From an uncultured Verrucomicrobiota bacterium (GTDB taxonomy: Bacteria; Verrucomicrobiota; Kiritimatiellia; PWTM01): 64,000 nucleotides of DNA. The first letter of the stretch is position 1. Each line of letters opens with the position of its first letter. A program made the translations under genes and the position numbers. Shown here in pieces: positions 1-64,000 of the stretch. The stretch spans positions 2,125 to 66,124 of the forward strand of contig CAYODK010000006.1 in the NCBI GenBank assembly GCA_964402695.1. Reading direction: 5' to 3'. Under the pieces are notes generated by a model. The model was given only the letters and a program-made list of their open reading frames with translations. It had not been told where the DNA came from and did no database searches.

Positions 1-20
1 CGCGTAGAACGTAGACCAGG
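1..20. repeat. Direct repeat, left copy (cgcgtagaacgtagaccagg), upstream of the Phd-VapC cassette
   Basis: A 20-mer at the window edge recurs at 721-750 with one extra gtagaac unit. Confidence 0.6.
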
Positions 21-73
21 CCCCTCTCCCCTTGCCGGCTTGACTTAGTCCGCGGCTTAGTCAGAATCGCGAC

Positions 74-310
74 ATGAGCTCCATCGTGAACGTCCACGAC
101 GCGAAGACGCACCTCTCTCGCCTCCTGGAGCGGGTGCAGCGCGGCGAAGAGGTCGTCATCGGGAAGGGCGGGCGCCCCGTGGCTCGCCTCGTTCCCGTGG
201 AAGGAGCGGCGGAGCCCCGCGTCCCGGGGAGCGCTCGCGGCCGCTTCCAAGTCTCCCGCACCTTCGACACTCCGCTTCCGAAGAAGGTCCTCGACTCGTT
301 CGAGAAGTGA
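74..310 (+). CDS. Type II antitoxin, Phd/YefM family
   Basis: 78 aa with N-terminus MSSIVNVHDAKTHLSRLLERVQRGEEVVI, typical of Phd/YefM. Overlaps the downstream PIN gene by 4 nt (ATGA). Confidence 0.8.
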   Translation: MSSIVNVHDAKTHLSRLLERVQRGEEVVIGKGGRPVARLVPVEGAAEPRVPGSARGRFQVSRTFDTPLPKKVLDSFEK

Positions 311-693
311 AGCTCCTCCTCGACACGCACGCCTTCCTCTGGTGGGTCGGAGACGACGCCCGCCTCTCCGCTCCGGCGCGCGCGGCCATTGCGGATACGG
401 GCAGCGAGGTCTGGTTCAGCGCGGCGAGCGCCTGGGAGCTCGCGATCAAGGCCGGGCTGGGCCGGTTCGAGACGGACGCGCCGCTCCCTCAGTTTCTCGA
501 GGAGCAGACGAGGCGAAACGGCTTCCGCGTCCTGCCGGTCCACGTCTCGCACGCGGCTGCCGTCGCGACGCTGCCGCCGCTCCACCGGGACCCGTTCGAT
601 CGGCTTCTCGTTGCTCAGGCGCAGATGGAGAAGCTGATCCTGGTCTCCCGAGATCGCCTGGTCTCCAGGTACGACGTCGAAATCCTCTGGTGA
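307..693 (+). CDS. vapC: PIN-domain toxin VapC
   Basis: 128 aa, MKLLLDTHAFLWW with conserved acidic residues. Translationally coupled to the Phd gene. Confidence 0.85.
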   Translation: MKLLLDTHAFLWWVGDDARLSAPARAAIADTGSEVWFSAASAWELAIKAGLGRFETDAPLPQFLEEQTRRNGFRVLPVHVSHAAAVATLPPLHRDPFDRLLVAQAQMEKLILVSRDRLVSRYDVEILW

Positions 694-720
694 CGCGCGT
701 TCAGCGCCGCCAGTACCCTC

Positions 721-750
721 CGCGTAGAACGTAGAACGTAGACCAGACCC
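721..750. repeat. Direct repeat, right copy (cgcgtagaacgtagaacgtagaccagaccc)
   Basis: Matches 1-20 and contains a tandem gtagaac unit. Confidence 0.6.
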
Positions 751-780
751 CATCTTCGTCCCCCTCGATTCCCCTCCCCC

Positions 781-2688
781 ATGAAGCCCCTCCTCCTCGC
801 CGTCCCGTTCCTCGCCGCCGCGGCGCTCGCGCTCGGGCTCACGCCCCTCGCGAAGCGGCTCGCCGTGCGCCTCGGGGCGGTGGACGTGCCGAACGAGCGG
901 AAGGTCCACAAGACGCCGATCCCGCGGCTCGGGGGCGTCGCGGTCGTCCTCTCGTTCGCGGCGGTCTGCTCGGCGATGCTCTGGGGCCTCCTCCCCGTGC
1001 CGCGGCCGCTCCTGCCGTCCGTCGTCAACGGCCTCTGCCTCGGCCTCCTCCCGGTCTTCCTCGTCTCCCTCCTCGACGACGTCAAGCCCCAGCGCGCCCT
1101 CCTCCGCCTCGCGGCGCACTCGGCGGGGGCCGTCGTCGTTCTGGCGAGCGGGTTCGTCCTCAACGAGCACGTCCACCTTTTCGGCTCCAGCATCTACCTC
1201 GGCGTCTTCGCCTGGCCCCTCTCCTTCCTCTGGATCGTCGGCCTCACGAACGCCTTCAACCTCATCGACGGCCTCGACGGCCTCTCCGCCGGCCTCGCCT
1301 TCATCTCCTCCGTCAGCCTCGCCGGCGTCTTCCTCATCGCGGGGCGCATCGACATCGCCGTCGTCCCGCTCGCCCTCGCCGGGGCGCTCCTCGGCTTCCT
1401 CCGCTACAACCTCCACCCGGCGTCGGTCTTCCTCGGCGACTCCGGCGCCTGCTCGGTCGGCTTCGTCCTCGCGTGCCTCTGCCTCAAGGGGGGCACGCTC
1501 CTCTCGGCCGGCCTCGCCGTCCTCGTCCCGGTCCTCATCGTCGGCGTCCCGCTCGCCGACACCCTCCTCTCCATCGTCCGGCGCGTCCTCAAGCGGGTCG
1601 ACTCCACCACCGGCCTCGGCGTCATGGACGCCGACCGGGGCCACATCCACCACAAGCTCCTCGGCCTCGGCGTCACCCAGCGCCGGGCCGTCCTCGTCCT
1701 CTACGCCTGCGCCCTCGCCGGCGTGGCCGTCGCCTTCGGCTCCCTCTTCCTCTCGGCCACCGGCTCGGCCCTCTTCCTCCTCGCGCTCCTCGGCGCGGCC
1801 TTCGTCGGCATCTCCCGCCTCGGGTACGACGAGCTCTCCGTCATCCGCAAGGGGACGGTCCTCCGCCTCTACGACCTCCCCGCGCTGAAGACCGGCTTCT
1901 TCGTCGTCTTCGCCGACCTCCTCATGGCCGTCACGGCGCTCTACCTCGCCATCGGCCTCAAGTGGGACGACTGGGGCCTCACCACGCACCGCCGCCTCGC
2001 CCTCGAGCTCGGCGCGGCCGTCCCGGCGCTCGTCTTCGCCACCTTCCACCTCTTCGGCCTCTACAAGGGACGCTGGCGCCACGCCACCATCGAGGACTTC
2101 CTCCGCCCCACGGCCGCGGCGCTCCTCACCGGCCTCGGCGCCGCCCTCGTCGACGCCTTCGCCATCGGCTCGAACGCCCCCTTCTCCTTCTTCGTCGTCT
2201 TCACCCTCCTCCTCCTCATCCTCGCGAACGGAAGCCGCAGCTCGTACCGCCTCCTCGCCTACTGGCGCGCGAAGGTCTCCACCCCCGGCGTCCCCGTCCT
2301 CCTCTACGGCGCCGGCCGGCGCGGCTCCATGGCCGTCCGCGAGTTGACGGCCTACGCGAACGCCCCTCTCCGCCCCGTCGGCTTCCTCGACGACGACCCC
2401 GACAAGGCGGGCCTCTTCCTGAACGGCGTCCCCGTCGTCGGCACCCTCGCCGACCTCGAGGCCCTCGTCGAGCGCTACGGCGCCCGCGGCGTCGTCGTCA
2501 CGAGCCCCAAGATCCCGCCCGAGGTCGTCGACCTCGTGGAAGAGGCCTGCGCCGTCGCGGGCATCTCCTTCTTCCACTTCAACGTCTCCTTCGAGGGGAC
2601 GCTCCTCGCGCGGCGCACCGAGACCTCCTCGACCCCCGCCGCCGGCCCGGTCCACTCCGCAAGGCCATTCGCGCCGCCGCCGCGCTGA
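781..2688 (+). CDS. MraY/WecA-type polyprenyl-phosphate hexosamine-1-phosphate transferase (Pfam Glycos_transf_4), fused to extra TM helices and a C-terminal Rossmann/CoA-binding-like domain
   Basis: Contains the motifs LLDDVKP and NAFNLIDGLDGL with multiple TM segments. The C-terminal LLYGAGRRG...VGFLDDDP resembles the N-terminal CoA_binding_3 region of WbaP-like transferases. Confidence 0.75.
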   Translation: MKPLLLAVPFLAAAALALGLTPLAKRLAVRLGAVDVPNERKVHKTPIPRLGGVAVVLSFAAVCSAMLWGLLPVPRPLLPSVVNGLCLGLLPVFLVSLLDDVKPQRALLRLAAHSAGAVVVLASGFVLNEHVHLFGSSIYLGVFAWPLSFLWIVGLTNAFNLIDGLDGLSAGLAFISSVSLAGVFLIAGRIDIAVVPLALAGALLGFLRYNLHPASVFLGDSGACSVGFVLACLCLKGGTLLSAGLAVLVPVLIVGVPLADTLLSIVRRVLKRVDSTTGLGVMDADRGHIHHKLLGLGVTQRRAVLVLYACALAGVAVAFGSLFLSATGSALFLLALLGAAFVGISRLGYDELSVIRKGTVLRLYDLPALKTGFFVVFADLLMAVTALYLAIGLKWDDWGLTTHRRLALELGAAVPALVFATFHLFGLYKGRWRHATIEDFLRPTAAALLTGLGAALVDAFAIGSNAPFSFFVVFTLLLLILANGSRSSYRLLAYWRAKVSTPGVPVLLYGAGRRGSMAVRELTAYANAPLRPVGFLDDDPDKAGLFLNGVPVVGTLADLEALVERYGARGVVVTSPKIPPEVVDLVEEACAVAGISFFHFNVSFEGTLLARRTETSSTPAAGPVHSARPFAPPPR

Positions 2689-2751
2689 AGCGGGCGCTCC
2701 CCGGCTGGCCCCGCCCTGAACGATAATCAGCTCCCCTAAGGAGGAAGACAG

Positions 2752-3417
2752 ATGAAGCGGTCTCCGGTCCTCGTCCTCGTGGCCCTCTTTGCGCTCGCCG
2801 CGGCCCTCCCGGCCGCCGCCCAGGAAGGCCTCTGGATCGGTGTCAAGGCGGGCTACGGCGCTCCCAGCCCGAGCGTCTCGACCGACCTCCAGATCCTGAA
2901 GGGGACGGACAACTCCGGCGGCTTCGTCGGCGGCCTCGCCGTCGAGGGGGGCTGGTGGAAGAACCTCACCGTCGAGGGCGAGGTCCTCTACGTCCGCCGC
3001 GAGGCCGAGAACACCTACTTCGGCGACTACAGCGACCACGGCGTCTACCAGGGCGACGTGAGGGCCGACTACACCTTCACGACGCTCGAGATCCCCCTGC
3101 ACCTGAAGTACGCCTTCTCCGCCGGCGCGACGACCCCGTTCGTCACCGCGGGCTTCGTCACGACCGTCCCGCTCGACATCGAGTCGAAGAACTACGCCGG
3201 CTCCTCCACGATGACGGAGGACGCGAAGGACCAGTTCAAGGACGCGTGGTTCTCCCTCGAGGTCGGCGCCGGCCTCGAGCACAAGCTCTCCGGCGACGTC
3301 GGCCTCTCCCTCGACCTCCGCTACCTCTTCGCCGTCACGGACTCGGCCGCCGTGGGCGGGGACGACTGGAAGATGCGGGACCTGAGGGTACTGGCCGGGA
3401 TGAAGTTCGGGCTGTAG
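2752..3417 (+). CDS. Outer-membrane beta-barrel protein (OmpA-like/porin family)
   Basis: Signal peptide MKRSPVLVLVALFALAAALPAAAQ and alternating beta-strand pattern. The strong SD aaggagga lies 8 nt upstream. Confidence 0.65.
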   Translation: MKRSPVLVLVALFALAAALPAAAQEGLWIGVKAGYGAPSPSVSTDLQILKGTDNSGGFVGGLAVEGGWWKNLTVEGEVLYVRREAENTYFGDYSDHGVYQGDVRADYTFTTLEIPLHLKYAFSAGATTPFVTAGFVTTVPLDIESKNYAGSSTMTEDAKDQFKDAWFSLEVGAGLEHKLSGDVGLSLDLRYLFAVTDSAAVGGDDWKMRDLRVLAGMKFGL

Positions 3418-3430
3418 GGGGGGGAGAGCT

Positions 3431-3826
3431 TTGAGAACAGCGTACGGCCCCGAGCGCCGATTCGGCCTGGCGGTAGGCGGGATCTTCGCGCTCCTCGGCT
3501 GCTGGTGGCTCTTTCGCCAGAAGTTCGGCCTGATCGGTCCGGCTCTCGCTGTGTGCGGCGGACTCCTCGTATTCTTAGGAGGTTTTTCGCCCCGTTTCCT
3601 CGTTCGCCCAAATCAGTGCTGGATGAGGTTCGCCGAAGCGCTTTCCTTCGCCATGACGAGGATCGTCCTGTTTCTCGTCTTCATTCTCGCTGTGACGCCC
3701 ATCGGTTTCCTTCGTCGGCTTTTCGGCGGTGACCCCTTGCGTCGCAGGTCCGCTCCCGCGGGGAGCCACTGGCACCAGTATCCCGAACGGATCCGCGACT
3801 CCCGCCACTACGAGAAAATGTATTGA
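3431..3826 (+). CDS. SxtJ-family small membrane protein
   Basis: 131 aa with two TM helices. The sequence pattern and genomic context (DUF5989 and carbamoyltransferase next to it) fit the SxtJ family. Confidence 0.65.
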   Translation: MRTAYGPERRFGLAVGGIFALLGCWWLFRQKFGLIGPALAVCGGLLVFLGGFSPRFLVRPNQCWMRFAEALSFAMTRIVLFLVFILAVTPIGFLRRLFGGDPLRRRSAPAGSHWHQYPERIRDSRHYEKMY

Positions 3827-3832
3827 GGAGCA

Positions 3833-3991
3833 ATGTCGAAGCTGCGAGTCGCGTCCGAGTTCTGGGAGTTCCTGCGGCATAACAAGAAGTACTGGTTGGC
3901 GCCGATCTTCATCGTCCTCCTCCTCGTCGGTCTCCTTCTCGTCATGGCGAAAGGCTCGGCGGTCGCCCCGTTCATCTACACCCTCTTCTAG
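3833..3991 (+). CDS. DUF5989 small membrane protein
   Basis: 52 aa, MSKLRVASEFWEFLRHNKKYWLAPIFIVLLLVGLLLVMAKGSAVAPFIYTLF. It falls below the 60-aa cutoff of the ORF track. It matches the DUF5989 consensus closely. Confidence 0.7.
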   Translation: MSKLRVASEFWEFLRHNKKYWLAPIFIVLLLVGLLLVMAKGSAVAPFIYTLF

Positions 3992-3992
3992 T

Positions 3993-5917
3993 CTGACGAG
4001 CGTCCTCGGCCTCTCGGCCTACTACCACGACTCTGCGGCATACCTCGTCGTCGATGGCGAGATCGTCGCCGCGACGCAGGAAGAGCGCTTCAGCCGCGTC
4101 AAACACGACCATCGCTTCCCGGCACACGCCGTCGCGTACTGCCTGAAGGAGGCGAGACTTCGCCCTGGCCGGCTCGACCTCGTCGGCTTCTACGACAAGC
4201 CTCTCGTGAAGTTCGAGCGGCTCCTGAAGACCTACCTCGACTACGGACCGCGCGGCTTTTCCTCCTTCGTCAGGGCGATGCCGCTCTGGATGAAGGAGAA
4301 GCTCTGGCTGCCGGATCTCGTTCCGCAGGAGATCGCCCTGGCGTACGGCGCGACGGACGAGCGGGAAGCGAAGAAGGCAGCCCGGAACTACCCGTGGAAG
4401 GTCTCCTTCGGAGACCATCACGAAAGCCATGCCGCCTCGGCGTTCTACCCGTCCCCCTTCGAGGAGGCGGCCATCGTGACGATGGACGGCGTCGGCGAGT
4501 GGGCCACCTCGTCCATCGGCGTCGGCCGCGGATCTGACCTCACCCTCCTCGAGGAGCTGCGCTTCCCGGACAGTCTCGGCCTGCTCTACAGCGCGTTCAC
4601 CTATTACGCAGGTCTCAAGGTCAACAGCGGCGAGTACAAGGTTATGGGGCTCGCGCCCTACGGTGAGCCGAAGTACGTCGGCCTCATCCGGGAAGAGCTC
4701 CTTGACGTCGCGGACGACGGCTCCGTGAAGCTGAACCAGGAGTACTTCGGCTACGCCGACGGTCTCCGGATGACGAACACCGCCTTCGAGCGGCTCTTCG
4801 GGGGGCCGGCGCGCGAGCCGGAAACGAAGCTGACGCAGAAGGAGCTTGATCTGGCGCGCTCGATCCAGGACGTGACCGAGGAGGTCATGGTCCGGATGGC
4901 CCGATTCGCGCACCGGAAGACCGGTCTCCGCAAGCTCTGTATGGCGGGAGGTGTCGCGCTCAACTGTGTCGGAAACGGCAAGATCCTTCGCGACGGCACG
5001 TTCACCGACATCTGGGTCCAGCCGGCTGCCGGCGACGCGGGGGGCGCCGTGGGCATCGCCCTCGCGCTCTGGCACCGCTCTGCCTCGGGAAGCCGCGGAC
5101 GAGCCCTGAGCGGGCTGGGACCTGGGAATCGGCCTCCGCGGCCGACGGAAGGCTTCCGAAGTACGCCGACGGCATGCGGGGCGCCTCTCTCGGCCCGCGG
5201 CACACCGAGAAGGAGATCGAGGCCTTCCTGAAGGGCCGGAACCTCCCCTACCGGCGAGTGCCGCGGGAGGAGCTGGCCTGTCACGTCGCAGGCCTTCTCG
5301 CGGCAGAGAAGGTCGTCGGCCTGCACCAGGGCCGCATGGAGTTCGGTCCGCGGGCCCTCGGCGGCCGAAGCATCCTCGGAGACGCCCGGTCTCCGCGAAT
5401 GCAGGCCGTCATGAACCTGAAGGTCAAGTTCCGCGAGAGCTTCGGCCCGTTCGCCCCGACGGTGATGCGTGAGCACGTCGCCGACTGGTTCGAGCTGGAT
5501 GTCGAGAGTCCCTAAATGCTCCTCGTGGCCGGCATCGCGCGGTCCCGCCGAAGGGAGATGACGCCGGAGGAGGACGCGCTCTGGGGCATCGAGAAGCTCA
5601 ACGTCGTGCGGAGCGAGGTTCCTGCCGTGACGCACGTCGACTACTCCGCGCGAGTCCAAACGGTGCGGCGGGACGTGAACCCGCTCTACTGGGACATCCT
5701 CGAGGCCTTTCGGCGGGAGACCGGGTGCCCCGTGATCGTGAACACGAGCTTCAACGTGCGGGGAGAGCCGATCGTCTGCACCCCGGAAGACAGCTGGCGC
5801 TGCTTCATGCGCACCCGGATGGACGCGCTCGTCCTCGAGAACTACGTCCTCGACAAGGAAGCGCAAACCGAGTACGCCGAGACGGAGGACTGGGCGCGGA
5901 CGTTCAAGCTCGATTGA
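3993..5917 (+). pseudogene. Carbamoyltransferase (NodU/CmcH family) pseudogene
   Basis: The conserved N-terminus begins at CTG (LTSVLGLSAYYHDSAA) with no in-frame ATG, GTG or TTG. There is a -1 frameshift near 5080 and an in-frame TAA at 5513-5515, where the intact paralog (32839-34599) has Phe. The three pieces at 3993-5100, 5174-5515 and 5516-5917 align collinearly to the paralog. Confidence 0.75.
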
Positions 5918-5976
5918 GCGGACGCAGACGCGGTCGTCCCAAGCCAGGTAGACCAGGCACCCAGTGAGAGCCTGAG

Positions 5977-7098
5977 ATGGACAGTTCGGTGCCGCCGGCA
6001 CGGGCGAGGGATGGCGATCGGCTGTCGACAGCCGAAAGGAGGGGGCTGTCCTCCCAATGGAGGGTTCTCGTCGGCGTAGCGCTTGCGCTCCTCGCGGGTG
6101 AGGCTCTCAGTCGGGGCACCGTGCACTTCCAGTACGCGTGGGACGCGGACCTCGGCCACATCGCCGAGCCGGGTACCCGCTTCAGGAAGTGGGGCGAGGG
6201 GAGCGGATCTGGCGAGATTTCGCGGCACGGTACCCGCGCCTCCGAGGGCGCGTCGGCCGCGGTCGCGAGTCGAACCCAGGTTCTCGTTCTCGGGGACTCC
6301 TTCTCCGAGGCCTACCAGGTCCGCGACGATGAGCTCTTCAGCAACCGGCTCGCTGGTCTGCTCGAAGGCCACGGCGTGCACGTCCAGGTCACGAACGCGG
6401 GGCGCTCCGGGTACTCGATGGCGGACTACGTTTGCAGGACGCCGGTCTTTCGTCGCCTCTTCTCCCCCTCGTGGGTCGTCGTCCAGCTCAACGAGTGGGA
6501 CTTTGACGGGGATGCGTTCGACGAGAATACCCGGCTCGCCCGCTTCCGGCGGAACGGCGAAGAGATCGCTTGCGTTCCGCCGGCCCTCGGGCCGGCCCCG
6601 CGGCGACGCGGCGGCCCGCGAGAGCTCGCGCACGCGCTTCGTTCGCGATTCACTTTGCCCGACAGGCTCCTCGAGAGCCTCCGCGCCCGCATTGCCGCCG
6701 ACAGGTCGGGGCAGCCGCTCTTCTTGGCGGGACAGATGCCCCGCGACAGTCCCGAGGAGGCGCCGAAGCATGCGGTCCCGATCCGGGAAGAGCTCGCCCT
6801 CTTACGTTCGGCGTGGGGCTCCCGCCTGACGCTGCTCTATCTTCCCGCGGTCGATCCGGCCCGTCCGCTAACCCGCGAATCGCTCGAGGTCCGGGTCGAA
6901 GCCGCCGCGCGCGAGCTAGGGATCCGGTATCGCTCGCTCCGTGAGGAGCTCCCCGCTCTCCTGGCGGAACGGAAGCTGCCGTACGGCTTCTCCAATACTC
7001 GCCTGAACGTCGGCCACATGAACCGGGACGGGCATGCGGCCGCGGCTCGCGTCCTCCACCGGGAGTTCCTAGAGCTCCGCGCGAATGGTCTTCTCTAG
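5977..7098 (+). CDS. Membrane-anchored SGNH-hydrolase-fold protein (AlgX/AlgJ/PatB-like polysaccharide O-acetyltransferase partner)
   Basis: Has the GDS block LVLGDSFSEAY, a Gly block NAGRSGYS and a DxxH-like NRDGH block. It lies immediately upstream of the MBOAT gene. Confidence 0.65.
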   Translation: MDSSVPPARARDGDRLSTAERRGLSSQWRVLVGVALALLAGEALSRGTVHFQYAWDADLGHIAEPGTRFRKWGEGSGSGEISRHGTRASEGASAAVASRTQVLVLGDSFSEAYQVRDDELFSNRLAGLLEGHGVHVQVTNAGRSGYSMADYVCRTPVFRRLFSPSWVVVQLNEWDFDGDAFDENTRLARFRRNGEEIACVPPALGPAPRRRGGPRELAHALRSRFTLPDRLLESLRARIAADRSGQPLFLAGQMPRDSPEEAPKHAVPIREELALLRSAWGSRLTLLYLPAVDPARPLTRESLEVRVEAAARELGIRYRSLREELPALLAERKLPYGFSNTRLNVGHMNRDGHAAAARVLHREFLELRANGLL

Positions 7099-8563
7099 CC
7101 CGCGGTTCATTCTCTTCCTGGTAGCCGTGCTCGTCGTCCTCTCGCTCCTGCGAGGGGTCGGCGCGAAGAAGCACTTCCTGGCCGTCGCCTCGTCCGTCTT
7201 CTACGCCGCCTGGGACTGGAGATACCTGGGACTCCTCCTGGGCATAAGCGTGATCGACTACTGGGCGGCGGACCGCATCTCGAGCACCGATCGTCCCGGA
7301 GCCCGCAAGGCGTGGCTTCTCGTCAGCGTCGTCTCGAACCTCGGGACGCTCGCCTACTTCAAGTATTGCAACTTCTTCATCGAGAACGTGAACGCGTTGC
7401 TCGGCCCCTTGGGCGTGTCGCTGCCGGTCCTGAACATCCTCCTGCCGGCCGGGATCAGCTTCTACACGTTCAAGACGATGAGCTACACGATCGACGTCTA
7501 TCGGCGGGAGCTCGCACCTTGCCGGTCATGGCTCGACTACGCGACGTTCGTCACCTTCTTCCCGGAGCTGATCGCGGGACCGATCGTGCGGGCGTCGATC
7601 TTCCTCCCGCAGATGGGCCGGGACGTCGGGCCGACTCGGAAGCGTCTGTCCGTGGGCGTGACGATCTTCCTGCAGGGACTGTTCAAGAAGCTCGTCCTCG
7701 CCGATCGGCTCGCCTCAGTGGCGGATCCCGTCTTCGCGGATCCCGCCATGCACTCTCCGGCCGCGGTCTGGTTCGGTCTCCTCGCCTACTCCCTGCAGAT
7801 CTACTGCGACTTCTCGGCGTACTCGGACATGGCCATTGGCACGGCGAAGATGATCGGGTACGACCTCCCCGAGAACTTCAACATGCCGTATCTCGCCACG
7901 AACATCACCGACTTCTGGCGACGCTGGCACATGACGCTCAGCAGCTGGCTGCGCGACTACCTCTACATCCCGCTCGGTGGCAATCGACACGGTACTGCGC
8001 GGACATACGTGAACCTCACCGCGACGATGCTGCTCGGCGGTCTCTGGCATGGAGCGAGCTGGAACTTCGTCCTCTGGGGCGGACTGCACGGGGCGGGCCT
8101 CGCCTTCCACAAGTGGCTCGTGAGCCATAGACGAGGTCAACGGGCCCTTCCGACCTGGGCAGGCCGCGTCGTGACCCTTCTCTTTGTCGTCGTGGCCTGG
8201 GTGCCTTTCCGGTCGACGTCGTGGGCCTCGACTCGCATGATTTTCGCCCGCCTCGTCGGGCTCGACGCCGGGGGCTTCGCGTGGTGGCCGTTCTGGCTCT
8301 TCGCCTGCGGGCTCGTCGTCGCAGCCGGTCACGTCTTCGGGGCGATCGTCCTGGAACGCTGGCGGCAGGCAGGGGGGCTGCCGGCCCACCCCGGCCTCCT
8401 CGCCCGATTGGGCTTCGGCCTCAGCGATCAGGGTGTTTCGGGGCCGTATCTCCTCGCCACGCGGTCGGGCGTCTCGTCGGCGTTCGTCCTCGCGTTCCTC
8501 GTCATCGTCCTCCTCCTCTTCGGCGAGACGAAGACCAACCCGTTCATCTACTTCCAGTTCTGA
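7085..8563 (+). CDS. MBOAT family O-acyltransferase (AlgI/PatA/DltB-like)
   Basis: 492 aa, multi-TM. The conserved WRRWHMTLSSWLRDYLYIPLGGNR motif contains the catalytic His. Confidence 0.85.
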   Translation: MVFSSPRFILFLVAVLVVLSLLRGVGAKKHFLAVASSVFYAAWDWRYLGLLLGISVIDYWAADRISSTDRPGARKAWLLVSVVSNLGTLAYFKYCNFFIENVNALLGPLGVSLPVLNILLPAGISFYTFKTMSYTIDVYRRELAPCRSWLDYATFVTFFPELIAGPIVRASIFLPQMGRDVGPTRKRLSVGVTIFLQGLFKKLVLADRLASVADPVFADPAMHSPAAVWFGLLAYSLQIYCDFSAYSDMAIGTAKMIGYDLPENFNMPYLATNITDFWRRWHMTLSSWLRDYLYIPLGGNRHGTARTYVNLTATMLLGGLWHGASWNFVLWGGLHGAGLAFHKWLVSHRRGQRALPTWAGRVVTLLFVVVAWVPFRSTSWASTRMIFARLVGLDAGGFAWWPFWLFACGLVVAAGHVFGAIVLERWRQAGGLPAHPGLLARLGFGLSDQGVSGPYLLATRSGVSSAFVLAFLVIVLLLFGETKTNPFIYFQF

Positions 8564-9756
8564 TGCGTCTCAACATCGCTGTCGTCGTGGCGCAGGCGGG
8601 TCGGCCCGGTGCGGTCGCGGTCGTCGCGCTCAAGCAGGCCGCGCAACTCGCGAAGCGCCATGCGGTGACCCTGTTCTCGGACAGCCTGCCGAGCGAACCG
8701 CTGAAGGACGTGGCCTGCGAGCGACTGCGCGCGCGATCGTTCTCGATCCTCCGACGGTTCGCCCACGTCCCGAACGAGCTGAGCCTCTGCCTTGCCGCCC
8801 GTCGGGGGCTCGCCAGGCTGAACGACGAGCGGCCGATCGACCTCGTACTCTGCCACGGACACCCGGTGGCCGCTCTTGCCGCCTCATGGTTGAAGCGGGG
8901 AACGAACGCGAAGGTTGGCCTGGTGATGCACGGGGACGTCCGCTACCGACCCCGGGGAACGTACGATTGGCGCCTCACGGCGCTCTACCGCGCAACAACG
9001 CGTCCAGCCTACCGGGCGGCTGACTTGGTCGTCGCCCTCTCGCCGGCCATGGTGGGGCGCGCCGTAAATGGCGGAGCCAACCCGAACGTCGTACGCCTGA
9101 TTCCGAACGGTATCGACCCGGCTGACTTCGGGCTGGAAGACGATGCGCCGATCTCTCTCCCGGCGCCATTCGACGCGCCGGGGAGGCCGCTTCGCGTCCT
9201 CTTCGTGGGTCGCCTCGCCGTCGAGAAGGGAGTCGACACGCTCCTGTCGGCGGTTTCGCTCCTCACGGAGGAGCGGAGAGGGATCCGTGTCACGGTCGCG
9301 GGAGATGGACCCCTGAGGGCGAACCTCGAGCGAATGGCTGCGCGCGAAAGCCTGATCAGCTGCATCGAGTTCGCGGGGTCGATCCCGAGGAACCGCCTCG
9401 CGACGCTCTACCGGACCGCGGACGTCGTTTGCGTCCCTTCTCTGGACGAGTCTCTTCCCACCGTCGTCCTGGAAGCCCTCTCGTGTGGAACGCCCGTCGT
9501 CGGAAGTGACGTGGGCGGAATCCCATTCCTCGTCCGGAACGGGAAGGACGGCCTGATCGTAAGGCCAGGGGACGCTCCCGATCTGGCGGCCGCCCTGCGG
9601 AGAATCGCGGGAGATCCCGAGCTACTCCGGAACCTGCGTGAGGCGACGAGAGCCGCGGCGCCCGCCTTCCGGGAACGGCACTCCTGGGAGAACGCGGGTA
9701 AGCGGCTGAGCGAGGCGATCGCGGCAGCCGTTGGAGCGGAAGGATCGGGAAGATGA
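8563..9756 (+). CDS. GT-B glycosyltransferase (Glycos_transf_1, CAZy GT4)
   Basis: C-terminal motif EGLPTVVLEALSCGTPVVGSDVGG. The start overlaps the MBOAT stop (TGATG). Confidence 0.8.
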   Translation: MRLNIAVVVAQAGRPGAVAVVALKQAAQLAKRHAVTLFSDSLPSEPLKDVACERLRARSFSILRRFAHVPNELSLCLAARRGLARLNDERPIDLVLCHGHPVAALAASWLKRGTNAKVGLVMHGDVRYRPRGTYDWRLTALYRATTRPAYRAADLVVALSPAMVGRAVNGGANPNVVRLIPNGIDPADFGLEDDAPISLPAPFDAPGRPLRVLFVGRLAVEKGVDTLLSAVSLLTEERRGIRVTVAGDGPLRANLERMAARESLISCIEFAGSIPRNRLATLYRTADVVCVPSLDESLPTVVLEALSCGTPVVGSDVGGIPFLVRNGKDGLIVRPGDAPDLAAALRRIAGDPELLRNLREATRAAAPAFRERHSWENAGKRLSEAIAAAVGAEGSGR

Positions 9757-10742
9757 CGCCGGTTCTGTCGAGCCTCGGGATTTGCGTCGTCTCCCTCGAA
9801 AGGAGCCGACTGACCAGGCGCTGTATCGACTCGCTCAAGGAGACGACGACGGGTCCGTACCGAATCTACGTCGTCGACAACGGGAGCACCGGACAGGAAG
9901 CGAAGGCCCTGCTCGAAATTCTCGACGAGGACCGATCGTTGCGAGTCATCCGTCTCGATTCGAACCGGGGCCCCGCACATGCCCGGAACAGGGTCGTCGA
10001 GGAGACCCTCGGCGATCATCACGCCTACGCAATGCTTGATAACGACATGGCCGGTCTGCCGGGATGGTCGGAAGCGGCGCGCGCGGCGATCGCCGGCGGG
10101 GCCGACGTCGTCCAGCCGAAGCTTCTGAAAGCGGACCTGAAGACGGTCGAACGTGGCCCGAACGTGGCCCGGGATCTCGCCTGGGTCGCGAACCCCCGCT
10201 TCATCGGCGTGGGAGCAGCGCGGGACGATCCGGAAGTGAGCCGGCGGATGGAGGTCGCGATCGCGGGCGCTGGGATTTACAGCCGGAGGTTGTTCGAGAC
10301 GGTCGGCGTCTACGACGAGCGGCTCTTCGTGGCCGAGGACTTCGATCTCTCGTTCCGGGCGAAGGCTGCGGGACTGAGGATCGAGTACGAGCCGCGGTGC
10401 GAGCTAGTGCACGACCATCCCTTCGACCCGGAGTACGACGAGCTTCGGATCGACGTGGAGCGGATCCTCTGGGCGAACGATCTGATGCTCGAGAAACACG
10501 GAAAGGTCCTGCTGTCGCCGGAGTACCTCATGTGGTATTCGTGGCTCCTCGACCGCGGCGAACCGGTCTTCCCGAGGAAGGACCGGAGCCCTCTGGGCCT
10601 CTTTCGACGTGCGAGACGGCGAGCGACGAGGGAGTGGTTTCGTGTGGCATATGGCAAGCACTGGGCGGCGCTCAGCGAAGCACTTGAGATGACCGCCCGA
10701 CGTCGAATCCTCAGCCAAACCATCTCATCGCGATCTACATAA
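9753..10742 (+). CDS. GT-A glycosyltransferase family 2
   Basis: YRIYVVDNGS near the N-terminus and a DxD-like motif. ATGA overlap with the upstream gene. Confidence 0.7.
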   Translation: MTPVLSSLGICVVSLERSRLTRRCIDSLKETTTGPYRIYVVDNGSTGQEAKALLEILDEDRSLRVIRLDSNRGPAHARNRVVEETLGDHHAYAMLDNDMAGLPGWSEAARAAIAGGADVVQPKLLKADLKTVERGPNVARDLAWVANPRFIGVGAARDDPEVSRRMEVAIAGAGIYSRRLFETVGVYDERLFVAEDFDLSFRAKAAGLRIEYEPRCELVHDHPFDPEYDELRIDVERILWANDLMLEKHGKVLLSPEYLMWYSWLLDRGEPVFPRKDRSPLGLFRRARRRATREWFRVAYGKHWAALSEALEMTARRRILSQTISSRST

Positions 10743-10777
10743 CGAGGTGCCGTCTGCGCGCCGAAGGGTCGAATGAT

Positions 10778-11542
10778 ATGAACGTCAGGACGCTCCGTGT
10801 TGCTCTCGGCCGAGCGTTCGGCCACCTCGAGGGTAAGTTCACGGGAACGACCGATCCGGTAAGGGCATTCCACTCGAATCACTACCTTCGTCACAACGCT
10901 CGCCGCCTGGAGCATCTCGCGAGCCTGCGGATTCGAGTTGCGGAACTATCCGTCCTGGAGGTGGGTGCAGGCGCGGGCGACCACACGCACTACTACCTGG
11001 ACCGCGGCTGCCGTGTCACCGTGACAGAAGCGCGCACGGAGAACCTCGAGTACCTGAAAAAGCGTTACCCCGCATGCTGTGTTCAGCACCTCGATCTTGA
11101 CCGGCCTGCGCCGGTTGATGGCAGTCCATTTGACGTTGTTCACTGTTACGGTCTTCTCTATCATTTGCAAAGCCCGGGGGCGGCCCTCGCCTATCTCGCA
11201 TCGAACACGATGAAGTACCTGTTCCTGGAGACGTGCGTGTCGTTCGGGCAGGAGGCGGAAGTGAACAACGTGTCTGAGCGTAGGTCTGATCTCACCCAGG
11301 CCTGCTCGGGAACGGGATGTCGGCCTACCAGGAACTGGGTCTTCGGGAGACTCCAGGAACTCTTTGAGTTCGTGTACGTGCCGCTATCGCAGCCGAATCA
11401 CGAGGAGTTCCCCGTCGACTGGACGAAGCCGGAGAGGCACGTGGCGCCTCTGCAGCGGGCGATCTTCATCGGTTCGCGTGAGCCGATTGAGAACGGCTCG
11501 CTCATGAGGGGGCTTCCGGATCTCCAGCACAGACATGACTAG
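10778..11542 (+). CDS. Class I SAM-dependent methyltransferase
   Basis: Motif I VLEVGAGAGDHT. GC content is visibly lower than in neighbouring genes. Confidence 0.65.
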   Translation: MNVRTLRVALGRAFGHLEGKFTGTTDPVRAFHSNHYLRHNARRLEHLASLRIRVAELSVLEVGAGAGDHTHYYLDRGCRVTVTEARTENLEYLKKRYPACCVQHLDLDRPAPVDGSPFDVVHCYGLLYHLQSPGAALAYLASNTMKYLFLETCVSFGQEAEVNNVSERRSDLTQACSGTGCRPTRNWVFGRLQELFEFVYVPLSQPNHEEFPVDWTKPERHVAPLQRAIFIGSREPIENGSLMRGLPDLQHRHD

Positions 11543-11702
11543 CGACGCAGGGCGCCGTGCCCCGTCGTCCGCCAAAGCGCGCGGCCGTGGCGACGTAGCG
11601 CACGAGAGTCGAATCGTCGGCGAGAAGCCGAGCCGAAGAAGGAGCGGGAGTGAACCAAGTAACGGTACTCGAATCGGGTAACGGCTGCAGCGTCCTTAGA
11701 CG

Positions 11703-12620
11703 ATGAGCGGCGTTGCACGCGTCCTTCGAGCCTTTCGTTACCTTCGAGAGGGGCGCCTGCTGGCAAGGCTGGCAGAGCAGCCCCGAAGGGTCCGGGGTGC
11801 CAGCCGCACCAGATGGTGGGCATCGCGACGCTCGGACGGGCGTGGTCCGATCGTCGAATTGCAGTCTGGCTGTCGACTGCAGCTATACCTCGACTCGAAG
11901 CTCTGCGAGGCGCTCTATTGCTGGGGCTTTGAAGAGGAGGAGCAGGACTTCGTGACGAGGTTCCTTCGTCCCGGAGACGTCTTCGTCGACGTGGGCGCGA
12001 ACATCGGGCTCTTCTCGGTAATTGCTTCGAGCCGCGTCGGGTCCAATGGTCGGGTCATCAGTTTCGAGCCTGCAAGCTCCCTTCGCGAGCGCCTGTCGGA
12101 AAATCTTTGCCTGAACTCGTGCAGCAATGTCTCGGTGCTCTCCTACGCGCTATCTGACACGCAGGAGTCCCGTGCGCTTTCTGTGTGCGGCGCGGGTTTC
12201 GATGCCTGGAGCACGCTGGCCAGCGGGGGAACAGGCGATCGTCCGTCGAAGACGGAGATGGTTCGATGCCGGACCCTCTCTGACGTGGCGAAGGAAACGC
12301 CCGAAGTCCTCGAAGCGTGCTTCCTGAAGATCGACGTGGAAGGGTGGGAGACCAGGGTTCTCCGTGGAGCGGCCGAGGTCCTTCGGAACCATGTACCACG
12401 AGTCCTGCTGATCGAGTTTTCAAGAGCGCCACAGCAGCAGGCTGGGTCGTCCTACGAAGAGCTGTGGAACGAGCTCAGGAAACAGGGCTTCGAGGTCTTT
12501 CGTGTGCCGCGGCGAGGCGGGAGCCTAGAGTCTCTCGGAGCGGTGCCGGAGGCGGACTACATCAACGTAATTGCCACTCGCTTCCCGGCCTATCTACTTG
12601 AGCGGATCAGTGGGTCGTGA
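11703..12620 (+). CDS. FkbM-family methyltransferase
   Basis: VFVDVGANIG...KIDVEGWE, typical of FkbM. Confidence 0.75.
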   Translation: MSGVARVLRAFRYLREGRLLARLAEQPRRVRGASRTRWWASRRSDGRGPIVELQSGCRLQLYLDSKLCEALYCWGFEEEEQDFVTRFLRPGDVFVDVGANIGLFSVIASSRVGSNGRVISFEPASSLRERLSENLCLNSCSNVSVLSYALSDTQESRALSVCGAGFDAWSTLASGGTGDRPSKTEMVRCRTLSDVAKETPEVLEACFLKIDVEGWETRVLRGAAEVLRNHVPRVLLIEFSRAPQQQAGSSYEELWNELRKQGFEVFRVPRRGGSLESLGAVPEADYINVIATRFPAYLLERISGS

Positions 12621-13663
12621 CGATGGTGAGGCCAGACGCGACGCGAGCTCAGAAGCCGTTGCCTCCGCCGATTTGCATGACGCGTCATGGATGGCCCTGG
12701 GAGCTGCCTCCGTCGAGGGCGCGAGTCGACGATTCAAAAGGAGCGCTCCCGAGAGTCTCAATTGTAACTCCGAGTTACAACCAGGCTTCCTTCCTAGAGG
12801 AAACCATCCGTTCGGTAATCGCACAGGACTATCCGGGACTTGAGTACTTCGTGGTCGACGGCGGGAGTACGGACGGTAGCGTCGCCGTCATGGAGTACTA
12901 CAGGCCGTGGCTCACGGGTGTAGTCGTCGAAAGAGATCGCGGCCAAAGTGACGCAATCAACAAGGGCTGGCGGATGGCGACCGGCGACCTCTTCGGTTGG
13001 CTCAACTCGGATGACGTCTTCCTGCCGAACGCGATCCGCATCGCGGCTCGGGGGTGCGCCGAGGCAGAACGCCCGGTTGCTGTGATCGCTGGCAGCGGCA
13101 TGATCATCGATGAAGCGGGCAATCGCGTTGGCGAGACAGTGCCGCATCACCTCGATGGGGATCACCTGGTTCGGTTTTGGAAGGGCGGTTTCGCTTTCCT
13201 CCAGGCGGCGATGCTCTTCCGGCGCGACGAGAGGAATCGGAACGCGAACCTGGTGGATGAATCGCTGCGGTACGTGATGGATTATGACCTGCTTTGCAGG
13301 GCCCTTCGGTATGGTGAGGTTCTGTACGTGAGTGAGGCTCTGGCCGCCTATCGCATTCACGCAACGGCCAAGAGCATCGCAGAGACAGTCCCGATGTTTC
13401 AGGAGCTCAGCGCAACATCGCGACGGTATTGGAAGTCGTACGGGCTCAGTGAGGCAGACCATGCGGATCATGACCGGTACGTGGCGGAGACCCTGACCCA
13501 GGGAGTGTTATCGATGGTCCGCCGGGGTCGCGTGCGAGAAGCCACGCGCGTCGCAAGGCACTTGGCGGACTGTAGCAAGTGGGACGTCGGAAAGGCGTTG
13601 CTCGGTCGAGTCTGCCGCGGCGTCAGGGACGCGAACGGAGGACGCGGTGTTGATCCCCACTGA
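12617..13663 (+). CDS. GT-A glycosyltransferase family 2
   Basis: VSIVTPSYNQASFLEETIRSV...DGGSTDGS. GTGA overlap with the upstream gene. Confidence 0.8.
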   Translation: MTMVRPDATRAQKPLPPPICMTRHGWPWELPPSRARVDDSKGALPRVSIVTPSYNQASFLEETIRSVIAQDYPGLEYFVVDGGSTDGSVAVMEYYRPWLTGVVVERDRGQSDAINKGWRMATGDLFGWLNSDDVFLPNAIRIAARGCAEAERPVAVIAGSGMIIDEAGNRVGETVPHHLDGDHLVRFWKGGFAFLQAAMLFRRDERNRNANLVDESLRYVMDYDLLCRALRYGEVLYVSEALAAYRIHATAKSIAETVPMFQELSATSRRYWKSYGLSEADHADHDRYVAETLTQGVLSMVRRGRVREATRVARHLADCSKWDVGKALLGRVCRGVRDANGGRGVDPH

Positions 13664-13813
13664 GGGCGAGAAGCTCGAGGAACGGACGGGCTATTCAACA
13701 GACGCAGGGGGCCGCCTTTGAGTCGCTGGGGAGGACGGACAACTGCGATGAGCCGTGCGACCAAGCGGGCTGACGTGAAGCGTGAACGGCGAGTGCGGGA
13801 GGACTGACCAGTC

Positions 13814-15718
13814 GTGTGCGGCATCTTTGGGGCGGTTGGTAGGGCGGCGTGGGTCACGCACCTGCGGGTGGATCCGGCCGTGGCCTCGATGTCTCACCGC
13901 GGTCCCGACGGCGAGGGCCTCTGGCCTAGCTCAGCGCGCGGAGCGTGCGGAGATGTAGATGACCCCGCCTGCATCCTCGGGCACCGACGCCTCTCGATCA
14001 TCGACCTTTCGGAGGCGGGGCGCCAGCCGATGGTGAGTGGCGACGGCCGGTACGCGCTCGTCTACAACGGTGAGGTCTACAACTTCCGCGAGATTCGTCG
14101 GGAACTCGAGTCGTTCGGCGAGACGTTCTCTTCTGCGGGAGACAGCGAAGTAGTACTCAAGGCCTGCGTGCGGTGGGGCGAGGGGGCGATCGAGCGCTTC
14201 CGCGGGATGTTCGCCCTCGGTCTCTGGGACGAACGGGAGCGGACGCTGCTCCTGGCGCGCGACCGTCTTGGCGTGAAGCCGCTCTACGTGGTCTCCGGCC
14301 CCGAGGGCCTCGCCTTCGCTTCGGAGGTTCGAGCGCTTCTGGAGGCAGGCGCCGCGCGGCGCTTGCTCTCCCTCCGGGGTCTGCTCGGGTACATGCGGTT
14401 CGGCTCCGTGCAGGAGCCGGACACCCTCGTCGAGGGAATCCGGTCGGTAACGCCCGGGACGCTGCTCGTCTATGACGGTCTCGAGGCACGGGAGCGAACG
14501 TACTGGAGTCTGGCCTCCGGCCGCCCGACGCAGGTCCCGCGGGCAGAGGCGGTAGCGACAATTCGGAATCTGCTCCACGAGTCCGTCCGGCTCCGGCTCG
14601 TTTCCGATGTGCCGTTCGGCGTCTTCCTCTCGGGCGGCGGAGACAGCTCGGCCCTGGCCGCTCTGGCTTCGGCCGAATCGGGTCGGCCGGTCCAGACATT
14701 CACCGTGGTCTTCGACGAGAAGGCGTTCTCGGAAGAAAGGTGGGCCCGGGAGATCGCGCTGCGGTTCGGCTGCGATCACCGTTCCGTCCGGGTCACGGGC
14801 CACGAGGCAGCCGCAGACCTCACGGAGGCCTTCCGCGGGCAAGACCAGCCCTCGGGCGACGGGCTGAACACCTGGCTCGTCTCGCGCGCCGCGCGGCGCA
14901 CGGGCCTGGCGATGGCGCTCTCCGGTCTCGGCGGCGACGAGGTCTTCGCGGGGTACCCGAGCTTCCGGTGGTTCGCGCGGCTCGTGAGGGCGTCGCGGGC
15001 GGCAGCAATGGTTCCCGACAAATGTCACGCGACGGTCGAAAGGTGGGCGGCGCGACCTGGCTTTCCGAACCGCTTCCGAAAGGGCGCTGCAATCGCACGG
15101 GCGGCCGGTCGGCCTGGATTGGTGTACGCGGCGCTGCGCACGCTTTTCACAGACAGTCAGGTCGAGGCGCTCCTGCCGGAATCGGCGATCCAGGGGATCG
15201 CTCGGGATGCGGGACCCTCCCCGGAAGCAGAGTCGAGCGGCGATTTCGTCATGGACCTTTCTCGCTTCGAACTGGCCGGTTACCTGAGGAACACCCTGCT
15301 TCGAGATGCCGATTCCATGTCGATGGCGAGCTCGCTTGAGGTGAGGGTGCCGTTTCTCGACCACAGGCTCGTGGAGTACGTGCTGTCCCTTCCGGGAGGA
15401 ATGAAGCTCGACGGTGCGGGGAACAAGCCCCTCCTCTTCGAGGCTGTCCCGGAACTGCCGACGTCCGTCGGCCTGCGGCGCAAGATGGGCTTCGTCCTGC
15501 CGCTCGGCGATTGGTTCCGTGGCCCGATGAGTCAGACGATCGAAGGCCACCTGCTCGGGCGCCCCGGCCAGTCGCCGAAGGTCCTGCAACGGCAGGCTAC
15601 CGAGGACACATGGAAGTCCTTCCTCTCGGGCGACGAAGGCGTTTCCGCGTCCCGCATCGTCGCTCTGGCATCGCTCTCGGCCTGGCTCGCCGAGCATCAG
15701 CTGGAGATGCCTTGGTGA
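13814..15718 (+). CDS. Asparagine synthase (glutamine-hydrolysing) family amidotransferase (AsnB/WbpS-like)
   Basis: N-terminal MCGIFG (Ntn Cys), SGGLDSS-like PP-loop (SGGGDSS). 634 aa. Confidence 0.85.
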   Translation: MCGIFGAVGRAAWVTHLRVDPAVASMSHRGPDGEGLWPSSARGACGDVDDPACILGHRRLSIIDLSEAGRQPMVSGDGRYALVYNGEVYNFREIRRELESFGETFSSAGDSEVVLKACVRWGEGAIERFRGMFALGLWDERERTLLLARDRLGVKPLYVVSGPEGLAFASEVRALLEAGAARRLLSLRGLLGYMRFGSVQEPDTLVEGIRSVTPGTLLVYDGLEARERTYWSLASGRPTQVPRAEAVATIRNLLHESVRLRLVSDVPFGVFLSGGGDSSALAALASAESGRPVQTFTVVFDEKAFSEERWAREIALRFGCDHRSVRVTGHEAAADLTEAFRGQDQPSGDGLNTWLVSRAARRTGLAMALSGLGGDEVFAGYPSFRWFARLVRASRAAAMVPDKCHATVERWAARPGFPNRFRKGAAIARAAGRPGLVYAALRTLFTDSQVEALLPESAIQGIARDAGPSPEAESSGDFVMDLSRFELAGYLRNTLLRDADSMSMASSLEVRVPFLDHRLVEYVLSLPGGMKLDGAGNKPLLFEAVPELPTSVGLRRKMGFVLPLGDWFRGPMSQTIEGHLLGRPGQSPKVLQRQATEDTWKSFLSGDEGVSASRIVALASLSAWLAEHQLEMPW

Positions 15719-15851
15719 GACGAATTCGGAACGTCCGGCGATCGGCGACCTCGCCCGTCGGAGGAGCCGGTCTCCCCGGGGACCGCGACGTCCGGTTCCT
15801 CGACGGATCAGCACCAGGGCCAGCGGCAGGCGGCGGAGCTGAGGACCGCCC

Positions 15852-16676
15852 TTGAAGCTCGGTCTCGTCTACGCGCAGCACCCGAACTTCGGCGACATGC
15901 TGAACGAGGACCTGTTCGCGTACTTGGGATTCGAGGTCGGATGGGCGGGTTCGGCTTCCGCGGAGGCGAGCGGCATCGGGTCGATCCTGGGCTGGCAGGT
16001 CAAGGCGCGGGACTTCGAGGGGCTGGTCCTCGGCAGCGGCATGATTTCCGCCGAGGACGCCTTCGACTGCCCGCGGGCGGACTTTCGGCTCATTCGCGGG
16101 CCCCTGACGAAGAGCCGCATCGGCGCCGGCGCGCCCTGTGCGTTCGGCGATCCGGGGCTTCTGCTTTCCCGGGTCTTCCCGCCGTCGAGCAAACGAGGCG
16201 GCGTCGGCTTCGCGCCGCATTACCAGGATCAGTCGGAGCCCGCCGCCCGTGAGCTCGCCGCGGATCCCCGTGTCAAGTTCATCGACGTGACGCGTTCCCC
16301 GCGCGAAGTGGCTGCCGAGATCTCCTCCTGCGAACACCTGGTCGCCTCGTCGCTCCACGCCGTAATCGCAGCCGATAGCTACCAGGTCCCGTCGACCTGG
16401 GTCGTCGTCTCGGCTCTCAGAGGTGGAGAGTTCAAGTTCCATGACTACTTCCAGGCGCTCGGCTACGACAGAGCCCCGGTCCCCGTCACAGCGGGGCCGC
16501 GCGTCCGCGAGCTGATCCGGGCTGGCGATCTCGTCCCGGGAAGCCGGCTTCGGGTGCACGCGGACGAAGTTCTGGACGTGCTCTTGCGTGCGAAGACGAC
16601 GATCCTGGCGAACAAGGTGCGGAGGAAAGTCCGGCGCTTCTTCGGGGCCGGATCGCGGGCGGCAGCGAACCCGTGA
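15852..16676 (+). CDS. Polysaccharide pyruvyl transferase family protein (CsaB/WcaK-like)
   Basis: The N-terminus MKLGLVYAQHPNFGDMLNEDLF is like the PS_pyruv_trans Gly-rich start. 274 aa. Confidence 0.55.
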   Translation: MKLGLVYAQHPNFGDMLNEDLFAYLGFEVGWAGSASAEASGIGSILGWQVKARDFEGLVLGSGMISAEDAFDCPRADFRLIRGPLTKSRIGAGAPCAFGDPGLLLSRVFPPSSKRGGVGFAPHYQDQSEPAARELAADPRVKFIDVTRSPREVAAEISSCEHLVASSLHAVIAADSYQVPSTWVVVSALRGGEFKFHDYFQALGYDRAPVPVTAGPRVRELIRAGDLVPGSRLRVHADEVLDVLLRAKTTILANKVRRKVRRFFGAGSRAAANP

Positions 16677-17812
16677 GGACCGTCCTCCTCCTCTTACCGG
16701 GAGCCTTCTCGAGCCTCGGCGGCATCGAGATGTACAACAGGCAGCTCATCCGTGCCTTCCTCGAGGCGGGCCTGGAACGAGGAATCGACGTAAGGGCGCT
16801 CGTGCTGAACGACCGAACCGAGGACGCGGATGGACGCTACATTCCCAGCGGCGCGGCAGCACCGACCGGGTTTCGGTGCCGGAAGGCGCCCTTCATCGTG
16901 GAGAGCCTCCGAAGTGCCCGCAGCGCCCGTCCCGACCTCATCGTCTTCGGCCACATCCACTTCGCGAGGATGGCGCGCGCTGTCCGGTGGGCTTCCCCCG
17001 CATCCAGGCACTGGTACGTCGCCTACGGGATCGAGGCATGGAGCCCCCAGCCGGGGGCAATCCGTCGAGGGCTCGCGGACGCTGAGAGAGTCCTCGCGAT
17101 CAGCGACCACACCCGCAGACTGCTCTCGAGAAGCGGGGGGGTGCCGCCGGGGCGCATCGACCTCCTTCCCTGCGCCCTCGACCCGTGCTGGGAGCAGCTC
17201 TATGCGCCCGGGCCTCACGATGGACCGAGTGGAGACGACACGAAGCCGACGCTGCTGACGGTCGCTCGGCTCGACGCCTCGGAGCGCTACAAGGGTGTCG
17301 ACGCGATCATTCGGGCGCTGCCGGCAGTGGCCGCGAAGGTCGGCGACGTTCGCTACGAGGTCGTCGGCGACGGCGACGACAGGCCCCGCCTGGAGGCGCT
17401 CGCCCGCGAGGTGGGCCTGTCGGAGCGCGTCACCTTCCGCGGGCGGCTGAATCCGAACGAGCTCGCCGCCGCATACCGACGTTGCGCTCTCTACGTGATG
17501 CCGTCGAGCCACGAAGGGTTCGGAATCGTCTTCCTCGAAGCCGCGCTCTTCGGGAAGGCCTCCATCGGCGGCAGGCACGGAGGCACCCCGGAGGTGATCG
17601 AGGAAGGGGTGACAGGCTGCCTCGCGGACCGCGAAGACGTACCGGCCCTGGCCGCAACGCTCGTGCGGCTGCTGGCCGATTCCCGGCTCAGGGAGGACAT
17701 GGGAAGGGCCGCGCAAAGCCGGCTGCGCGAGAAATTCACCTATGCGACGCTCAAGTCGAGGGTCGCGGCGTATCTCGACGGGACGCCGCAGGGGTCGAAG
17801 AAGGACGGATGA
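16673..17812 (+). CDS. GT-B glycosyltransferase (GT4)
   Basis: EGFGIVFLEAALFGKASIGGRHGGTPEVI. ATGA overlap with the upstream gene. Confidence 0.8.
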   Translation: MRTVLLLLPGAFSSLGGIEMYNRQLIRAFLEAGLERGIDVRALVLNDRTEDADGRYIPSGAAAPTGFRCRKAPFIVESLRSARSARPDLIVFGHIHFARMARAVRWASPASRHWYVAYGIEAWSPQPGAIRRGLADAERVLAISDHTRRLLSRSGGVPPGRIDLLPCALDPCWEQLYAPGPHDGPSGDDTKPTLLTVARLDASERYKGVDAIIRALPAVAAKVGDVRYEVVGDGDDRPRLEALAREVGLSERVTFRGRLNPNELAAAYRRCALYVMPSSHEGFGIVFLEAALFGKASIGGRHGGTPEVIEEGVTGCLADREDVPALAATLVRLLADSRLREDMGRAAQSRLREKFTYATLKSRVAAYLDGTPQGSKKDG

Positions 17813-18639
17813 ACACAGAAGGTGAACTCCTCACGATCGAGCCGTCCTCGGGATGGCGCGCCCTGAACCTCGCCGAGGTCTGGCGCTACCGCGAGCTCCT
17901 CTACTTCCTCGTCTGGCGGGACGTGAAGGTCCGCTACAAGCAGACGATTCTGGGGGTCCTCTGGGTCGTCCTGCGCCCGCTCCTCACGGTGACCATCTTC
18001 AGCGTCGTCTTCGGGCGGCTCGCGAGGATCCCGTCGGACGAGCTCCCGTATCCGGTCTTCGTCCTCGCCGCTATGGTGCCGTGGACCTTCTTCTCCGGGG
18101 CCCTCTCCGCAGGGACGACGAGCCTGGTCGGAAGCTCTCACCTCATCACGAAGGTGTTCTTCCCCCGGGTGATCATCCCGCTCGCTTCCGTCCTCTCGAC
18201 TCTCGTGGAAGTGGGCATCAACTCCGTGCTCGTCCTCGCGCTGATGGCGTGGTACGGCGGGCTGCCTCCGGCCAGCGCGCTGGTCACCGTGCCGGCGCTC
18301 TTCCTCGTGACCCTGGTGATCTCACTCGGCACGGGGCTGTGGCTCGGGGCCCTGAACGTGACCTATCGGGACGTCGGGAACGCGGTGCCCTTCCTCGTCC
18401 AGGTGTGGATGTACGCGACGCCGGTCGTCTACCCGCTCAGCCTCGTGCCGGAGCGATGGCGCTGGGTCGCGTCGCTGAACCCGATGGCCGGCGTGACGGA
18501 GGGGTTCCGAAGCGCCCTCTTCGGGCGGCCCTGGGACTTCCAGTCCCTCAACGTCGCGATCGGCTTCGGCGTCGTCATGCTGACCTCCGGGCTCTTCTAC
18601 TTCCGCCGGGCAGAGCGGACTTTTGCGGACACGGTCTGA
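17809..18639 (+). CDS. wzm: ABC-2 type polysaccharide exporter permease (Wzm/KpsM-like)
   Basis: 276 aa with six TM helices and an ABC-2 motif region. The ATG overlaps the GT4 stop. Confidence 0.85.
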   Translation: MNTEGELLTIEPSSGWRALNLAEVWRYRELLYFLVWRDVKVRYKQTILGVLWVVLRPLLTVTIFSVVFGRLARIPSDELPYPVFVLAAMVPWTFFSGALSAGTTSLVGSSHLITKVFFPRVIIPLASVLSTLVEVGINSVLVLALMAWYGGLPPASALVTVPALFLVTLVISLGTGLWLGALNVTYRDVGNAVPFLVQVWMYATPVVYPLSLVPERWRWVASLNPMAGVTEGFRSALFGRPWDFQSLNVAIGFGVVMLTSGLFYFRRAERTFADTV

Positions 18640-18643
18640 GGCG

Positions 18644-19972
18644 ATGAAACCGATCATCGAGGTCGAGCACCTCTCGAAGCGATACCGAATCGGTGCGGCG
18701 AGGCGCCGGGGAATGAGTCTTCGCGAGACGTTGTCGGAGCTCGGAACGGATCTCGGCAAGAGGCTCCGGGGTCGAACCGCGCGGGCGACCGGGCCGGACG
18801 AGACGGAGCTGTGGGCGCTCAAGGACGTTTCTTTCTCCGTGGAGACGGGCGACACGCTCGGGATCATCGGGGGGAACGGTGCCGGGAAGTCGACGCTGCT
18901 GAAGGTCCTCTCCAGGATCACGGAGCCGACCGAGGGGCGTGCGCTCCTTCGCGGGAGGGTGGCGAGCCTGCTCGAGGTCGGAACGGGTTTTCACGGAGAC
19001 CTGACCGGCCGCGAGAACGTCTTCCTCAACGGTGCCATCCTGGGCATGCGAGCCCCCGAGATCCGCAGGAAGTTCGACGAGATCGTGGAGTTCTCCGAGA
19101 TCGGGCGACAGATCGACACGCCGGTGAAGCGTTTCTCGAGCGGGATGTACATGCGCCTGGCCTTCGCGGTCGCCGCCCATCTCGAGCCCGAGATCCTGGT
19201 TGTGGACGAGGTGCTTGCGGTGGGGGACGAGGCCTTCCAGAGGAAGTGCCTCGGCAAGATGGAGAGCGTCGCCGGGGAAGGCCGGACGGTGTTGTTCGTG
19301 AGCCACAACATGTCGGCAGTCGAGAAACTGTGCCGAAAGGCGATCTGGCTGAAGGGCGGCCGGATCGAGGCCCAGGGGAAGGACGTTCGGGGAATCCTCA
19401 ACGCGTATCACGAAGCGTCGTCCGGCGGCGCGAGCGGAGCGGCGGAGTCGACGGCCAGCGTGGACTCGCCATGGCTGACGCTGAATGCCTTTCGTCTTGT
19501 CGACGGGGAGGGCCGCACCTTCCGGGGACCGGTGGCGAACGACGAGCCGGCGTTCGTAGAAATCGACCTGACAGTGAAGGACGCAGACCGCCGGCTCGAG
19601 GCGGGCTACACCCTCTACGACGATGAAAGCGCCCCCTTATGGGTGTCGGGGACCATGGATACTGCAGAGGATTCGTGGCCGACGTGGCGGGTGGGACGCC
19701 TGCGTTTCCGGTCCCCCTTACCGCGAAGGCTCCTCAACGAAGGCGGCTATAGGGTGTCGAGCTACGTGGCACTTAGAAACAGCCACTACATTATTCCACC
19801 GGGAGACGGCGCTCCCTCCTTCCGCTTCAGCGTCCGAGGCGGGCTGAACGACTCCCCGGTCTGGAATGGCGCGCGCGCTGGGAGGCTCGCGCCAGTTATT
19901 CGATGGGAGCTGAAGACCGAATCGTTAGGTGGTCCGTGGCTGAGCGGCGAGGCCCGAAAGGGCGAGACATGA
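18644..19972 (+). CDS. wzt: Polysaccharide ABC exporter ATPase (Wzt/KpsT-like) with a roughly 180-aa C-terminal extension (putative glycan-binding domain)
   Basis: Walker A GGNGAGKST, signature FSSGMYMRL and Walker B ILVVDE. The extra C-terminal beta-rich domain is as in O9a-type Wzt. Confidence 0.85.
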   Translation: MKPIIEVEHLSKRYRIGAARRRGMSLRETLSELGTDLGKRLRGRTARATGPDETELWALKDVSFSVETGDTLGIIGGNGAGKSTLLKVLSRITEPTEGRALLRGRVASLLEVGTGFHGDLTGRENVFLNGAILGMRAPEIRRKFDEIVEFSEIGRQIDTPVKRFSSGMYMRLAFAVAAHLEPEILVVDEVLAVGDEAFQRKCLGKMESVAGEGRTVLFVSHNMSAVEKLCRKAIWLKGGRIEAQGKDVRGILNAYHEASSGGASGAAESTASVDSPWLTLNAFRLVDGEGRTFRGPVANDEPAFVEIDLTVKDADRRLEAGYTLYDDESAPLWVSGTMDTAEDSWPTWRVGRLRFRSPLPRRLLNEGGYRVSSYVALRNSHYIIPPGDGAPSFRFSVRGGLNDSPVWNGARAGRLAPVIRWELKTESLGGPWLSGEARKGET

Positions 19973-20156
19973 CACTCGCTCTACCTCGGTCTCGCAGTTG
20001 CAGCCTCGAAGGTCCTGACTGTTCAAAGCCCATCATCGGATCAGGGGCAGATGCTTGGGCGGGGCGGGCAGCCGGTAGGGGCATTCGCGGAATGCAGTGG
20101 GCCGAATTGTACGCTCCGAGCTCCATAACCGGGCGTTCGTCTGAAGGATCACGTTC

Positions 20157-20873
20157 TTGCCGAATGAAGAGTCGGGGGCAGCCGTGAACAGCGAGCAGCA
20201 AGCCGATGGTTCGTTGAGCCCCCGTCGAAGGCTCGGCCGAAGGCTCTTGCGAGCCTTGTCACTGGAGTTTAGGCGTCTTCGCACCGTCGCCCTTGGAAGG
20301 GCAGGAGTCTCGGACATGCGAAGATGGAGCAATATGGCAAATCTCGCCACGGATTGGGACTCTCGGACGAGGCAGATGGCCGGTCTGGTCCGACCGGGGA
20401 CCTCGGTTGTTGAGTTCGGAGCGGGTCGTCAAGTCCTGAAGGACTGCCTGCCGGAGTCCTGCTCGTACACTGCGACGGACTTGATAGAACGAGAGGCAGG
20501 TATGCTTGTCTGTGACCTCAACGGTAAGACCTTGCCGAGTCTGGGCGACTTCGATGTGGCCGTACTGAGCGGAGTGTTGGAGTACGTCAGGGACGTTCCT
20601 CGTCTCGCGACCTACCTTTCTACCTGTGTTGACGAGGTCCTGGTGTCATATGCAGTGGCCGAGAAGACCACGCGTGGACGTCGAGGCCACGGATGGGTGA
20701 ATGACTACGATACGGAGCAGCTGCGGGCGGTCTTTGAAACAGCCGGTTTCCGATGTGGTCTGGTCGAGGACTGGACGAATCAGAAGATCTTCAGATTCAC
20801 GAGGGAGCGGGGAACGGCGCGCGAGCAGGAGGGCGCTCGGACAGGAGTGCACAGGCGGCCTCCGAATTCGTAG
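20157..20873 (+). CDS. Putative SAM-dependent methyltransferase-like protein
   Basis: VVEFGAGRQVL glycine motif. The start is uncertain and the true start may be at an internal Met. The region has lower GC. Confidence 0.45.
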   Translation: MPNEESGAAVNSEQQADGSLSPRRRLGRRLLRALSLEFRRLRTVALGRAGVSDMRRWSNMANLATDWDSRTRQMAGLVRPGTSVVEFGAGRQVLKDCLPESCSYTATDLIEREAGMLVCDLNGKTLPSLGDFDVAVLSGVLEYVRDVPRLATYLSTCVDEVLVSYAVAEKTTRGRRGHGWVNDYDTEQLRAVFETAGFRCGLVEDWTNQKIFRFTRERGTAREQEGARTGVHRRPPNS

Positions 20874-20998
20874 GAAGGACTGTGGAATCAACGGTGCGCT
20901 GGAGCATTCAAGAAGTGCGGTCGGAATGGAGAGAATGGTCCGGCCGGGGGCCAAGTGTCGCTGTTCCGAGAGGTCAAGGGGAGAGGAGCGTCGCTGCA

Positions 20999-22450
20999 AT
21001 GGGAGCCAAGGCGAGAGTGGTCCGCACAGCTGATCCGGTGGGAGACAGCGGCGGAATCCTGAAGCGATCTGGACCCGGGTGCCAGCCCTCGGGCCGGAAG
21101 GCGACTGCTCTCTTCGTTGCCCCGTCTGCCTACATTTTGAGCGGGTTAGCGACGTGGCTCGACTATCTCGTCCCCGGGCTCGAGGAGCGCGGCTGGAATG
21201 TGGTGCTGGGACTCGTGACGGGTACCGGGCACGACTTCGGTGCGTATCGCAGCGTTCATTCCCGTGGGACGGCCATTCCCATCTCGAACCGGACCGGGAG
21301 CCACGAGGGGAGGGTCCGGGCGATTCAGTCGGCCATTCGCGAAGTCGGCGCCGACATCGCGATCAGCGTGAACATCCCGGACACGTTCAAGGCCGTGGCG
21401 CGAGTTCGGCGCGAAGGGGGAGGGACGAAGGCGGTTCAATCGATCCATTCCATCGACGAATGGACGGTCGACGATGCGAAGCGCTGGTCGGCGGTCCTGG
21501 ACGGCATCGTCTCGACGAACGCGCTCCCTTGCCGACTCGTCCGGGAGGTCTGCGGTCTTCATTCGCCCGCGGTCTTTCACGCGCCCTGCGGGGTGGAGGT
21601 CGGTCCTTTGAGAGCGGCGAGGGAGCTGGAGGGCGGATCGCTTCGCATCGCTTTCGTTGGGCGGCTCGTGGTCGAACAGAAGAGGGCGCTCGACTTGCTC
21701 GAGATCGCTGCGGAGATGGACAGGCGATCGTTCGGCTGGCACGTGACGATCGCCGGAGCTGGCGAGGCGGAGGAAACGCTGAGGCGGGAGCTCTCGAGGA
21801 AGTGGAAGAACGGGGCGGTGGAGTTCCTGGGGTTCGTGGCGCCAGGCGACCTCCCCGCGTCGGTCTACTCGAGGGCGGACGTGCTCCTGGTGACGTCCTC
21901 GTGGGAGACGGGACCGATCGTGATCTGGGAGGCGATGGGAAACGGGCTGGCGGTCCTGAGCAGCAGGTACGTCGGTTCCGGTGCCGAAGGGAGCCTCAGG
22001 GAGGATGAGAACTGCCTGATGTTCCCTGTGGGCGACGCGAGGGAGGCGGCGAATCAGCTCGAGCGGCTGACTGACGCTGCGCTGAGAGAGAGGCTCTCCA
22101 GGGGCGGAAGGGCGCTCGTGGAGCGGAACTACACCCGGGAAGCGTCGATCGTCCGTTGGGATGAGGCTCTCCGGTCCATTCTCGCCGGGCCGCCGCGTGG
22201 CCCGGTGCCGGACGCGCTCTTGAGGGTCCCGCCAGCTGGCCGGCTCGACCGGTGGCTCGGCCCGGGTCTGGGCGAGCGGGTCCGTCGCGCGATCGGCTGC
22301 CGCTTTCCGCACACGTCGCCGGGATCCGAATGGCCGCACACCTATAGCGGTGCGGCGGGCGGTGGGACCTTCGAGAGGTGGGCAAGGTCGTTGGATGTGA
22401 CCCCGCCACGACGTGCCCAGAGTACTTGCCTGGAGGCAGAGCCGTCTTGA
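20999..22450 (+). CDS. GT-B glycosyltransferase (GT4)
   Basis: WETGPIVIWEAMGNGLAVLSS. The first in-frame ATG that follows the low-GC intergenic region. Confidence 0.7.
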   Translation: MGAKARVVRTADPVGDSGGILKRSGPGCQPSGRKATALFVAPSAYILSGLATWLDYLVPGLEERGWNVVLGLVTGTGHDFGAYRSVHSRGTAIPISNRTGSHEGRVRAIQSAIREVGADIAISVNIPDTFKAVARVRREGGGTKAVQSIHSIDEWTVDDAKRWSAVLDGIVSTNALPCRLVREVCGLHSPAVFHAPCGVEVGPLRAARELEGGSLRIAFVGRLVVEQKRALDLLEIAAEMDRRSFGWHVTIAGAGEAEETLRRELSRKWKNGAVEFLGFVAPGDLPASVYSRADVLLVTSSWETGPIVIWEAMGNGLAVLSSRYVGSGAEGSLREDENCLMFPVGDAREAANQLERLTDAALRERLSRGGRALVERNYTREASIVRWDEALRSILAGPPRGPVPDALLRVPPAGRLDRWLGPGLGERVRRAIGCRFPHTSPGSEWPHTYSGAAGGGTFERWARSLDVTPPRRAQSTCLEAEPS

Positions 22451-22500
22451 GGGATGGAAACCGGACCGTTCGTACCGGCACCGGGTCCGGCCCCCCGAAG

Positions 22501-23457
22501 GTGTCGGTCGTAATGCCGGCCTATTCGGCGGAACAGTTTCTCGACACCGCGGTCGAGAGCGTGGTCCATCAAAGCCTCGCGGACTGGGAGCTCGTCGCCG
22601 TCGACGACAACAGCCCCGACGGAACGGCTTCGAAGCTGAATGGCTGGGCCGATCGTGACGACCGGATTCGGGTCCACGCGAACCCGCTCCGCCGGGGCGT
22701 GACGGGGAACTGGAACGAGTGCCTCCGCCGCGCGACTGGTGAGTACGTCGTCAAGCTGGACGCGGACGACGCCTTCCGGCCGCGTGCACTCGAGTTGCTC
22801 GTCGATGCGGCGTCGCCCGACGGACGGGTCGGAGCCGGAATCCGCGCGCTCGTCTGCGACGGCGCCCTGGAGCCGCTCGGCGGCTACCCGTCGGACGAGC
22901 CGTTGCGTCGGGCGGGTCTCGACCCGTACGCCGACCACGTCCTGTCCTGCCGTCGCTGGTACGAGCTCGCAATAGAGGGGATCCAGCTCTGGAACGGAGA
23001 CGCATTCATGGCGAGGCGGTCCCTGCTCCTCGAGATGGGCGGCCTCGACGAGACCTTCGGTTGCCCGTCGGACACCGACCTCCTCATTCGGCTGCTCGAG
23101 CGTGATGGGTCGTTCGCCCACGTGGGGTATCCCGGGCTCCTCTATCGGAGGCACGAAGGCTCGACGAGCGACGTAGCGCGAAGGACCGAGGGGCTGGCTT
23201 GGGAGGGGCAGGTCCTGCTGCTCGCGTCGCTGGCCCGAGCGCGGCGAGGCCGACGACTCACCCGATCTGAGGCACGGCGGTACGTCCGACTCTGGGACGG
23301 GTGGCAGCGCTACGGCGAGATAGCGGAGGGGAAGCGAGCCATTCCCGGTGAGCGTTTCGAGAAGCTCTCGACCCTCTTCGCCGGGATCGAGCCGCCGCCG
23401 CTCACCGACAGAATCCTCGTCAGGGGGCGCGACTGGCTCTCCTCTCGAATGGGATGA
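22501..23457 (+). CDS. GT-A glycosyltransferase family 2
   Basis: (V/M)SVVMPAYSAEQFLDTAVESV...VDDNSPDGT. Probable GTG start at 22501 or ATG at 22513. Confidence 0.75.
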   Translation: MSVVMPAYSAEQFLDTAVESVVHQSLADWELVAVDDNSPDGTASKLNGWADRDDRIRVHANPLRRGVTGNWNECLRRATGEYVVKLDADDAFRPRALELLVDAASPDGRVGAGIRALVCDGALEPLGGYPSDEPLRRAGLDPYADHVLSCRRWYELAIEGIQLWNGDAFMARRSLLLEMGGLDETFGCPSDTDLLIRLLERDGSFAHVGYPGLLYRRHEGSTSDVARRTEGLAWEGQVLLLASLARARRGRRLTRSEARRYVRLWDGWQRYGEIAEGKRAIPGERFEKLSTLFAGIEPPPLTDRILVRGRDWLSSRMG

Positions 23458-24467
23458 CGAAGGCCATGGAAGGCGAGGTCGTTCCAGGCCTCGTGTCCGT
23501 CATCATCCCGGTGTTCAACCGGACGGAGATGCTCCGCGAGGCGGTTGCCTGCGTAGAGGCCCAGGTCTACCGCCCTCTCGAGATCATCCTGGTCGATGAC
23601 GGCTCGACGGACGGCACCGGGGGCTTCTGCGACGAGCTGGCCCGCAACAGCCCGGACATGGTGAGAGCGATCCATCGCCCGAATGGCGGGCCCGGTGCGG
23701 CGAGGGAGTCGGGCCGACGAGCTGCGCGGGGTGAGTTCGTCCAGTACCTCGACAGCGATGACTGGCTCGACCCCAGGAAGCTCGAGCTGCAGGTGGCCGC
23801 CCTCAGACGCGACGCCGCGGCGGATCTCGCGTACTGCGCGAGCCAGGTCCGGCACCTGGCGGCAGGTCCCGACGCCAGGCCTCGGGTGGAGACGACCGGC
23901 CCGCTGAAGGCGATCTTCCCGCGGTTCCTCTCCGGGAGGCTCTGGAGGACGATGACGCCGCTCTACCGGCGTGAGTTCTCGGACCGAATGGGCCCGTGGA
24001 CGGACCTGCGGCAGGAGGAAGACCTGGAGTACGACGCCCGGGCAGGGGCGCTCGGGGCGCGACTGGTCTACTGCGACGAGGTGCTCGCCGAGAACCGGCA
24101 CCACCTCGGCGCCAGGGCGGGAGGGGCCTCGCAGATAGACGAGCGGCGGATGAGGGCGCGGTGCGAGTCGCACCGGATGGTCTATGCGCACGCGCGGGCG
24201 GCGGGCGTCGACCCCTCCTCGCCCGACATGCAGCGGTACGCGCGCGAGCTGTTCCACCTCGCGAGGCTCAGCGGCGCAGCCGGATTCGTGGGCGAATCGC
24301 GAGAGCTGTTCCGGCTCGCACGCGAGGCCTCCGGGCCTCGGCGTGCCGCGGGGCCCGACTTCCTCTTCTACCGGGCGGCAGCGGCCGTCTCGGGGTGGAG
24401 GTCCGCGGGGCGGCTTGCAGGGGCCGTTGAGTCGCTCCGCGCACGAATGGCGAAGGGGTCGGATTGA
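23454..24467 (+). CDS. GT-A glycosyltransferase family 2
   Basis: VSVIIPVFNRTEMLREAV...VDDGSTDGT and DSDD motifs. Confidence 0.8.
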   Translation: MTKAMEGEVVPGLVSVIIPVFNRTEMLREAVACVEAQVYRPLEIILVDDGSTDGTGGFCDELARNSPDMVRAIHRPNGGPGAARESGRRAARGEFVQYLDSDDWLDPRKLELQVAALRRDAAADLAYCASQVRHLAAGPDARPRVETTGPLKAIFPRFLSGRLWRTMTPLYRREFSDRMGPWTDLRQEEDLEYDARAGALGARLVYCDEVLAENRHHLGARAGGASQIDERRMRARCESHRMVYAHARAAGVDPSSPDMQRYARELFHLARLSGAAGFVGESRELFRLAREASGPRRAAGPDFLFYRAAAAVSGWRSAGRLAGAVESLRARMAKGSD

Positions 24468-25411
24468 GCGTGACGCCGCTGGTCTCCGTCGTCGTTTCGG
24501 TCTACAACGGTGAGCGCTACCTCCGGGTTTCGCTCGAGAGCGTCCTGGCGCAGGAAGGTGTTGACCTCGAGGTGCTCGTCGTGGACGACGGGTCCTCCGA
24601 CGCGACGCCGAAGATCGCCGCGGAGTACGAGAAGCGGGATGCCCGAGTGAGGTGCATCCGGCAGGACAACACTGGGCTGACTCGGGCCCTCGCCCGGGGA
24701 TGCGCGGAGGCGCGGGGTACCTACATCGCGCGGCAGGACGACGACGACGTCTCGGCCCCCGGCCGGCTGGTGAAGCTCGCGTCCACGCTCGACGCGAGCC
24801 CCGGCGTCGCCGTCGTGGCGAGCTGGGTGGACGTGATCGGGCCGGGGGGAGAGTTCCTGCACACGATCGAGTACCCCGAAGGGGCCGTGGCGGGCACGGA
24901 GGCTGTGCTCGTTCACGGGCGAAATCCCGTCCATGGGGCGACGATGTTCCGGAAGGCTGATTACGAGTCGGTGGGCGGCTACCGGCCGGAGTTCTACTTC
25001 GCCCAGGACGCGGACCTCTGGCTTCGGCTCGCTGGCCGGGGAGAGTTCCTTTTCGTACCGGAGGTTCTCTACCGCTTCCGCGTCCAGGACGGGAGCATCT
25101 CGACTCACCACCGCGAGGCGCAGCGCCGGCTTCATGCACTCGCGCAGAGCTGCCGGGATGCGAGAGAGGCCGGAGCGCCGGAGGACGCTCTGCTCGCGGA
25201 GGCGGCCGGCATTCGGCCGGTCCAGAGGGAGGCGGCGCGTTCCGGAAAGGGCTCGTCGTCGTACTTCATAGGGCGCACGCTCTACAGGAACGGCGATGCA
25301 CGGGCCCTTCCCTACCTGAAGGCCTTCGTTCGCCAGCAACCCCTCAGCGCGAAGGGCTGGGTAAGCCTCGCACTCGCCGCGGTCCTCCTCCGCGGGTCCG
25401 AAACCCGATGA
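24464..25411 (+). CDS. GT-A glycosyltransferase family 2
   Basis: VSVVVSVYNGERYLRVSLESV...VDDGSSDAT, QDDDD. Confidence 0.8.
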   Translation: MSVTPLVSVVVSVYNGERYLRVSLESVLAQEGVDLEVLVVDDGSSDATPKIAAEYEKRDARVRCIRQDNTGLTRALARGCAEARGTYIARQDDDDVSAPGRLVKLASTLDASPGVAVVASWVDVIGPGGEFLHTIEYPEGAVAGTEAVLVHGRNPVHGATMFRKADYESVGGYRPEFYFAQDADLWLRLAGRGEFLFVPEVLYRFRVQDGSISTHHREAQRRLHALAQSCRDAREAGAPEDALLAEAAGIRPVQREAARSGKGSSSYFIGRTLYRNGDARALPYLKAFVRQQPLSAKGWVSLALAAVLLRGSETR

Positions 25412-26631
25412 GAGGCTCGTTGGAGGACGGTCGGCCGAGGCTCGCGGTCGTCGTAAGCCATCCTATCCAGCACTTCGCCCCCCTCTACCGCGAGCTGGCC
25501 GCGCAAGGCCGGGTCGACTTGCGCGTCCTTTTCTGCTGCGACTGGGGAGTGAGGGCCTACCACGACCCCGCGTTCGACCGCGTCGTCGAGTGGGACGTGC
25601 CGCTCCTCGAAGGGTACGACCACGAGTTCCTTCCCATCGTCCGCAGACCCCGGGAGATCTCGTTTCTCGAGGTCGACAATCCCGGCGTAGGAGCCCGCCT
25701 CGAGGCCTTCGCGCCCGACGTCGTACTCGTCCACGGCTACGGCTGCCGTACGATGTGGAGGGCCGTCTCGTGGGCACGCCGCAACGGCGCCCTGGCCCTC
25801 CTCAGCTCCGATTCGCACGCGGGGCGACCGACGGCGACCTGGAAGCGGCTCCTGAAGCGCGCCATCGTCGGATTGTTCTACCGAAGGCTCGACGGCGCAC
25901 TCGCCGTCGGGGCGAGCAACCGGGCTTACCACGAGCGTTTCGGCCTCCCCGCAGGCCGGATCTTCCCCGCCGTGCTCCCGGTGGACGGAGGGCGGCTCCT
26001 TTCGAGAACGGGTGATCGGGCTCAGGCGAGGAAAGCCGTTCGGGAGAGCCTGGGGGTCCCGGAGGGGGCGGTCGTTGCCCTGTTCTGCGGGAACCTCACC
26101 CCGTGGAAACGCCCGGGAGACTTCGCGGAAGCGATCGACCGCGGAGCGAAGGTTGAACCGCGCCTCCGGGGCCTCGTTGTCGGTGACGGGCCGGAAAGGC
26201 CCGCGGTCGAGAGCATCGCTCGCCGAGCCGATCGTCGCAGTCTCCACCTCGCCGGATTCGTGAACCAGTCCGAGATCGGGCGGTACTACGCAGCGGCAGA
26301 CCTCCTCGTCCTGACCTCCGAGAGAGACGCCCATCCCCTTGTCGTGACGGAGGCGCTCTTCTTCGGCCTGCCGGTCGTCCTCAGCGACCGGATCGGGTGC
26401 ATAGGGCCGGAGGACACGGCGCGGCCGGGCACCAACGCGCTCGTCTTCCCCTGTGGGGACGTGGCGCGGCTCTCCGCGCTACTCGTCGACCTGACGCGTG
26501 ACCCGGAGCGGCGCAACGGTCTCGGCGAGGGATCGCGCTCGATCGCGCCGCTTCACGACGCCGGGGAGGCGGCCCGGCTCCTCTCGAACGCCGTGAGCAC
26601 GTCGCTGGATCGGGGCTGCAGGATTGACTGA
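25408..26631 (+). CDS. GT-B glycosyltransferase (GT4)
   Basis: The E..E motif region EALFFGLPVVLSDRIG fits a GT-B enzyme. Confidence 0.75.
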   Translation: MRGSLEDGRPRLAVVVSHPIQHFAPLYRELAAQGRVDLRVLFCCDWGVRAYHDPAFDRVVEWDVPLLEGYDHEFLPIVRRPREISFLEVDNPGVGARLEAFAPDVVLVHGYGCRTMWRAVSWARRNGALALLSSDSHAGRPTATWKRLLKRAIVGLFYRRLDGALAVGASNRAYHERFGLPAGRIFPAVLPVDGGRLLSRTGDRAQARKAVRESLGVPEGAVVALFCGNLTPWKRPGDFAEAIDRGAKVEPRLRGLVVGDGPERPAVESIARRADRRSLHLAGFVNQSEIGRYYAAADLLVLTSERDAHPLVVTEALFFGLPVVLSDRIGCIGPEDTARPGTNALVFPCGDVARLSALLVDLTRDPERRNGLGEGSRSIAPLHDAGEAARLLSNAVSTSLDRGCRID

Positions 26632-27610
26632 GGAGGAGGCCGGCACGCGCGTCCCCTTCGCGGCCGGGGCCGTCGCGATCTCCGTCGTCATCCCTTCCTA
26701 CCAGCGGGAGGAGGTACTCGTCGGGACGCTCCACTCGGTCCTTTCCCAGTGCCGGCCGGGCGACGAAGTGATCGTGGTGGACCAGACGCCTCGGCACGAA
26801 CCCGTCACGGAGGCGGCGCTCTCCGAGCTGGATCGGCGTGGGGCGATCCGCTGGGTGCGGAAGTCCAAGCCGAGCATCTGCGAGGCGATGAACCTCGGCG
26901 CGGCTCTCGCGGGTGGCGAACTCGTCGTCTTCCTGGACGACGATGCCCGGCCCATCGAGGGTTTCCTGGAGGTCTACCGGCGTGAGTTCGGTTCCTCCGG
27001 AGCGCCCCTGGCGGCGTGCGGGCAGATCCTTCAGCCATGGGACGACGGGCCGTCCGACGACCCGGGAGACGTCGAGGGGGCCTTCAACTTCGCCTACCGA
27101 GATCGGACAGAGATCGTCGGCGTGATGGCGGGCAACTTCGCGGTCCGCCGGGACGTCTTCCTCGAGGTCGGGGGGATGGACGAGAGCTTCCGTGGCGGTG
27201 CCTACCGTTGCGACTCGGAGGTTGGCTACCGCTTGCTGTCGCGAACCGGCAAGAAGACCCGGTTCCTCCCGGAGGCCGGAGTCAGACACCTGCAGGCGGA
27301 TGGCGGGACACGGGCACACGGCCACAAGGACACCTGGAAGGCGATCGAGTCCGCGATCGGCGACTACTACTTCGGGATGCGGTGCCTTCCGCCTGCTCGG
27401 GCATTTCGGCACTCCGTCCAGCGCATGTGCCGGGCTCCGATCAACAGGAACACGCTCAAGCGTCCGTGGCTCATCGGCTCCGTCCTGGTGCGCGAGGTGG
27501 TCGCGTGGTGCCGTGCCCTGGGGCGCGCGGGATCCGGTCCGGGAGCGTTCATCCGACCGGTCTCTTCCTACGACGACGTCGTAGTGGGGCGAGACGGGCC
27601 GCGGCCGTGA
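26624..27610 (+). CDS. GT-A glycosyltransferase family 2
   Basis: ISVVIPSYQREEVL...VVDQTP...FLDDD. Confidence 0.7.
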   Translation: MTEEEAGTRVPFAAGAVAISVVIPSYQREEVLVGTLHSVLSQCRPGDEVIVVDQTPRHEPVTEAALSELDRRGAIRWVRKSKPSICEAMNLGAALAGGELVVFLDDDARPIEGFLEVYRREFGSSGAPLAACGQILQPWDDGPSDDPGDVEGAFNFAYRDRTEIVGVMAGNFAVRRDVFLEVGGMDESFRGGAYRCDSEVGYRLLSRTGKKTRFLPEAGVRHLQADGGTRAHGHKDTWKAIESAIGDYYFGMRCLPPARAFRHSVQRMCRAPINRNTLKRPWLIGSVLVREVVAWCRALGRAGSGPGAFIRPVSSYDDVVVGRDGPRP

Positions 27611-27624
27611 AGAGAGCCTGAACG

Positions 27625-29031
27625 GTGGCGTTGCTCGTCCTTGCCATCGCGGTACTGGCGACGGTCTGCTTCGCGAACGCGGGCCTCGGGATGATCCTCG
27701 TCGTCGTCGCGGGGTACGTCCAGGATCCGCTGCGGAAGCTGGCTCCGGGGGCGCCGGTTGCCTTCGTCCTCATCGTCCTCGTGCTCTACGGCGCGGTCGT
27801 CGCGGGCCTCCTCTTCGGCGGCGGGTTCAGGCCACTGCAGTTGTCGTCGGTTTTCCGGAAGCTCCAAAGTCCCTTCAGCCTGTTCCTCCTCGTCGTCGCC
27901 GTCCAGAGCGTGAACTCGTACTTCCGGAGCGGCAGCCCTGCTCTCTCCGCGATCGGGTTCGTCAGCTACGTGGCGCCCGCGTTGGCGGGCAGCGTCGGCT
28001 TCGTGATGGCCTTGAAGCCCGAACGCTTCCTGAGGATCCTGCGGGTCTACACCTGGTGGGGTCTCGCTGCGGCGGCGACCGTGCTGGTCGCCCGCTTCAT
28101 CCCGGACGCGAGGATCCTCCAGCCCCTCGGCACCGGAGTGATGGTCTACGGCGAGAACCTGGGGGTCAGGCTGGCGACCGGGATCCTCCGGACCTCCGAG
28201 GTCGCTGCGTGGCATGCGGCCACGACGGGCTGCGTGCTGATGATCCTGCTCACCTTGGGACGGAAGGAGCGACGGACGAGGCTCCCGCTCGCGATAGGCG
28301 CTGCGGGGATCCCGATCGTCATTCTGGCCGTTCTCTGGACGGGGCGACGAAAGGCGCTCGTCGAGGTCGCCATCTTCGTCATCATCTTCGGCATTCTCCT
28401 GTTGCGTCTCCGCGGCGCGAACCGGCGTCTCCTCGGCGCCCTGGCGATCGGGGGAGGCATCCTCGCCTATCAGGTGATCGAAGGCGCATGGTCCGCGGAC
28501 TCTTCACGAGAGGCGAGCTACCTGCTCGAAAGGGGAAGGGGAACGACCTCGGAGGGCAGTACCCGTCTACGCGGCGCCATCTCTTCCGTTTCGATCGCGC
28601 TTCAGCGGAACGGCGTATTCGGAGTGGGCGCTGGCGCCGCAGCGCAGGGGACGCAGTACTTCGGGGGCTCGGGTCAGGCCGGGTGGGAGGCCGAGTACGG
28701 AATCGGCCGGCTCGTAACGGAGCTGGGGCTCCCGGGGCTGGCCGCCCTAGGGTGGATGCTCATACGACTTCTGGTGGTCGTCCGGCAGGGTCTCCGGGTG
28801 CTCGCGCGCTACAGCCCGGAGAAGGCGAAAATCGCCTTCGGGCTCGCCGCCCTTCTCGGCGCAAATGCGGCGGTCTTCGTCACCGCTGCTCAGATCTTCG
28901 GCGACCCATTCGTGTACCTCTTCCTCGGTACGGTGGCTGGGGGACTGGGAGGTCTGATCGAACAGGCCGGCCGGGTCGTTGGGGAGGCCCCGGTCGTGAT
29001 CACGGTCGGCCAGGGCGCGCTTTCGAGATGA
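27625..29031 (+). CDS. O-antigen ligase/polymerase-like (Wzy_C-type) integral membrane protein
   Basis: About 10-12 TM helices. The loop motif EAEYGIGRLVTELGLPG resembles the Wzy_C periplasmic loop. Confidence 0.55.
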   Translation: MALLVLAIAVLATVCFANAGLGMILVVVAGYVQDPLRKLAPGAPVAFVLIVLVLYGAVVAGLLFGGGFRPLQLSSVFRKLQSPFSLFLLVVAVQSVNSYFRSGSPALSAIGFVSYVAPALAGSVGFVMALKPERFLRILRVYTWWGLAAAATVLVARFIPDARILQPLGTGVMVYGENLGVRLATGILRTSEVAAWHAATTGCVLMILLTLGRKERRTRLPLAIGAAGIPIVILAVLWTGRRKALVEVAIFVIIFGILLLRLRGANRRLLGALAIGGGILAYQVIEGAWSADSSREASYLLERGRGTTSEGSTRLRGAISSVSIALQRNGVFGVGAGAAAQGTQYFGGSGQAGWEAEYGIGRLVTELGLPGLAALGWMLIRLLVVVRQGLRVLARYSPEKAKIAFGLAALLGANAAVFVTAAQIFGDPFVYLFLGTVAGGLGGLIEQAGRVVGEAPVVITVGQGALSR

Positions 29032-29089
29032 AACGGGCGGACACCGGACCCGTCGACACGCCCGATGGCGTTGCCACAGGTGACGGACC

Positions 29090-30208
29090 GTGATGGAGAA
29101 CGCCAGCCGGGTGCGCGCTCTCGACGGGGTGCGTGGCATCGCGATCCTAGCGGTCATGCTGCGGCATTTCGTCCAGGGTATGGATCTCACGACCCCGGCC
29201 GACCGTGTCGTCTTCTCTTTAGGCCGGCTCGGCTCGAACGGGGTGGACCTCTTCTTCGTCCTTTCCGGGTTCCTCATCACGGGCATCCTGCTCGACGCGA
29301 GGGACCGGCCCGACTACTACCGCCGCTTCTACATCCGGCGGACGCTCCGGATCTTCCCGCTCTACTACTTCGCGCTGTGTCTCGCGTTCTGGATCTGGCC
29401 TCGCATCTTTCCCGGGCCGTCGAGCCTCCTCTACGCCGTGGATGCCAATCAGCCCTGGTACTGGCTGTACGCCTCGAACTGGCTCTTCGTGAAGGAGGGA
29501 ACGTACCTCGGTCTCGCGCACTTCTGGTCGCTGGCCATCGAGGAGCAGTTCTACCTCCTCTGGCCCGCCGTGGTGGCGCTGGTCCCCCGCGAGAGACTCG
29601 CGGCGGTCTGCGCCTGGTGCTTCGGGGCCTCGCTCTTCCTGCGAGCGGCGCTGGCGTACGGAGGCGTGGACGTGATGATCGTCTACGTCCTCACGCCGGC
29701 CAGGTTCGACAGCCTCGCGCTCGGTGCGCTCGTGGCTGCAACGCTGCGGCAGTCAGGCGGCCAGGAGCGGTTGCGACGGGCAGCGGCCTGGTTGGGCCCG
29801 TTGTCGTTGGGGTCGCTGGTGGCGATGGTCGTGCTGGGCGGTGATAGCGGGAGGACGCACCTCCTGATGACGGTGGGCGTGAGCCTGGTCGGCGTCATGA
29901 GCGCGGCCTTCGTGATCTGGGCTGTGTTGCAGCCACAAGGTGGCCTTGCGAGGAGGGTCTTCGAGCTGGCGCCACTCCGGTGGCTCGGCTTCTACGCCTA
30001 TGCGCTCTACGTCTTCCACCCCTTCGTGCAGGACGCCCTGGAGCGAGTCTGGGCGGACTCGTTCCTGCCGAGAGTGGCGGGCTCGCTGCTCCCGGGACGG
30101 ATCGCTTTCGTCCTGACCTCGTTGGCGGCGTCGTGTGCCGTGGCCTGGTTGAGCTGGCACGGGTACGAGAAGCGGTGGCTCGCGCTCAAGGACAGGTGGG
30201 CCGCTTGA
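29090..30208 (+). CDS. Acyltransferase family 3 (OafA/OatA-like) membrane O-acyltransferase
   Basis: LDGVRGIAILAVMLRHF...DLFFVLSGFLITGILL, the typical Acyl_transf_3 N-terminus. 10 TM helices. Confidence 0.8.
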   Translation: MMENASRVRALDGVRGIAILAVMLRHFVQGMDLTTPADRVVFSLGRLGSNGVDLFFVLSGFLITGILLDARDRPDYYRRFYIRRTLRIFPLYYFALCLAFWIWPRIFPGPSSLLYAVDANQPWYWLYASNWLFVKEGTYLGLAHFWSLAIEEQFYLLWPAVVALVPRERLAAVCAWCFGASLFLRAALAYGGVDVMIVYVLTPARFDSLALGALVAATLRQSGGQERLRRAAAWLGPLSLGSLVAMVVLGGDSGRTHLLMTVGVSLVGVMSAAFVIWAVLQPQGGLARRVFELAPLRWLGFYAYALYVFHPFVQDALERVWADSFLPRVAGSLLPGRIAFVLTSLAASCAVAWLSWHGYEKRWLALKDRWAA

Positions 30209-31356
30209 GAGTCCTTCACGTCGTTCCTGCGGTGGCGCCCCGTTACGGCGGGCCCAGCGAGGTTGCCTCACGGATGACAGCGGCCCTGTCGTCCGAGGGC
30301 GTGGAGGCCCTGCTCGCGACCACGGACGCCGACGGGCCGGGGCGGCTTCGGGTGGAGACGGAGGCGGTGGTCGAGCATCAGGGTGCACGAACGATCTTCT
30401 TCCCGAGGCTGCCGGGGGAGTCGCTGAAGCCCTCTCCCCAGATGGCCCGCTGGCTGCGTGAGAACGCGACGGCGTTCGACCTCGTCCACGTGCATTCTGT
30501 TTTCTCGCACCCGTCGCTCGCCGCCGGGGCGGCGGCCCGCGCTGCCGGCACCCCCTATGTCGTGCGGCCCCTTGGCCAGCTGGATTCATGGAGTCTCGCC
30601 CAACATGTTTTCCGGAAGCGGCTGTTCCTCGCGGCCGGGGGGCGGCGCCTGCTCGAGGGGGCAGCCGCGCTGCACTGGACGGACGAGTCGGAAAGGGCGG
30701 CCGTGCCGCCGCTCGGATGCAGCTGCCCCGGCTTCGTCGTCCCGCTCGGGGTGCATGACGCCCTGTTTGACGAAACGCACGGCGTCCCGCGAAAGAAGAC
30801 CGTCCTGTTCCTCTCACGGCTGCACCCGAAGAAGAACGTGGAGAGCCTCCTCGAGGCCTTTCGCGACGCGGCCGCGACGGCTGCGGGTTGGACCCTCGTG
30901 ATCGCGGGCGACGGTGAGGAACGGTACGTGAGGGGGCTGCGACAACGGGCCGGCGAAGGCGCAGGCGAGGGACGGGTCGAGTTCGCGGGGTGGCTCGATG
31001 GCGAGGCCAAACTCAGGGCGCTCCGGGAGGCGGCGGTCCTCGCCCTCCCCTCGAGGCAGGAGAACTTCGGCATTGTCGTCGCGGAGGCGATGGCGACGGG
31101 CATGCCGGTCGTCGTCACGGAAGCCGTGGCGCTCGCACGGGAGGTTACGCGAGCCGGCGCTGGGTGGGTCGTGAATGGCGGAGCCGGGGGGCTGGTGGGC
31201 GCGCTCGGCGCGGCGATGGCGTCGGAGGAGGAGCGTGTCCGGCGCGGCAACGCTGCTCGCGCGCTTGCCCAGCGCCGGTTCCGCTGGTCGGCTGTCGCGG
31301 GAGAGCTGGTAAGAGAGTACGAGAAGATTCTCGGCCCAAATGGCGCGGGGGATTGA
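30205..31356 (+). CDS. GT-B glycosyltransferase (GT4)
   Basis: The probable TTG start overlaps the upstream stop (TTGA). QENFGIVVAEAMATGMPVVVT. Confidence 0.7.
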   Translation: MRVLHVVPAVAPRYGGPSEVASRMTAALSSEGVEALLATTDADGPGRLRVETEAVVEHQGARTIFFPRLPGESLKPSPQMARWLRENATAFDLVHVHSVFSHPSLAAGAAARAAGTPYVVRPLGQLDSWSLAQHVFRKRLFLAAGGRRLLEGAAALHWTDESERAAVPPLGCSCPGFVVPLGVHDALFDETHGVPRKKTVLFLSRLHPKKNVESLLEAFRDAAATAAGWTLVIAGDGEERYVRGLRQRAGEGAGEGRVEFAGWLDGEAKLRALREAAVLALPSRQENFGIVVAEAMATGMPVVVTEAVALAREVTRAGAGWVVNGGAGGLVGALGAAMASEEERVRRGNAARALAQRRFRWSAVAGELVREYEKILGPNGAGD

Positions 31357-32151
31357 GTGGCGCTCGCCGACGTGACTCCTGTCATCCTGACGTTCAACGA
31401 AGAGGAGAACATCGGACGGACGCTCGAAAGCCTCCGCCGATTTGCGCGCGTCGTGGTCGTGGACTCAGGCTCGACGGACGGTACCGAGGCGATCGCCAGG
31501 GCCCTCCCGAACGTCTCCTGGTACTCGAACGCCTGGTCCGGCTTCCGCGAACAGTGGCAGTTCGCATTTCGCGGGACGGAGATCTCGACGCCGTTCGTCC
31601 TCGCTCTCGACGCGGATATGCAAGTAACGGCGGCGCTGGAGGCAGAGGTCGCCGCGACGGTGGAGCGCGAGCTCGTAAATGGCGGGACAGTAGCGTTCGA
31701 GTACCGAATCCGGGGGGTCGCGCTCGCAGGCTCGCTCTACCCGCGACAGCTTAGACTCCTCCGTCTCGACAGGGCGAGGACCGGTGAGCGAGGGCACGCG
31801 CACCTGCTCGAAGTGGACGGCCGCGTCGTGGAGCTCGCTGCCCGCCTCGTCCACGACGACAGGAAGCCCCTCGAGATGTTCGTCCGGGCCCAGCTCGGCT
31901 ACTCAGCCAGTGAGCTGCCGCGCCTCTTCGCTCCGGAGGGCAGAGGCATCGCGGCCCGAGTCCGGCGCGCCTTGCCGTTCACGCCGATCGCCGTCTGGCT
32001 CTGGGCGTGGGTGCGCGCCGGTGGTCCGTTTCGGGGCGCAGCCGCGCGGCGATACGCTCTCGAACGGCTTCTCTACGAGGCGATGCTGCGATGGCGGGTC
32101 GAGGACAGGTGCCTCGACAACGAGAGCAGGCGAGAGGGCGAAAGCCGTTGA
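31357..32151 (+). CDS. GT-A glycosyltransferase family 2
   Basis: VILTFNEEENIGRTLESL...VVDSGSTDGT, a WcaA-like N-terminus. Confidence 0.7.
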   Translation: MALADVTPVILTFNEEENIGRTLESLRRFARVVVVDSGSTDGTEAIARALPNVSWYSNAWSGFREQWQFAFRGTEISTPFVLALDADMQVTAALEAEVAATVERELVNGGTVAFEYRIRGVALAGSLYPRQLRLLRLDRARTGERGHAHLLEVDGRVVELAARLVHDDRKPLEMFVRAQLGYSASELPRLFAPEGRGIAARVRRALPFTPIAVWLWAWVRAGGPFRGAAARRYALERLLYEAMLRWRVEDRCLDNESRREGESR

Positions 32152-32783
32152 GTGGTTCCATTTCGACTCCCGACTACGGGTACAGGTCCGCAGAGCGGTC
32201 GGCCGCGAACGAAGTGTTGCGGCCGGTGCTGATCGGGATCCTCAAGATGCGGGCACCTGCACCGAGACGTCTCGTCGACCTGGGCTGCGGCAATGGGGCA
32301 ATGGCGAGCGTAATGCACTCCGTCGGCTACGACGTCCTCGGTATCGATGCATCCCAAAGCGGTATTCAGGTGGCGCAGGGCGCGTATCCCGAGTGCAGAT
32401 TTGCGGTGGGGTCAGCCTACGACGACCTCGTCGCCGTGCACGGGAGGTTCCCGCTCGTCGTGAGCCTCGAGGTAATCGAGCACCTTTACTCACCGAGGAG
32501 GTACTGTGAGACGCTTTGGGGCCTTCTGGAACCGGGTGGTCTCGGGGTGATCTCAACTCCCTTTCACGGGTACTGGAAGAATCTGGCGCTCGCCGTAACG
32601 AACCGCTTCGACGCTCACTTTTCACCAACGTGGGAGGGGGGGCATATCAAGTTCTGGTCACGCCAGTCGTTGGGAGCGCTGCTGATACAACAGGGCTTCC
32701 GAGACCTGGCGTTCTTTCGAGTGGGCCGGATCCCTCCGTTAGCCAAGTCACTGATCGTGGCCTTTCGGCGTCCTGCCAAGTAG
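32148..32783 (+). CDS. Class I SAM-dependent methyltransferase
   Basis: VDLGCGNG motif I. The probable TTG start overlaps the upstream TGA. Confidence 0.65.
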   Translation: MSGSISTPDYGYRSAERSAANEVLRPVLIGILKMRAPAPRRLVDLGCGNGAMASVMHSVGYDVLGIDASQSGIQVAQGAYPECRFAVGSAYDDLVAVHGRFPLVVSLEVIEHLYSPRRYCETLWGLLEPGGLGVISTPFHGYWKNLALAVTNRFDAHFSPTWEGGHIKFWSRQSLGALLIQQGFRDLAFFRVGRIPPLAKSLIVAFRRPAK

Positions 32784-32838
32784 GCATCGTTTGGTGCGAG
32801 GAGTGCGTGGATGGGCGAACGTCCATCCCGGAGATTGA

Positions 32839-34599
32839 ATGAGCGAAGTTATCCTCGGTCTGAACGCCTTCCACGGCGACTCGGCGGCCTGCCTCGTCGT
32901 GGACGGCAATCTCGTCGCCGCGGCGGAGGAGGAGCGGTTCCGCCGACTGAAGCACTGGGCGGGGTTCCCGTCGGAGGCGGCGAAGTACTGCCTGTCGGCT
33001 GCGGGATTGACGTTGGCCGACGTGGACCACGTCGCCGTGAACCGCGACCCGAGCGCGAACCTTCTCTCGAAGGTGCTCTTCTCGCTGTCGAAGCGGCCGA
33101 GCCTCGAGGCGATCAAGGGGCGCCTCTCCAACGCCTCGAAGGTAAGGGACATCGGGGCGCTGCTTCGGGAGCAGGTGGGCGACGGGCGGCCGGCGCGGTT
33201 CAAGGTGCACAACGTGGAGCACCACCGGGCGCACATGGCGTCGTCGTTCTACGTCTCGCCGTTCGAGACGGCGGCCGTCGTCTCGGTGGACGGCTTCGGC
33301 GACTTCGTGAGCGGGATGTGGGGCTCGGGGAAGGGGACGTCGATCTCGATGGACGACGAGGTCACCTTCCCGCACTCGCTCGGGCTCTTCTACCTCGCGA
33401 TGACGCAGTACCTCGGCTTCCCCTACTACGGCGACGAGTACAAGGTGATGGGCCTCGCGCCGTACGGGCAGCCGGAGCTGATGGAGGAGATGCGGACAAT
33501 CGTCCGGCTGAAGGCCGACGGGAAGTACGAGCTGGACCTTGACTGCTTCCTCCACCACTCGGAGGGGGTGTCGATGGTGTGGGACGACGGGATGCCCACC
33601 ATCGGGACGGTCTTCTCCGACGAGCTGCCGAAGCGGCTCGGGCCGGCGCGGGGTAAGGACGAGCCGATCACCGACAGGCACAAGGCGATCGCCGCCTCGA
33701 TGCAGGCGATGTACGAGGAGGCGTTCTTCCACGTCCTCGCGCACGTGGGGAAGAAGACCGGGGAGAAGAACCTCGCCCTCGCCGGCGGCTGCGCGATGAA
33801 CTCCGTCGCGAACGGCAAGGTCTTCGAGCGGTCGGACTTCCGCGAGATGTGGATCCAGTCGGCCGCGGGGGACGCGGGCGGGGCCATCGGGGCGGCGTTC
33901 CACGTCCAGCACGCCGAGCTGGGGCGGCCGCGGGGCTTCGTGATGGAGCACGCCTACCTCGGGCCGGAGTTCCCCGCGAGCGAGCTGAAGGCGCTCGTCG
34001 AGGCGAAGAGGGACGAGCTGGAGGCCGCCGGGTGCGTGGTGGAGGAGCCGGCCGACGAGGCGGCCCTCTGCAGGAGGACGGCCGGGGCCGTGGCCGAGGG
34101 GAAGGTCGTGGGCTGGTTCCAGGGGCGGATGGAGTGGGGGCCGAGAGCCCTCGGGAACCGCTCCATCGTCTGCGACCCGCGGCGGGCCGACATGAAGGCG
34201 ATCCTGAACGCGAAGATCAAGCGGCGGGAGTCGTTCCGGCCGTTCGCCCCGTCCATCGCCCGCGAGGCGACGGGGGCGTGGTTCGAGACGGACTACGACG
34301 TGCCGTTCATGCTGCAGGTCTACCAGATCCGCCCCGATAAGCGGGCCGTCATTCCGGCCGTGACGCACGTGAACGGCTCGGGTCGCCTGCAGACGGTGAC
34401 GGAGGCCCAGAATCCCCGCTACTACCGGCTCATCCGGGCGTTCGAGGCCGAGACCGGGGTGCCGCTCGTGCTGAATACGTCGTTCAACGAGAACGAACCG
34501 GTGGTCTGCCGGCCGGAGGAGGCGATGGACTGCTTCCTGAGGACGAAGATGGACGTGCTGGTGCTGGGGGACGTCGTCGTCGAGAGGGTGGAGCGGTGA
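32839..34599 (+). CDS. Carbamoyltransferase (NodU/CmcH family), intact
   Basis: 586 aa, full-length: MSEVILGLNAFHGDSAA...GRMEWGPRALGNRSI...NTSFNENEPVV. Confidence 0.9.
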   Translation: MSEVILGLNAFHGDSAACLVVDGNLVAAAEEERFRRLKHWAGFPSEAAKYCLSAAGLTLADVDHVAVNRDPSANLLSKVLFSLSKRPSLEAIKGRLSNASKVRDIGALLREQVGDGRPARFKVHNVEHHRAHMASSFYVSPFETAAVVSVDGFGDFVSGMWGSGKGTSISMDDEVTFPHSLGLFYLAMTQYLGFPYYGDEYKVMGLAPYGQPELMEEMRTIVRLKADGKYELDLDCFLHHSEGVSMVWDDGMPTIGTVFSDELPKRLGPARGKDEPITDRHKAIAASMQAMYEEAFFHVLAHVGKKTGEKNLALAGGCAMNSVANGKVFERSDFREMWIQSAAGDAGGAIGAAFHVQHAELGRPRGFVMEHAYLGPEFPASELKALVEAKRDELEAAGCVVEEPADEAALCRRTAGAVAEGKVVGWFQGRMEWGPRALGNRSIVCDPRRADMKAILNAKIKRRESFRPFAPSIAREATGAWFETDYDVPFMLQVYQIRPDKRAVIPAVTHVNGSGRLQTVTEAQNPRYYRLIRAFEAETGVPLVLNTSFNENEPVVCRPEEAMDCFLRTKMDVLVLGDVVVERVER

Positions 34600-34609
34600 G
34601 GGTGCAGGC
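34469..34609. repeat. Direct repeat copy A (3' end of the carbamoyltransferase gene, the stop codon and 10 nt)
   Basis: Near-identical to 35563-35702 (5 substitutions plus a 2-bp indel). Confidence 0.8.
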
Positions 34610-34635
34610 CCTCACGACGTAGGCCGCGAAGGGAT

Positions 34636-34890
34636 TCAGGCTGGCTTGGTCCGACTACGGCGGGGAGCGGGAACAGCGGACCGTGCCGCTGCTACGAGGG
34701 TTCGAAGGGCCTCGTTTACGGACTCGGAGGTCGGGAAGACCTTCGAAAGGTCGCTGTCGAGGAGCACGATGCTCGCGCTGGCCCGGGCACGCTGAAGGTA
34801 CTTGCCTCGGACGCCGCCTTTCAGCTGCGAGAAGTCGTACTCGGGACGCAGGTCGTCGGAAGAACGCTTACGAGCCTTCTGTGTAGCCAT
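34636..34890 (-). CDS. brnA: BrnA-like antitoxin (COG3514/DUF4415-type, RHH-like C-terminus)
   Basis: EYDFSQLKGGVRGKY motif, downstream of and overlapping brnT. The start is taken at the internal Met (MATQKARK). Confidence 0.55.
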   Translation of the reverse strand: MATQKARKRSSDDLRPEYDFSQLKGGVRGKYLQRARASASIVLLDSDLSKVFPTSESVNEALRTLVAAARSAVPAPRRSRTKPA

Positions 34891-35140
34891 GTTTTTCTCG
34901 TTTCGTGGCCCGACGGGCGCTGATGATGCGGACCTCGGCTCCGACATCTGCATGGGCAACGACCAGTACGCGGCCACGAGCTGACATGCCGAATGTGAGG
35001 AAGCGCTGCTCGAGAACAGAGTGGTCAGGGTCTGTGAAGGTCAGGTGGAGTGGGTCGTGGAAGACGGTTGCAGCCTCCTGAAAGCCGACACGGTGCTTCC
35101 GAAGGTTCGAGGCGGCCTTTCGCGGATCCCACTGATACAC
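34868..35140 (-). CDS. brnT: BrnT toxin (DUF497, RelE-fold ribonuclease)
   Basis: MYQWDPRKAASNLRKHRVGFQEAATVF...RIISARRATKREK. Confidence 0.8.
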   Translation of the reverse strand: MYQWDPRKAASNLRKHRVGFQEAATVFHDPLHLTFTDPDHSVLEQRFLTFGMSARGRVLVVAHADVGAEVRIISARRATKREKHGYTEGS

Positions 35141-35217
35141 GACCCCAGTCTAGCGGATGGGGAGCCGGCCTGAGGTTGAGTAGTCTGCCGGCCGAACGAG
35201 GCGACCGACTGCCCCTT

Positions 35218-35277
35218 AAAGACGAAGGTGGATGTGCTGGTGCCAGGAGACGTCTTCGTGGACAGGACGGGGCGATA
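35218..35277. repeat. Direct repeat copy B (partial, about 60 bp, of the carbamoyltransferase 3' end)
   Basis: Encodes in frame KTKVDVLVPGDVFVDRTGR-stop. Closer to copy C than to copy A. Confidence 0.65.
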
Positions 35278-35291
35278 GAATCGCCGAAGGA

Positions 35292-35534
35292 ATGAATCGT
35301 AGCGGCGTCTCGGGCATGTGGGGCATCTGCGTCGCGAACGGCGGATACGCGGCGTCGCTGGAGCCGCACAAGGTCTATCGGCTTCTGCCGACTCCGGCCG
35401 GCACGCCGGAGTCGCTGGTGCGCGTCGTGGACGAGTCGGGCGAGGATTACCTGTACCCCCGCTCGCTCTTCCTGCCGCTCGTGCTTCCCGCACGAGTGCG
35501 ACGCGCCCTGGAGCATCGATCGGCTGACTCGTAG
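35292..35534 (+). CDS. Hypothetical small protein (cassette cargo)
   Basis: 80-aa ORF with codon usage like the host's. No recognisable family. Confidence 0.3.
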   Translation: MNRSGVSGMWGICVANGGYAASLEPHKVYRLLPTPAGTPESLVRVVDESGEDYLYPRSLFLPLVLPARVRRALEHRSADS

Positions 35535-35562
35535 CTGTCGCCGGGGGGCGGGAGTTTCAATG

Positions 35563-35702
35563 GTGCTGAACACGTCGTATCGAGAACGAGCCGGTGGTCT
35601 GCCGGCCCGAGGAGGCGATGGACTGCTTCCTGAGGACGAAGATGGACGTGCTGGTGCTGGGGGACGTCTTCGTGGAGAGGGCCGAGCGGTGAGCGTGCAG
35701 GC
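35563..35702. repeat. Direct repeat copy C (displaced ancestral 3' end of the carbamoyltransferase, frame broken by a 2-bp indel)
   Basis: Its stop TGA overlaps the GTG start of the OMP gene (GTGA), as expected for the pre-insertion arrangement. Confidence 0.8.
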
Positions 35703-37059
35703 GCGCTTGCCGAGGCTCGTCGCGGCGGCGCTCGCCGCGCTCGGGCTCCTCTTCGCGGCGGAGGCGGCGCGAGGGCAGGAGGGTGGAACGGGCGGGCTGC
35801 GGCCGGCGGTGATGCAGGGAGCGACGGGCGGGACGGGGGGCGGGACGTTCGAGTCTTCCGTGACGCCGCTGCCGGAGCGGGAGTCGCTCGAGAGCGAGGC
35901 AGCCGACGCGAGGATTCGCCTCGGGCCGCTTCGGCTTCGCCCGACGCTTTCCATCGGGAACTTCGGCTACACGAACAACTTCTTCGGCGAGACGGACGAG
36001 GAGAGGGAGGGGGACTTCACTGCGACCGTGCAAGGGGGCGTCCGCGCGATCGTCCCGGTGGGGAGCCGGCTCTTCCTCAAGGGGAGCGTTCTCCCCACGT
36101 ACAGCTGGTACTCGAAGAACGCCGACCGGCGGCAGTTCGGCGGGACGTACGACGCGTCGGCGCTCTTCTACCTCTCGCGCTTCGCGCTCCAGGTGCAGGG
36201 GGCGAGCGGTGCCGAGAACGTGGACCTCAGCTCCGAGGTCGAGCAGCCGGTGGAGCAGAAAATCCTCTCGGGGGTCTTCCGCGGGCAATACGAGCTGGGG
36301 AGCCGGACGGCGATCGTCGGCGACCTGAGGCTCTCGCGGCGGCGGTACGGCGGCGCGGGGTTCGACGAGGAGGAGCTTTCGACGTTCCGGCGGCTCGACG
36401 GGACGGACACGATCTGGAGCGTCGGGGTGCGGCGAAAGGTCGGCGCTCGCCTGCAGGTTGGGGTGAGCTACGAGCGGGGCGACCTCTCCTTCGCGAACGA
36501 GGGGGAGCTGCGCGACGCACGGAGCACCGGCATCCTCGCCTCGGCGTTCCTCGACCGGAGCCGGCTCGACGTGAACGTCTACGCCGGCTACCGGAAGCTC
36601 GAGCCGAAGGCCGGCTCGTCGTTCGAGCCGTACGACGGCCCCTCCGGCGGGGCACAGGTGACGTACGCGGCCACGCGGCTCGTCTCCCTCGGCGCCTTCG
36701 CCCGCAGCTCGTTCGTCTCGTCGCTCTACGGCGAGAACGCGTTCTACGACGAACGGCGCGCGGGGGCGACGATCGGGATCGCCCCCCGATGGGCGTCGCT
36801 CATGGTCGCCTTCGAGGTGGGGTCGAACAAGTATCCCGACTTGACGGTCTTCGCCGACGGCACGTCCGCGAAGCGGAACGACGACGTGACGACGCTCCGG
36901 GGGCAGGTGACCACGCGCCTCGGGCGCCTCCTCAACCTCGGGGTCGACGTCTCGCAGAGCAAGTACGACTCGAACCTCCCCGGCCTCGACCGCTCCGTCT
37001 TCCGCATCGGGACGACGATCGGCCTCGGCCTCTCCGGGAGCATCGACATCATCAAGTGA
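35689..37059 (+). CDS. Putative outer-membrane beta-barrel protein of the polysaccharide export locus
   Basis: GTG start, signal peptide MSVQARLPRLVAAALAALGLLFAAEAARGQ, Gly/Thr-rich low-complexity segment, amphipathic beta-strand pattern. Confidence 0.55.
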   Translation: MSVQARLPRLVAAALAALGLLFAAEAARGQEGGTGGLRPAVMQGATGGTGGGTFESSVTPLPERESLESEAADARIRLGPLRLRPTLSIGNFGYTNNFFGETDEEREGDFTATVQGGVRAIVPVGSRLFLKGSVLPTYSWYSKNADRRQFGGTYDASALFYLSRFALQVQGASGAENVDLSSEVEQPVEQKILSGVFRGQYELGSRTAIVGDLRLSRRRYGGAGFDEEELSTFRRLDGTDTIWSVGVRRKVGARLQVGVSYERGDLSFANEGELRDARSTGILASAFLDRSRLDVNVYAGYRKLEPKAGSSFEPYDGPSGGAQVTYAATRLVSLGAFARSSFVSSLYGENAFYDERRAGATIGIAPRWASLMVAFEVGSNKYPDLTVFADGTSAKRNDDVTTLRGQVTTRLGRLLNLGVDVSQSKYDSNLPGLDRSVFRIGTTIGLGLSGSIDIIK

Positions 37060-37093
37060 CGGATCCGGGCGTCGGGCCGGGTCGGAGCAGGGC

Positions 37094-37510
37094 TCAGCGC
37101 GAGATCCACTCCACGCGGACCTCGCCGGCCTTCTCGACAGCGCGGATCTCCGGATCCCCCGTGACGAGCGCGACGTCTTTCTCGCGGGCGACCTGCACGG
37201 CGAAGGCGTCGGCGAGCGCGATGGGGAAACGCGCCTCGAGCCGGGCGGCTTCGAGGACCCGCGGCCGGGTGGCATCCACGACCGAAACCGGGACGTCGCC
37301 GCGCAGGGCTCCCTTCCAGAAGTCGTTCGCCGCGTCGGCACCCAGGATGCGGTGCATCCGGTAGTAGACCTCGGCGAGGTTGACGACGGAGATCCAGCAC
37401 CGGGTGTCCGGCGCCGTCGAGGCGGCCGCGAGGTAGTCCTCGACGATCGGCGCTCCCTGCTCCCTCTGGAGCCACGAGAGAAGCGCGAAGGAGTCGAGGC
37501 AGACGCTCAC
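37094..37510 (-). CDS. vapC: PIN-domain toxin VapC
   Basis: The GTG start overlaps the vapB stop (GTGA). Acidic PIN residues are present. Confidence 0.8.
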   Translation of the reverse strand: MSVCLDSFALLSWLQREQGAPIVEDYLAAASTAPDTRCWISVVNLAEVYYRMHRILGADAANDFWKGALRGDVPVSVVDATRPRVLEAARLEARFPIALADAFAVQVAREKDVALVTGDPEIRAVEKAGEVRVEWISR

Positions 37511-37746
37511 CGCCTGGCCTCCTTGCGATGCTCCTTCCGGTGCTCCGCGAGGGCGTTGGACCCCGAGAGCGCCCCGGCCCACGCTCTCCAGGGGCGTCGG
37601 CCCGCACGGGTGCGAACCCGCGTGAGCACGATGGCGTCGGCCTTCGAGGCGACCTCGAGCTGCTCCCCTTCTCGCAGGCCGAGCTCCTTCCGGAGGTCGA
37701 GCGGAATGACGATCTGGCCTTTCGACGAAACCGTGACGGTGGGCAT
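37507..37746 (-). CDS. vapB: AbrB/MazE/SpoVT-type antitoxin VapB
   Basis: MPTVTVSSKGQIVIPLDLRKELGLREGEQLEV swapped-hairpin motif. Confidence 0.8.
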   Translation of the reverse strand: MPTVTVSSKGQIVIPLDLRKELGLREGEQLEVASKADAIVLTRVRTRAGRRPWRAWAGALSGSNALAEHRKEHRKEARR

Positions 37747-37838
37747 GAGTCGACCTCCAGCCCCTATCTTACTCCGGTGGTAAGCATTCCCGGTTTCCGG
37801 CCGGTCGGCGGGGTTCCGGGGAAAGGTAGACTGACTCC

Positions 37839-38708
37839 ATGATTTGCGGTTGCCTCAGAGGCCGCGTCGGGAAGGGGCTGCGCGTCGTCGCCGGCCTCCT
37901 CGTCGCTCTCTTCTTCGCTCTTCCGACGACGGCCCAGACGCCGACGGCGAACTACCTCATCGGGCCGAAGGACCTCCTGGAGATCAAGGTGCAGGAGATT
38001 CCCGAGCTGAACGTCGAGCGGCGGGTGCAGGACGACGGGACGATCGACCTGCCGCTCCTCGGGATGGTCCCCGTCTCGGGCGACTCGGCGCTCGCGTTCC
38101 GCGACCGGCTCGCGGCGATGCTCACCGCGAAGTACGTGAACCAGGCGTACGTCACGGTGAACGTGAAGGAGTACGCGAACCGGCCGATCCTCATCCTCGG
38201 GGGGGTCGCGCGGCCCGGGGCGCTGAACCTCGCCGGGCGCTGGACGCTCCAGCAGGCGATCCTGAACGCAGGGGGGCTCGCGGCGGGGGCGGGGCGGAAG
38301 ATCTCGATCCTGAGGACGGCCGAGAACGGCCTGACGGACCGGATCGAGATCGACTCCGACGAGCTCTTCGTGAACCTGAACCCGGTCTGGAACGTGCCGA
38401 TCTACCCGGGCGACGTCGTGAACGTCGGGACGCGGCGGGAGATCGTCATCTACTTCGTCGGCGAGTTCAAGACGACGGGCGCCGTGAAGGCGATGAGCGA
38501 CGAGAGGGTGACCCTCCTCCGGATGATCGCCCGCGGCGGCGGCTTCACGGACCGCGCGTCGAAGGGGAGCCTGCGGATCAAGCGGACGGGGGCGGACGGG
38601 AAGATGACCGAGATCGAGGCGAACTACTCCCGCATCCTCGCCGGGAAGGACCCCGACGTGGAGCTGATGCACGACGACGTCGTCGTGGCGAAGGAGTCGC
38701 TCTTCTGA
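37839..38708 (+). CDS. wza: Polysaccharide export outer-membrane protein Wza (Poly_export plus SLBB)
   Basis: Signal peptide, PKDLLEIKVQEIPELN...IYPGDVVNV motifs. Confidence 0.85.
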   Translation: MICGCLRGRVGKGLRVVAGLLVALFFALPTTAQTPTANYLIGPKDLLEIKVQEIPELNVERRVQDDGTIDLPLLGMVPVSGDSALAFRDRLAAMLTAKYVNQAYVTVNVKEYANRPILILGGVARPGALNLAGRWTLQQAILNAGGLAAGAGRKISILRTAENGLTDRIEIDSDELFVNLNPVWNVPIYPGDVVNVGTRREIVIYFVGEFKTTGAVKAMSDERVTLLRMIARGGGFTDRASKGSLRIKRTGADGKMTEIEANYSRILAGKDPDVELMHDDVVVAKESLF

Positions 38709-41128
38709 TGGCCTCTCTCGACGATCTCGCCCCGCGGCGCGACGACGAGGAAGAGGGCGGGATCGACTTCCGCCGCTACCTCGACCTCTTCCTCCGCCAC
38801 TGGAAGCTCATCGTCGTCGTCGTCGCGGCCGTCTGCGGCGCGACGCTCGTGAAGACCTACATGACCCCTCCGGTTTATCGGTCGGCGGCGGTCATCTCGG
38901 TGGAGCGCGACCAGATCGCCATGCAGGACCTCGGCCTTGGGCAGGGGATGGTCGCGATGCGCGACCCCGACTTCATCCCGACGCAGATCCGGATGATCAA
39001 GGGGCGCGACGTCCTCGAGCACGTCGTGACGGCCCGGATGGCCCCGGAGGCCGAGGCGGCGAAGGGGCCCGACGCGGAGGCCGCCCGCGAGCTGCAGATG
39101 GGGCGGATGATCCGGGCCATCGGCGGGGGGCTCGACGTGACGCCCGTGCAGGGGACGACGCTCATCGAGATCGCCTACCGCTCGGGCTCGCCCAAGGAAG
39201 CCGCCGAGATGGCGAACGCCGTCGTCGACGGCTTCGTCGCGTGGTCGCGCGAGTCGCGGATCGACCAGGCGACGCAGGTCTCGAAGTTCCTCGAGGCGCA
39301 GATCGAGCAGCTGAAGAGGGACGTGCAGGAGAAGGAGAAGAAGCTCGCCGACTTCGGCCGCTCGCGGGACATCGTCTCGATGGACCCGGGGACGAACGTC
39401 TCGATGCAGAAGCTGGAGACGTTCAACAAGGACTACGCCGCGGCCGTCGCGGAGCGGGTGAACAAGGAGGCCCGACTCCAGCAGGTGACGGCGATGAGCG
39501 CGGAGGCGATCGCCGACCAGGACCCGACGGTCGCCGCGGCGCGCGCCGAGCAGCAGAAGCTGGAGCGCGAGTACGCGGAGAAGCTCTCGATCTGGAAGCC
39601 CGACTTCCCGGCGATGAAGCAGCTGAAGGCGCGCATCCAGAAGGGGCAGGCCTTCCTCGAGACGACGGCGAAGGAGGCGGCCGGGAAGGCGCGCGAGCAG
39701 GCGCGCATCGACCTCGACGCGGCCCGCAAGCGCGAGGAGGTGCTCAAGGGGGTCCTGAGGAACCAGACCTCGGAGACGCTCGGGCAGAGCGTGAACGCCG
39801 TGGAGTTCGCGAACCTGCGGGTGGAGAGCTCGGCCTCTCGGACGCTCCTCGACACGATGCTGAAGCGGCAGGCCGAGATGGAGGTCGCCGCCCGGATGGC
39901 GGGGACGCGGCAGTCGACGGCGCGCGTCGTCGAGCGGGCCTCGCTCCCCGAGTACCGCTGGTACCCGTCGTACCGGAAGAACCTCGAGAAGGGGCTCGTC
40001 CTCGGGCTCTTCCTCGGCGCGGGCCTCGTCCTCCTCATCGACTTCCTCGATCGGAGCGTGAGGACGCAGGACCAGGTGGAGAAGGTGCTGAAGCTGCCCG
40101 CCCTCGGCGTCATCCCGGCGCTCGGGGCGGGGACGGGGAAGGGCTACGGCTACGGGTACGGCTACGGGTACCTCTACGGTTACGGCGCGCGCCGGAAGGC
40201 GGCGGCCGCGGCGAAGGAGAAGGGGGCGGCGAGCGGGGCCGCGGAGGTCGTCGAGCTGATCCCGCACACGAACCCGCGCTCCGTCGTGACGGAGGCCTAC
40301 CGGGCGTTCCGCACGCTCCTCCTCCTCTCGCGGGCGGGCGGCCTGAAGAGCGTCGTCGTGACGTCGGCGGTGCCGGGCGAGGGGAAGACGACGACGGCGA
40401 TCAACCTCGCGGTGACGCTCGCGCAGCTCGGGAAGCGGACGATCCTCTTCGACGCCGACCTCCACAAGCCGCGCGTCCACACGGTGCTGAAGATCTCGAA
40501 CCGGAGGGGGCTCGTCTCGCTCCTCGCCGAAGGGCTGAAGCTGGAGGACGTCCTCCAGCCGACGCCCGTCCCGAACCTCTGGGTCGTGCCGGCCGGACCG
40601 CTCACCCCGAACCCCTCCGGCCTCCTCGCCTCCGACGCGATGGCGCACCTCCTCGAGGAGGTGCACGCGGCGTTCGACTACATCGTCTTCGACTCGCCCC
40701 CGGTGCAGCCGGTGGCCGACGCGCTTCTCCTCGGGGCGGCGACGGACGGCGTGGTGATGGCTGTGAAGGGGGGGAAGACGTCGCGCGAGGTCGTCGCGAA
40801 GGCGAAGCTGAAGCTGCAGCGCGCGAACGTGAGGATCCTCGGGGTCCTCATCAACAACCTGCGGATCGGCGGGAAGGGGCTCGGCGGCTACTCGCCGTAC
40901 GCGAAGTACGAGTACGGCTACGGATACGGCTACGGCGAGGGGCGCGAGCCGGAGAAGACGCCGAGCGGCGCCTTCCCGATGGTGAAGGCCCCGGCGCCGG
41001 CGGAGCCGAAGGCGGCGGCGCCGACGCCGCCGACGGCGCCACGGACGGCCGCCTCCGCGCCGACGAGCCCGGCGCCGGCTGCGCACCCGAGGCCGGCGCC
41101 GAGGCGGGCCGGAGGGAAGACGGCATGA
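38708..41128 (+). CDS. wzc: Polysaccharide co-polymerase/tyrosine autokinase Wzc (Wzz domain plus BY-kinase)
   Basis: N-terminal TM plus periplasmic coiled coil, Walker A SAVPGEGKTTT, DxD, C-terminal Y-cluster YAKYEYGYGYGYGEG. 806 aa. Confidence 0.9.
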   Translation: MASLDDLAPRRDDEEEGGIDFRRYLDLFLRHWKLIVVVVAAVCGATLVKTYMTPPVYRSAAVISVERDQIAMQDLGLGQGMVAMRDPDFIPTQIRMIKGRDVLEHVVTARMAPEAEAAKGPDAEAARELQMGRMIRAIGGGLDVTPVQGTTLIEIAYRSGSPKEAAEMANAVVDGFVAWSRESRIDQATQVSKFLEAQIEQLKRDVQEKEKKLADFGRSRDIVSMDPGTNVSMQKLETFNKDYAAAVAERVNKEARLQQVTAMSAEAIADQDPTVAAARAEQQKLEREYAEKLSIWKPDFPAMKQLKARIQKGQAFLETTAKEAAGKAREQARIDLDAARKREEVLKGVLRNQTSETLGQSVNAVEFANLRVESSASRTLLDTMLKRQAEMEVAARMAGTRQSTARVVERASLPEYRWYPSYRKNLEKGLVLGLFLGAGLVLLIDFLDRSVRTQDQVEKVLKLPALGVIPALGAGTGKGYGYGYGYGYLYGYGARRKAAAAAKEKGAASGAAEVVELIPHTNPRSVVTEAYRAFRTLLLLSRAGGLKSVVVTSAVPGEGKTTTAINLAVTLAQLGKRTILFDADLHKPRVHTVLKISNRRGLVSLLAEGLKLEDVLQPTPVPNLWVVPAGPLTPNPSGLLASDAMAHLLEEVHAAFDYIVFDSPPVQPVADALLLGAATDGVVMAVKGGKTSREVVAKAKLKLQRANVRILGVLINNLRIGGKGLGGYSPYAKYEYGYGYGYGEGREPEKTPSGAFPMVKAPAPAEPKAAAPTPPTAPRTAASAPTSPAPAAHPRPAPRRAGGKTA

Positions 41129-42843
41129 GCGGCGAGGCCCGGCCCGCCACGTGGCCGCGCCTCGCCCTCGCCGGGGCCTCGGGGGCCCTCCTCCTCCTCG
41201 CGGCTCTCCACCAGCGGGCGGACGCCCGCGGCCGCGAGGCGGTCGAGCGCTTCTTCACGACGTACACGCTCGACGTGCGCCGGCCGGAGCTGGTGGAGAC
41301 GGCGCGCGTGGAGGCGGCCGCCGACCTCGCCAAGCAGGTCGCCGTGCGGGCCGCGACGCTCGACGTGGCGGGGCGTACGCCCCTCGCGAAGCTGGAGCCC
41401 GGGTTGCGCGAGCTGTGGCTCCGCTCGGTGCGCGAGCTGCCGGAGGAGGTCGCCGCGGCACGCGGGCTCGCCCTCCAGGCGCTCGCGGCGCGGCCGGCGT
41501 GGGCCTTCCACGCGCTCGGGCTCGCCGAGCTCGTCCTCGCGGACGAGTGGCGCGAGCCGGAGGCGGAGCGGACGGCGGCCCGCTGGCGCGAGGCGGCGAA
41601 GCTCGGCGCGGCCTGGGCCCCGAACGCCCCCGGGGTGTGGGCGGCGTGGGCCGCGGCCTCGCTGGAGCGGTGGCCTGTGCTGGGTGAGGCGGAGAGGCAC
41701 GAGGCGCAGCCGGTGCTGAAGGCGGCCCTGCGCGAGGAGTGGTTCCAGCGCGTCGCGCTCGGTCCGGCCGTCGCGGCGCTCGGGGCCGACGGCGCGCTCT
41801 CGCTGCTGCCCGAGACGCCCGGGGCGCTCGCGGTGGCGCGCGGGGTCCTCTCGGGGGCGCCGGGGTTCGGGTTCGAGGAGCGGGTCGCGCTCGAGGAGCG
41901 CTGGACGCGAGCCGAGCGGGCCGCGCGACGCGCCGCCGTGGAGGAGATCGAGGCGTGGCGGGAGCGGGGGCGCGCCGAGCGCGCGGTGCCGCTCGCGCGC
42001 GACTACCTGAGGCTCCACCCGGTGGAGGCGTTCGACGACGCGGAGGGGCGGGCGCAGGCGCGCGCGGTGCTCGCCGCGGTCGGAGACGGGCGGCCCGGCG
42101 GCTGGCGGAGCGACCCGCGCGGGGCGCTCGTGAGCTGGTTCCTCGCGGCGCCGGAGCGGATCGGCGAGGCGGGGGCCGACCTCGCGCGCGCGACGCGCGG
42201 GATGCAGGACCTGCCCGACGGGACGCGCGCGCTCGTGGCGCTCCACGCCGGGGACGAGGCGGGGTGGCGGACCGTCGTCGACCGGACGGACACGGGGGGC
42301 TCGTCGGAGTGGACGCCGTTCTGGACGGAGCTCGCCCGGAGGAACCTCGCCGAGGGGCTCGTCGCGGAGGCGGCCGAGGCGCTCGCCAGGGTCTCGCGCT
42401 TCGACGCGGGGCGGTGCGAGGTCGTCCTCGCGCGGCGCGCGGTGGCGCGGTCGCGTGGCGGCGTGGCGGCCCTCCTCGAGGGGGGCGAGGGCGAGAGGCC
42501 CGCGGCGCCGGGGGCGGCGCTCGACGTCTCGGTCTGGCCCGCCAAGGGGGCCGGGGCGATCCCGCTCTGCGTCGACCCGGAGACGGCGGAGACGTCGGTC
42601 CTCGCCGTCTCGGCGGTCTCGCCGGAGGCGGCGTTCGCCTGGTGGGGCTGGAACGGCGGGCGGCAGGGGACGTGGCGGCTCGAGGCGGGCCGCGAGACGA
42701 CGCTGAAGGTGCCGCTCGCGGGGCTCGGCGGGGCGCGGACGTTCTCGCTCGGGCCGGTGCTCGGCGGCCCCGTCAGGCCGACTCGGGCTCGGGTCGAGAC
42801 CGGTGGCGGCGATGCCGCCGGGGCTCCCCTCCCGCCGTCGTAG
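41125..42843 (+). CDS. Hypothetical Ala/Arg/Glu-rich exported protein, translationally coupled to wzc
   Basis: ATGA overlap with wzc, N-terminal hydrophobic segment, no recognisable domain. 572 aa. Confidence 0.45.
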   Translation: MSGEARPATWPRLALAGASGALLLLAALHQRADARGREAVERFFTTYTLDVRRPELVETARVEAAADLAKQVAVRAATLDVAGRTPLAKLEPGLRELWLRSVRELPEEVAAARGLALQALAARPAWAFHALGLAELVLADEWREPEAERTAARWREAAKLGAAWAPNAPGVWAAWAAASLERWPVLGEAERHEAQPVLKAALREEWFQRVALGPAVAALGADGALSLLPETPGALAVARGVLSGAPGFGFEERVALEERWTRAERAARRAAVEEIEAWRERGRAERAVPLARDYLRLHPVEAFDDAEGRAQARAVLAAVGDGRPGGWRSDPRGALVSWFLAAPERIGEAGADLARATRGMQDLPDGTRALVALHAGDEAGWRTVVDRTDTGGSSEWTPFWTELARRNLAEGLVAEAAEALARVSRFDAGRCEVVLARRAVARSRGGVAALLEGGEGERPAAPGAALDVSVWPAKGAGAIPLCVDPETAETSVLAVSAVSPEAAFAWWGWNGGRQGTWRLEAGRETTLKVPLAGLGGARTFSLGPVLGGPVRPTRARVETGGGDAAGAPLPPS

Positions 42844-44326
42844 GCGACGGGACGAGGTCGAGCCCCGGCTCGTCGGCCCGTTTCCAGCGGAGCGCCGCCC
42901 AGGCGCACCCGAGGCAGGCGGCGAGCGTCGCGGGGATGGCCGGGATCGAGAAGTTGAACTCGGCCATTCCGTGGAGGAGGAGCATGGCGAGGGCCCCGAT
43001 GCCGGCGAGCCCCCAGGCGGCCTCCTCGCGGTGGCGCTGGTGGAAGAAGCCGCGGAGGAGGGCGCGCGCGCCGGCGACGATCGCCGTGAGCGCGAGCGCC
43101 GCCCCGGCGACGCCGCCCGTCACGAGGATCTGCAGGTACTCGTTGTGCGCCTGCTCGACGAGGCCGCGCACCTCGGGACTCTGGACGCGGCGGATCGCCT
43201 CGCGGAACGTGCCGAGGCCCGAGCCGAGGGCCGGAAAGAGGCCGAAGGCCTCGAGCGAGTCGCGCCAGACGAGGACGCGGTAGTCGGCGGCGAGGTCGGC
43301 GGAATCGGGGAGGACGAAGCGGAGAAAGGCGACAGTGCCGGCCCCCGCGATGGCGAAGGCAGTGCCCGCGACGACGAGGACGCCGAGGACGGAGGCGACG
43401 ACGTGGCGCCCGCCCTGCGGGGCGACGGTGCGCGCCTCCCAGGCGAGCGCGCCGAGGAGGACGGTGGTGCCCGCGGCCGCGAGGAGGCCGCCGCGCGACT
43501 GGGTGACGACGACGCCCGCGGCGAGGAAGGCCCAGAGGAGGAACGAGAGGAAGAAGCGCGGGACGAGGCGGACGAGCCAGTCGGCCCGCTCGTCGATGCC
43601 CGAGATCGCGGCGAAGTCGCGGACGGCGCTCCGGGCGCGGTACCAGAGGAAGCCGAAGGCGCAGGCGAGGGAAATCTCGAGGTAGCCCGCGAGGTTGTTC
43701 GGGTTGACGAAGGAGCCGTGGAGGCGGAGGAGGCGGTCCTCGGTGGCGAGCGCCCGGGCGACCTGGAAGACGCCTGAGGCGAGGACGACGAGGCCGAAGA
43801 GGCGGCGCGGGGCGCGGCGCGCGAGGAGGACGGAGGCCGAGAGGAAGAGGCCGACGAAGGCGAGGGCGAGGAGGGCGGTGCCGGCCGTCTCCCAGGGGGC
43901 GAGCGAGACGCGGGCGGCGGGGGCGGGCTCGCCGAACGAGGCGAAGACGCGCCCGGCGCCGGCCCAGGCCTCGGCGCTCGCGGGGGAGACGAGGGCGACG
44001 AGACCCGCGGGGAGAGGGAGGAGCTGGAGGAGGCCGAGGAGGCCGAGGCCGGCGACGGCGGCGAGCGGGAGGCGGATGCCGTGGAGGTGCGGGCGGGCGT
44101 CGGGAGCAAGGAACGTGACGAGCGTCACGAGGAATGCGCCGAGGACGATCTTTCCGGTGCCGGTGAGCCCGGGCTGGACGCTGCCCCACGGGAAAGGGGC
44201 CGCGACGACGTACGCGAGGAGGAGGCCGTAGGCGACGCGGCGCGGCCAGGAGCCGGAGAAGGCCTCGGCGAGCAGCCGGGAAACGGCGTTCGGCGCGCTG
44301 TCTGACATGGAGGAGCCCATCATACC
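42773..44326 (-). CDS. O-antigen ligase family protein (Wzy_C domain)
   Basis: Multi-TM with a periplasmic loop containing HNEYLQILVTGG. Confidence 0.75.
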   Translation of the reverse strand, partial: GMMGSSMSDSAPNAVSRLLAEAFSGSWPRRVAYGLLLAYVVAAPFPWGSVQPGLTGTGKIVLGAFLVTLVTFLAPDARPHLHGIRLPLAAVAGLGLLGLLQLLPLPAGLVALVSPASAEAWAGAGRVFASFGEPAPAARVSLAPWETAGTALLALAFVGLFLSASVLLARRAPRRLFGLVVLASGVFQVARALATEDRLLRLHGSFVNPNNLAGYLEISLACAFGFLWYRARSAVRDFAAISGIDERADWLVRLVPRFFLSFLLWAFLAAGVVVTQSRGGLLAAAGTTVLLGALAWEARTVAPQGGRHVVASVLGVLVVAGTAFAIAGAGTVAFLRFVLPDSADLAADYRVLVWRDSLEAFGLFPALGSGLGTFREAIRRVQSPEVRGLVEQAHNEYLQILVTGGVAGAALALTAIVAGARALLRGFFHQRHREEAAWGLAGIGALAMLLLHGMAEFNFSIPAIPATLAACLGCAWAALRWKRADEPGLDLVPSPTTAGGEPRRHRRHRSRPEPESA

Positions 44327-44412
44327 CACGCAGGTCGGCGGCGAGAGGACGGCGCGGGGCGAAGCAACCGGACGGGAGGAGGTCGGAAAGAGGACGACTC
44401 GGGGGCTCCTGG

Positions 44413-44441
44413 TTGACGCAGGGCAGGCGGCTCGCTATCGT
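44413..44441 (+). promoter_or_regulatory. Candidate sigma70-like promoter (TTGACG-17 nt-TATCGT)
   Basis: Hexamers with 17-nt spacing about 30 nt upstream of the 44471 start, at a divergent intergenic region. Confidence 0.3.
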
Positions 44442-44470
44442 CAGCTTGGTATCTTGCGGAGGCTCCAGCC

Positions 44471-45127
44471 ATGAGGTCTCAGATTCGGGTTGTCTCGGCC
44501 GTCCTCTCGGCGCTGCTCGTCGCGCCCCACGCGGGGCTCGCGGAGCCGATGCAGGTCACGTCCGAGCGGATCCCGGGGGTCCCCAAGGGCGGGAACGCCC
44601 GCATCACGGCGTCGGTCCCGCCGCAGACGTCGGTCTCGGCGGCGCGCGTCTACTTCAACGCCGAGGGGAAGACCCCCGAGTACTACCTCGAGATGGTCCG
44701 CGGCGACGCGGGGAGCTTCTGGGCCGTCCTCCCGATCCCGAAGTCGGAGACGAAGAAGGTGCAGTACCGGATCCTCTTCCGCGACGCGGAGGGGAAAGAC
44801 ACCTGGCTCCCGCGCGAGACGGTGCCGGTGGACGACACGAAGTTCGACCTGACCGATACGGAGATCCGCTACGCGAAGAACCTCGTCATCGGCGTGACCG
44901 ACCCGGACGTCGAGCTGCTGCCCGACGGCTGGGAGTGCTATGGCGTCGTCAGCTCGATCAACGTCGTCGGCGAGCTGAAGCCGAACGAGGTCTGCCGCTC
45001 GGTGATCATCCCGCCCGCGCTCTGGGTGGCCGGCGGGACGGCGCTGACGGCGGTGGGGGCCGTGATCCTCACCGACGACGACGAGCCGAAGAAGCCCGTC
45101 TCTCCCTCGCGCCCGGGCCCGCGGTAG
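44471..45127 (+). CDS. Hypothetical exported protein with a C-terminal TM anchor
   Basis: Signal peptide, beta-rich, C-terminal hydrophobic helix then a charged tail. Confidence 0.45.
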   Translation: MRSQIRVVSAVLSALLVAPHAGLAEPMQVTSERIPGVPKGGNARITASVPPQTSVSAARVYFNAEGKTPEYYLEMVRGDAGSFWAVLPIPKSETKKVQYRILFRDAEGKDTWLPRETVPVDDTKFDLTDTEIRYAKNLVIGVTDPDVELLPDGWECYGVVSSINVVGELKPNEVCRSVIIPPALWVAGGTALTAVGAVILTDDDEPKKPVSPSRPGPR

Positions 45128-45164
45128 AGCCGCGGCGCGCCCGGCACGGACCGGGGCGTCGGAC

Positions 45165-45902
45165 GTGATCGACCTCCACTTCCACTGTCTTCCCGGTGTC
45201 GACGACGGGCCCGCCGACTGGGCCGAGGCGCTCGAGCTCTGCCGGCTCGCGGCCGCGGACGGCGTGACGATGATCGTCGCGACGCCGCACGTGCTGCGCG
45301 ACCCGTGGTGGAACGAGGACCGCGCGGCGCGGCAGGCGCTCATCGACGAGCTGAACGGGAAGCTCGGCGGGAAGCCGGAGGTCGTCGCCGGGGCGGAGGT
45401 GTGGTTCACCGACGCGCTCGTGGAGCACGCCGAGGCGGGGGAGCGCGGGCCGTTCTCGACGCTCGCCGGGTCGCGGTACCTCCTCGTGGAGTTCCCGCCC
45501 GGGTACGTCGCGCCGGGGGCCGCGGCGGCGTTCCACGAGCTCTCGGTGATGGGGATCGTGCCCGTGGTCGCGCACCCCGAGCGGAACCTCGTCTTCGCGC
45601 GCGAGCCGGCGCGGCTCGCGGAGCTCGTGGAGGCCGGCGCGATCGGGCAGGTGACGGCCGGGTCGCTCGTGGGAGAGTTCGGCCGCTCGGCGCGGGCCGC
45701 GGCGGAGGGGATGATCGGGGACGGCCTCGCGCACTTCGTCGCGTCGGACGCGCACGACCCGAAGCGAAGGCCGCCGAGGATGGCCGCGGCGCGGGAGCGC
45801 GCGCGGAAGCTCTGGGGGGCCGAGGTCGAGGCGGGGCTCTTCGACGCGAACCCGGCGGCGGTCGTCGCCGACCGCGAGCTGCCCTGGGTCTTCGGCGGCT
45901 GA
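45165..45902 (+). CDS. CpsB/YwqE-type PHP-domain tyrosine-protein phosphatase
   Basis: N-terminal MIDLHFHCLPGVDDGP and the HPERN motif, typical of CpsB. Cognate of the BY-kinase. Confidence 0.85.
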   Translation: MIDLHFHCLPGVDDGPADWAEALELCRLAAADGVTMIVATPHVLRDPWWNEDRAARQALIDELNGKLGGKPEVVAGAEVWFTDALVEHAEAGERGPFSTLAGSRYLLVEFPPGYVAPGAAAAFHELSVMGIVPVVAHPERNLVFAREPARLAELVEAGAIGQVTAGSLVGEFGRSARAAAEGMIGDGLAHFVASDAHDPKRRPPRMAAARERARKLWGAEVEAGLFDANPAAVVADRELPWVFGG

Positions 45903-45914
45903 GGAAGGACTACG

Positions 45915-47384
45915 ATGCCGGACATGAGAAAGAGGATGCTCGCCGCCGCGCTCGCGATCGCCGCGGCGCTGCCCGCCGGGGCGCAGGCCGCGGACGACTT
46001 CTACAAGGCGCGGCTCCAGGAAGGGCGGATCGCCTACGAGACGGGGAACGCGGCGGAGGCCGCGGACCTCCTCCGGATAGGCTGCTTCGGCCTGATGGAC
46101 CACCCCGCGCTTCTCTCGGAGGGGCTCGCGTGGCTCGCGCTCGCGCAGGTGAAGGCGGGGCGCGCGGCCGACGTGGACGGGACGGTGCGGCGCTTCCTCG
46201 AGGTTGAGAAGCGGTTCGGGGTGTGGGCGAAGGCGGCCGTGTCGGACGGCGCGCGGAAGGAGTTCGAGGCGCTCCTCGCGCGGCGGCTGCCGCCCGAGGC
46301 GCTCGCCTCGGTGCCGGCGCTCGCGGGGCTCGTGGAGACCGACGAGCAGAAGATCGCGAAGCTCGCGCCGCGGGAGCGGCGGCGGGCGCTCGAGGCGAAG
46401 GCGGCCGCGGAGCCGGCCGAGAAGAAGTGGGTGCTCGCCCTCGCGCGGCTCGCGGCCGAGGCGGGGGAGCCGAAGGAGACGATCCGCCAGGCCGGGAAGG
46501 CGATCGAGCTCGACCCGCAGGACCTCGAGGCGCGGCGCCTCAGGGCCGCGGCGCTCATGGCGCGGAAGAGCTGGGCCGAGGCGCTCGCCGACCTCGACGC
46601 GCTGCCGCCCGCGCTCCTCGCGTCGCAGCCCGCGCTCAGGGCCGACCGGTTCGTCTGCCTCGCGGCGGGGAAGCAGTGGGACCTCGCGCGCGAAGCGGCG
46701 GCGGGGCTGCCGGAGGACCAGCTCGCGCGGGCGGACGTCGCCGCGGCGATGAGGAAGGTGCCGGCGGCGCCGCAGGCGCCCGCGGCGGAGGAGGCAGCGG
46801 GCGCGACGGGAGCGCAGGGGGCGCCCGCGGCGGCGCCTGCGGTGGCGGAAGGGGCCCGGGCCGCGACGGTCGAGAGCGTTCCGGCCGCGCGGGCCGAGGC
46901 CGCTGCGGCACCGCCCGCGACGCCGCCGGCGGCCCCTCCGGGAAGCCGGACGGCAGCTGTGCCGGGCGCGGCGGCGCCGGCGGCGGGCGCCGGGGGCCCG
47001 GGGGCTCCGCAGGCGGCGGCCTCGATCGACGCGCTCAAGGTCCAGATTCGCGACGCGCTGAAGGCGGGGGCTCCCGACAAGGCGAAGGGGATCGCGATGG
47101 GAGCCGTCGCGGCGCGCCCGGACGACCGGGAGGCCCGCAAGCTCCTCCTCGAGGCGGCCTGCATGTCGCGCGACTGGAAGACGGTGGCCGCGCAGGCGCG
47201 GCTCCTCGCGCCGTTCCGCGACGGCGAGGAGCCGTCGATGTTCTACGGCGCCGTCGGGCTCTACGAGACGGGGGCCGTCGAGGAGGCCCGGCCGCTCATG
47301 CAGCGGGCGCGTCCCCGCGTCGCGCAGACGCCGTTCGTGAACTACTACGCCGATCGTCTGCTCCGCGACGGGACGCCGCAGTGA
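45915..47384 (+). CDS. Secreted TPR-like repeat protein
   Basis: Signal peptide, Ala-rich helical repeats, a low-complexity AP-rich middle. Confidence 0.45.
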   Translation: MPDMRKRMLAAALAIAAALPAGAQAADDFYKARLQEGRIAYETGNAAEAADLLRIGCFGLMDHPALLSEGLAWLALAQVKAGRAADVDGTVRRFLEVEKRFGVWAKAAVSDGARKEFEALLARRLPPEALASVPALAGLVETDEQKIAKLAPRERRRALEAKAAAEPAEKKWVLALARLAAEAGEPKETIRQAGKAIELDPQDLEARRLRAAALMARKSWAEALADLDALPPALLASQPALRADRFVCLAAGKQWDLAREAAAGLPEDQLARADVAAAMRKVPAAPQAPAAEEAAGATGAQGAPAAAPAVAEGARAATVESVPAARAEAAAAPPATPPAAPPGSRTAAVPGAAAPAAGAGGPGAPQAAASIDALKVQIRDALKAGAPDKAKGIAMGAVAARPDDREARKLLLEAACMSRDWKTVAAQARLLAPFRDGEEPSMFYGAVGLYETGAVEEARPLMQRARPRVAQTPFVNYYADRLLRDGTPQ

Positions 47385-47516
47385 CGGTCGCGGGCTCGCC
47401 GGCAGCAGCGTCTGCCGCGGCGGTCGCAGCGGCGGCAACGCGCGGAACTGTCGGTTCGGAAACGTTGACCGGGCGCTGTCGCGCCGACTAAAGTCCGGGA
47501 AAAGGGAGGAATCCGT

Positions 47517-48464
47517 ATGCAGTCCTGGAGGCGGTTCGGATCCCGGTGGCCGGTGCGCCGGGGCGCCGGCGCCCTGGTCGTGGCGGCTCTCCTCGTCGCG
47601 CTCGCCCCGGGGTGCGTGACGACGAACGAGGTCGCGAAGTCGTACCCGAACGACGAGCGGTACACGAAGCTCCTCGACGACGTCGCGAAGATCTACGAGA
47701 CGCGGGACACCTCGAAGATCATGGACCTCTACGTCCAGGACACGTACTCCCTCTCGTTCGACCAGACGACGGCGTTCGACTCCGGCGCGGCCGACCACAA
47801 GGGGACGATTGCGCGGCTCTTCGACGGCGTCGAGGACCTGAAGGTGGAGTGGAGCCCCGACGTGACCGTCGACAAGACTTCGGAGAAGGTCTGGACGACG
47901 CGCCACTTCAAGGCGACCGCGCTGATGGCGAACGGCGAGAAGCGCGAGATCTCGGGCTGGCACAGCGCCATCTGGGTGGAGCGCGACGGCAAGGACCTGA
48001 TCGAGTACGAGCACTTCCGCGCCGACACGCGGATCACCGCGATGCCGCCTCCGCCCCCGCCGCCGGCCGGGCCGCCGCCGCTGACGCCGGAGGCGATCGA
48101 GGCGCAGGCGCGCGACTCGATCCGCGACATCTTCTTCGACTACGACAAGTGGGACATCCGCGACTCCGAGCTCCCGAGCATCAACGTCGTCCTCGACTAC
48201 CTGAAGAAGTACCCGACGACGGAGATCACGATCGAGGGGCACTGCGACGAGCGCGGCTCGACCCGCTACAACATCCGCCTCGGCCAGAAGCGCGCCGACG
48301 AGACGAAGAAGTGGCTCGTCGCGCAGGGCATCGCGCCGGAGCGGCTCCGGACGATCTCCTTCGGCAAGAGCCGGCCGTTCGAGGTCGGGCGCTCGGAAGA
48401 CGCCTGGCAGTCGAACCGCCGCTCCCACTTCGTCGTCACCAAGGGCCCGACCTTCGACAAGTAG
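47517..48464 (+). CDS. OmpA-family lipoprotein with an N-terminal NTF2-like (SnoaL/DUF4440) domain
   Basis: Lipobox LAPGC, poly-Pro linker, C-terminal OmpA_C (GHCDERGSTRYNIRLGQKRA). Track start 47518 is inconsistent with its own length; the ATG is at 47517. Confidence 0.8.
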   Translation: MQSWRRFGSRWPVRRGAGALVVAALLVALAPGCVTTNEVAKSYPNDERYTKLLDDVAKIYETRDTSKIMDLYVQDTYSLSFDQTTAFDSGAADHKGTIARLFDGVEDLKVEWSPDVTVDKTSEKVWTTRHFKATALMANGEKREISGWHSAIWVERDGKDLIEYEHFRADTRITAMPPPPPPPAGPPPLTPEAIEAQARDSIRDIFFDYDKWDIRDSELPSINVVLDYLKKYPTTEITIEGHCDERGSTRYNIRLGQKRADETKKWLVAQGIAPERLRTISFGKSRPFEVGRSEDAWQSNRRSHFVVTKGPTFDK

Positions 48465-48490
48465 CCCTCCCGACCCCCGTGGGGAGAAAA

Positions 48491-48526
48491 GGGCCGGCGT
48501 TCCGCCGGCCCTTTTCTCCGCGGGCC
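48491..48526 (+). terminator. Rho-independent terminator-like hairpin (gggccggcg-ttc-cgccggccc followed by ttttctcc)
   Basis: Perfect 9-bp GC stem plus a T-tract 27 nt after the stop. The outer arms extend to a 15-bp palindrome. Confidence 0.65.
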
Positions 48527-48671
48527 GGTCGGAGGCACCGGACCGCCGGCGACAGTCGTGCCTCGTTCGACGAAGACGGCACGAAATCCGGGGAATTCGC
48601 CTGCAGACAAAGCTGTTGGCCAGTCTTTCGTGGCGACCGCTTCGCGACAGGCGGTATCATCAGCGAACCCG

Positions 48672-50282
48672 ATGAGCGGGTTCAGTTCCATCCAGATAGA
48701 TCGTTTCGATCGGGCGCTGCGCGAGCTCGATCCGAGGGTAAAGGTCTGGGTGACTCGGGGCCTCGTCGTCGCCGGCGTGGGTCCTCTGGCCATCTACGCC
48801 TCCTGGTGGCTGGAGGGGGGACGGTTCCTCGCGCTGCCGTTGTTGCCGGCCTTCGTGCTTGCGGCCGCGTACCTCGCGTTCCAGGTCGTGGCAGCCTGGT
48901 ACGTGTATTGGCGGATCGAGATACCCGAGGATCGGGTTCCCCGCCCTGGCCTCACGGTGGACGTCTTCGTACCCGTCCTGGACGAGGATCCCCTCCTCGC
49001 CGGGCAGGCGCTTTCGGCGGTCCGGGCGTTGACGTACCCGCACCGGGCGTTCGTCCTGGACGATGGTCCGCGCCCCGAGATCCGAGCTCTCGCCCTCGAG
49101 TACGGGGCGACCTACCTCGTGAGGCCGGAGAGGCTCGACAACAAGGCCGGAAACGTGAATCACGCACTGGCGGCCTCGAGCGGCGAGTTCGTGGCGATCT
49201 TCGACGTGGACCATCTCCCGGAGCCGGGGTACCTGGACGCGGCCCTCGGGCACTTCGACGACGGCCGAGTCGGCTTCGTGCAGCTCATGGTCGGATACCG
49301 GAATCAGGCAGAGAGCTTCATCGCGCGCGCGGCGAGCGGTCAGGCGGACGACGTGTTCGGACCGACCTCCATGGGATTCCACGGCTGCGGCGCGGCGCTG
49401 GTCTGGGGCGCGCACACGGTATTCCGGCGCCAGGCGCTAGAATCCATCGGAGGGTACAGGCCCGGGCTCGCGGAAGACTTGAACACTTCACTCGCCCTCC
49501 ACGCCGCAGGGTGGCGGTCCGTGTACGTGCCGAGGCTCCTTGCCCGAGGCCTGGCTCCTGTCGACCTGCACGGGCACATGACGCAGCACCTGAAGTGGTC
49601 TCGCGGCGTGCTCGGGACGCTCTTGGGGATGGCGCCTGCGCAGTTGGCCCGCCTGACTCCGTCGCAGACCCTCGCCTATCTCGTGCGGATGACGTACTAC
49701 CTCGTCGGCCTCGTCTCCGTCGCTCACATGATTCTCCTGGCCTGGGCCCTCTTCAGTGACGCGGACGTGAATGAATACCTGTACCGGTGCCTGATGCTCG
49801 CCGGGACGCTCGTAGTCGTTCGCAAGGTCGTGGGAGCGATGTGGGAGCGCGATCCGCGTTCGGGTTGGCAGGTCACGGGAACGGCTCTCGCGGTCGTAGC
49901 GTGGCCCACCTACGTCGCGTCGCTCCTCGCGGCGCTCATCGGCGTCCGTTTCCGGCATCGACCGACACCGAAGCAGCGAGCGGGGGTACTTTGCCTTCCC
50001 GCTCTGCTCCCGCAGCTCGCCATGCTCTTGGCCTTGGTCGGAGGTCTCCTCGTCGCCGCCGGGCGCCACGGCCGTCCGTTCCCGGTCCTGGCGGGCGTCC
50101 TCGCCGCGATGACCATCGCAGGACACTGGGTGCTCGTGAGGGGGGGCCTGGACGACTGGAGGGCGAGGCGGGCGACGGCTCCTCCGCCCGGAATCGAACA
50201 GGACGCCTTCCGGGGGACGCGACCTTCTCCCGCGGTCCTGTCGGCGTCCGCGGCGCCGGGCGGCTCCTCCTGCGAGTCCTGA
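48672..50282 (+). CDS. Processive GT2 glycosyltransferase, cellulose-synthase-like (BcsA/PgaC-like catalytic core, no PilZ)
   Basis: DDG, DVDH (DxD) and QHLKWSRG (QxxRW) motifs, N- and C-terminal TM clusters. Confidence 0.75.
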   Translation: MSGFSSIQIDRFDRALRELDPRVKVWVTRGLVVAGVGPLAIYASWWLEGGRFLALPLLPAFVLAAAYLAFQVVAAWYVYWRIEIPEDRVPRPGLTVDVFVPVLDEDPLLAGQALSAVRALTYPHRAFVLDDGPRPEIRALALEYGATYLVRPERLDNKAGNVNHALAASSGEFVAIFDVDHLPEPGYLDAALGHFDDGRVGFVQLMVGYRNQAESFIARAASGQADDVFGPTSMGFHGCGAALVWGAHTVFRRQALESIGGYRPGLAEDLNTSLALHAAGWRSVYVPRLLARGLAPVDLHGHMTQHLKWSRGVLGTLLGMAPAQLARLTPSQTLAYLVRMTYYLVGLVSVAHMILLAWALFSDADVNEYLYRCLMLAGTLVVVRKVVGAMWERDPRSGWQVTGTALAVVAWPTYVASLLAALIGVRFRHRPTPKQRAGVLCLPALLPQLAMLLALVGGLLVAAGRHGRPFPVLAGVLAAMTIAGHWVLVRGGLDDWRARRATAPPPGIEQDAFRGTRPSPAVLSASAAPGGSSCES

Positions 50283-51661
50283 AGGTCGTCCACGACTCGC
50301 TGCCGTTCTCGGTCGGCGGGGTTGAGGTGTACGTCCAGCGCCTCTCCGAGGCGCTTGCGGACAGGGGAGTCGAAGTCGGCGTCTTCTCGGCGGTGGACTG
50401 TGCCGGAAGGCGTCCGTACGAGGCGGCGCTCGTCGAGGGGCGCGTGCCCGTGTACTCCGTGGCTCATCGTCTCGGCAGCCACGGGCAGGGCCTTGGGCAG
50501 GTCCTGCTCGACTCCAGCAGGTTCTACCTGGATCCCGCGGTCGACGCGGCATGCGCCGTGGTCGTGGAGACGTTTCGTCCGGATGTGATCCACATCCACC
50601 ACCTGGTGCATCTGTCGGGCTCTCTCATCGGGATGTTGAAGAGAATGGGGCTTCCGGTCGTCGTGACACTTCACGATTACTGGTACCTCTGCATCACGGG
50701 ACAGCTCCTGAATGACGGGGGCGCCCACTTCCCCGATCGGTGCGGAGCCCCCTGCATCGCATACGTCCTGCACAACCGCTACAAGGCTACGGGATGGCTC
50801 CGGTGGGGCCTTCGTCGCGCGATCGGCCTGGCACCGCTCGCCTTCGAGGGGCTTCACCGAAGACGCCGGGATCGCCTCCTGGCGGAGCTGAACTCGGCTG
50901 ACCGAGTCCTCGCCCCATCCCGGTTCATCGCCGAGGTGTACTGCGCGGCCGGACTCTCGGCTTCCCTGGTCTCCCATTCTCCCTACGGTGTTCCTTCCTC
51001 GTCGATCCCGAGGCGCGACGAGACCCGGACGGCAGGTGCGGGGCTTCGTGTGGGCTTCCTCGGGCGCATCGTCCCCGAGAAGGGACTTCACGTGCTTCTC
51101 GAGGCCTTCGACAGGCTCGACGACTCGTTCGAGCTGCACGTTCACGGGGTCGAATCGCGATCGTCGGGCTATGCCAGCCGCCTGTCGGGACGAATGAAGT
51201 CATCGAGGGTCCAGCGGCATGGACCCTACGATCACGAATGCGTCGGGGAGGTCTTGTCGGGCCTCGACGTCCTCGTGGTGCCCTCGGTGTGGTGGGAGAA
51301 CGCTCCCCTCGTGATTCTCGAGGCCTTCGCGGCGGGCGTCCCCGTCGTCGCTTCGAATCTGGGTGGGATGAGAGAGCTCGTCCGACATGGCGAGAACGGC
51401 CTCCTGTTCGAGGTGGGAGACTCCGACGCCCTCGCAGAGGCGCTTCTCCGGCTCAGGCACGAACCCGGGCTGCTCGCGTGCCTGCGGCGGGACCCGGTTC
51501 TGACGAGGAGCCTGGCCGAGAACGCTGACGAGCTGGAAGGGCTCTATTGCTCGCTCGTGGCGGAGCGGTCACCGGTCGAGGGCCGAGCCACGGGCGCCCC
51601 GAGGCTCGGGCTGCGAGAGAAGGGCACGAGATTCGGGCCGGCCGGCATCCGGCAGCCGTGA
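50279..51661 (+). CDS. GT-B glycosyltransferase (GT4), non-canonical start
   Basis: The conserved N-terminus (L)KVVHDSLPFSVGGVEVYV begins at a CTG overlapping the upstream TGA (CTGA). No in-frame ATG, GTG or TTG nearby. Confidence 0.6.
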   Translation: MKVVHDSLPFSVGGVEVYVQRLSEALADRGVEVGVFSAVDCAGRRPYEAALVEGRVPVYSVAHRLGSHGQGLGQVLLDSSRFYLDPAVDAACAVVVETFRPDVIHIHHLVHLSGSLIGMLKRMGLPVVVTLHDYWYLCITGQLLNDGGAHFPDRCGAPCIAYVLHNRYKATGWLRWGLRRAIGLAPLAFEGLHRRRRDRLLAELNSADRVLAPSRFIAEVYCAAGLSASLVSHSPYGVPSSSIPRRDETRTAGAGLRVGFLGRIVPEKGLHVLLEAFDRLDDSFELHVHGVESRSSGYASRLSGRMKSSRVQRHGPYDHECVGEVLSGLDVLVVPSVWWENAPLVILEAFAAGVPVVASNLGGMRELVRHGENGLLFEVGDSDALAEALLRLRHEPGLLACLRRDPVLTRSLAENADELEGLYCSLVAERSPVEGRATGAPRLGLREKGTRFGPAGIRQP

Positions 51662-53220
51662 GCTGCGAGCTGGGACAGGACTCGTCGGAGCTGGTCCGTG
51701 TATCGGGGTATCTCGGCGACGCGGGCGAGTCGTCGGCATCCGTCCTCGGCCCTCCCGTCGGCGAAGTCCATGCCCGCCAGGTCTTCGAGTGAGGGCGTGT
51801 GGTCCGGCAGGACTTCGATCATCTTCTCGAGGAGCGCCCGCTTCCGACCCTGGTCCATCGTCTCGGACGAGAGCGCGTGCCACGGAGCGGCGTACCGCGG
51901 ACGCAGCGCGAGGAGCGAATTCAGAACGCGGGTGGCGTCCTCGTGGCGGTCGCACCTGGCGTACGAATCGGCGAGCAGGAAAGCCGTCCACGCATCGCCT
52001 GGGTGAAGTGCCAGGACGCGCTCGTGGAACGCCGTACGGCCCTTCGGGTCCGCCGCGAGCTCGTTCCGGCGAGAAGCAGCTTCGTGGCGGAGGGCCAGCT
52101 CGTCGGCGTAGCCGGGGTCCGGCGAACGCGATCGTCCGCGCAGGAGCCCTGCCCGACCGAGGAACGCTACCGTGTCGCGGGCCGCGAGTTCGTGTGCAAA
52201 GGCGTTGGGGTGAAGGTCGGCCTCGGAGACGACGAGCACCGTGTTCTGTCCTTCGCGTTGGAGCGTCCCAGAGAGGTCAATCACCGGCAGGCGTAAGGAC
52301 TGAAGCGAGGCGACGAGCTGCCTGTAGGGCTTGTCGGCCTTGATGCCGAGTGCGCGCGTCTCAGCGCTCACGGGACCGTGCATGAGGTTGGGGAAGACGA
52401 CCGCTGCAAGGGGGACCCCTGCAGCCCGGCGAAACGATTCCATCTGCCGGAACGTCTCCTCCGCGACACGCCATTCGGCTGATCCGGGGCGATAGGCATT
52501 CTCGAAAGCCTCGAGAGCCGCGTCGATCCTCGAAGACTCGTCGGCGATTCTGGTGGCTGTCAGAGACCGGCCGAGACGGCCCGCGAGGGTGGGGGCCGCC
52601 TCGGCCCAGGCCTGGCCGACGCTCCACGGGTCCACGAGCGCGATGTCGTTCCAGAAGATCTGCCAGAGGACGAGGTCGGGCTTCAGGTCGGCTCCGTGGA
52701 CGAGAAGCTTGATGAGGTTGTCCGCGTGCCTGTGGCCGCAGACGCCGAGGTTGATGACCTCGGGTGTCAGGCCGTTCGGAAGCCGACCGTCGCCCAGAAG
52801 CGTCTCGAGACGGGAGGCCCACGTCTCCTCCATCGCCACGCCCTGGCCCCAGCTGAACGAATCGCCGACGACGACGATCCGGAAGGTCCCGGGCCTCCGC
52901 GAGATGGTGTACTCGGGGGTCCTGAAGCCGTTCGAGTTGTGAAGCGCACGCGCGTCGGGCTGCGAGCTGAACGGTATCGTCGTGGCCAGGAGGTCCGTCG
53001 GGGATGCCTCGAACGGGAAGTACCACGGCGTGGCCATGTACGCACTCGCGCCCGCGGGGCCGGTATCGGCCGACTCGGCAGGCCTCGGGAGGGAAGACAG
53101 TCGGGGCCTGTGGAAGGCCCGCAGGAACGCCTCGGCCGCGACCAGGGCAGCGACCGTCCCCAGCAGGATCGCCGCGAGCTTGAACACGGTTACCCGGCGT
53201 GGACGGGGGTAGCCGGTCAC
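51544..53220 (-). CDS. Membrane-anchored SGNH/GDSL hydrolase-fold protein with a C-terminal TPR-like domain
   Basis: IVVVGDSFSWGQG block I, N-terminal TM. Overlaps the 3' end of the convergent GT4 by about 118 bp. Confidence 0.55.
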   Translation of the reverse strand: MTGYPRPRRVTVFKLAAILLGTVAALVAAEAFLRAFHRPRLSSLPRPAESADTGPAGASAYMATPWYFPFEASPTDLLATTIPFSSQPDARALHNSNGFRTPEYTISRRPGTFRIVVVGDSFSWGQGVAMEETWASRLETLLGDGRLPNGLTPEVINLGVCGHRHADNLIKLLVHGADLKPDLVLWQIFWNDIALVDPWSVGQAWAEAAPTLAGRLGRSLTATRIADESSRIDAALEAFENAYRPGSAEWRVAEETFRQMESFRRAAGVPLAAVVFPNLMHGPVSAETRALGIKADKPYRQLVASLQSLRLPVIDLSGTLQREGQNTVLVVSEADLHPNAFAHELAARDTVAFLGRAGLLRGRSRSPDPGYADELALRHEAASRRNELAADPKGRTAFHERVLALHPGDAWTAFLLADSYARCDRHEDATRVLNSLLALRPRYAAPWHALSSETMDQGRKRALLEKMIEVLPDHTPSLEDLAGMDFADGRAEDGCRRLARVAEIPRYTDQLRRVLSQLAAHGCRMPAGPNLVPFSRSPSLGAPVARPSTGDRSATSEQ

Positions 53221-56200
53221 CGTCCGCTCCGGAGCCAGGCGGACCTAAGTCCGGCGAGGCGATGGACGCACCGCTTCAGGATGGGCGTTTCGAGAGCGTG
53301 GCGAATGGCGCGCTCGGAGGACGGAGCTGCCCTTCCGACTCGCGCCAGAAGGCGCTCTCCCAGGTAGGTTGCGGCCTCGAAGGACGGATGCCTCGGGAAG
53401 CGCCCGAGACCGCGCACCTCGACACACTCGACCGGGAAGAGGCTGACCCCGGCAACGGTTGCGGGCGGAGGTGCGAGAGGTCCTTGCCTCCGCCGGAAGA
53501 CGCCTCGGCGGGAGTCGTCGAGGACCTGCTGGAACAGCTTCACGTAAGCGTCGACCATGTTCTCGATCCGGAAGCTCCCGCTGAGAAGCCTCTCCTGTGC
53601 GCGCTGGGACATTCTGCTTCTCAGGTCGGCGTCGCCCGCGAGGCGCACGATCCGGTCGGCGAACTGGTCGATGTCCCCGACGGGAACGATGAAACCCTCC
53701 TCTCCGTCGCGGACGAGCTCGGGAATACCGCTCCGGATGGCCGAGACGACGGGTATGCAGCCCCGGCCCATGGCCTCCAGGAGGGCGTTCGGCAAACCCT
53801 CGAACGACGAGGTCATCAGGTACACGTCCTGGCTTTCGAGTACGCGGAGCGCATCTTCGTTCGACAGGACTCCGAGCATCCGAATGGCGCCGCGATCGGC
53901 GAGCTCTCGGGCAGCGCTGCGGAACGCGTCTTCGTCCGGCCCGGCTCCAATCACGGTCAGGACAGCGTCCACTCCCCGGTTCAGAACGGCGCGAACGATC
54001 TCCGGGAGGTCGAGGATGCGCTTCTGCCGGACGTTGAGGACGCCGTGATAGACGAGCCGGAGCTGTCCGCCCGCTTCGCGGGCGGGTTTCGGAGCTTCTC
54101 CGGGAAGGCAGATTCCGTACGGGATCGTGTGAAGACGCGCAGCGCACCCCGGGTCGATCCCCACGGCCTTCTCGGCGATCTCCTGACTCACGGCCACCAC
54201 CGCATCCCAGTACCTCCCTTGTCGGGCGAGGTGGTCGTAATGGAGGGGATCGTCCCCGTGGAGGATCCCCACTACCGAGACCCGTCGCGGCAATCGCGGG
54301 GCGACGCACGACTGCCGCCAGTCGTAGTTCGGAAGGTAGACGCACGGTGCGCTCTCCTCGAGGAGGCGCTGCATCGCGGCCCAGCGCTTCCCCCATCCGT
54401 CGGTCCGACCGACGGGCAGGTACCGGACAGGCAGATCCGGTGGAAGGGGCATGGGAGGGTCGGGAATCGAGATCAGGTCCGTCCGCTCCTCCGTGAGGAG
54501 GATCTCCGCCTCGGTCCCCTGTGCGCGAAGCCCTCGCACGAGATTCGCTGCGAAAACCGTCACCCCCGTGAGGGTCCAGTAGGGCAGCGCCACGACGACC
54601 CGAAAGTCACGGATCTCGGCGCGCCGGGCCGCCGTCACGGCGGCCTGCTGCACCTCCCGCGGCGTTGGGCTGCGCCGCATCTCGTCGAAGTCGATCCTGT
54701 CCCGGCGACTCGGGAAAGCGCCGAGCCCGGGGACGACGTGCGAGCACGGAATGGGGAAGATGCCGAGGCCGTCGATCTCCGGGGGGGGGGGAGAGATAGC
54801 TCCCGCAGCCCTGACGAAACGTCCCTCGCGAGCGTCTTCAGCGACCCGCTCGCACAGCTCGCCCCAGCGGCGGGACATCTCCTGGACGCTGTGCGGACCG
54901 CCGGCGACGATCTCGAAGGAGCGGCGGGCCATCCTCGACCGGAGGGCCGGATCGGAGGCGAGTTCCTGCAGCCGGCGCGCGAAATGGTCGAGGTCGCCGA
55001 TGGGTGCGGTGAAGCCGCTCTCACCGTCGCGAACGAGCTCCTGGAGCGCGCTTCGGGTCCGCGAGACGACGGGGACACAGCCCCGCCCCATCGCTTCGAG
55101 GAGAGCATTCGGCATTCCCTCGAACTCCGAGGTCATCAGGAAGGCGTCGTGCTCCTCGAGCATGCGCAGGACGCCTCGATTGGGGAGGACCCCCGCGAAC
55201 CGGACCCGTCCACGCTCCGCGTGGTGGTCCAGCAGGTCCCGCAGCTCGGGTTCCTGGCTTCCACCTCCCGCGAGGGTCAGCACGAACGGAACGCCAAGCG
55301 ACTCGAGACGGTCGAGAATCCCGACGAGGTCGAGGATCCGTTTCTGTCGCTGGTTCAGAAGGCCGTGGTAGACGATTCGGAGGGCGCCCCCGGGGTCCGT
55401 GGCGTGCTGCGGCAGGCTCTCCGGAACCTCGACGCCGATCGGGATCGTCAGGAGCCGAGGCCGGAAGGACGGGTCGATCGCCGCGGTCTGGTCCTCGACG
55501 GCACGGCTGACGGCGACGATGGCGTTCCAGCTTCGTCCGAGGCGTGCGACATGGTCGTAGTGCAGGGGGTCGTCGCTGTGGACGACGCCGGCGACGGCGA
55601 CACTCCCGCTGAGCAGGGGGGAGATGCAGGAGTGCCTCCAGTCCGCGTTCGGCACGTAAACGCAAGGCGAGCGCTCTTCCAGATAGCGAATCATGGCGCC
55701 CCAGTGCGCGCCCCAGCTCGCCTGGGGACTCACGGGAAGGTAGGAAACCGGGAGGTCGTCCGGGAGCGGGAGGCGTGGGTCCTCGACGCTCACGAGGTGC
55801 GTTCGCTCCTCCGTCAGCAGGAGCTCGGCGTCGAAGCCGATGCTCCGGAGGCCGCGGACGAGGTTCGCCGAGAAGATGTTGACTCCGTTCAGAGTCCAGT
55901 AGCTCGCAGCGACGACGACCCTTGGTCGCACGTTCTTCCTCCATGTCTCCCGAGTCAGATCGCTCGTCCGCGCTGGCCGGGAGTCCTTTCGCAATCCGAA
56001 ACGTCCCGCCCGGGTTCCGAGCGAGAGCGCATCCACGAAGAGCCTTGCGCATTCCGCAGCGCGGACTCGGATTTCGGAGTAGAAGAGAACGAGGTGGCCT
56101 GCCGCTACGAGGAGGTAGCTCGTGTCTCTCCAGGCGAGCGAGCCAAGGAGTACCAGCGACAGCCAGGCCTGGTAGAAGCCGGCCGGGAGCACGTAGGCCC

Positions 56201-57044
56201 CGTGCGAAGCCGGGGCCGGGTCTGGGCGCACGCCCCAGACTCTCCAGCGGACGGCGTCTACGCCCGCACTTACAGCAAGGGCTGCGAAAGGCGCGACACC
56301 TGGCGAACCCTGAGAGGCGAACCACGCGGCGAGGACGAGGGCTTCGGCCGGGAAGACGACGCGGTGGATGACTCGGCGAACTCGATCGGGCCGCTGTCCG
56401 GCAACGAAGGTCCGCACGCCGCCCGCCTTGTCCGCTTCCCGGTCCCAGAGCTGGTGGAGGAGGATGCCCCGGGTTCCAGTGAGGAAGGACCACGCGATTG
56501 CGAGTGCGGCCGGTACGCCGAGGCTGCCCTCGCCGAGAACCCACGACGCAGTCGCCGCCGGGAAGGTGTGGACGGCCAGCGAGTCCGCGAGTACCCCAAG
56601 GAGGGACCGTTCCTTCAGCCGGACGGGAGGGGCCGAATAGGCGCCCGCAAGGGCGAGATTCGCGATCACCAGCGCGACGCCCATGGACCCCGCGCCGGCC
56701 AGGAATACCGGCAGGACGCTCACCACCGCGAGGAACAGGAGGGCGCCGGCGACTGCTTCCCTGCGTACCGTCCGTATTCGGGTGGGCCGTCCGGCTCGCC
56801 GATCCGCATCCGAGTCGAAGAAGTCGTTCGCCAGATATCCGAAAGCGCCCAGCGCCGACGTCGAGATCAGGATCGCCAGAAGGCGGGGGCCCGAGGACGA
56901 AGACGGTGACCGGCAGACGAGCGCCTGCGCGTAGCCGACCGCGAGCGCCATCGGGACCTTCGACGAGAACCACTCGCCGGCCCGCACGCTCGCGACGACG
57001 GTCCGGACATCGAGAACGGCACGGCTGAGAGCACGTCGTTTCAC
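53217..57044 (-). CDS. Tri-domain fusion: UbiA-superfamily prenyltransferase-like membrane domain plus two tandem GT4 glycosyltransferase domains
   Basis: UbiA motifs NDFFDSDADRRAGRP and WDREADKAGGVRT in a roughly 330-aa TM domain. There are two roughly 400-aa GT-B repeats, each ending EGMPNALLEAMGRGC(V/I)PVVS. 1275 aa. Confidence 0.65.
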   Translation of the reverse strand: MKRRALSRAVLDVRTVVASVRAGEWFSSKVPMALAVGYAQALVCRSPSSSSGPRLLAILISTSALGAFGYLANDFFDSDADRRAGRPTRIRTVRREAVAGALLFLAVVSVLPVFLAGAGSMGVALVIANLALAGAYSAPPVRLKERSLLGVLADSLAVHTFPAATASWVLGEGSLGVPAALAIAWSFLTGTRGILLHQLWDREADKAGGVRTFVAGQRPDRVRRVIHRVVFPAEALVLAAWFASQGSPGVAPFAALAVSAGVDAVRWRVWGVRPDPAPASHGAYVLPAGFYQAWLSLVLLGSLAWRDTSYLLVAAGHLVLFYSEIRVRAAECARLFVDALSLGTRAGRFGLRKDSRPARTSDLTRETWRKNVRPRVVVAASYWTLNGVNIFSANLVRGLRSIGFDAELLLTEERTHLVSVEDPRLPLPDDLPVSYLPVSPQASWGAHWGAMIRYLEERSPCVYVPNADWRHSCISPLLSGSVAVAGVVHSDDPLHYDHVARLGRSWNAIVAVSRAVEDQTAAIDPSFRPRLLTIPIGVEVPESLPQHATDPGGALRIVYHGLLNQRQKRILDLVGILDRLESLGVPFVLTLAGGGSQEPELRDLLDHHAERGRVRFAGVLPNRGVLRMLEEHDAFLMTSEFEGMPNALLEAMGRGCVPVVSRTRSALQELVRDGESGFTAPIGDLDHFARRLQELASDPALRSRMARRSFEIVAGGPHSVQEMSRRWGELCERVAEDAREGRFVRAAGAISPPPPEIDGLGIFPIPCSHVVPGLGAFPSRRDRIDFDEMRRSPTPREVQQAAVTAARRAEIRDFRVVVALPYWTLTGVTVFAANLVRGLRAQGTEAEILLTEERTDLISIPDPPMPLPPDLPVRYLPVGRTDGWGKRWAAMQRLLEESAPCVYLPNYDWRQSCVAPRLPRRVSVVGILHGDDPLHYDHLARQGRYWDAVVAVSQEIAEKAVGIDPGCAARLHTIPYGICLPGEAPKPAREAGGQLRLVYHGVLNVRQKRILDLPEIVRAVLNRGVDAVLTVIGAGPDEDAFRSAARELADRGAIRMLGVLSNEDALRVLESQDVYLMTSSFEGLPNALLEAMGRGCIPVVSAIRSGIPELVRDGEEGFIVPVGDIDQFADRIVRLAGDADLRSRMSQRAQERLLSGSFRIENMVDAYVKLFQQVLDDSRRGVFRRRQGPLAPPPATVAGVSLFPVECVEVRGLGRFPRHPSFEAATYLGERLLARVGRAAPSSERAIRHALETPILKRCVHRLAGLRSAWLRSGR
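54781..54791. repeat. G11/C11 homopolymeric tract inside the UbiA-GT4-GT4 coding sequence
   Basis: 11 consecutive G on the + strand, encoding PPPP at the linker between the GT4 repeats. Confidence 0.9.
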
Positions 57045-58378
57045 GAAGGCGGGCCCGAACTGCTCCTTCGCCGAAAGCCGAGCCGCCCGAAGTACCGCCG
57101 CGCGTGTCCCGACAGGAGCGATCGGACCGGCGGGAGGTGGTCGAGCCAGGGAGGAGGAAGCCCGAGCGGGGAGCGGACGGTCCCGGGCGGCCGCCGGAAG
57201 GAACCCGTCGAAAGGTCGTGCCAGACCTGATCGAATAGCGCCGTGTAGGCGTCGACCATTCCATCGAGGTTGAATCTGTCGGCGACGGTGCGGTGAGCCG
57301 CCGCGCCCATCGCGGCTCGTCGAACCGGGTCGGACTGCAGGACTTCGAGCCGGGCAGCGAAGGTTCTCACGTCACCAACACGGACTCGGAAGCCGTTCTC
57401 GCCGTCGGCGACGAGCTCCGGGATGCCGCTTCTGATGTCGGAAACGACCGGCACGCAACCTCGGCTCATCGCCTCCAGGAGCGCGAGGGGCAGCCCTTCG
57501 AACTCGGACGCGAGGACGAAGGCGTCGGCCCGTTCGAGCTCGAGGAGGATGTCGTCGTTGGAGAGCGTGCCCAGGAGACTGGCCTGGCCACGACCGACGA
57601 GGTCTCCGAGGGCCCGTTCGAGATTCGTCCGATCCGCTCCGTTCCCCGCGATTCGCAGCTCGAAGGGGACGCCCTGGAGCGCCAGATGTCGAGCGATGGC
57701 GGCGACGTCGAGGACACGCTTCTGGTGCTGGACGATCCGGCCCGCGTAGACGATTCTGAGGGGGGCACCCGGGCGGGAGACGCGCTCGGGGAAGGCCTCC
57801 GGGCATGGAATCCCGTACGGGATCGTTCGCATCCGAGGGACCAGGCGGGGCGTCTGTTTCGCGATTGCCGCGGACACGGCGTCGCTGACCGCGACGATGC
57901 CGTTCCAGGAGGCGCCGAGTCTCGCAACGTGTTCGTAGTGGTCCGGGTCGTCGCTGTGGGCTATGCCGACGACGGCGACGGAATCCGGGAGGACCGGGCT
58001 GACCCCGGAATACGCGTAATCGTAGTTGGGGATGTAGACGCACGGCGAGAGCTCGGCAAGGTAGCGCCCGAGAGTGCTCCACCGCTCGTTCCATCGATGG
58101 TGAAGACGGACCGGGAGTCGATCGAAGCGGAGATCGGCAGGGAGGGGAATGGGGTTCGTCCGGCGTGTCGACGGCCTCGTGAACAACAGGCGGGCATCGA
58201 AACCGCGCGATCCCAGCGCACGCGCCATGTGGAACGAGAACGTGTCTACACCGCTCAGCTCCCCGGAAGTCAACCCGATCACGACCCGGTATTCCGGGCC
58301 GTCCTTACGGGCAGAGCCATTTCGCGGTTGGGCCGGTTCCGCGAATCGACGGTTCATGACGTCTGTCCCCATTATCAT
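57041..58378 (-). CDS. GT-B glycosyltransferase (GT4), third paralog of the tandem repeats in the upstream fusion
   Basis: Same subfamily signatures (EFEGLPLALLEAMSRGCVPVVSDIRSGIPELV). ATGA-coupled to the fusion gene. Confidence 0.8.
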   Translation of the reverse strand: MIMGTDVMNRRFAEPAQPRNGSARKDGPEYRVVIGLTSGELSGVDTFSFHMARALGSRGFDARLLFTRPSTRRTNPIPLPADLRFDRLPVRLHHRWNERWSTLGRYLAELSPCVYIPNYDYAYSGVSPVLPDSVAVVGIAHSDDPDHYEHVARLGASWNGIVAVSDAVSAAIAKQTPRLVPRMRTIPYGIPCPEAFPERVSRPGAPLRIVYAGRIVQHQKRVLDVAAIARHLALQGVPFELRIAGNGADRTNLERALGDLVGRGQASLLGTLSNDDILLELERADAFVLASEFEGLPLALLEAMSRGCVPVVSDIRSGIPELVADGENGFRVRVGDVRTFAARLEVLQSDPVRRAAMGAAAHRTVADRFNLDGMVDAYTALFDQVWHDLSTGSFRRPPGTVRSPLGLPPPWLDHLPPVRSLLSGHARRYFGRLGFRRRSSSGPPS

Positions 58379-58390
58379 ATCGCCTGCCGA

Positions 58391-61300
58391 ATGAAACGAG
58401 CGCTCTTGTTCGTGTTGACGCTTCTCTGCGGGGCGAACGTCGCAGGAGCACCGGCAGGCACCGTTCCGTCGGCGGAGTTTCTTCGCGAGTTGCAGAAACG
58501 ATCCTTCGCGACGTGGACCTCCAGGTCAGAGCAGGAAATCCTCGAACTGTACGACCCGGGCGCGGATGTCGTCCTCTACGGCCCGCAGCTTGCTCGTTTC
58601 GTCGGTGCGCAGGGGCACGTCTCCTTCCTGCTGAGCCTGGTGCGGGACTGGCAGTTCTGCGAGTTCGTCCCGACCGGAGAGCCTTTCGTCGTCGCGGGGC
58701 GCGATCTGGCCTCGACGGCCACAACCTGGAGGTTGGAAGGGGTCACGAGGGATGGGCGTCCGGTCACATACGAAGGACGATGGACGAATGTCTGGGTTCG
58801 GAAAGGCGGCCGCTGGCTGATCGCGCACGAGCACGTCTCTTTCACCAGCTTTCCTGCGGTAGCCTCCTCTGCCATTCAGGGGACTCCCGTGCCCCGCCTT
58901 CCCGGTCTCCCCGAGCCGTCCCGCCTTCCCCTCCTCGAGCAGGAAGGATCTCCGTCGTCGACGGGCCGGCTCTCGAGCGCGCCTCTGATCGGCCTGGTCC
59001 TTTCGGTAGTGGCGATACTGCTCTGCGGATGGGCCGTCATGGCCGTTCGGAAGCAGGCGCGTGGCTCGCTGCTCGGCATGGCTGCTGCGCGGTCCCGTGG
59101 GAGGCTCGTCGGGCTCCTCTTGCGGATTGGACTACGGGTCGAATCGGTGGACGGCCTCGGGCGGACGCCCCTGATGATGGCCGCGAAAGCCGGGAAGGTC
59201 GACATCTGCCAGAGACTGCTCGCAGCGGGCGCGAGGGTGGATGCGCAGGACGAGTACGGAGCGACAGCCTTGCACCATGCGGCGGTCGGCGGAGACCTCG
59301 CAACGGTCGCGCTACTCCTCGAGAGCGGGGCAGACCCCCTGACCGAGACGCCCATGGGAAGGACCGCTGCCGACATCGCGGCTCTTCTCCATCAGGAGCG
59401 CATCTCAGATCTGCTTGCGTCGGCCACAGCGGCGGCAGGAGGCTCTCAGCCCCGTCCGGCCCTGGATCGCCCGCGCAGTCCCGGGCCTCAGCGAATCCGC
59501 GGCGCCTCTTGTCCGCGCTGCTCGGAGTCGCACAGGCTCGTGCTGTCCAGAAGCTACCGTCGCTGGGAAGTCCTCGTTCGGCGCGTCCTGCCCCTCGAGT
59601 TCGTACGCTGTCCCTCCTGCCTGTGGAGAGGCGCCCTCTCGAAGCGGTCGTTCTCTCTCGAGAGCCCTCCGCCAGGGGGTGTCGAGAGCGTACCTTCGAG
59701 CGACGTCGCCCCCTCCGATCGGCCGGAGCCGATGCCGGCGCCGGCGCCGCGGCCTGCAGAGGGTGGCAAGCTCCATCCACGGATCGACGGGGTCTCTTGC
59801 CCGAAGTGCGGCGCCGCGGGTGGGCTCGTTCTCTCGAGAAGCAGACGTTCGTGGGAAAACGCCGTGCGCAGCCTCCTCCCCTTGCAGTTCGTTCGGTGCC
59901 ACCGCTGCCGCTGGCGTGGCCCTGTTCACATGCATCGTCGCGGCGTGTCAGCCCCCGCGAGCCTCGGCGAGTCCGCCACTCCGGGTGGCTCGCGGCCAGA
60001 ACGAACGTCGTGGCCGGGCAGCCTCATCGTCGTCCTCGTCGCGCTCGCCCTGGTGGACCTCTTTCTCCTGGTGCGCCTGTTCCCGCCCTTGACGACGGAC
60101 GAGGTCTACTTCAAGGGAACGGCGTATCACCTGGCGACCACCGGGCGATGGGCGAACCCGTTTGTGGGACTGGCCGGGAACGGACCGGGTGATGGGCTCG
60201 TCCCGTATCCGCCCCTGTTCATGGTCGCTCTTGCCGGATGGTTCAAATTGTTCGGCCTGGGAGGCTATCAGAACCATGCGTTCGTCCTCCTGCTTCACTG
60301 GATGACCGCTCTTCTCGCTGGCGTCCTGACGCTCCGGCTCGTGGAGACGCGTCGAGGTCTCTGGGCTTCGATGGCCGCGATCGGAGCCTTCTGCTATTAC
60401 CGGCTGGATCGGACCGACGTCCTCGCCGGCGTCCTCGTCCTTGCCAGCGTCCTCCTCCTGCTAGAGTCGCTCGATGGCTCGGCCGGGCACGGCTCGCGGG
60501 CACGGCCCGTGCTCCTGCTCGGGCTCCTCGCGACGTTTCTGGTCGGCCCCGCGGCGACGCTTCTCTATGGCGCGGTCCTGTCCGTCTTCGTGATCCGCAG
60601 CGGGCTAGCTTGGGTGAGCGTTCGATCGCTGCTGCTGCAGCTCGCCTCGTGTGCCCTCCTCGCTGTCGCGAGCTCGTGGGCGCTTTCTGCGGAGACATTC
60701 AGCACGCTCGCCCGGCAGATCCTTGGTGCCGTCGCCACGGGACTTCGTCATCCGTTCCGTCTGACCGGAGCCTTCTCCTGGTCGGACGCCGTGTTCGTGC
60801 CGTGGTTCGTCGCGCTCGGGATCGCGCTCCTCCTTTCCCGCAGAACGCCTGCGGGAGCAGACCGCTCCAGACGAGCCGTCGCTCTCGCCGAAGCGACGAT
60901 CTTCGGTGTGCTCGTCTGGCTCTTGTTGACCCCCAAGGCCGGCACCTATTTGCACCTGCTCTTACCCCTGGCGGTCGTCGCGGTCGTGGCGATCACAGCG
61001 GGGCTGTTCCCCCGGGCCAGGCTGGCGCCGGTGGCGATCGCTCTGGGATGCCTGCTGCCCGGCCTCCTGCTCGCACTGCTCACCCTTGCACGCGCGACGA
61101 CGATCGATGACAGGGAGCGCTACTCGAGTGCGGCGAAGGCGGTGGAGAAGTACGTGCCAGCGGGGGAGCTCGTTGCCGGCGACGGGTGCCTCTGGACGGT
61201 CTTCGCTGGACGAAACCCCTTCGTCGACGCGGGCTGGGCGCCTCACGCGGCAAGGGACGCCCGGTGGATCGTCTCGACGGGAATCGGGACGGGCCGGGCG

Positions 61301-61507
61301 GGCCTGAGCGTCGTCGAGGCGCGCCCGGGAGTTCTTCGTGGCGGGGAGGAGGTCGTTTTCGACGGGATACTCAGGGAGCCGCAGCGCATTTCCGGCATCC
61401 CTCTCGGCCGCAGCCGGCTCGGATACGGAATTCGGATCTACCGTTCGCCGGCGGCACCGGACCTGCAGCGCGGCTCGGCCGCTCGAGCCGAAGGAACCGT
61501 GCGATGA
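58391..61507 (+). CDS. Multi-domain membrane protein: NTF2-like (DUF4440) exported domain, TM, ankyrin repeats, two CxxC...CxxC zinc-ribbon-like repeats, C-terminal GT-C-like (ArnT/PMT-type) polytopic glycosyltransferase domain
   Basis: Signal peptide MKRALLFVLTLLCGANVAGA. ANK motifs GRTPLMMAAKAGKVDICQRLLAAGA and GATALHHAAVGGDLATVALLL. Duplicated CPRCSESHRLVLSRSYRRWE...CPSCLWRG and CPKCGAAGGLVLSRSRRSWE...CHRCRWRG. About 11 C-terminal TM helices with YFKGTAYHLATTGRWANPF. A single uninterrupted 1038-aa frame. Confidence 0.6.
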   Translation: MKRALLFVLTLLCGANVAGAPAGTVPSAEFLRELQKRSFATWTSRSEQEILELYDPGADVVLYGPQLARFVGAQGHVSFLLSLVRDWQFCEFVPTGEPFVVAGRDLASTATTWRLEGVTRDGRPVTYEGRWTNVWVRKGGRWLIAHEHVSFTSFPAVASSAIQGTPVPRLPGLPEPSRLPLLEQEGSPSSTGRLSSAPLIGLVLSVVAILLCGWAVMAVRKQARGSLLGMAAARSRGRLVGLLLRIGLRVESVDGLGRTPLMMAAKAGKVDICQRLLAAGARVDAQDEYGATALHHAAVGGDLATVALLLESGADPLTETPMGRTAADIAALLHQERISDLLASATAAAGGSQPRPALDRPRSPGPQRIRGASCPRCSESHRLVLSRSYRRWEVLVRRVLPLEFVRCPSCLWRGALSKRSFSLESPPPGGVESVPSSDVAPSDRPEPMPAPAPRPAEGGKLHPRIDGVSCPKCGAAGGLVLSRSRRSWENAVRSLLPLQFVRCHRCRWRGPVHMHRRGVSAPASLGESATPGGSRPERTSWPGSLIVVLVALALVDLFLLVRLFPPLTTDEVYFKGTAYHLATTGRWANPFVGLAGNGPGDGLVPYPPLFMVALAGWFKLFGLGGYQNHAFVLLLHWMTALLAGVLTLRLVETRRGLWASMAAIGAFCYYRLDRTDVLAGVLVLASVLLLLESLDGSAGHGSRARPVLLLGLLATFLVGPAATLLYGAVLSVFVIRSGLAWVSVRSLLLQLASCALLAVASSWALSAETFSTLARQILGAVATGLRHPFRLTGAFSWSDAVFVPWFVALGIALLLSRRTPAGADRSRRAVALAEATIFGVLVWLLLTPKAGTYLHLLLPLAVVAVVAITAGLFPRARLAPVAIALGCLLPGLLLALLTLARATTIDDRERYSSAAKAVEKYVPAGELVAGDGCLWTVFAGRNPFVDAGWAPHAARDARWIVSTGIGTGRAGLSVVEARPGVLRGGEEVVFDGILREPQRISGIPLGRSRLGYGIRIYRSPAAPDLQRGSAARAEGTVR

Positions 61508-62613
61508 GCGTCGCGCTCGCCGAGCTCGAGGAGAAGGCGGAGGGCCTCGTCTCTTACCTGGAGTCGAGGCTTCGGAAACAGGGTCGGTTCCGCACGCTTC
61601 GTCGGTTCCTCGGCGACGTGGGGAGCTACGCGAGGCCCACTGAGTACGACGGCTGGTACGAGTTCGGGGACTGCCCGTTTGCGGCGGCGAGCATCGCCAT
61701 CCACTTGCCCTTCCTCGGGGACGAGCGCCTCGCCGAACTCGGTCGACAGGTCTGCGAATACCTCGTCCCGGCGCTCGAAAATGGGATCGCGCGGTACGCG
61801 ATGCGGAGAGACGGGCCGATTCCATTCCCGGCAGACGTTGAGGACACGTGCCTCGTCGGCGCCGCGCTTCGGGCCAATGGCTTTCCGGTCGCCTTGAACG
61901 TGAACATGATCGCGGCCAACGTCGATTCGCGCGGACGCTTCTACACCTGGCTTGTGCCCCGGCTGCGCCATTTGCGCCATCCTCGCAACTTCCTCTGGCT
62001 CTGCCGGGACCAGAGGCGTTGCCGAGCGCTCATGAAGTCATACGGGACTTCGCGCGGCCGTCTCTCACAGATGGCGAACGAGTATCGAATCAGCCGCGAG
62101 CCGGCGGTCGCTGCGAATGTGCTTCTCTGTCCCGAGGTTCGCGGACGGTGTCCGGCGGCCGTCACGGCTCTGGTGGAGCAGGTCCTCGATGGAGACATGC
62201 CGCAGCAGTACTACGGAAGTCGGCTTGCTGCCTGGTTTCACCTGGCGCGGCTGTCTGCGGCTCGCGTCGAGCCGATCGGTGCCATCAAGGCCATCGCTGC
62301 GAAGGAGCTTGCGTTGGCCCAGAGGGAGGATGGCTCCTGGGGTACTCCGTTTCAAACGGCCATGGGTTTGCTGGCCTCGATGTACCTCGGTATCGGGAGC
62401 GCTGAGTCGCGCGAGCGAGGGGTCCGGAATCTCCTGAGACTCGAATGGCACGAGAAGGGCTGGGTCCCCTTTCCGTACTACAACGACCTCTACGACGTCT
62501 TCGAGGACGGAAGTGCCGAGCTCACAGCCGTTCTGGTCCTGGAAGCTCTCCTGCGCTGGCGATCGTCCCGTGGGGAACGAGGAGACCCCGTCGCGACCTT
62601 CACCGCTCTATAG
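61504..62613 (+). CDS. Hypothetical protein, possibly alpha/alpha-toroid (prenyltransferase/terpene-cyclase-like, QxxDGSW motif)
   Basis: ATGA-coupled to the upstream gene. QREDGSWGTPF resembles QW motifs. Weak. Confidence 0.35.
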   Translation: MSVALAELEEKAEGLVSYLESRLRKQGRFRTLRRFLGDVGSYARPTEYDGWYEFGDCPFAAASIAIHLPFLGDERLAELGRQVCEYLVPALENGIARYAMRRDGPIPFPADVEDTCLVGAALRANGFPVALNVNMIAANVDSRGRFYTWLVPRLRHLRHPRNFLWLCRDQRRCRALMKSYGTSRGRLSQMANEYRISREPAVAANVLLCPEVRGRCPAAVTALVEQVLDGDMPQQYYGSRLAAWFHLARLSAARVEPIGAIKAIAAKELALAQREDGSWGTPFQTAMGLLASMYLGIGSAESRERGVRNLLRLEWHEKGWVPFPYYNDLYDVFEDGSAELTAVLVLEALLRWRSSRGERGDPVATFTAL

Positions 62614-62789
62614 CGGTCCCGCTTGCGGCCGCGATCTCGCTCCGAGGGACACGGAGGCGACCGAGGCCACTGGAACGTCGGAGGCGGGAGCCGCCTGGCC
62701 GGCCTCTCCGGTGCTCCCGCCGAGCCAACCGACGGCGGGGGGCGAGGCACCGGCCCTGCTCGAGCGCACGGGATACGCGAAAAGAGGGC

Positions 62790-63815
62790 TCATCGAGGTG
62801 GGCCGAAGGAGGCGAGGTCGATGGTCACGTTCCGTTGCCCTTCGAAGAGGAGGGGACAGGACGAGCAGACCCCGCTGCCAGAGGCGAGCGCCCGCCGCAG
62901 GGCCTCAAATGGTTCCGAGCCCCATATTTCGTCGAGTCGTTGTCGTGAGAGGTCGCCCAGCTTCTCGGACGCTCGCCGCGGGTTGACCAGAGTGAACCAG
63001 CACGGGTAGACGCTTCCATCGATAGCGACATTCACCTGGTCCGTCGGAAAGCGACAGGGCCGGAACTCGTACTCTCTCGGGCCGGTGAACTGGACTTCTA
63101 TTCCCAGTCTTGCGGCCTCTTTCGTCGCAGCCGCGAGCACGGCGCGGAACGCGGGGCTCTCCAGGTCCACGCGCGGCCCATCGTAGTCGCTCAGGTAGTA
63201 GGTGCTCATGAAGTACACCCGGTACATCCCCAGCTTCGCGGCGAAGGCGACCGCTCCCGGCATGTCCGCGACGGTGTCGGACGTCACCACCCAGGCCACG
63301 CTGCAGGCAGGACGGGCCGAGGACCGAAGGCGCTTGACTTCGTTCAACTGTGCGATGCTCCCGAGCACCCTCCCGAAAGCGTCGCTCTGCCTGACTCGCC
63401 GGTAGCTCTCCGCGTCGAGGGTCTCGATCGAGACGATGACCTCGTCGACGCCGATCTCTACGAGCGTCGCGATGTCCGCGGGCGTCGGCAGAGAGAAGTT
63501 CGTGAAGAAGCTCATGTGCAGATCGGGATGCGTCTTCCGGGCATGCGAGAGAATCGCGGTGAACTCCGGGTTCGTGAAGGGCTCGCCCAGCCCGAAGAAG
63601 ACCAGCCCGGGAAGGAAGCCGCCTCCGAAACCCAGGTTCCCGAGGATTCTTTGGAAGACCTCGAGGGACATCGCGGTCCCCACCTGCTGAGGCAACTTCT
63701 GCCGAATGCAGTGAATGCACCGGAAGTTGCAGCGGGTAGTGATCTCCACATAGCAGACGGAAGGAAGCCCGGGCGCCGGGGTTTCGGAAGGAGGCGTTCG
63801 ATGCCCTTCACTCAT
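62790..63815 (-). CDS. Radical SAM enzyme with a C-terminal SPASM/twitch-like Cys cluster
   Basis: CNFRCIHC (CxxxCxxC) near the N-terminus, GLGEP, C-terminal CxxxxxxCxxC. 341 aa. Confidence 0.8.
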   Translation of the reverse strand: MSEGHRTPPSETPAPGLPSVCYVEITTRCNFRCIHCIRQKLPQQVGTAMSLEVFQRILGNLGFGGGFLPGLVFFGLGEPFTNPEFTAILSHARKTHPDLHMSFFTNFSLPTPADIATLVEIGVDEVIVSIETLDAESYRRVRQSDAFGRVLGSIAQLNEVKRLRSSARPACSVAWVVTSDTVADMPGAVAFAAKLGMYRVYFMSTYYLSDYDGPRVDLESPAFRAVLAAATKEAARLGIEVQFTGPREYEFRPCRFPTDQVNVAIDGSVYPCWFTLVNPRRASEKLGDLSRQRLDEIWGSEPFEALRRALASGSGVCSSCPLLFEGQRNVTIDLASFGPPR

Positions 63816-64000
63816 TCTCGACTCCTCGGCCCGGCGTGCCGGTGTGGACGGGGCAAGAGGCGAACACGGTGGGACTCGGGGGTAGGCGCGTTCATGGCGG
63901 GAGCCTCTCGGAACGAGGTGGCTCGGGCAGGGCCGGCACCGCGCATCCGTGGCTCAATCCTCCCATTCGACCGCGACCTCGACGAGGTCGCCTGCAAGCG
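63812..64000 (-). CDS. 3' end of an upstream gene truncated by the window edge (unknown product), translationally coupled (ATGA) to the radical SAM gene
   Basis: The ORF runs into the window end, so only about 61 C-terminal codons are visible. It is Arg/Pro-rich and could instead be a non-coding GC artefact. Confidence 0.2.
   Translation of the reverse strand, partial: RLQATSSRSRSNGRIEPRMRGAGPARATSFREAPAMNAPTPESHRVRLLPRPHRHAGPRSRE

Follow-up and report, generated by a model that had tools for sequence, protein, structure and literature searches.

The 64-kb window, by which we mean the whole stretch of DNA that was analysed, contains on its minus strand (53217..57044) a gene with a GTG start that encodes a protein of 1275 aa. 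It is preceded by a GT4 gene of 445 aa (57041..58378, minus strand), whose stop overlaps the start of the target gene, and followed by a GDSL/SGNH hydrolase-TPR gene of 558 aa (51544..53220, minus strand), whose start overlaps the target stop, the overlap being a GTGA at both operon junctions. Given this start/stop overlap, the hydrolase-TPR gene is likely to be translationally coupled to the target and thus open to polar effects. An initial inspection of the letters (hereafter, the sequence-only reading) had described the 1275-aa product as a UbiA-GT4-GT4 fusion, and this domain order was recovered with Pfam. The N-terminal UbiA prenyltransferase-family domain (aa 41-270, 56235..56924) matches PF01040 with a score of 62.5 bits (cut-off 34.2), and both Asp-rich motifs are present, with N73, D74, D77 and D81 as well as D201 and D205 invariant in the homolog alignment.

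The remainder of the protein is built from two related halves. GT4 module 1 (aa 372-741, 54822..55931), assigned a GT-B fold based on Pfam, the AlphaFold2 model and Foldseek, is followed by a conserved terminal element (aa 742-794, 54663..54821) with the pattern F.R..G....PP..I.G...FP......G.G.FPS and a pLDDT of about 87-95. After an inter-module linker of low confidence (aa 795-814, 54603..54662, pLDDT 59-70), GT4 module 2 (aa 815-1181, 53502..54602, Pfam and AlphaFold2) and its own terminal element (aa 1182-1235, 53340..53501) complete the architecture. The latter carries the same motif, here as APPPA with the proline codons CCT CCG CCC, and the two modules with their terminal elements are 53% identical over 404 aa. 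Both stretches score above the gathering threshold for Glycos_transf_1 / Glyco_trans_1_4 (E = 1e-46 to 1e-47), both keep the E-x7-E region, and the model as a whole (mean pLDDT 91.6) has BshA, PimA and MshA as its top Foldseek matches. The ~50-aa element after each module is covered by no Pfam model. A frameshift artefact joining two genes was considered as the origin of the fusion and rejected, since many homologs are continuous, with the same architecture and 94-96% coverage. The protein is best explained as a modular polysaccharide-synthesis enzyme.

The gene lies in an accessory segment (48517..62700). Its left edge, at 48516/48517, is the point where similarity to a close relative ends, and 62700 is a provisional right edge. 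Up to position 48516, the backbone is 94.5% identical in DNA to two contigs of this relative, which beyond that point carry unrelated genes and lack the target segment. The carbamoyltransferase and OmpA of the backbone have relatives that are 96-98% identical, on contigs that either end before or diverge at 48516 and in which the target is absent. The neighbouring carbamoyltransferase has 96% identity with a protein whose name comes from a Thermoanaerobaculia MAG, and the host is read on this basis as an environmental bacterium, likely of the Thermoanaerobaculia (Acidobacteriota). The island has ~20 glycosyltransferase genes and a Wzm/Wzt-like ABC transporter, and a transporter of this type also adjoins the closest homolog. 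The locus is best read as an accessory segment, specific to the strain, within a large island of exopolysaccharide or O-antigen-like type. No record of the exact protein was found, and it is the sole member of its 90% cluster. Among 5.8 billion proteins, no high-identity homologs or truncated halves were found (the best-scoring match is 50% identical and none listed exceeds 57%), the species-representative genomes hold only relatives with 36-47% identity, and a search of metagenome contigs with the flanking DNA and a gap of 8-14 nt gave zero matches. Thus, no second allele, tract-length variant or split-ORF relative was retrieved from the protein, metagenome and genome collections searched.

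Within the target gene, positions 54781-54791 of the plus strand form an unbroken run of 11 G, flanked by C and A, which is a C11 on the sense strand. Its first base is nucleotide 2254 of the CDS, in codon phase 0, and the codons TCT CCC CCC CCC CCG GAG translate into S751, P752 to P755 and E756, placing the tract mid-gene, at codon 752 of 1275. The position of the run and the PPPP that it encodes are therefore as the sequence-only reading had them. No other homopolymer in the window exceeds 8 nt, the runners-up being one G8 and five G7, with G7/G8 tracts at 3417, 17135, 38199, 40768 and 50140, and no tandem repeats relevant to the tract were found. A G-quadruplex on the template strand was also considered and rejected by inspection, as no more than three G3 tracts fit into the G11 and the next G run is ~26 nt away.

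The prolines had been placed in an inter-domain linker, which turned out to be imprecise: they sit in the conserved and confidently modelled terminal element of module 1, with a pLDDT of 90-94 over the tract residues, and the low-confidence linker begins ~40 residues further downstream. In alignments of 20 and 68 homologous sequences, P753 and P754 are invariant and R745, P746, G759, F763, P764, G775 and F777 are also conserved. As the alignment is ungapped at the motif, the PPPP of the window corresponds to an x-PP-x in the homologs, and a past in-frame slippage from C8 to C11 (PPP to PPPP) is ruled out for the same reason. The PP(P) motif is repeated after module 2, where nothing follows it. 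In the fetched loci, ~40 homologous copies of the motif encode their prolines mostly with CCG or a mixture of codons, and the longest C runs there are 2-5 nt; sporadic exceptions are a C8 and a C9 in two of these loci, a frequency about as predicted from random CCC use. No variable-length tract is retained at these sites, a comparison that draws on distant homologs (36-50% identity) and is thus a weak test of tract retention. The mixed codons indicate that the C11 is not a conserved feature of the family. The sequence-only reading had itself named mixed codons in orthologs as evidence against its proposal of a phase switch, and at the family level this is the pattern observed.

The degree to which the tract exceeds chance depends on the reference chosen. 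Dinucleotide-preserving shuffles give 0.23 G11/C11 runs per window, with at least one in 13 of 100 shuffles, so that the run is not significant by this measure. On the sense strand of the window's genes, by comparison, C runs of length 4, 5 and 6 occur 153, 35 and 5 times, lengths 7 to 10 do not occur, and length 11 occurs once; our own geometric extrapolation from these counts predicts ~1e-3 C11 per window. The claim that the run stands out hence holds against the empirical run-length distribution but not against the shuffles. CCC makes up 34% of the proline codons of the target gene and, given PPPP, the probability of three CCC is 0.038. Across the window, CCC followed by another proline codon was observed 10 times (three of them from the C11 itself) versus 24.6 expected. 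With CCC-Pro under-represented and C runs otherwise stopping at 6, the genome seems to avoid such runs, and a C11 without selection is the more surprising for it. The other fetched loci with a GC content of at least 62%, 257 kb in total, contain no G/C run of at least 10, and the one run of 9 is located at the PP(P) motif of a homolog. Within its surroundings, the C11 is a true outlier; scaled up to a genome of a few Mb, chance alone might supply ~0.1 to 1 such runs.

Changes in tract length have defined outcomes. A C10 allele reaches a TGA after 51 codons and a C12 allele after 61 codons, the latter (54607..54609) within the wild-type codons 812-813. The stop of the C10 frame overlaps the in-frame GTG803 as a GTGA (54635..54638, minus strand), a possible site of termination-reinitiation, with an SD-like hexamer GGGAGG (54653..54658) 14 nt upstream, a long spacing. 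Among the 37 genes here, only about 11 have an SD-like motif ahead of their start. This GTGA falls at the natural inter-module linker and is identical in form to the real junctions of the operon, which counts against an incidental origin of the tract; by our estimate, an NTG-A overlap occurs by chance at about half (roughly 0.4-0.5) of such stops. After the C12 stop, the next in-frame start is GTG818 (54591-54593), inside the first strand of module 2. An internal Met, Met789 (ATG at 54678..54680), had been suggested as an independent start and lacks a convincing ribosome-binding site, with no good SD upstream; GTG803 is the better restart candidate, and re-initiation there in a C10 allele would yield a ~52-kDa C-terminal product. 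The peptide predicted for the +1-shifted frame of the C11 allele is PPPRRSTASASSPFR... A change of one base was also said to end translation after the first GT4 module and to uncouple the second. Truncation soon after module 1 stands, but clean uncoupling does not: with the PPPP located within the conserved element of module 1, a frameshift also removes part of that module.

We consider it somewhat probable that the C11 is an incidental homopolymer, arising from synonymous codon choice on a motif that requires prolines, and not a designed switch. The motif represents the PP(P) core of the element, conserved and structured, with which each GT4 module ends, and three CCC plus one CCG would suffice to give the C11. 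A run of this length is expected to be a hotspot of +/-1 replication slippage, and so the earlier idea of a slip-prone run is retained as an expectation for such length and composition, by analogy with Bordetella C/G tracts. The run also places consecutive CCC-C quadruplets, known to be slippery in translation, on a site of polyproline stalling. Frameshifted cells or products would then be commoner than at an ordinary site, resulting in a UbiA-GT4(1) protein without the terminal element, with GT4(2) lost or uncoupled and a probable polar effect on the coupled downstream gene. Presumably, with no selection for switching, this would be mostly a loss-of-function load.

We regard it as unlikely that the C11 is instead kept as a contingency locus, in which slipped-strand mispairing reversibly toggles between the full-length three-domain enzyme and a truncated or split one. 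The C10 form would then comprise UbiA-GT4(1) plus a GT4(2) re-initiated at the GTGA of codon 803, and the polysaccharide would be phase-variable, e.g., versus phage or grazers. The unbroken tract lies within an ORF, is longer than the >8 nt threshold for C/G runs in Bordetella and well past the instability thresholds of C/G tracts in other high-GC bacteria, and a change in repeat number shifts the frame, with both +/-1 frames stopping in 51-61 codons. Likewise, the status of the run as a local outlier against the apparent avoidance of sense-strand C runs, the C10-frame GTGA in a predicted flexible linker with GGGAGG 14 nt upstream, and the host gene, a glycosyltransferase of a surface-polysaccharide island and so of a classic functional class for contingency loci, favour switching, for which the poly-C tracts of H. 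pylori futA/B/C and beta-(1,3)galT offer a precedent (PMC2806470). However, the C11 is conserved in no homolog, with ~40 motif sites in mixed codons, and it is the sole tract >8 nt among the ~20 glycosyltransferase genes of the 64-kb island, where multiple long simple sequence repeats enriched in glycan or surface genes are not seen. The mid-gene position in a conserved structured element means that OFF variants would damage module 1 as well, the GTGA coincidence has the prior given above, SD use is weak in the source organism, and no tract-length variant or split-ORF relative is on record in the collections searched.

A specific form of switching, to which we assign a low probability, is the uncoupling of domains in a free-living, Thermoanaerobaculia-like member of the Acidobacteriota: loss of one C would end UbiA-GT4(1) at the linker GTGA and restart GT4(2), giving two coupled polypeptides or an enzyme lacking GT4(2), and the surface polysaccharide would be stochastically altered. 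In the literature searched, no contingency locus was found described for this phylum and lifestyle. If switching was true, slipped-strand contingency loci would not be limited to host-adapted pathogens and would, in environmental Acidobacteriota too, be a source of surface-polysaccharide diversity, with the unusual outcome that a multi-domain enzyme is split and not simply silenced. As matters stand, the lesson is mainly one of caution: a conserved polyproline motif combined with high GC can yield long C runs by codon choice alone, and wherever such runs occur, positions prone to frameshifts are to be expected, as are genes that look like pseudogenes in an assembly.

Several sequencing platforms make errors in long homopolymers and the source record has the look of an uncultured genome, so the G11 might be a miscall in the consensus of a metagenome-assembled contig, the true tract being of another length or interrupted. 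We hold this to be highly improbable, as the G11 keeps the frame open, the sequence beyond it can be aligned to homologs position by position with no gap at the motif, other in-gene G7 runs leave their ORFs intact too, and of the lengths compatible with the frame (8, 11 or 14) the alignment fits four residues. Also highly improbable is a recoding at the level of expression, in which ribosomes stalled at PPPP slip +1 on CCC-C, or RNA polymerase slips, so that a fixed fraction of the product is truncated from an unchanged gene: three consecutive CCC-C sites lie on the stall motif, CCC-C/U are known +1 slippery codons for tRNAPro with EF-P needed against polyproline frameshifts (PMC7577736), and a ribosomal +1 shift would enter the C10 frame and stop at the GTGA, but no stimulator is evident, given that the tract RNA is less structured than shuffled sequences (z = +1.9), with no stable downstream structure and no Rfam match, the slippery arrangement is not conserved in homologs, CCC-C slippage is low with normal m1G37 and EF-P (PMC7577736), and transcriptional slippage is documented mainly at A/T runs (PMC3711429).

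At the protein level, a likely counterpart is WbdA of E. coli O9a, a polysaccharide polymerase with two GT4 domains from an ABC-transporter-dependent pathway. Polymerases of this type and the target share tandem GT-B/GT4 modules in one polypeptide, each target module having a BshA/PimA-like fold; unlike them, the target starts with a membrane domain of the UbiA family and carries the conserved ~50-aa element behind both modules. As to the tract, phase-variable glycosyltransferase genes with poly-C/G tracts include Neisseria lgtA/lgtC/lgtG and C. jejuni wlaN/cgtB, and phase-variable tracts are usually found near the 5' end of the gene. In H. pylori, futA, futB, futC and beta-(1,3)galT carry poly-C tracts of C12-C16 (PMC2806470). 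The loci of these three pathogens and the C11 are alike in having a C/G run of comparable length within the frame of a surface-glycan glycosyltransferase, where +/-1 changes truncate the product. However, in the pathogens, tract variation is demonstrated within and between strains and at many loci per genome, whereas the C11 is alone in 64 kb, is known as one allele, and sits mid-gene in a conserved motif of an environmental bacterium. In the high-GC Bordetella, coding C/G runs of at least 9 are found in the cell-envelope genes bapC, tcfA and fhaB (Gogol et al. 2007, PMC1891110). There, C/G tracts >8 exceed Markov expectation and almost all are polymorphic between species, with polymorphism seen among three species, 90 strains and even single cultures (PMC1891110), while the C11 is known from one sequence. 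In M. tuberculosis, which also combines high GC with a coding G/C run, the 7C tract of glpK undergoes a reversible frameshift at 3e-8 per generation, and the adaptive status of such tracts was deduced from homoplasy across 31,428 genomes (Vargas et al. 2023, PMC10334774). Thus, glpK shows that switching occurs outside the classic mucosal pathogens, with tracts of ~7 nt and population evidence, in comparison with a C11 that is longer and represented by a single sequence.

The uninterrupted run of 11 G singled out by the sequence-only reading was confirmed at 54781-54791, where its neighbors are C and A. It is the longest homopolymer of the 64-kb window, followed by one G8 and five G7 runs, and C runs on the + strand reach a maximum of 6. 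The tract lies in a 1275-aa ORF on the minus strand (53217-57044, GTG start), marked as coding because of its GC by codon position (0.73, 0.52, and 0.80). The sense-strand codons here are TCT CCC CCC CCC CCG GAG, i.e., S751, P752-P755, and E756, and the tract thus encodes PPPP as described. The UbiA-GT4-GT4 domain order also holds in Pfam, with a UbiA-family domain at aa 41-270 (62.5 bits, cut-off 34.2) and two GT4 modules (Glycos_transf_1 / Glyco_trans_1_4) downstream. The G7 runs at 17135, 38199, 40768, and 50140 are sense-strand runs of GT4, Wza, Wzc-like, and GT2 genes. The G8 run (3417-3424) starts within the TAG stop of an OMP beta-barrel gene (2740-3417) and reaches into the intergenic spacer that precedes a carbamoyltransferase-N gene.

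Our preferred explanation, in which we place somewhat better than even confidence, is that the tract is an incidental homopolymer of codon choice on a conserved proline motif. Two alignments were used (20 full-length homologs and 68 family members), and in both P754 is invariant and P753 at least 90% conserved, with R745, P746, G759, F763, P764, G775, and F777 likewise conserved. The motif stretch aligns without gaps, so that the PPPP matches the x-PP-x of relatives; PPPP is also present in one of them (protein P0021). The prolines belong to a conserved element of ~50 aa, F.RP.G.L..PP..V.G...FPV.L.H...G.G.FPS..D, which is found behind every GT4 module of the family and is covered by no Pfam model. 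Here, it comprises aa 742-794 after module 1 (54663-54821, minus strand) and aa 1182-1235 after module 2 (53340-53501, minus strand), where the motif F.RP.G.L..PP..V.G...FPV.L.H...G.G.FPS is repeated at the C-terminus, with no domain beyond to link. The two modules, each with its terminal element, share 53% identity across 404 aa, and the fold of each resembles BshA, PimA, and MshA. AlphaFold2 modeling of aa 365-1275 with the 68-sequence alignment gave a mean pLDDT of 91.6 and a pTM of 0.85; the blocks holding the tract residues have a pLDDT of 90-94, and the element core including the motif (aa 742-784) one of at least 90. The only internal low-confidence stretch is aa 795-814 (pLDDT 59-70), which is predicted to be the true flexible linker. 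Because of the motif conservation, its recurrence, and the confident model, the proline run is imposed by a conserved, structured element at the end of the module, and its assignment to an inter-domain linker is not upheld. In the family (homologs P0003, P0007, and P0009), the number of GT4 modules varies from two to three or four, UbiA may be present or absent, and some members have a GT2 domain instead; module number is evolutionarily plastic.

Codons were read at ~40 homologous motif sites in family-member DNA gathered from genome and metagenome contigs. At most sites, CCG or mixed proline codons are used, and C runs stay at 2-5. The two exceptions, C8 in the module 2 motif of contig L003 and C9 in the module 1 motif of contig L011, are roughly as frequent as expected under random CCC use, and the gene's own second motif reads CCT CCG CCC. 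Given these mostly CCG or mixed codons, the homopolymer is not conserved across the family. Mixed codons in orthologs, which the sequence-only reading had regarded as counting against a switch, are thus found at the family level, and the tract is retained at none of the ~40 sites, in relatives just 36-50% identical.

The verdict on chance varies with the null model chosen. Dinucleotide-preserving shuffles gave 0.23 G11/C11 runs per window, with at least one in 13 of 100. Run counts in the real sequence fall off much faster with length: on the sense strand of the window's genes, there are 153 C runs of length 4, 35 of length 5, 5 of length 6, none of 7-10, and one of 11, and G runs outnumber C runs about two to one at each length. 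CCC with a further proline codon directly after it is under-represented (10 pairs, three within the tract, versus 24.6 expected). Other fetched loci with at least 62% GC (257 kb in total) lack G/C runs of 10 or longer, and their sole run of 9 falls at the homologous motif of another family member. Given the peptide PPPP and the codon usage of the gene, where CCC makes up 34% of proline codons, the probability of three consecutive CCC codons is 0.038. Locally, the tract is a genuine outlier; by extrapolation, a genome of a few Mb could hold about 0.1 to 1 such run without selection.

This outlier status, the class of gene carrying the tract, and the geometry of a GTGA overlap speak for an evolved contingency switch, an explanation that we nevertheless consider unlikely. 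Against it, the tract is unconserved, solitary, and inside a conserved element; the functional phase switch put forward earlier is not supported. Under the preferred explanation, too, the tract would be intrinsically slippage-prone owing to its length; C/G tracts >8 in high-GC Bordetella are nearly all polymorphic (PMC1891110), and even a 7G tract in mycobacteria frameshifts at 3e-8 per generation (PMC10334774). The tract also consists of successive CCC-C quadruplets at a polyproline stall, a known +1 slippage context for tRNAPro suppressed by m1G37 and EF-P (PMC7577736). Truncation by a one-base change, as had been anticipated, is borne out for the hypothetical tract lengths: the C10 (or C13) frame continues as PPPRRSTAS... 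to a TGA after 51 codons, and the C12 (or C9) frame stops after 61. The former TGA (54635-54637) overlaps an in-frame GTG, codon 803 (54636-54638), as GTGA, within the predicted flexible linker and with GGGAGG 14 nt upstream. Since both natural junctions of the operon are likewise GTGA overlaps, termination-reinitiation giving a free second GT4 module is conceivable from the sequence. Any stop at the C10 offset takes the form NTG-A, and we estimate that GTG or ATG would occur there by chance in about 40-50% of cases at this composition. SD-like motifs precede only ~11 of the 37 genes in the window. GTG818 comes after the C12 stop, within the first strand of module 2, and Met789, formerly suggested as an internal start, has no convincing ribosome-binding site. 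Both frameshifts remove most of the conserved terminal element of module 1 and would probably exert polarity on the GDSL/TPR gene coupled downstream; slippage would likely result in loss of function rather than clean uncoupling.

Searches for other alleles yielded none, the protein being the single member of its 90% cluster. Among 5.8 billion proteins searched, the best-scoring homolog is 50% identical, and the matches listed include none above 57% identity and no high-identity truncated halves. No contig on record encodes the exact protein, the tract flanks with an 8-14 nt gap had no match in 241 million metagenome records, and the relatives that species-representative genomes yielded, in Gemmatimonadota, Massilia, Lysobacterales, and Azospirillum, were all distant.

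The entire window is a polysaccharide island, with an initiating PF00953 transferase, ~20 GT2 and GT4 genes, a Wzm/Wzt-like ABC transporter, Wza, a Wzc-like protein, Wzy_C, a CpsB/CapC-like protein, and OmpA. The product of a neighboring gene, the carbamoyltransferase at 32839-34599, shares 96% identity with a protein named from a Thermoanaerobaculia (Acidobacteriota) MAG. The backbone at 41947-48516 has 94.5% DNA identity to two ENA metagenome contigs (L091/L092), and this similarity ends abruptly at 48516, ~50 nt past the OmpA stop, beyond which L091 carries PqqD, radical-SAM, and ScmC genes in place of the GT2 ... UbiA-GT4-GT4 segment. GC3 is bimodal, with 0.94-0.98 in backbone genes (742-3417, 32839-34599, 37839-38708, and 42773-48464) and 0.73-0.89 in most GT genes, the tract-bearing one included, which suggests that native genes are interspersed with acquired ones as a mosaic. 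Based on this divergence and the bimodal GC3, the segment is strain-specific and probably acquired; gene-content replacement visibly generates glycan diversity in this lineage. Of the two carbamoyltransferase genes, the one at 3729-5231 (500 aa) matches the N-terminal domain only, and that at 32839-34599 is full length. In four related loci (L087-L090), PIN/MazE or HicA toxin-antitoxin genes lie between the neighboring carbamoyltransferase and Wza, an interval (34600-37840) that in the window holds a BBP2_2-like porin gene (35560-37059) instead. A large divergent ORF adjoining the GT4 operon (57293/58513-61507, + strand) encodes DUF4440 and ankyrin repeats, the latter being uncommon among free-living bacteria.

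That the tract length is an assembly error is highly improbable, considering the intact reading frame and the alignment without gaps. Slightly less credible still is recoding at the expression level; a stimulatory structure is absent (z = +1.9), and there is no Rfam match.

Membership among phase-variable loci is not supported by the defining features: the tract is not retained in the relatives covered, and of the multiple long tracts expected in such a genome, the 64-kb window has only this run >8. A full-text literature search turned up no description of a locus of this kind from Acidobacteria. In form, the tract is of the same kind as the poly-C/G runs that Neisseria and Campylobacter carry in genes for glycosyltransferases. 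The corresponding H. pylori tracts (PMC2806470) share this form, and the coding C/G tracts of Bordetella are similar.

Follow-up and report, generated by a model that had tools for sequence, protein, structure and literature searches.

The locus described here raises the question of whether a single bacterial gene can join a membrane-embedded glycosyltransferase to modules on both sides of the membrane, and what such a protein would do. GT-C enzymes act on one side of the membrane and the sugar-nucleotide machinery lies on the other, in the cytoplasm; to our knowledge little is known of how GT-C activity is matched to the synthesis there. A GT-C enzyme fused to cytoplasmic ankyrin and Cys4 modules and to a periplasmic NTF2-like module would offer a handle on this coupling. 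The gene lies in a window of 64,000 nucleotides, i.e. the whole stretch of DNA analysed, from an uncultured Verrucomicrobiota bacterium. An earlier sequence-only reading had proposed the fusion; here we examine its frame, its domains, its relatives and its surroundings.

The gene is one continuous reading frame

58391 to 61507, plus strand: whole gene, 1038-residue fusion protein (continuous frame, in-frame GC3, identity to P0001)
61504 to 62613, plus strand: downstream gene of a 369-residue soluble orphan, whose ATG overlaps the TGA of the fusion gene (ATGA)

The frame encodes 1038 residues followed by a stop codon at 61505-61507, with zero internal stops. GC3 is the highest or tied among the codon positions in nearly every 150-nt slice, and the sole ambiguous stretch is a linker rich in Ala, Gly, Pro and Arg, at residues ~310-360. 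An identical 1038-residue protein, independently called, is present in the public protein collection (P0001, on a single 72.8-kb NCBI contig). The single frame proposed earlier is thus borne out.

A frame of this size could also be an artefact, the product of a chimeric contig or of at least two adjoining genes that an error in assembly or sequencing has joined. The source is apparently one metagenome-assembled contig, chance long open frames are common in high-GC DNA, and the window contains two GC3 classes of genes. Against this, all five domains share one frame with in-frame GC3. Between nucleotides 59341 and 60089 (residues 318-566) there are no stop codons in any of the three forward frames, so a single indel error cannot conceal the end of one gene and the start of another anywhere from the ankyrin repeats through the Cys4 repeats to the first transmembrane (TM) helix of the GT-C domain. 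Further upstream, the Pfam ankyrin matches run without a break over the frame +1 stops at residues 261, 262 and 317. The topology predicted for the fusion is also self-consistent (outside, TM helix, inside, then a GT-C domain with its N-terminus inside). We consider an artefact very unlikely.

The 369-residue orphan is probably co-translated with the fusion gene; it has no match in Pfam or NCBIfam and no TM helix.

The N-terminal half contains an NTF2-like domain, a TM helix and ankyrin repeats

58391 to 58450, plus strand: signal peptide or signal anchor, residues 1-20 (MKRALLFVLTLLCGANVAGA), hydropathy peak at residues 3-23 after a K-R n-region
58481 to 58822, plus strand: NTF2-like domain (DUF4440/SnoaL), residues 31-144, predicted periplasmic (Pfam)
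58976 to 59044, plus strand: single TM helix, residues 196-218 (Kyte-Doolittle peak 2.65, positive-inside count)
59078 to 59380, plus strand: ankyrin repeats, residues 230-330, predicted cytoplasmic (Pfam Ank_2, Ank, Ank_4)

The N-terminus has a signal-like hydrophobic segment (residues 3-20) and reads as a signal sequence with a non-canonical lipobox. It is followed by a DUF4440 match at residues 31-144, which exceeds the Pfam cut-off of 25.2 bits both in the scan of the whole protein (E 2e-9, 38.1 bits) and in that of the domain alone (5.6e-11, 43.3 bits); SnoaL_2 also matches (E 2e-5). An exported NTF2-like domain followed by one membrane crossing, as read earlier from the letters, agrees with these scans and with the hydropathy profile, where a single TM helix is found at residues 196-218. 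Directly after this helix comes an Arg/Lys-rich segment (RKQARGS...RSRGR).

The ankyrin repeats are equally clear. At residues 230-330 Ank_2 (E 7e-16, 59 bits, cut-off 27.3), Ank (E 1e-13, 50.9 bits, cut-off 21.1) and Ank_4 (E 3.5e-12) all match, the last being, like Ank_5, over its cut-off. There are about four repeats, two canonical and the others degenerate capping repeats.

The NTF2-like domain had also been said to recur in the OmpA lipoprotein at 47517-48464. The N-terminal domain of that lipoprotein is only marginally similar, with 21% identity at a pairwise E of 1e-3 and a SnoaL_3 match at E 0.06.

The Cys4 repeats are a tandem duplication

59492 to 59632, plus strand: Cys4 repeat 1, residues 368-414 (C374, C377, C407, C410)
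59780 to 59920, plus strand: Cys4 repeat 2, residues 464-510 (C470, C473, C503, C506)

Both rows come from internal repeat detection, alignment of the cores and a motif scan. The two tandem repeats are identical at 37 of 82 positions (pairwise E 2e-22), and in the 47-residue core at 29 of 47, with all eight cysteines kept and the same spacing, CxxC-x29-CxxC, in both. Between the repeats pN is lower than pS (0.30 and 0.51). The duplication claimed in the sequence-only reading therefore stands. The name zinc ribbon is taken only from the spacing of the cysteines and from a model of low confidence. In that model (pLDDT 55 for the cytoplasmic region) both repeats fold as strand-knuckle-strand-helix-hairpin. 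No Pfam zinc-ribbon model matches over its cut-off; the best Pfam match has E 1e-3, covers only one knuckle and is under the cut-off. A search for external relatives of the repeats found none. We describe them as zinc-ribbon-like, Arg-rich and putatively zinc-binding.

The C-terminal half is a GT-C glycosyltransferase by homology and predicted fold

60017 to 61099, plus strand: GT-C transmembrane domain, residues 543-903, 11 TM helices (HMMER relatives, hhalign, AlphaFold, Foldseek)
60098 to 60103, plus strand: D570-E571, acidic pair where the first periplasmic loop begins, putatively catalytic (family conservation)
61100 to 61504, plus strand: C-terminal alpha/beta domain, family-specific, residues 904-1038, predicted periplasmic (motif conservation, model)

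Hydropathy gives a polytopic block at residues 539-905, and together with the AlphaFold secondary structure it gives 11 TM helices. The C-terminal half has no direct match in Pfam, NCBIfam or PDB sequences, and in Pfam none even at E<=10; it thus stays below the gathering scores of PMT_2 (PF13231) and PMT (PF02366), as do its four closest homologs. Since no curated model matches, GT-C membership rests on transitive homology and predicted structure.

The homology is seen at the profile level. A hhalign comparison of the close family with PMT_2-bearing proteins gives 99.7% probability, E 3e-26, over 398 columns; the partner alignment consists of six remote hits of the query itself, of which four have PMT_2 over the Pfam cut-off independently and one bears the name GT39 in its source record. 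The alignment pairs TTDEVY...YPPLF with TDEAY...PPLY and places D570-E571 on the TDE of the PMT_2 proteins. The first-loop motif TTDEVYFKGTAYHLATTGRW...YPPLF is conserved among the relatives; all 21 family members compared have D570, and the five closest have the whole pair D570-E571. The first loop had been likened to that of ArnT and PMT, and the alignment with PMT_2 proteins agrees with this. Other conserved residues of the family are K575, P607-P608, R674, Y853 and W935. In the C-terminal alpha/beta domain, which has no Pfam match, the motifs G.GSG.PG ... SRS..GYG..Y are kept across the family and pLDDT is mostly >90.

The AlphaFold model of the GT-C half has a pLDDT of 82 and a pTM of 0.85. 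All the top 22 Foldseek matches are GT-C enzymes, 20 of them with a probability of 1.0. They include STT3 (1e-6), ArnT (5ezm/5f15, TM about 0.5), ALG9, AftD, AftA, Emb and, weakly, Pmt1-2.

Could the region be a transporter, a flippase or a Wzy-type polymerase? Polysaccharide loci require flippases and polymerases, and the lack of a curated family model would fit such a reading as well. However, Foldseek gives transporters a probability of at most 0.2 and a TM-score of at most 0.17, the profile homology is to PMT_2 proteins, the DE motif of loop 1 is kept in the family, and other genes of the window encode a Wzy_C protein and an ABC transporter. We regard this reading as extremely unlikely; the earlier note had named a transporter as one of the outcomes that would count against it.

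GT-C enzymes are defined as polytopic, with 7-13 TM helices and a cytoplasmic N-terminus (PMC11127046). With 11 TM helices and the N-terminus predicted inside, conserved acidic residues in the first loop and 3D likeness to solved GT-C structures, the C-terminal half is, as judged from profiles and the model, a GT-C glycosyltransferase of the GT-C_A type in the PMT_2/ArnT-like superfamily, with predicted activity.

The fusion is unique among the relatives of the GT-C module

A HMMER search of 1.84 billion representative proteins identified 68 relatives of the GT-C half, mostly free-standing and about 500 residues long. The closest (P0002-P0005) are 34-39% identical over the whole GT-C module. 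Five remote ones (P0013, P0026, P0037, P0046, P0052) have PMT_2/PMT over the cut-off, and among the PMT_2-carrying proteins retrieved by the profile search one is named glycosyltransferase family 39 by its source. The 525-residue N-terminal extension is present only on the window's own protein; every other relative begins within about 70 residues of the first TM helix. Scans of genome and metagenome contigs found no relatives, and the 90%-identity cluster of the window's protein is a singleton.

The combination of GT-C, NTF2-like, ankyrin and Cys4 domains is found in no other protein of the databases searched. Its architecture is new, and its enzymatic core is of a well-known kind. The weight of this is limited, as the fusion is a singleton known from one assembled contig of a single uncultured genome. 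The analysis also defines a GT-C family of ~500 residues that is missed by Pfam and NCBIfam and recurs in polysaccharide loci, with the motifs DE..(F/Y)K, YPPL, RPD and a C-terminal GSG.PG...SRS..GYG.

Locus context and the sugar donor

42773-44329: Wzy_C ligase/polymerase gene

The window is rich in polysaccharide genes: GT2, GT4, Wzy_C, Wza, ABC-transporter, MBOAT, Acyl_transf_3, carbamoyltransferase and SGNH/AlgX-like. The locus of a distant homolog, P0008, shares with it a GT2, two GT4, a polytopic orphan and an SGNH gene. In the loci of P0002 and P0005 the GT-C gene adjoins a DegT aminotransferase, a methyltransferase and a 316-324-residue GT2 with two C-terminal TM helices, which is the ArnC/GtrB-type architecture. 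This ArnT-type pairing of a membrane-anchored GT2 with a sugar aminotransferase is absent from the window, where there is neither a DegT homolog nor a small GT2 with C-terminal TM helices (ArnC/GtrB type); no obvious small flippase lies beside the fusion gene. By analogy with these neighbours of the nearest homologs, the donor would be a polyprenyl-phosphate sugar.

A different source had been suggested in the adjacent UbiA domain. It is encoded ~1.3 kb from the fusion gene, on the other strand and beyond one intervening GT4 gene, and is part of a UbiA-GT4-GT4 protein that could make a polyprenyl-phosphate pentofuranose, analogous to DPPRS/PPPRS with their GT-C enzymes. The precedent is real: polyprenyl-phosphoribose synthases of the UbiA type are proven suppliers of GT-C donors, and the founder of GT136 likewise has 11 TM helices, with a small helical domain inserted behind TM1 and a beta-rich domain for binding at its C-terminus (PMC11127046). 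But here the domain matches only a generic prenyltransferase (PRK12875, E 4e-13, under the cut-off) and chlorophyll-synthase models in NCBIfam, and only chlorophyll synthase, at E 0.02, among PDB sequences. No decaprenyl- or polyprenyl-phosphate phosphoribosyltransferase matches in NCBIfam at E<=0.01, nor any phosphoribosyltransferase among PDB sequences at E<=1, in a PDB copy that may lack the solved DPPRS structure 8j8j (cited in PMC11127046). Pfam scans found no phosphoribose phosphatase, epimerase or MATE flippase alongside, and the closest GT-C homologs are paired with a GtrB/ArnC-type GT2 instead. A donor from the UbiA protein is in our judgement distinctly unlikely.

The enzyme might also transfer a preassembled glycan en bloc from polyprenyl diphosphate, as an oligosaccharyltransferase or ligase, to a protein or another lipid. 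STT3 is the best Foldseek match, with AglB and PglB within the top 11, PMT-type relatives glycosylate proteins, and several locus proteins have Pro/Ser-rich linkers. Such linkers, where periplasmic, are examples of candidate protein acceptors. However, the Foldseek E-values and TM-scores (all about 0.45-0.52) fail to separate ArnT from oligosaccharyltransferases, and the sequence relatives carry PMT_2/PMT, whose members use monophosphate donors. The nearest homologs lie beside GtrB/ArnC-like synthases of polyprenyl-monophosphate sugars, and the locus already has a separate Wzy_C gene. We find en bloc transfer rather unlikely.

Topology and proposed role

Lys and Arg make up 27% of the short loops predicted inside and 11% of those predicted outside, and the 324-residue ankyrin/Cys4 region has 48 Lys and Arg against 27 Asp and Glu. 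This positive-inside count suggests a GT-C domain with its N-terminus inside, ankyrin and Cys4 modules in the cytoplasm, where they had been expected, and a periplasmic NTF2-like domain.

The reading that we favour as fairly likely is that the protein transfers a sugar from a polyprenyl-phosphate donor to the glycan of the locus, in the periplasm, with the N-terminal modules for docking or regulation. The 11-TM domain would bind the lipid-linked sugar on the periplasmic face, D570-E571 on the first periplasmic loop would activate the acceptor, and the C-terminal periplasmic domain would hold it. The acceptor would most probably be the exported glycan of this very large exopolysaccharide/O-antigen-like locus, making the transfer a decoration step after export. 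The 525-residue extension would cross the membrane once more, with the NTF2-like domain in the periplasm and the four ankyrin and two Cys4 repeats in the cytoplasm. The added domains probably serve for docking or regulation, and may tie the periplasmic transferase to cytoplasmic partners (such as the many soluble GT4/GT2 enzymes of the locus or its ABC transporter) as well as to periplasmic ones.

A bolder proposal, to which we give little credence, is that the transferase is hard-wired into a trans-envelope polysaccharide machine. In the cytoplasm, the ankyrin/zinc-ribbon module would bind a partner, which might be a signalling ligand, the ATPase of the ABC transporter or a soluble glycosyltransferase, and would control the periplasmic transfer allosterically. 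In the periplasm, the NTF2-like domain would associate with its weakly similar counterpart at the N-terminus of the OmpA-type outer-membrane lipoprotein, as a tether to the cell wall and outer membrane. If true, this would be a first example of a GT-C enzyme controlled from across the membrane.

Comparison with known systems

The closest known enzymes are ArnT (GT83) and the bacterial PMT_2/GT39-like proteins. Like them, the GT-C half is polytopic with its N-terminus predicted inside, opens its first periplasmic loop with Asp-Glu, after which come amphipathic helices and a (K/Y)PPL motif, and ends in a predicted periplasmic domain. The structural match to 5ezm/5f15, the profile homology to PMT_2 proteins and the Arn-like neighbours of the nearest free-standing homologs (aminotransferase and membrane-anchored GT2) add to the likeness. 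It differs in falling under the Pfam PMT_2/PMT thresholds, in having 11 TM helices where ArnT has 13, in its family-specific C-terminal domain, in a window with no ArnC-like or aminotransferase partner and in the 525-residue extension with NTF2-like, Ank and Cys4 modules.

The three-component systems, GtrA/GtrB/Gtr* and ORF15/ORF14/ORF12 of C. youngae (GT136), also include a GT-C enzyme whose gene lies among those for a polysaccharide and whose expected task is to decorate the polymer after export. The GT136 founder, by its description, further resembles the fusion protein in the 11 TM helices, the helical insert after TM1 and the C-terminal domain. In contrast to these systems, no lipid-sugar synthase or flippase partner was found beside the fusion gene, and we know of no three-component system that has ankyrin or zinc modules in the cytoplasm.

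Mycobacterial AftD and EmbA-C, both among the Foldseek matches, are likewise big multi-domain GT-C enzymes with extra soluble modules. Emb and AftD engage acyl carrier protein, a cytoplasmic partner, as PDB entry titles indicate. In these enzymes the additional domains bind carbohydrate in the periplasm, and the protein engaged in the cytoplasm is not part of the same chain, whereas the predicted cytoplasmic module described here is covalently joined and consists of ankyrin and Cys4 repeats.

Finally, eukaryotic PMT (MIR domain) and TMTC (TPR) O-mannosyltransferases belong to the same superfamily by their GT-C cores, which are joined to repeat domains of the protein-interaction type, and Pmt1-Pmt2 is the weak Foldseek match noted above. 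Their repeats are lumenal, on the side of the active site, whereas the ankyrin repeats of the fusion protein are predicted to be cytoplasmic, on the opposite side of the membrane.

Continuity of the fusion gene

The open reading frame at 58391-61507(+) translates into 1038 residues and a stop codon, without internal stops. GC3 stays between 0.73 and 0.83 in every 300-nt slice, and codon position 3 has the highest GC in nearly all 150-nt slices, the exception being a linker rich in Ala, Gly, Pro and Arg. An identical 1038-aa product is on record in a public protein collection, where it is a singleton; it comes from one NCBI contig of 72.8 kb. The single frame described in the sequence-only reading is therefore upheld by translation, composition and the database copy. 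Between nt 59341 and 60089 (aa 318-566) there are no stop codons in any of the three forward frames, so a single indel error cannot mask the end of one gene and the start of another between ankyrin repeats and Cys repeats, or between these and helix 1 of the GT-C domain. For this reason a fusion made by a frameshift was rejected, and we consider it very unlikely that the giant frame is an assembly artefact.

The ATG at 58391 begins a textbook signal sequence, MKRALLFVLTLLCGANVAGA. Upstream of it the frame stays open, overlapping a Pfam-supported GT4 gene on the opposite strand (57041-58378). The annotated starts of these two divergent genes are only 12 bp apart (58378-58391); no sigma-70-like promoter was found and no Shine-Dalgarno sequence is obvious in this interval, and scanning 57800-63000 for promoters and terminators produced no signal above chance. 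Either the promoters are located within coding sequence or one of the annotated starts is not the real one. Scanning the window for Rfam families and tRNA genes returned no match.

The N-terminal modules

Pfam identifies a DUF4440 domain of the NTF2-like clan at aa 31-144 (E 2e-9 for the whole protein, 5.6e-11 for the domain alone), with an additional SnoaL_2 match (E 2e-5), as proposed earlier for the fold behind the signal peptide. A lipoprotein signal was rejected on reading the sequence, as the Cys is preceded by Leu instead of Gly, Ala or Ser. Hydropathy gives one strong transmembrane helix (aa 196-218) ahead of a stretch rich in Arg and Lys, which agrees with the one membrane crossing expected before the ankyrin repeats. 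These occupy aa 230-330 (Ank_2 7e-16, Ank 1e-13 in Pfam), and by eye two canonical repeats are flanked by degenerate caps, matching the minimum of two that had been claimed.

The two Cys repeats are 37/82 identical (pairwise E 2e-22). In their 47-residue core 29 residues are identical, and all eight cysteines are kept as CxxC-x29-CxxC. The difference between the copies (pN 0.30, pS 0.51) points to an old duplication that has probably been under constraint. The duplication had been described as one of zinc ribbons; the duplication itself and its cysteines stand, while the name is reasonable though unproven. All zinc-ribbon models of Pfam stay below their cut-offs (best E 1e-3, a single knuckle only), and neither a word-seeded search nor tblastn against plasmids found outside relatives of this region. 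A regular expression for the Cys4 motif, run over the window and 86 collected loci, returned solely the two copies of the fusion itself. The alignment-free AlphaFold model of the cytoplasmic ankyrin and Cys4 region is poor (pLDDT 55), with both copies modelled as strand-knuckle-strand-helix-hairpin.

The polytopic region is a GT-C domain

Direct searches with the C-terminal half in Pfam, NCBIfam, PDB sequences and, word-seeded, over 5.8 billion proteins found no relatives; in phmmer and profile searches of the PDB sequences the one match was a designed helical protein (E 0.087), which is noise. The sole search to yield relatives was HMMER, run exhaustively over 1.84 billion representatives, which found 68. 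Leaving aside the fusion itself, most of them stand alone and have about 470-580 aa, the separate genes that the sequence-only reading had suggested looking for, and the remainder are shorter fragments or reach up to 685 aa. In every relative the match starts at most about 90 residues from the N-terminus. The four closest (P0002-P0005) are 34-39% identical to the fusion over the whole module, soluble tail included.

The close relatives have no Pfam match either, while five remote ones (P0013, P0026, P0037, P0046, P0052) match PMT_2 and/or PMT above cut-off. More PMT_2 proteins came from a profile search; the source of one of them calls it "glycosyltransferase family 39". In a profile-profile comparison the close family matches the PMT_2-bearing proteins with 99.7% probability (E 3e-26, 398 columns), and TTDEVYFKGTAYHLATTGRW...YPPLFMVALAGWFKLFG is aligned with TDEAY..AYEL..G.L..P...PPLY..LAGFFK.FG. 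Seven residues are invariant in a 21-sequence alignment (D570, K575, G593, G622, R674, Y853 and W935), and P607-P608 are nearly so.

Using this alignment, AlphaFold gives a confident model of the C-terminal half (pLDDT 82, pTM 0.85). All of the first 22 places in a Foldseek search of the PDB go to GT-C glycosyltransferases, among them STT3, ArnT, AglB, PglB, ALG9, AftD, AftA, EmbA/B/C, ALG3, ALG6 and Pmt1-2. Together with the PMT_2 homology, these matches make the GT-C assignment, already suspected from the sequence, well supported. The same two lines of evidence led us to reject a transporter or a Wzy polymerase. A transporter, the alternative that had been proposed for checking, is extremely improbable, as transporter structures appear in Foldseek only with a probability of at most 0.2 and a TM-score of at most 0.17.

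Topology

Model helices and hydropathy together predict 11 transmembrane helices between aa 543 and 903, in line with the approximate count made earlier. The first periplasmic loop would have 63 residues, with the putative catalytic acidic pair D570-E571 at its start; the conserved C-terminal domain (aa 904-1038), of alpha/beta type, would also be outside. Arg and Lys make up 27% of the short inside loops vs 11% of the short outside loops, and the predicted cytoplasmic stretch of 324 residues contains 48 Lys and Arg vs 27 Asp and Glu. These positive-inside counts agree with the cytoplasmic location expected for the ankyrin and Cys4 modules. GT-C enzymes enter the membrane from the inside. The protein would thus consist of a signal peptide, a periplasmic NTF2-like domain, a transmembrane helix, cytoplasmic ankyrin and Cys4 repeats, and a GT-C domain entering from the inside, an order in which the fusion is topologically self-consistent.

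The locus and the sugar donor

Throughout its length the window is a polysaccharide locus, with the following features.

within the window: WecA/WbaP-type initiating transferase
within the window: two carbamoyltransferases
within the window: MBOAT and Acyl_transf_3 acyltransferases
within the window: asparagine-synthase-like gene
within the window: many GT2 and GT4 genes
within the window: ABC-transporter ATPase
within the window: Wza and Wzy_C genes
within the window: cellulose-synthase-like GT2
within the window: SGNH/AlgX-like esterase
47517-48464(+): OmpA-domain lipoprotein-like protein with LAPGC lipobox
53217-57044(-): 1275-aa fusion of an N-terminal UbiA-family membrane prenyltransferase and two complete GT4 units

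The OmpA protein, which has a poly-proline linker (PPPPPPPAGPPP), was said to carry the same NTF2-like domain as the GT-C fusion. From the sequences a common fold is plausible, while sameness was overstated: the two domains are 21% identical (pairwise E 1e-3), and SnoaL_3 matches the OmpA protein with E 0.06.

The genes of the window fall into two composition classes, with GC3 of at least 0.94 or about 0.80 (most genes, including the GT-C fusion). The split separates 742-3417, 32839-34599, 37830-38708 and 42773-48464 from the rest, and the 40-48 kb block has 73-77% GC. The pattern points to a mosaic locus, to horizontal acquisition or to a chimeric contig.

The stop codon of the GT-C fusion overlaps, as ATGA, with the start codon of an orphan gene for a soluble 369-aa protein (61504-62613(+)). 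The orphan has no match in Pfam or NCBIfam, and its sole hint is a non-significant one, a squalene-hopene cyclase repeat in the PDB (E 0.64). Convergent with it is a radical SAM/SPASM protein (62790-63815(-)), odd for a polysaccharide locus, which most resembles maturases of metalloenzymes and peptides (W_rSAM_matur at E 1e-37, which is below the cut-off of that model).

The UbiA-GT4-GT4 architecture is itself unusual. UbiA-type polyprenyl-phosphoribose synthases are known to supply GT-C enzymes (PMC11127046), so a donor made by this protein could feed the fusion, as had been proposed; its sugar would then be a pentofuranose. However, the only models matching the UbiA domain are those of generic prenyltransferases (PRK12875 E 4e-13) and of chlorophyll synthase; among phosphoribosyltransferases neither a model nor a structure matches. 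The proposal failed this only available test, and we regard such a donor as distinctly unlikely.

The genes next to the closest free-standing homologs encode a methyltransferase, an aminotransferase of the DegT type and a GT2 of 316-324 aa that has two transmembrane helices at its C-terminus. This GT2 has the architecture of ArnC/GtrB-type polyprenyl-phosphate sugar synthases, which suggests polyprenyl-monophosphate sugars as the donors of the family. It is unlikely that the GT-C module transfers a glycan en bloc from a diphosphate carrier. In the window no GtrB/ArnC-type GT2, DegT or small flippase was found. At 22378-25408(+) three tandem soluble GT2 (359, 337 and 315 aa) are followed by a GT4 and another GT2, and none of these GT2 proteins has the C-terminal helices of the GtrB/ArnC type.

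A polytopic 468-aa orphan of the window (27625-29028(+), no Pfam match) is 33% identical to a 482-aa orphan (L087 3795-5243) immediately upstream of the distant homolog P0008. This locus, L087, also has in common with the window a GT2 (38%), two GT4 (43-44%) and an SGNH gene; the shared genes indicate that the two encode a related pathway. Another family member adjoins a carbamoyltransferase, and together these neighbourhoods indicate that the GT-C family is recurrent in this type of pathway.

A proposed function and comparison with known enzymes

In our best reading the fusion is a GT-C enzyme with catalytic competence that would transfer a sugar from a polyprenyl-phosphate donor onto the exported glycan of the locus; a protein acceptor is less likely. 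The NTF2-like, ankyrin and Cys4 modules may be docking or regulatory additions, judging from what such domains generally do.

This architecture is absent from all other proteins among the 68 relatives and from the genome and metagenome scans, and the fusion is a singleton from an uncultured organism, which the top matches of a single neighbouring gene suggest is probably Acidobacteriota-like. Scanning the genome contigs with the whole protein gave zero relatives, and the metagenomes only two unrelated ankyrin proteins; the L005 hit is a plain ankyrin/Sel1 protein on inspection. Searching the literature brought up no relevant paper on bacterial GT-C enzymes with ankyrin repeats. It is unusual, and open to testing, for a transferase that faces the periplasm to carry an interaction module in the cytoplasm.

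Two of the closest homologs, P0002 and P0005, head compact operons (L001 704-7296 and L003 10001-14328) of GT-C, methyltransferase, DegT aminotransferase and membrane-anchored GT2, the former additionally with WbqC and an acetyltransferase. Both have the look of uncharacterised modules for aminosugar modification of an Arn-like kind. With its enzyme core the fusion adds a new branch, as yet uncurated, to a well-known superfamily.
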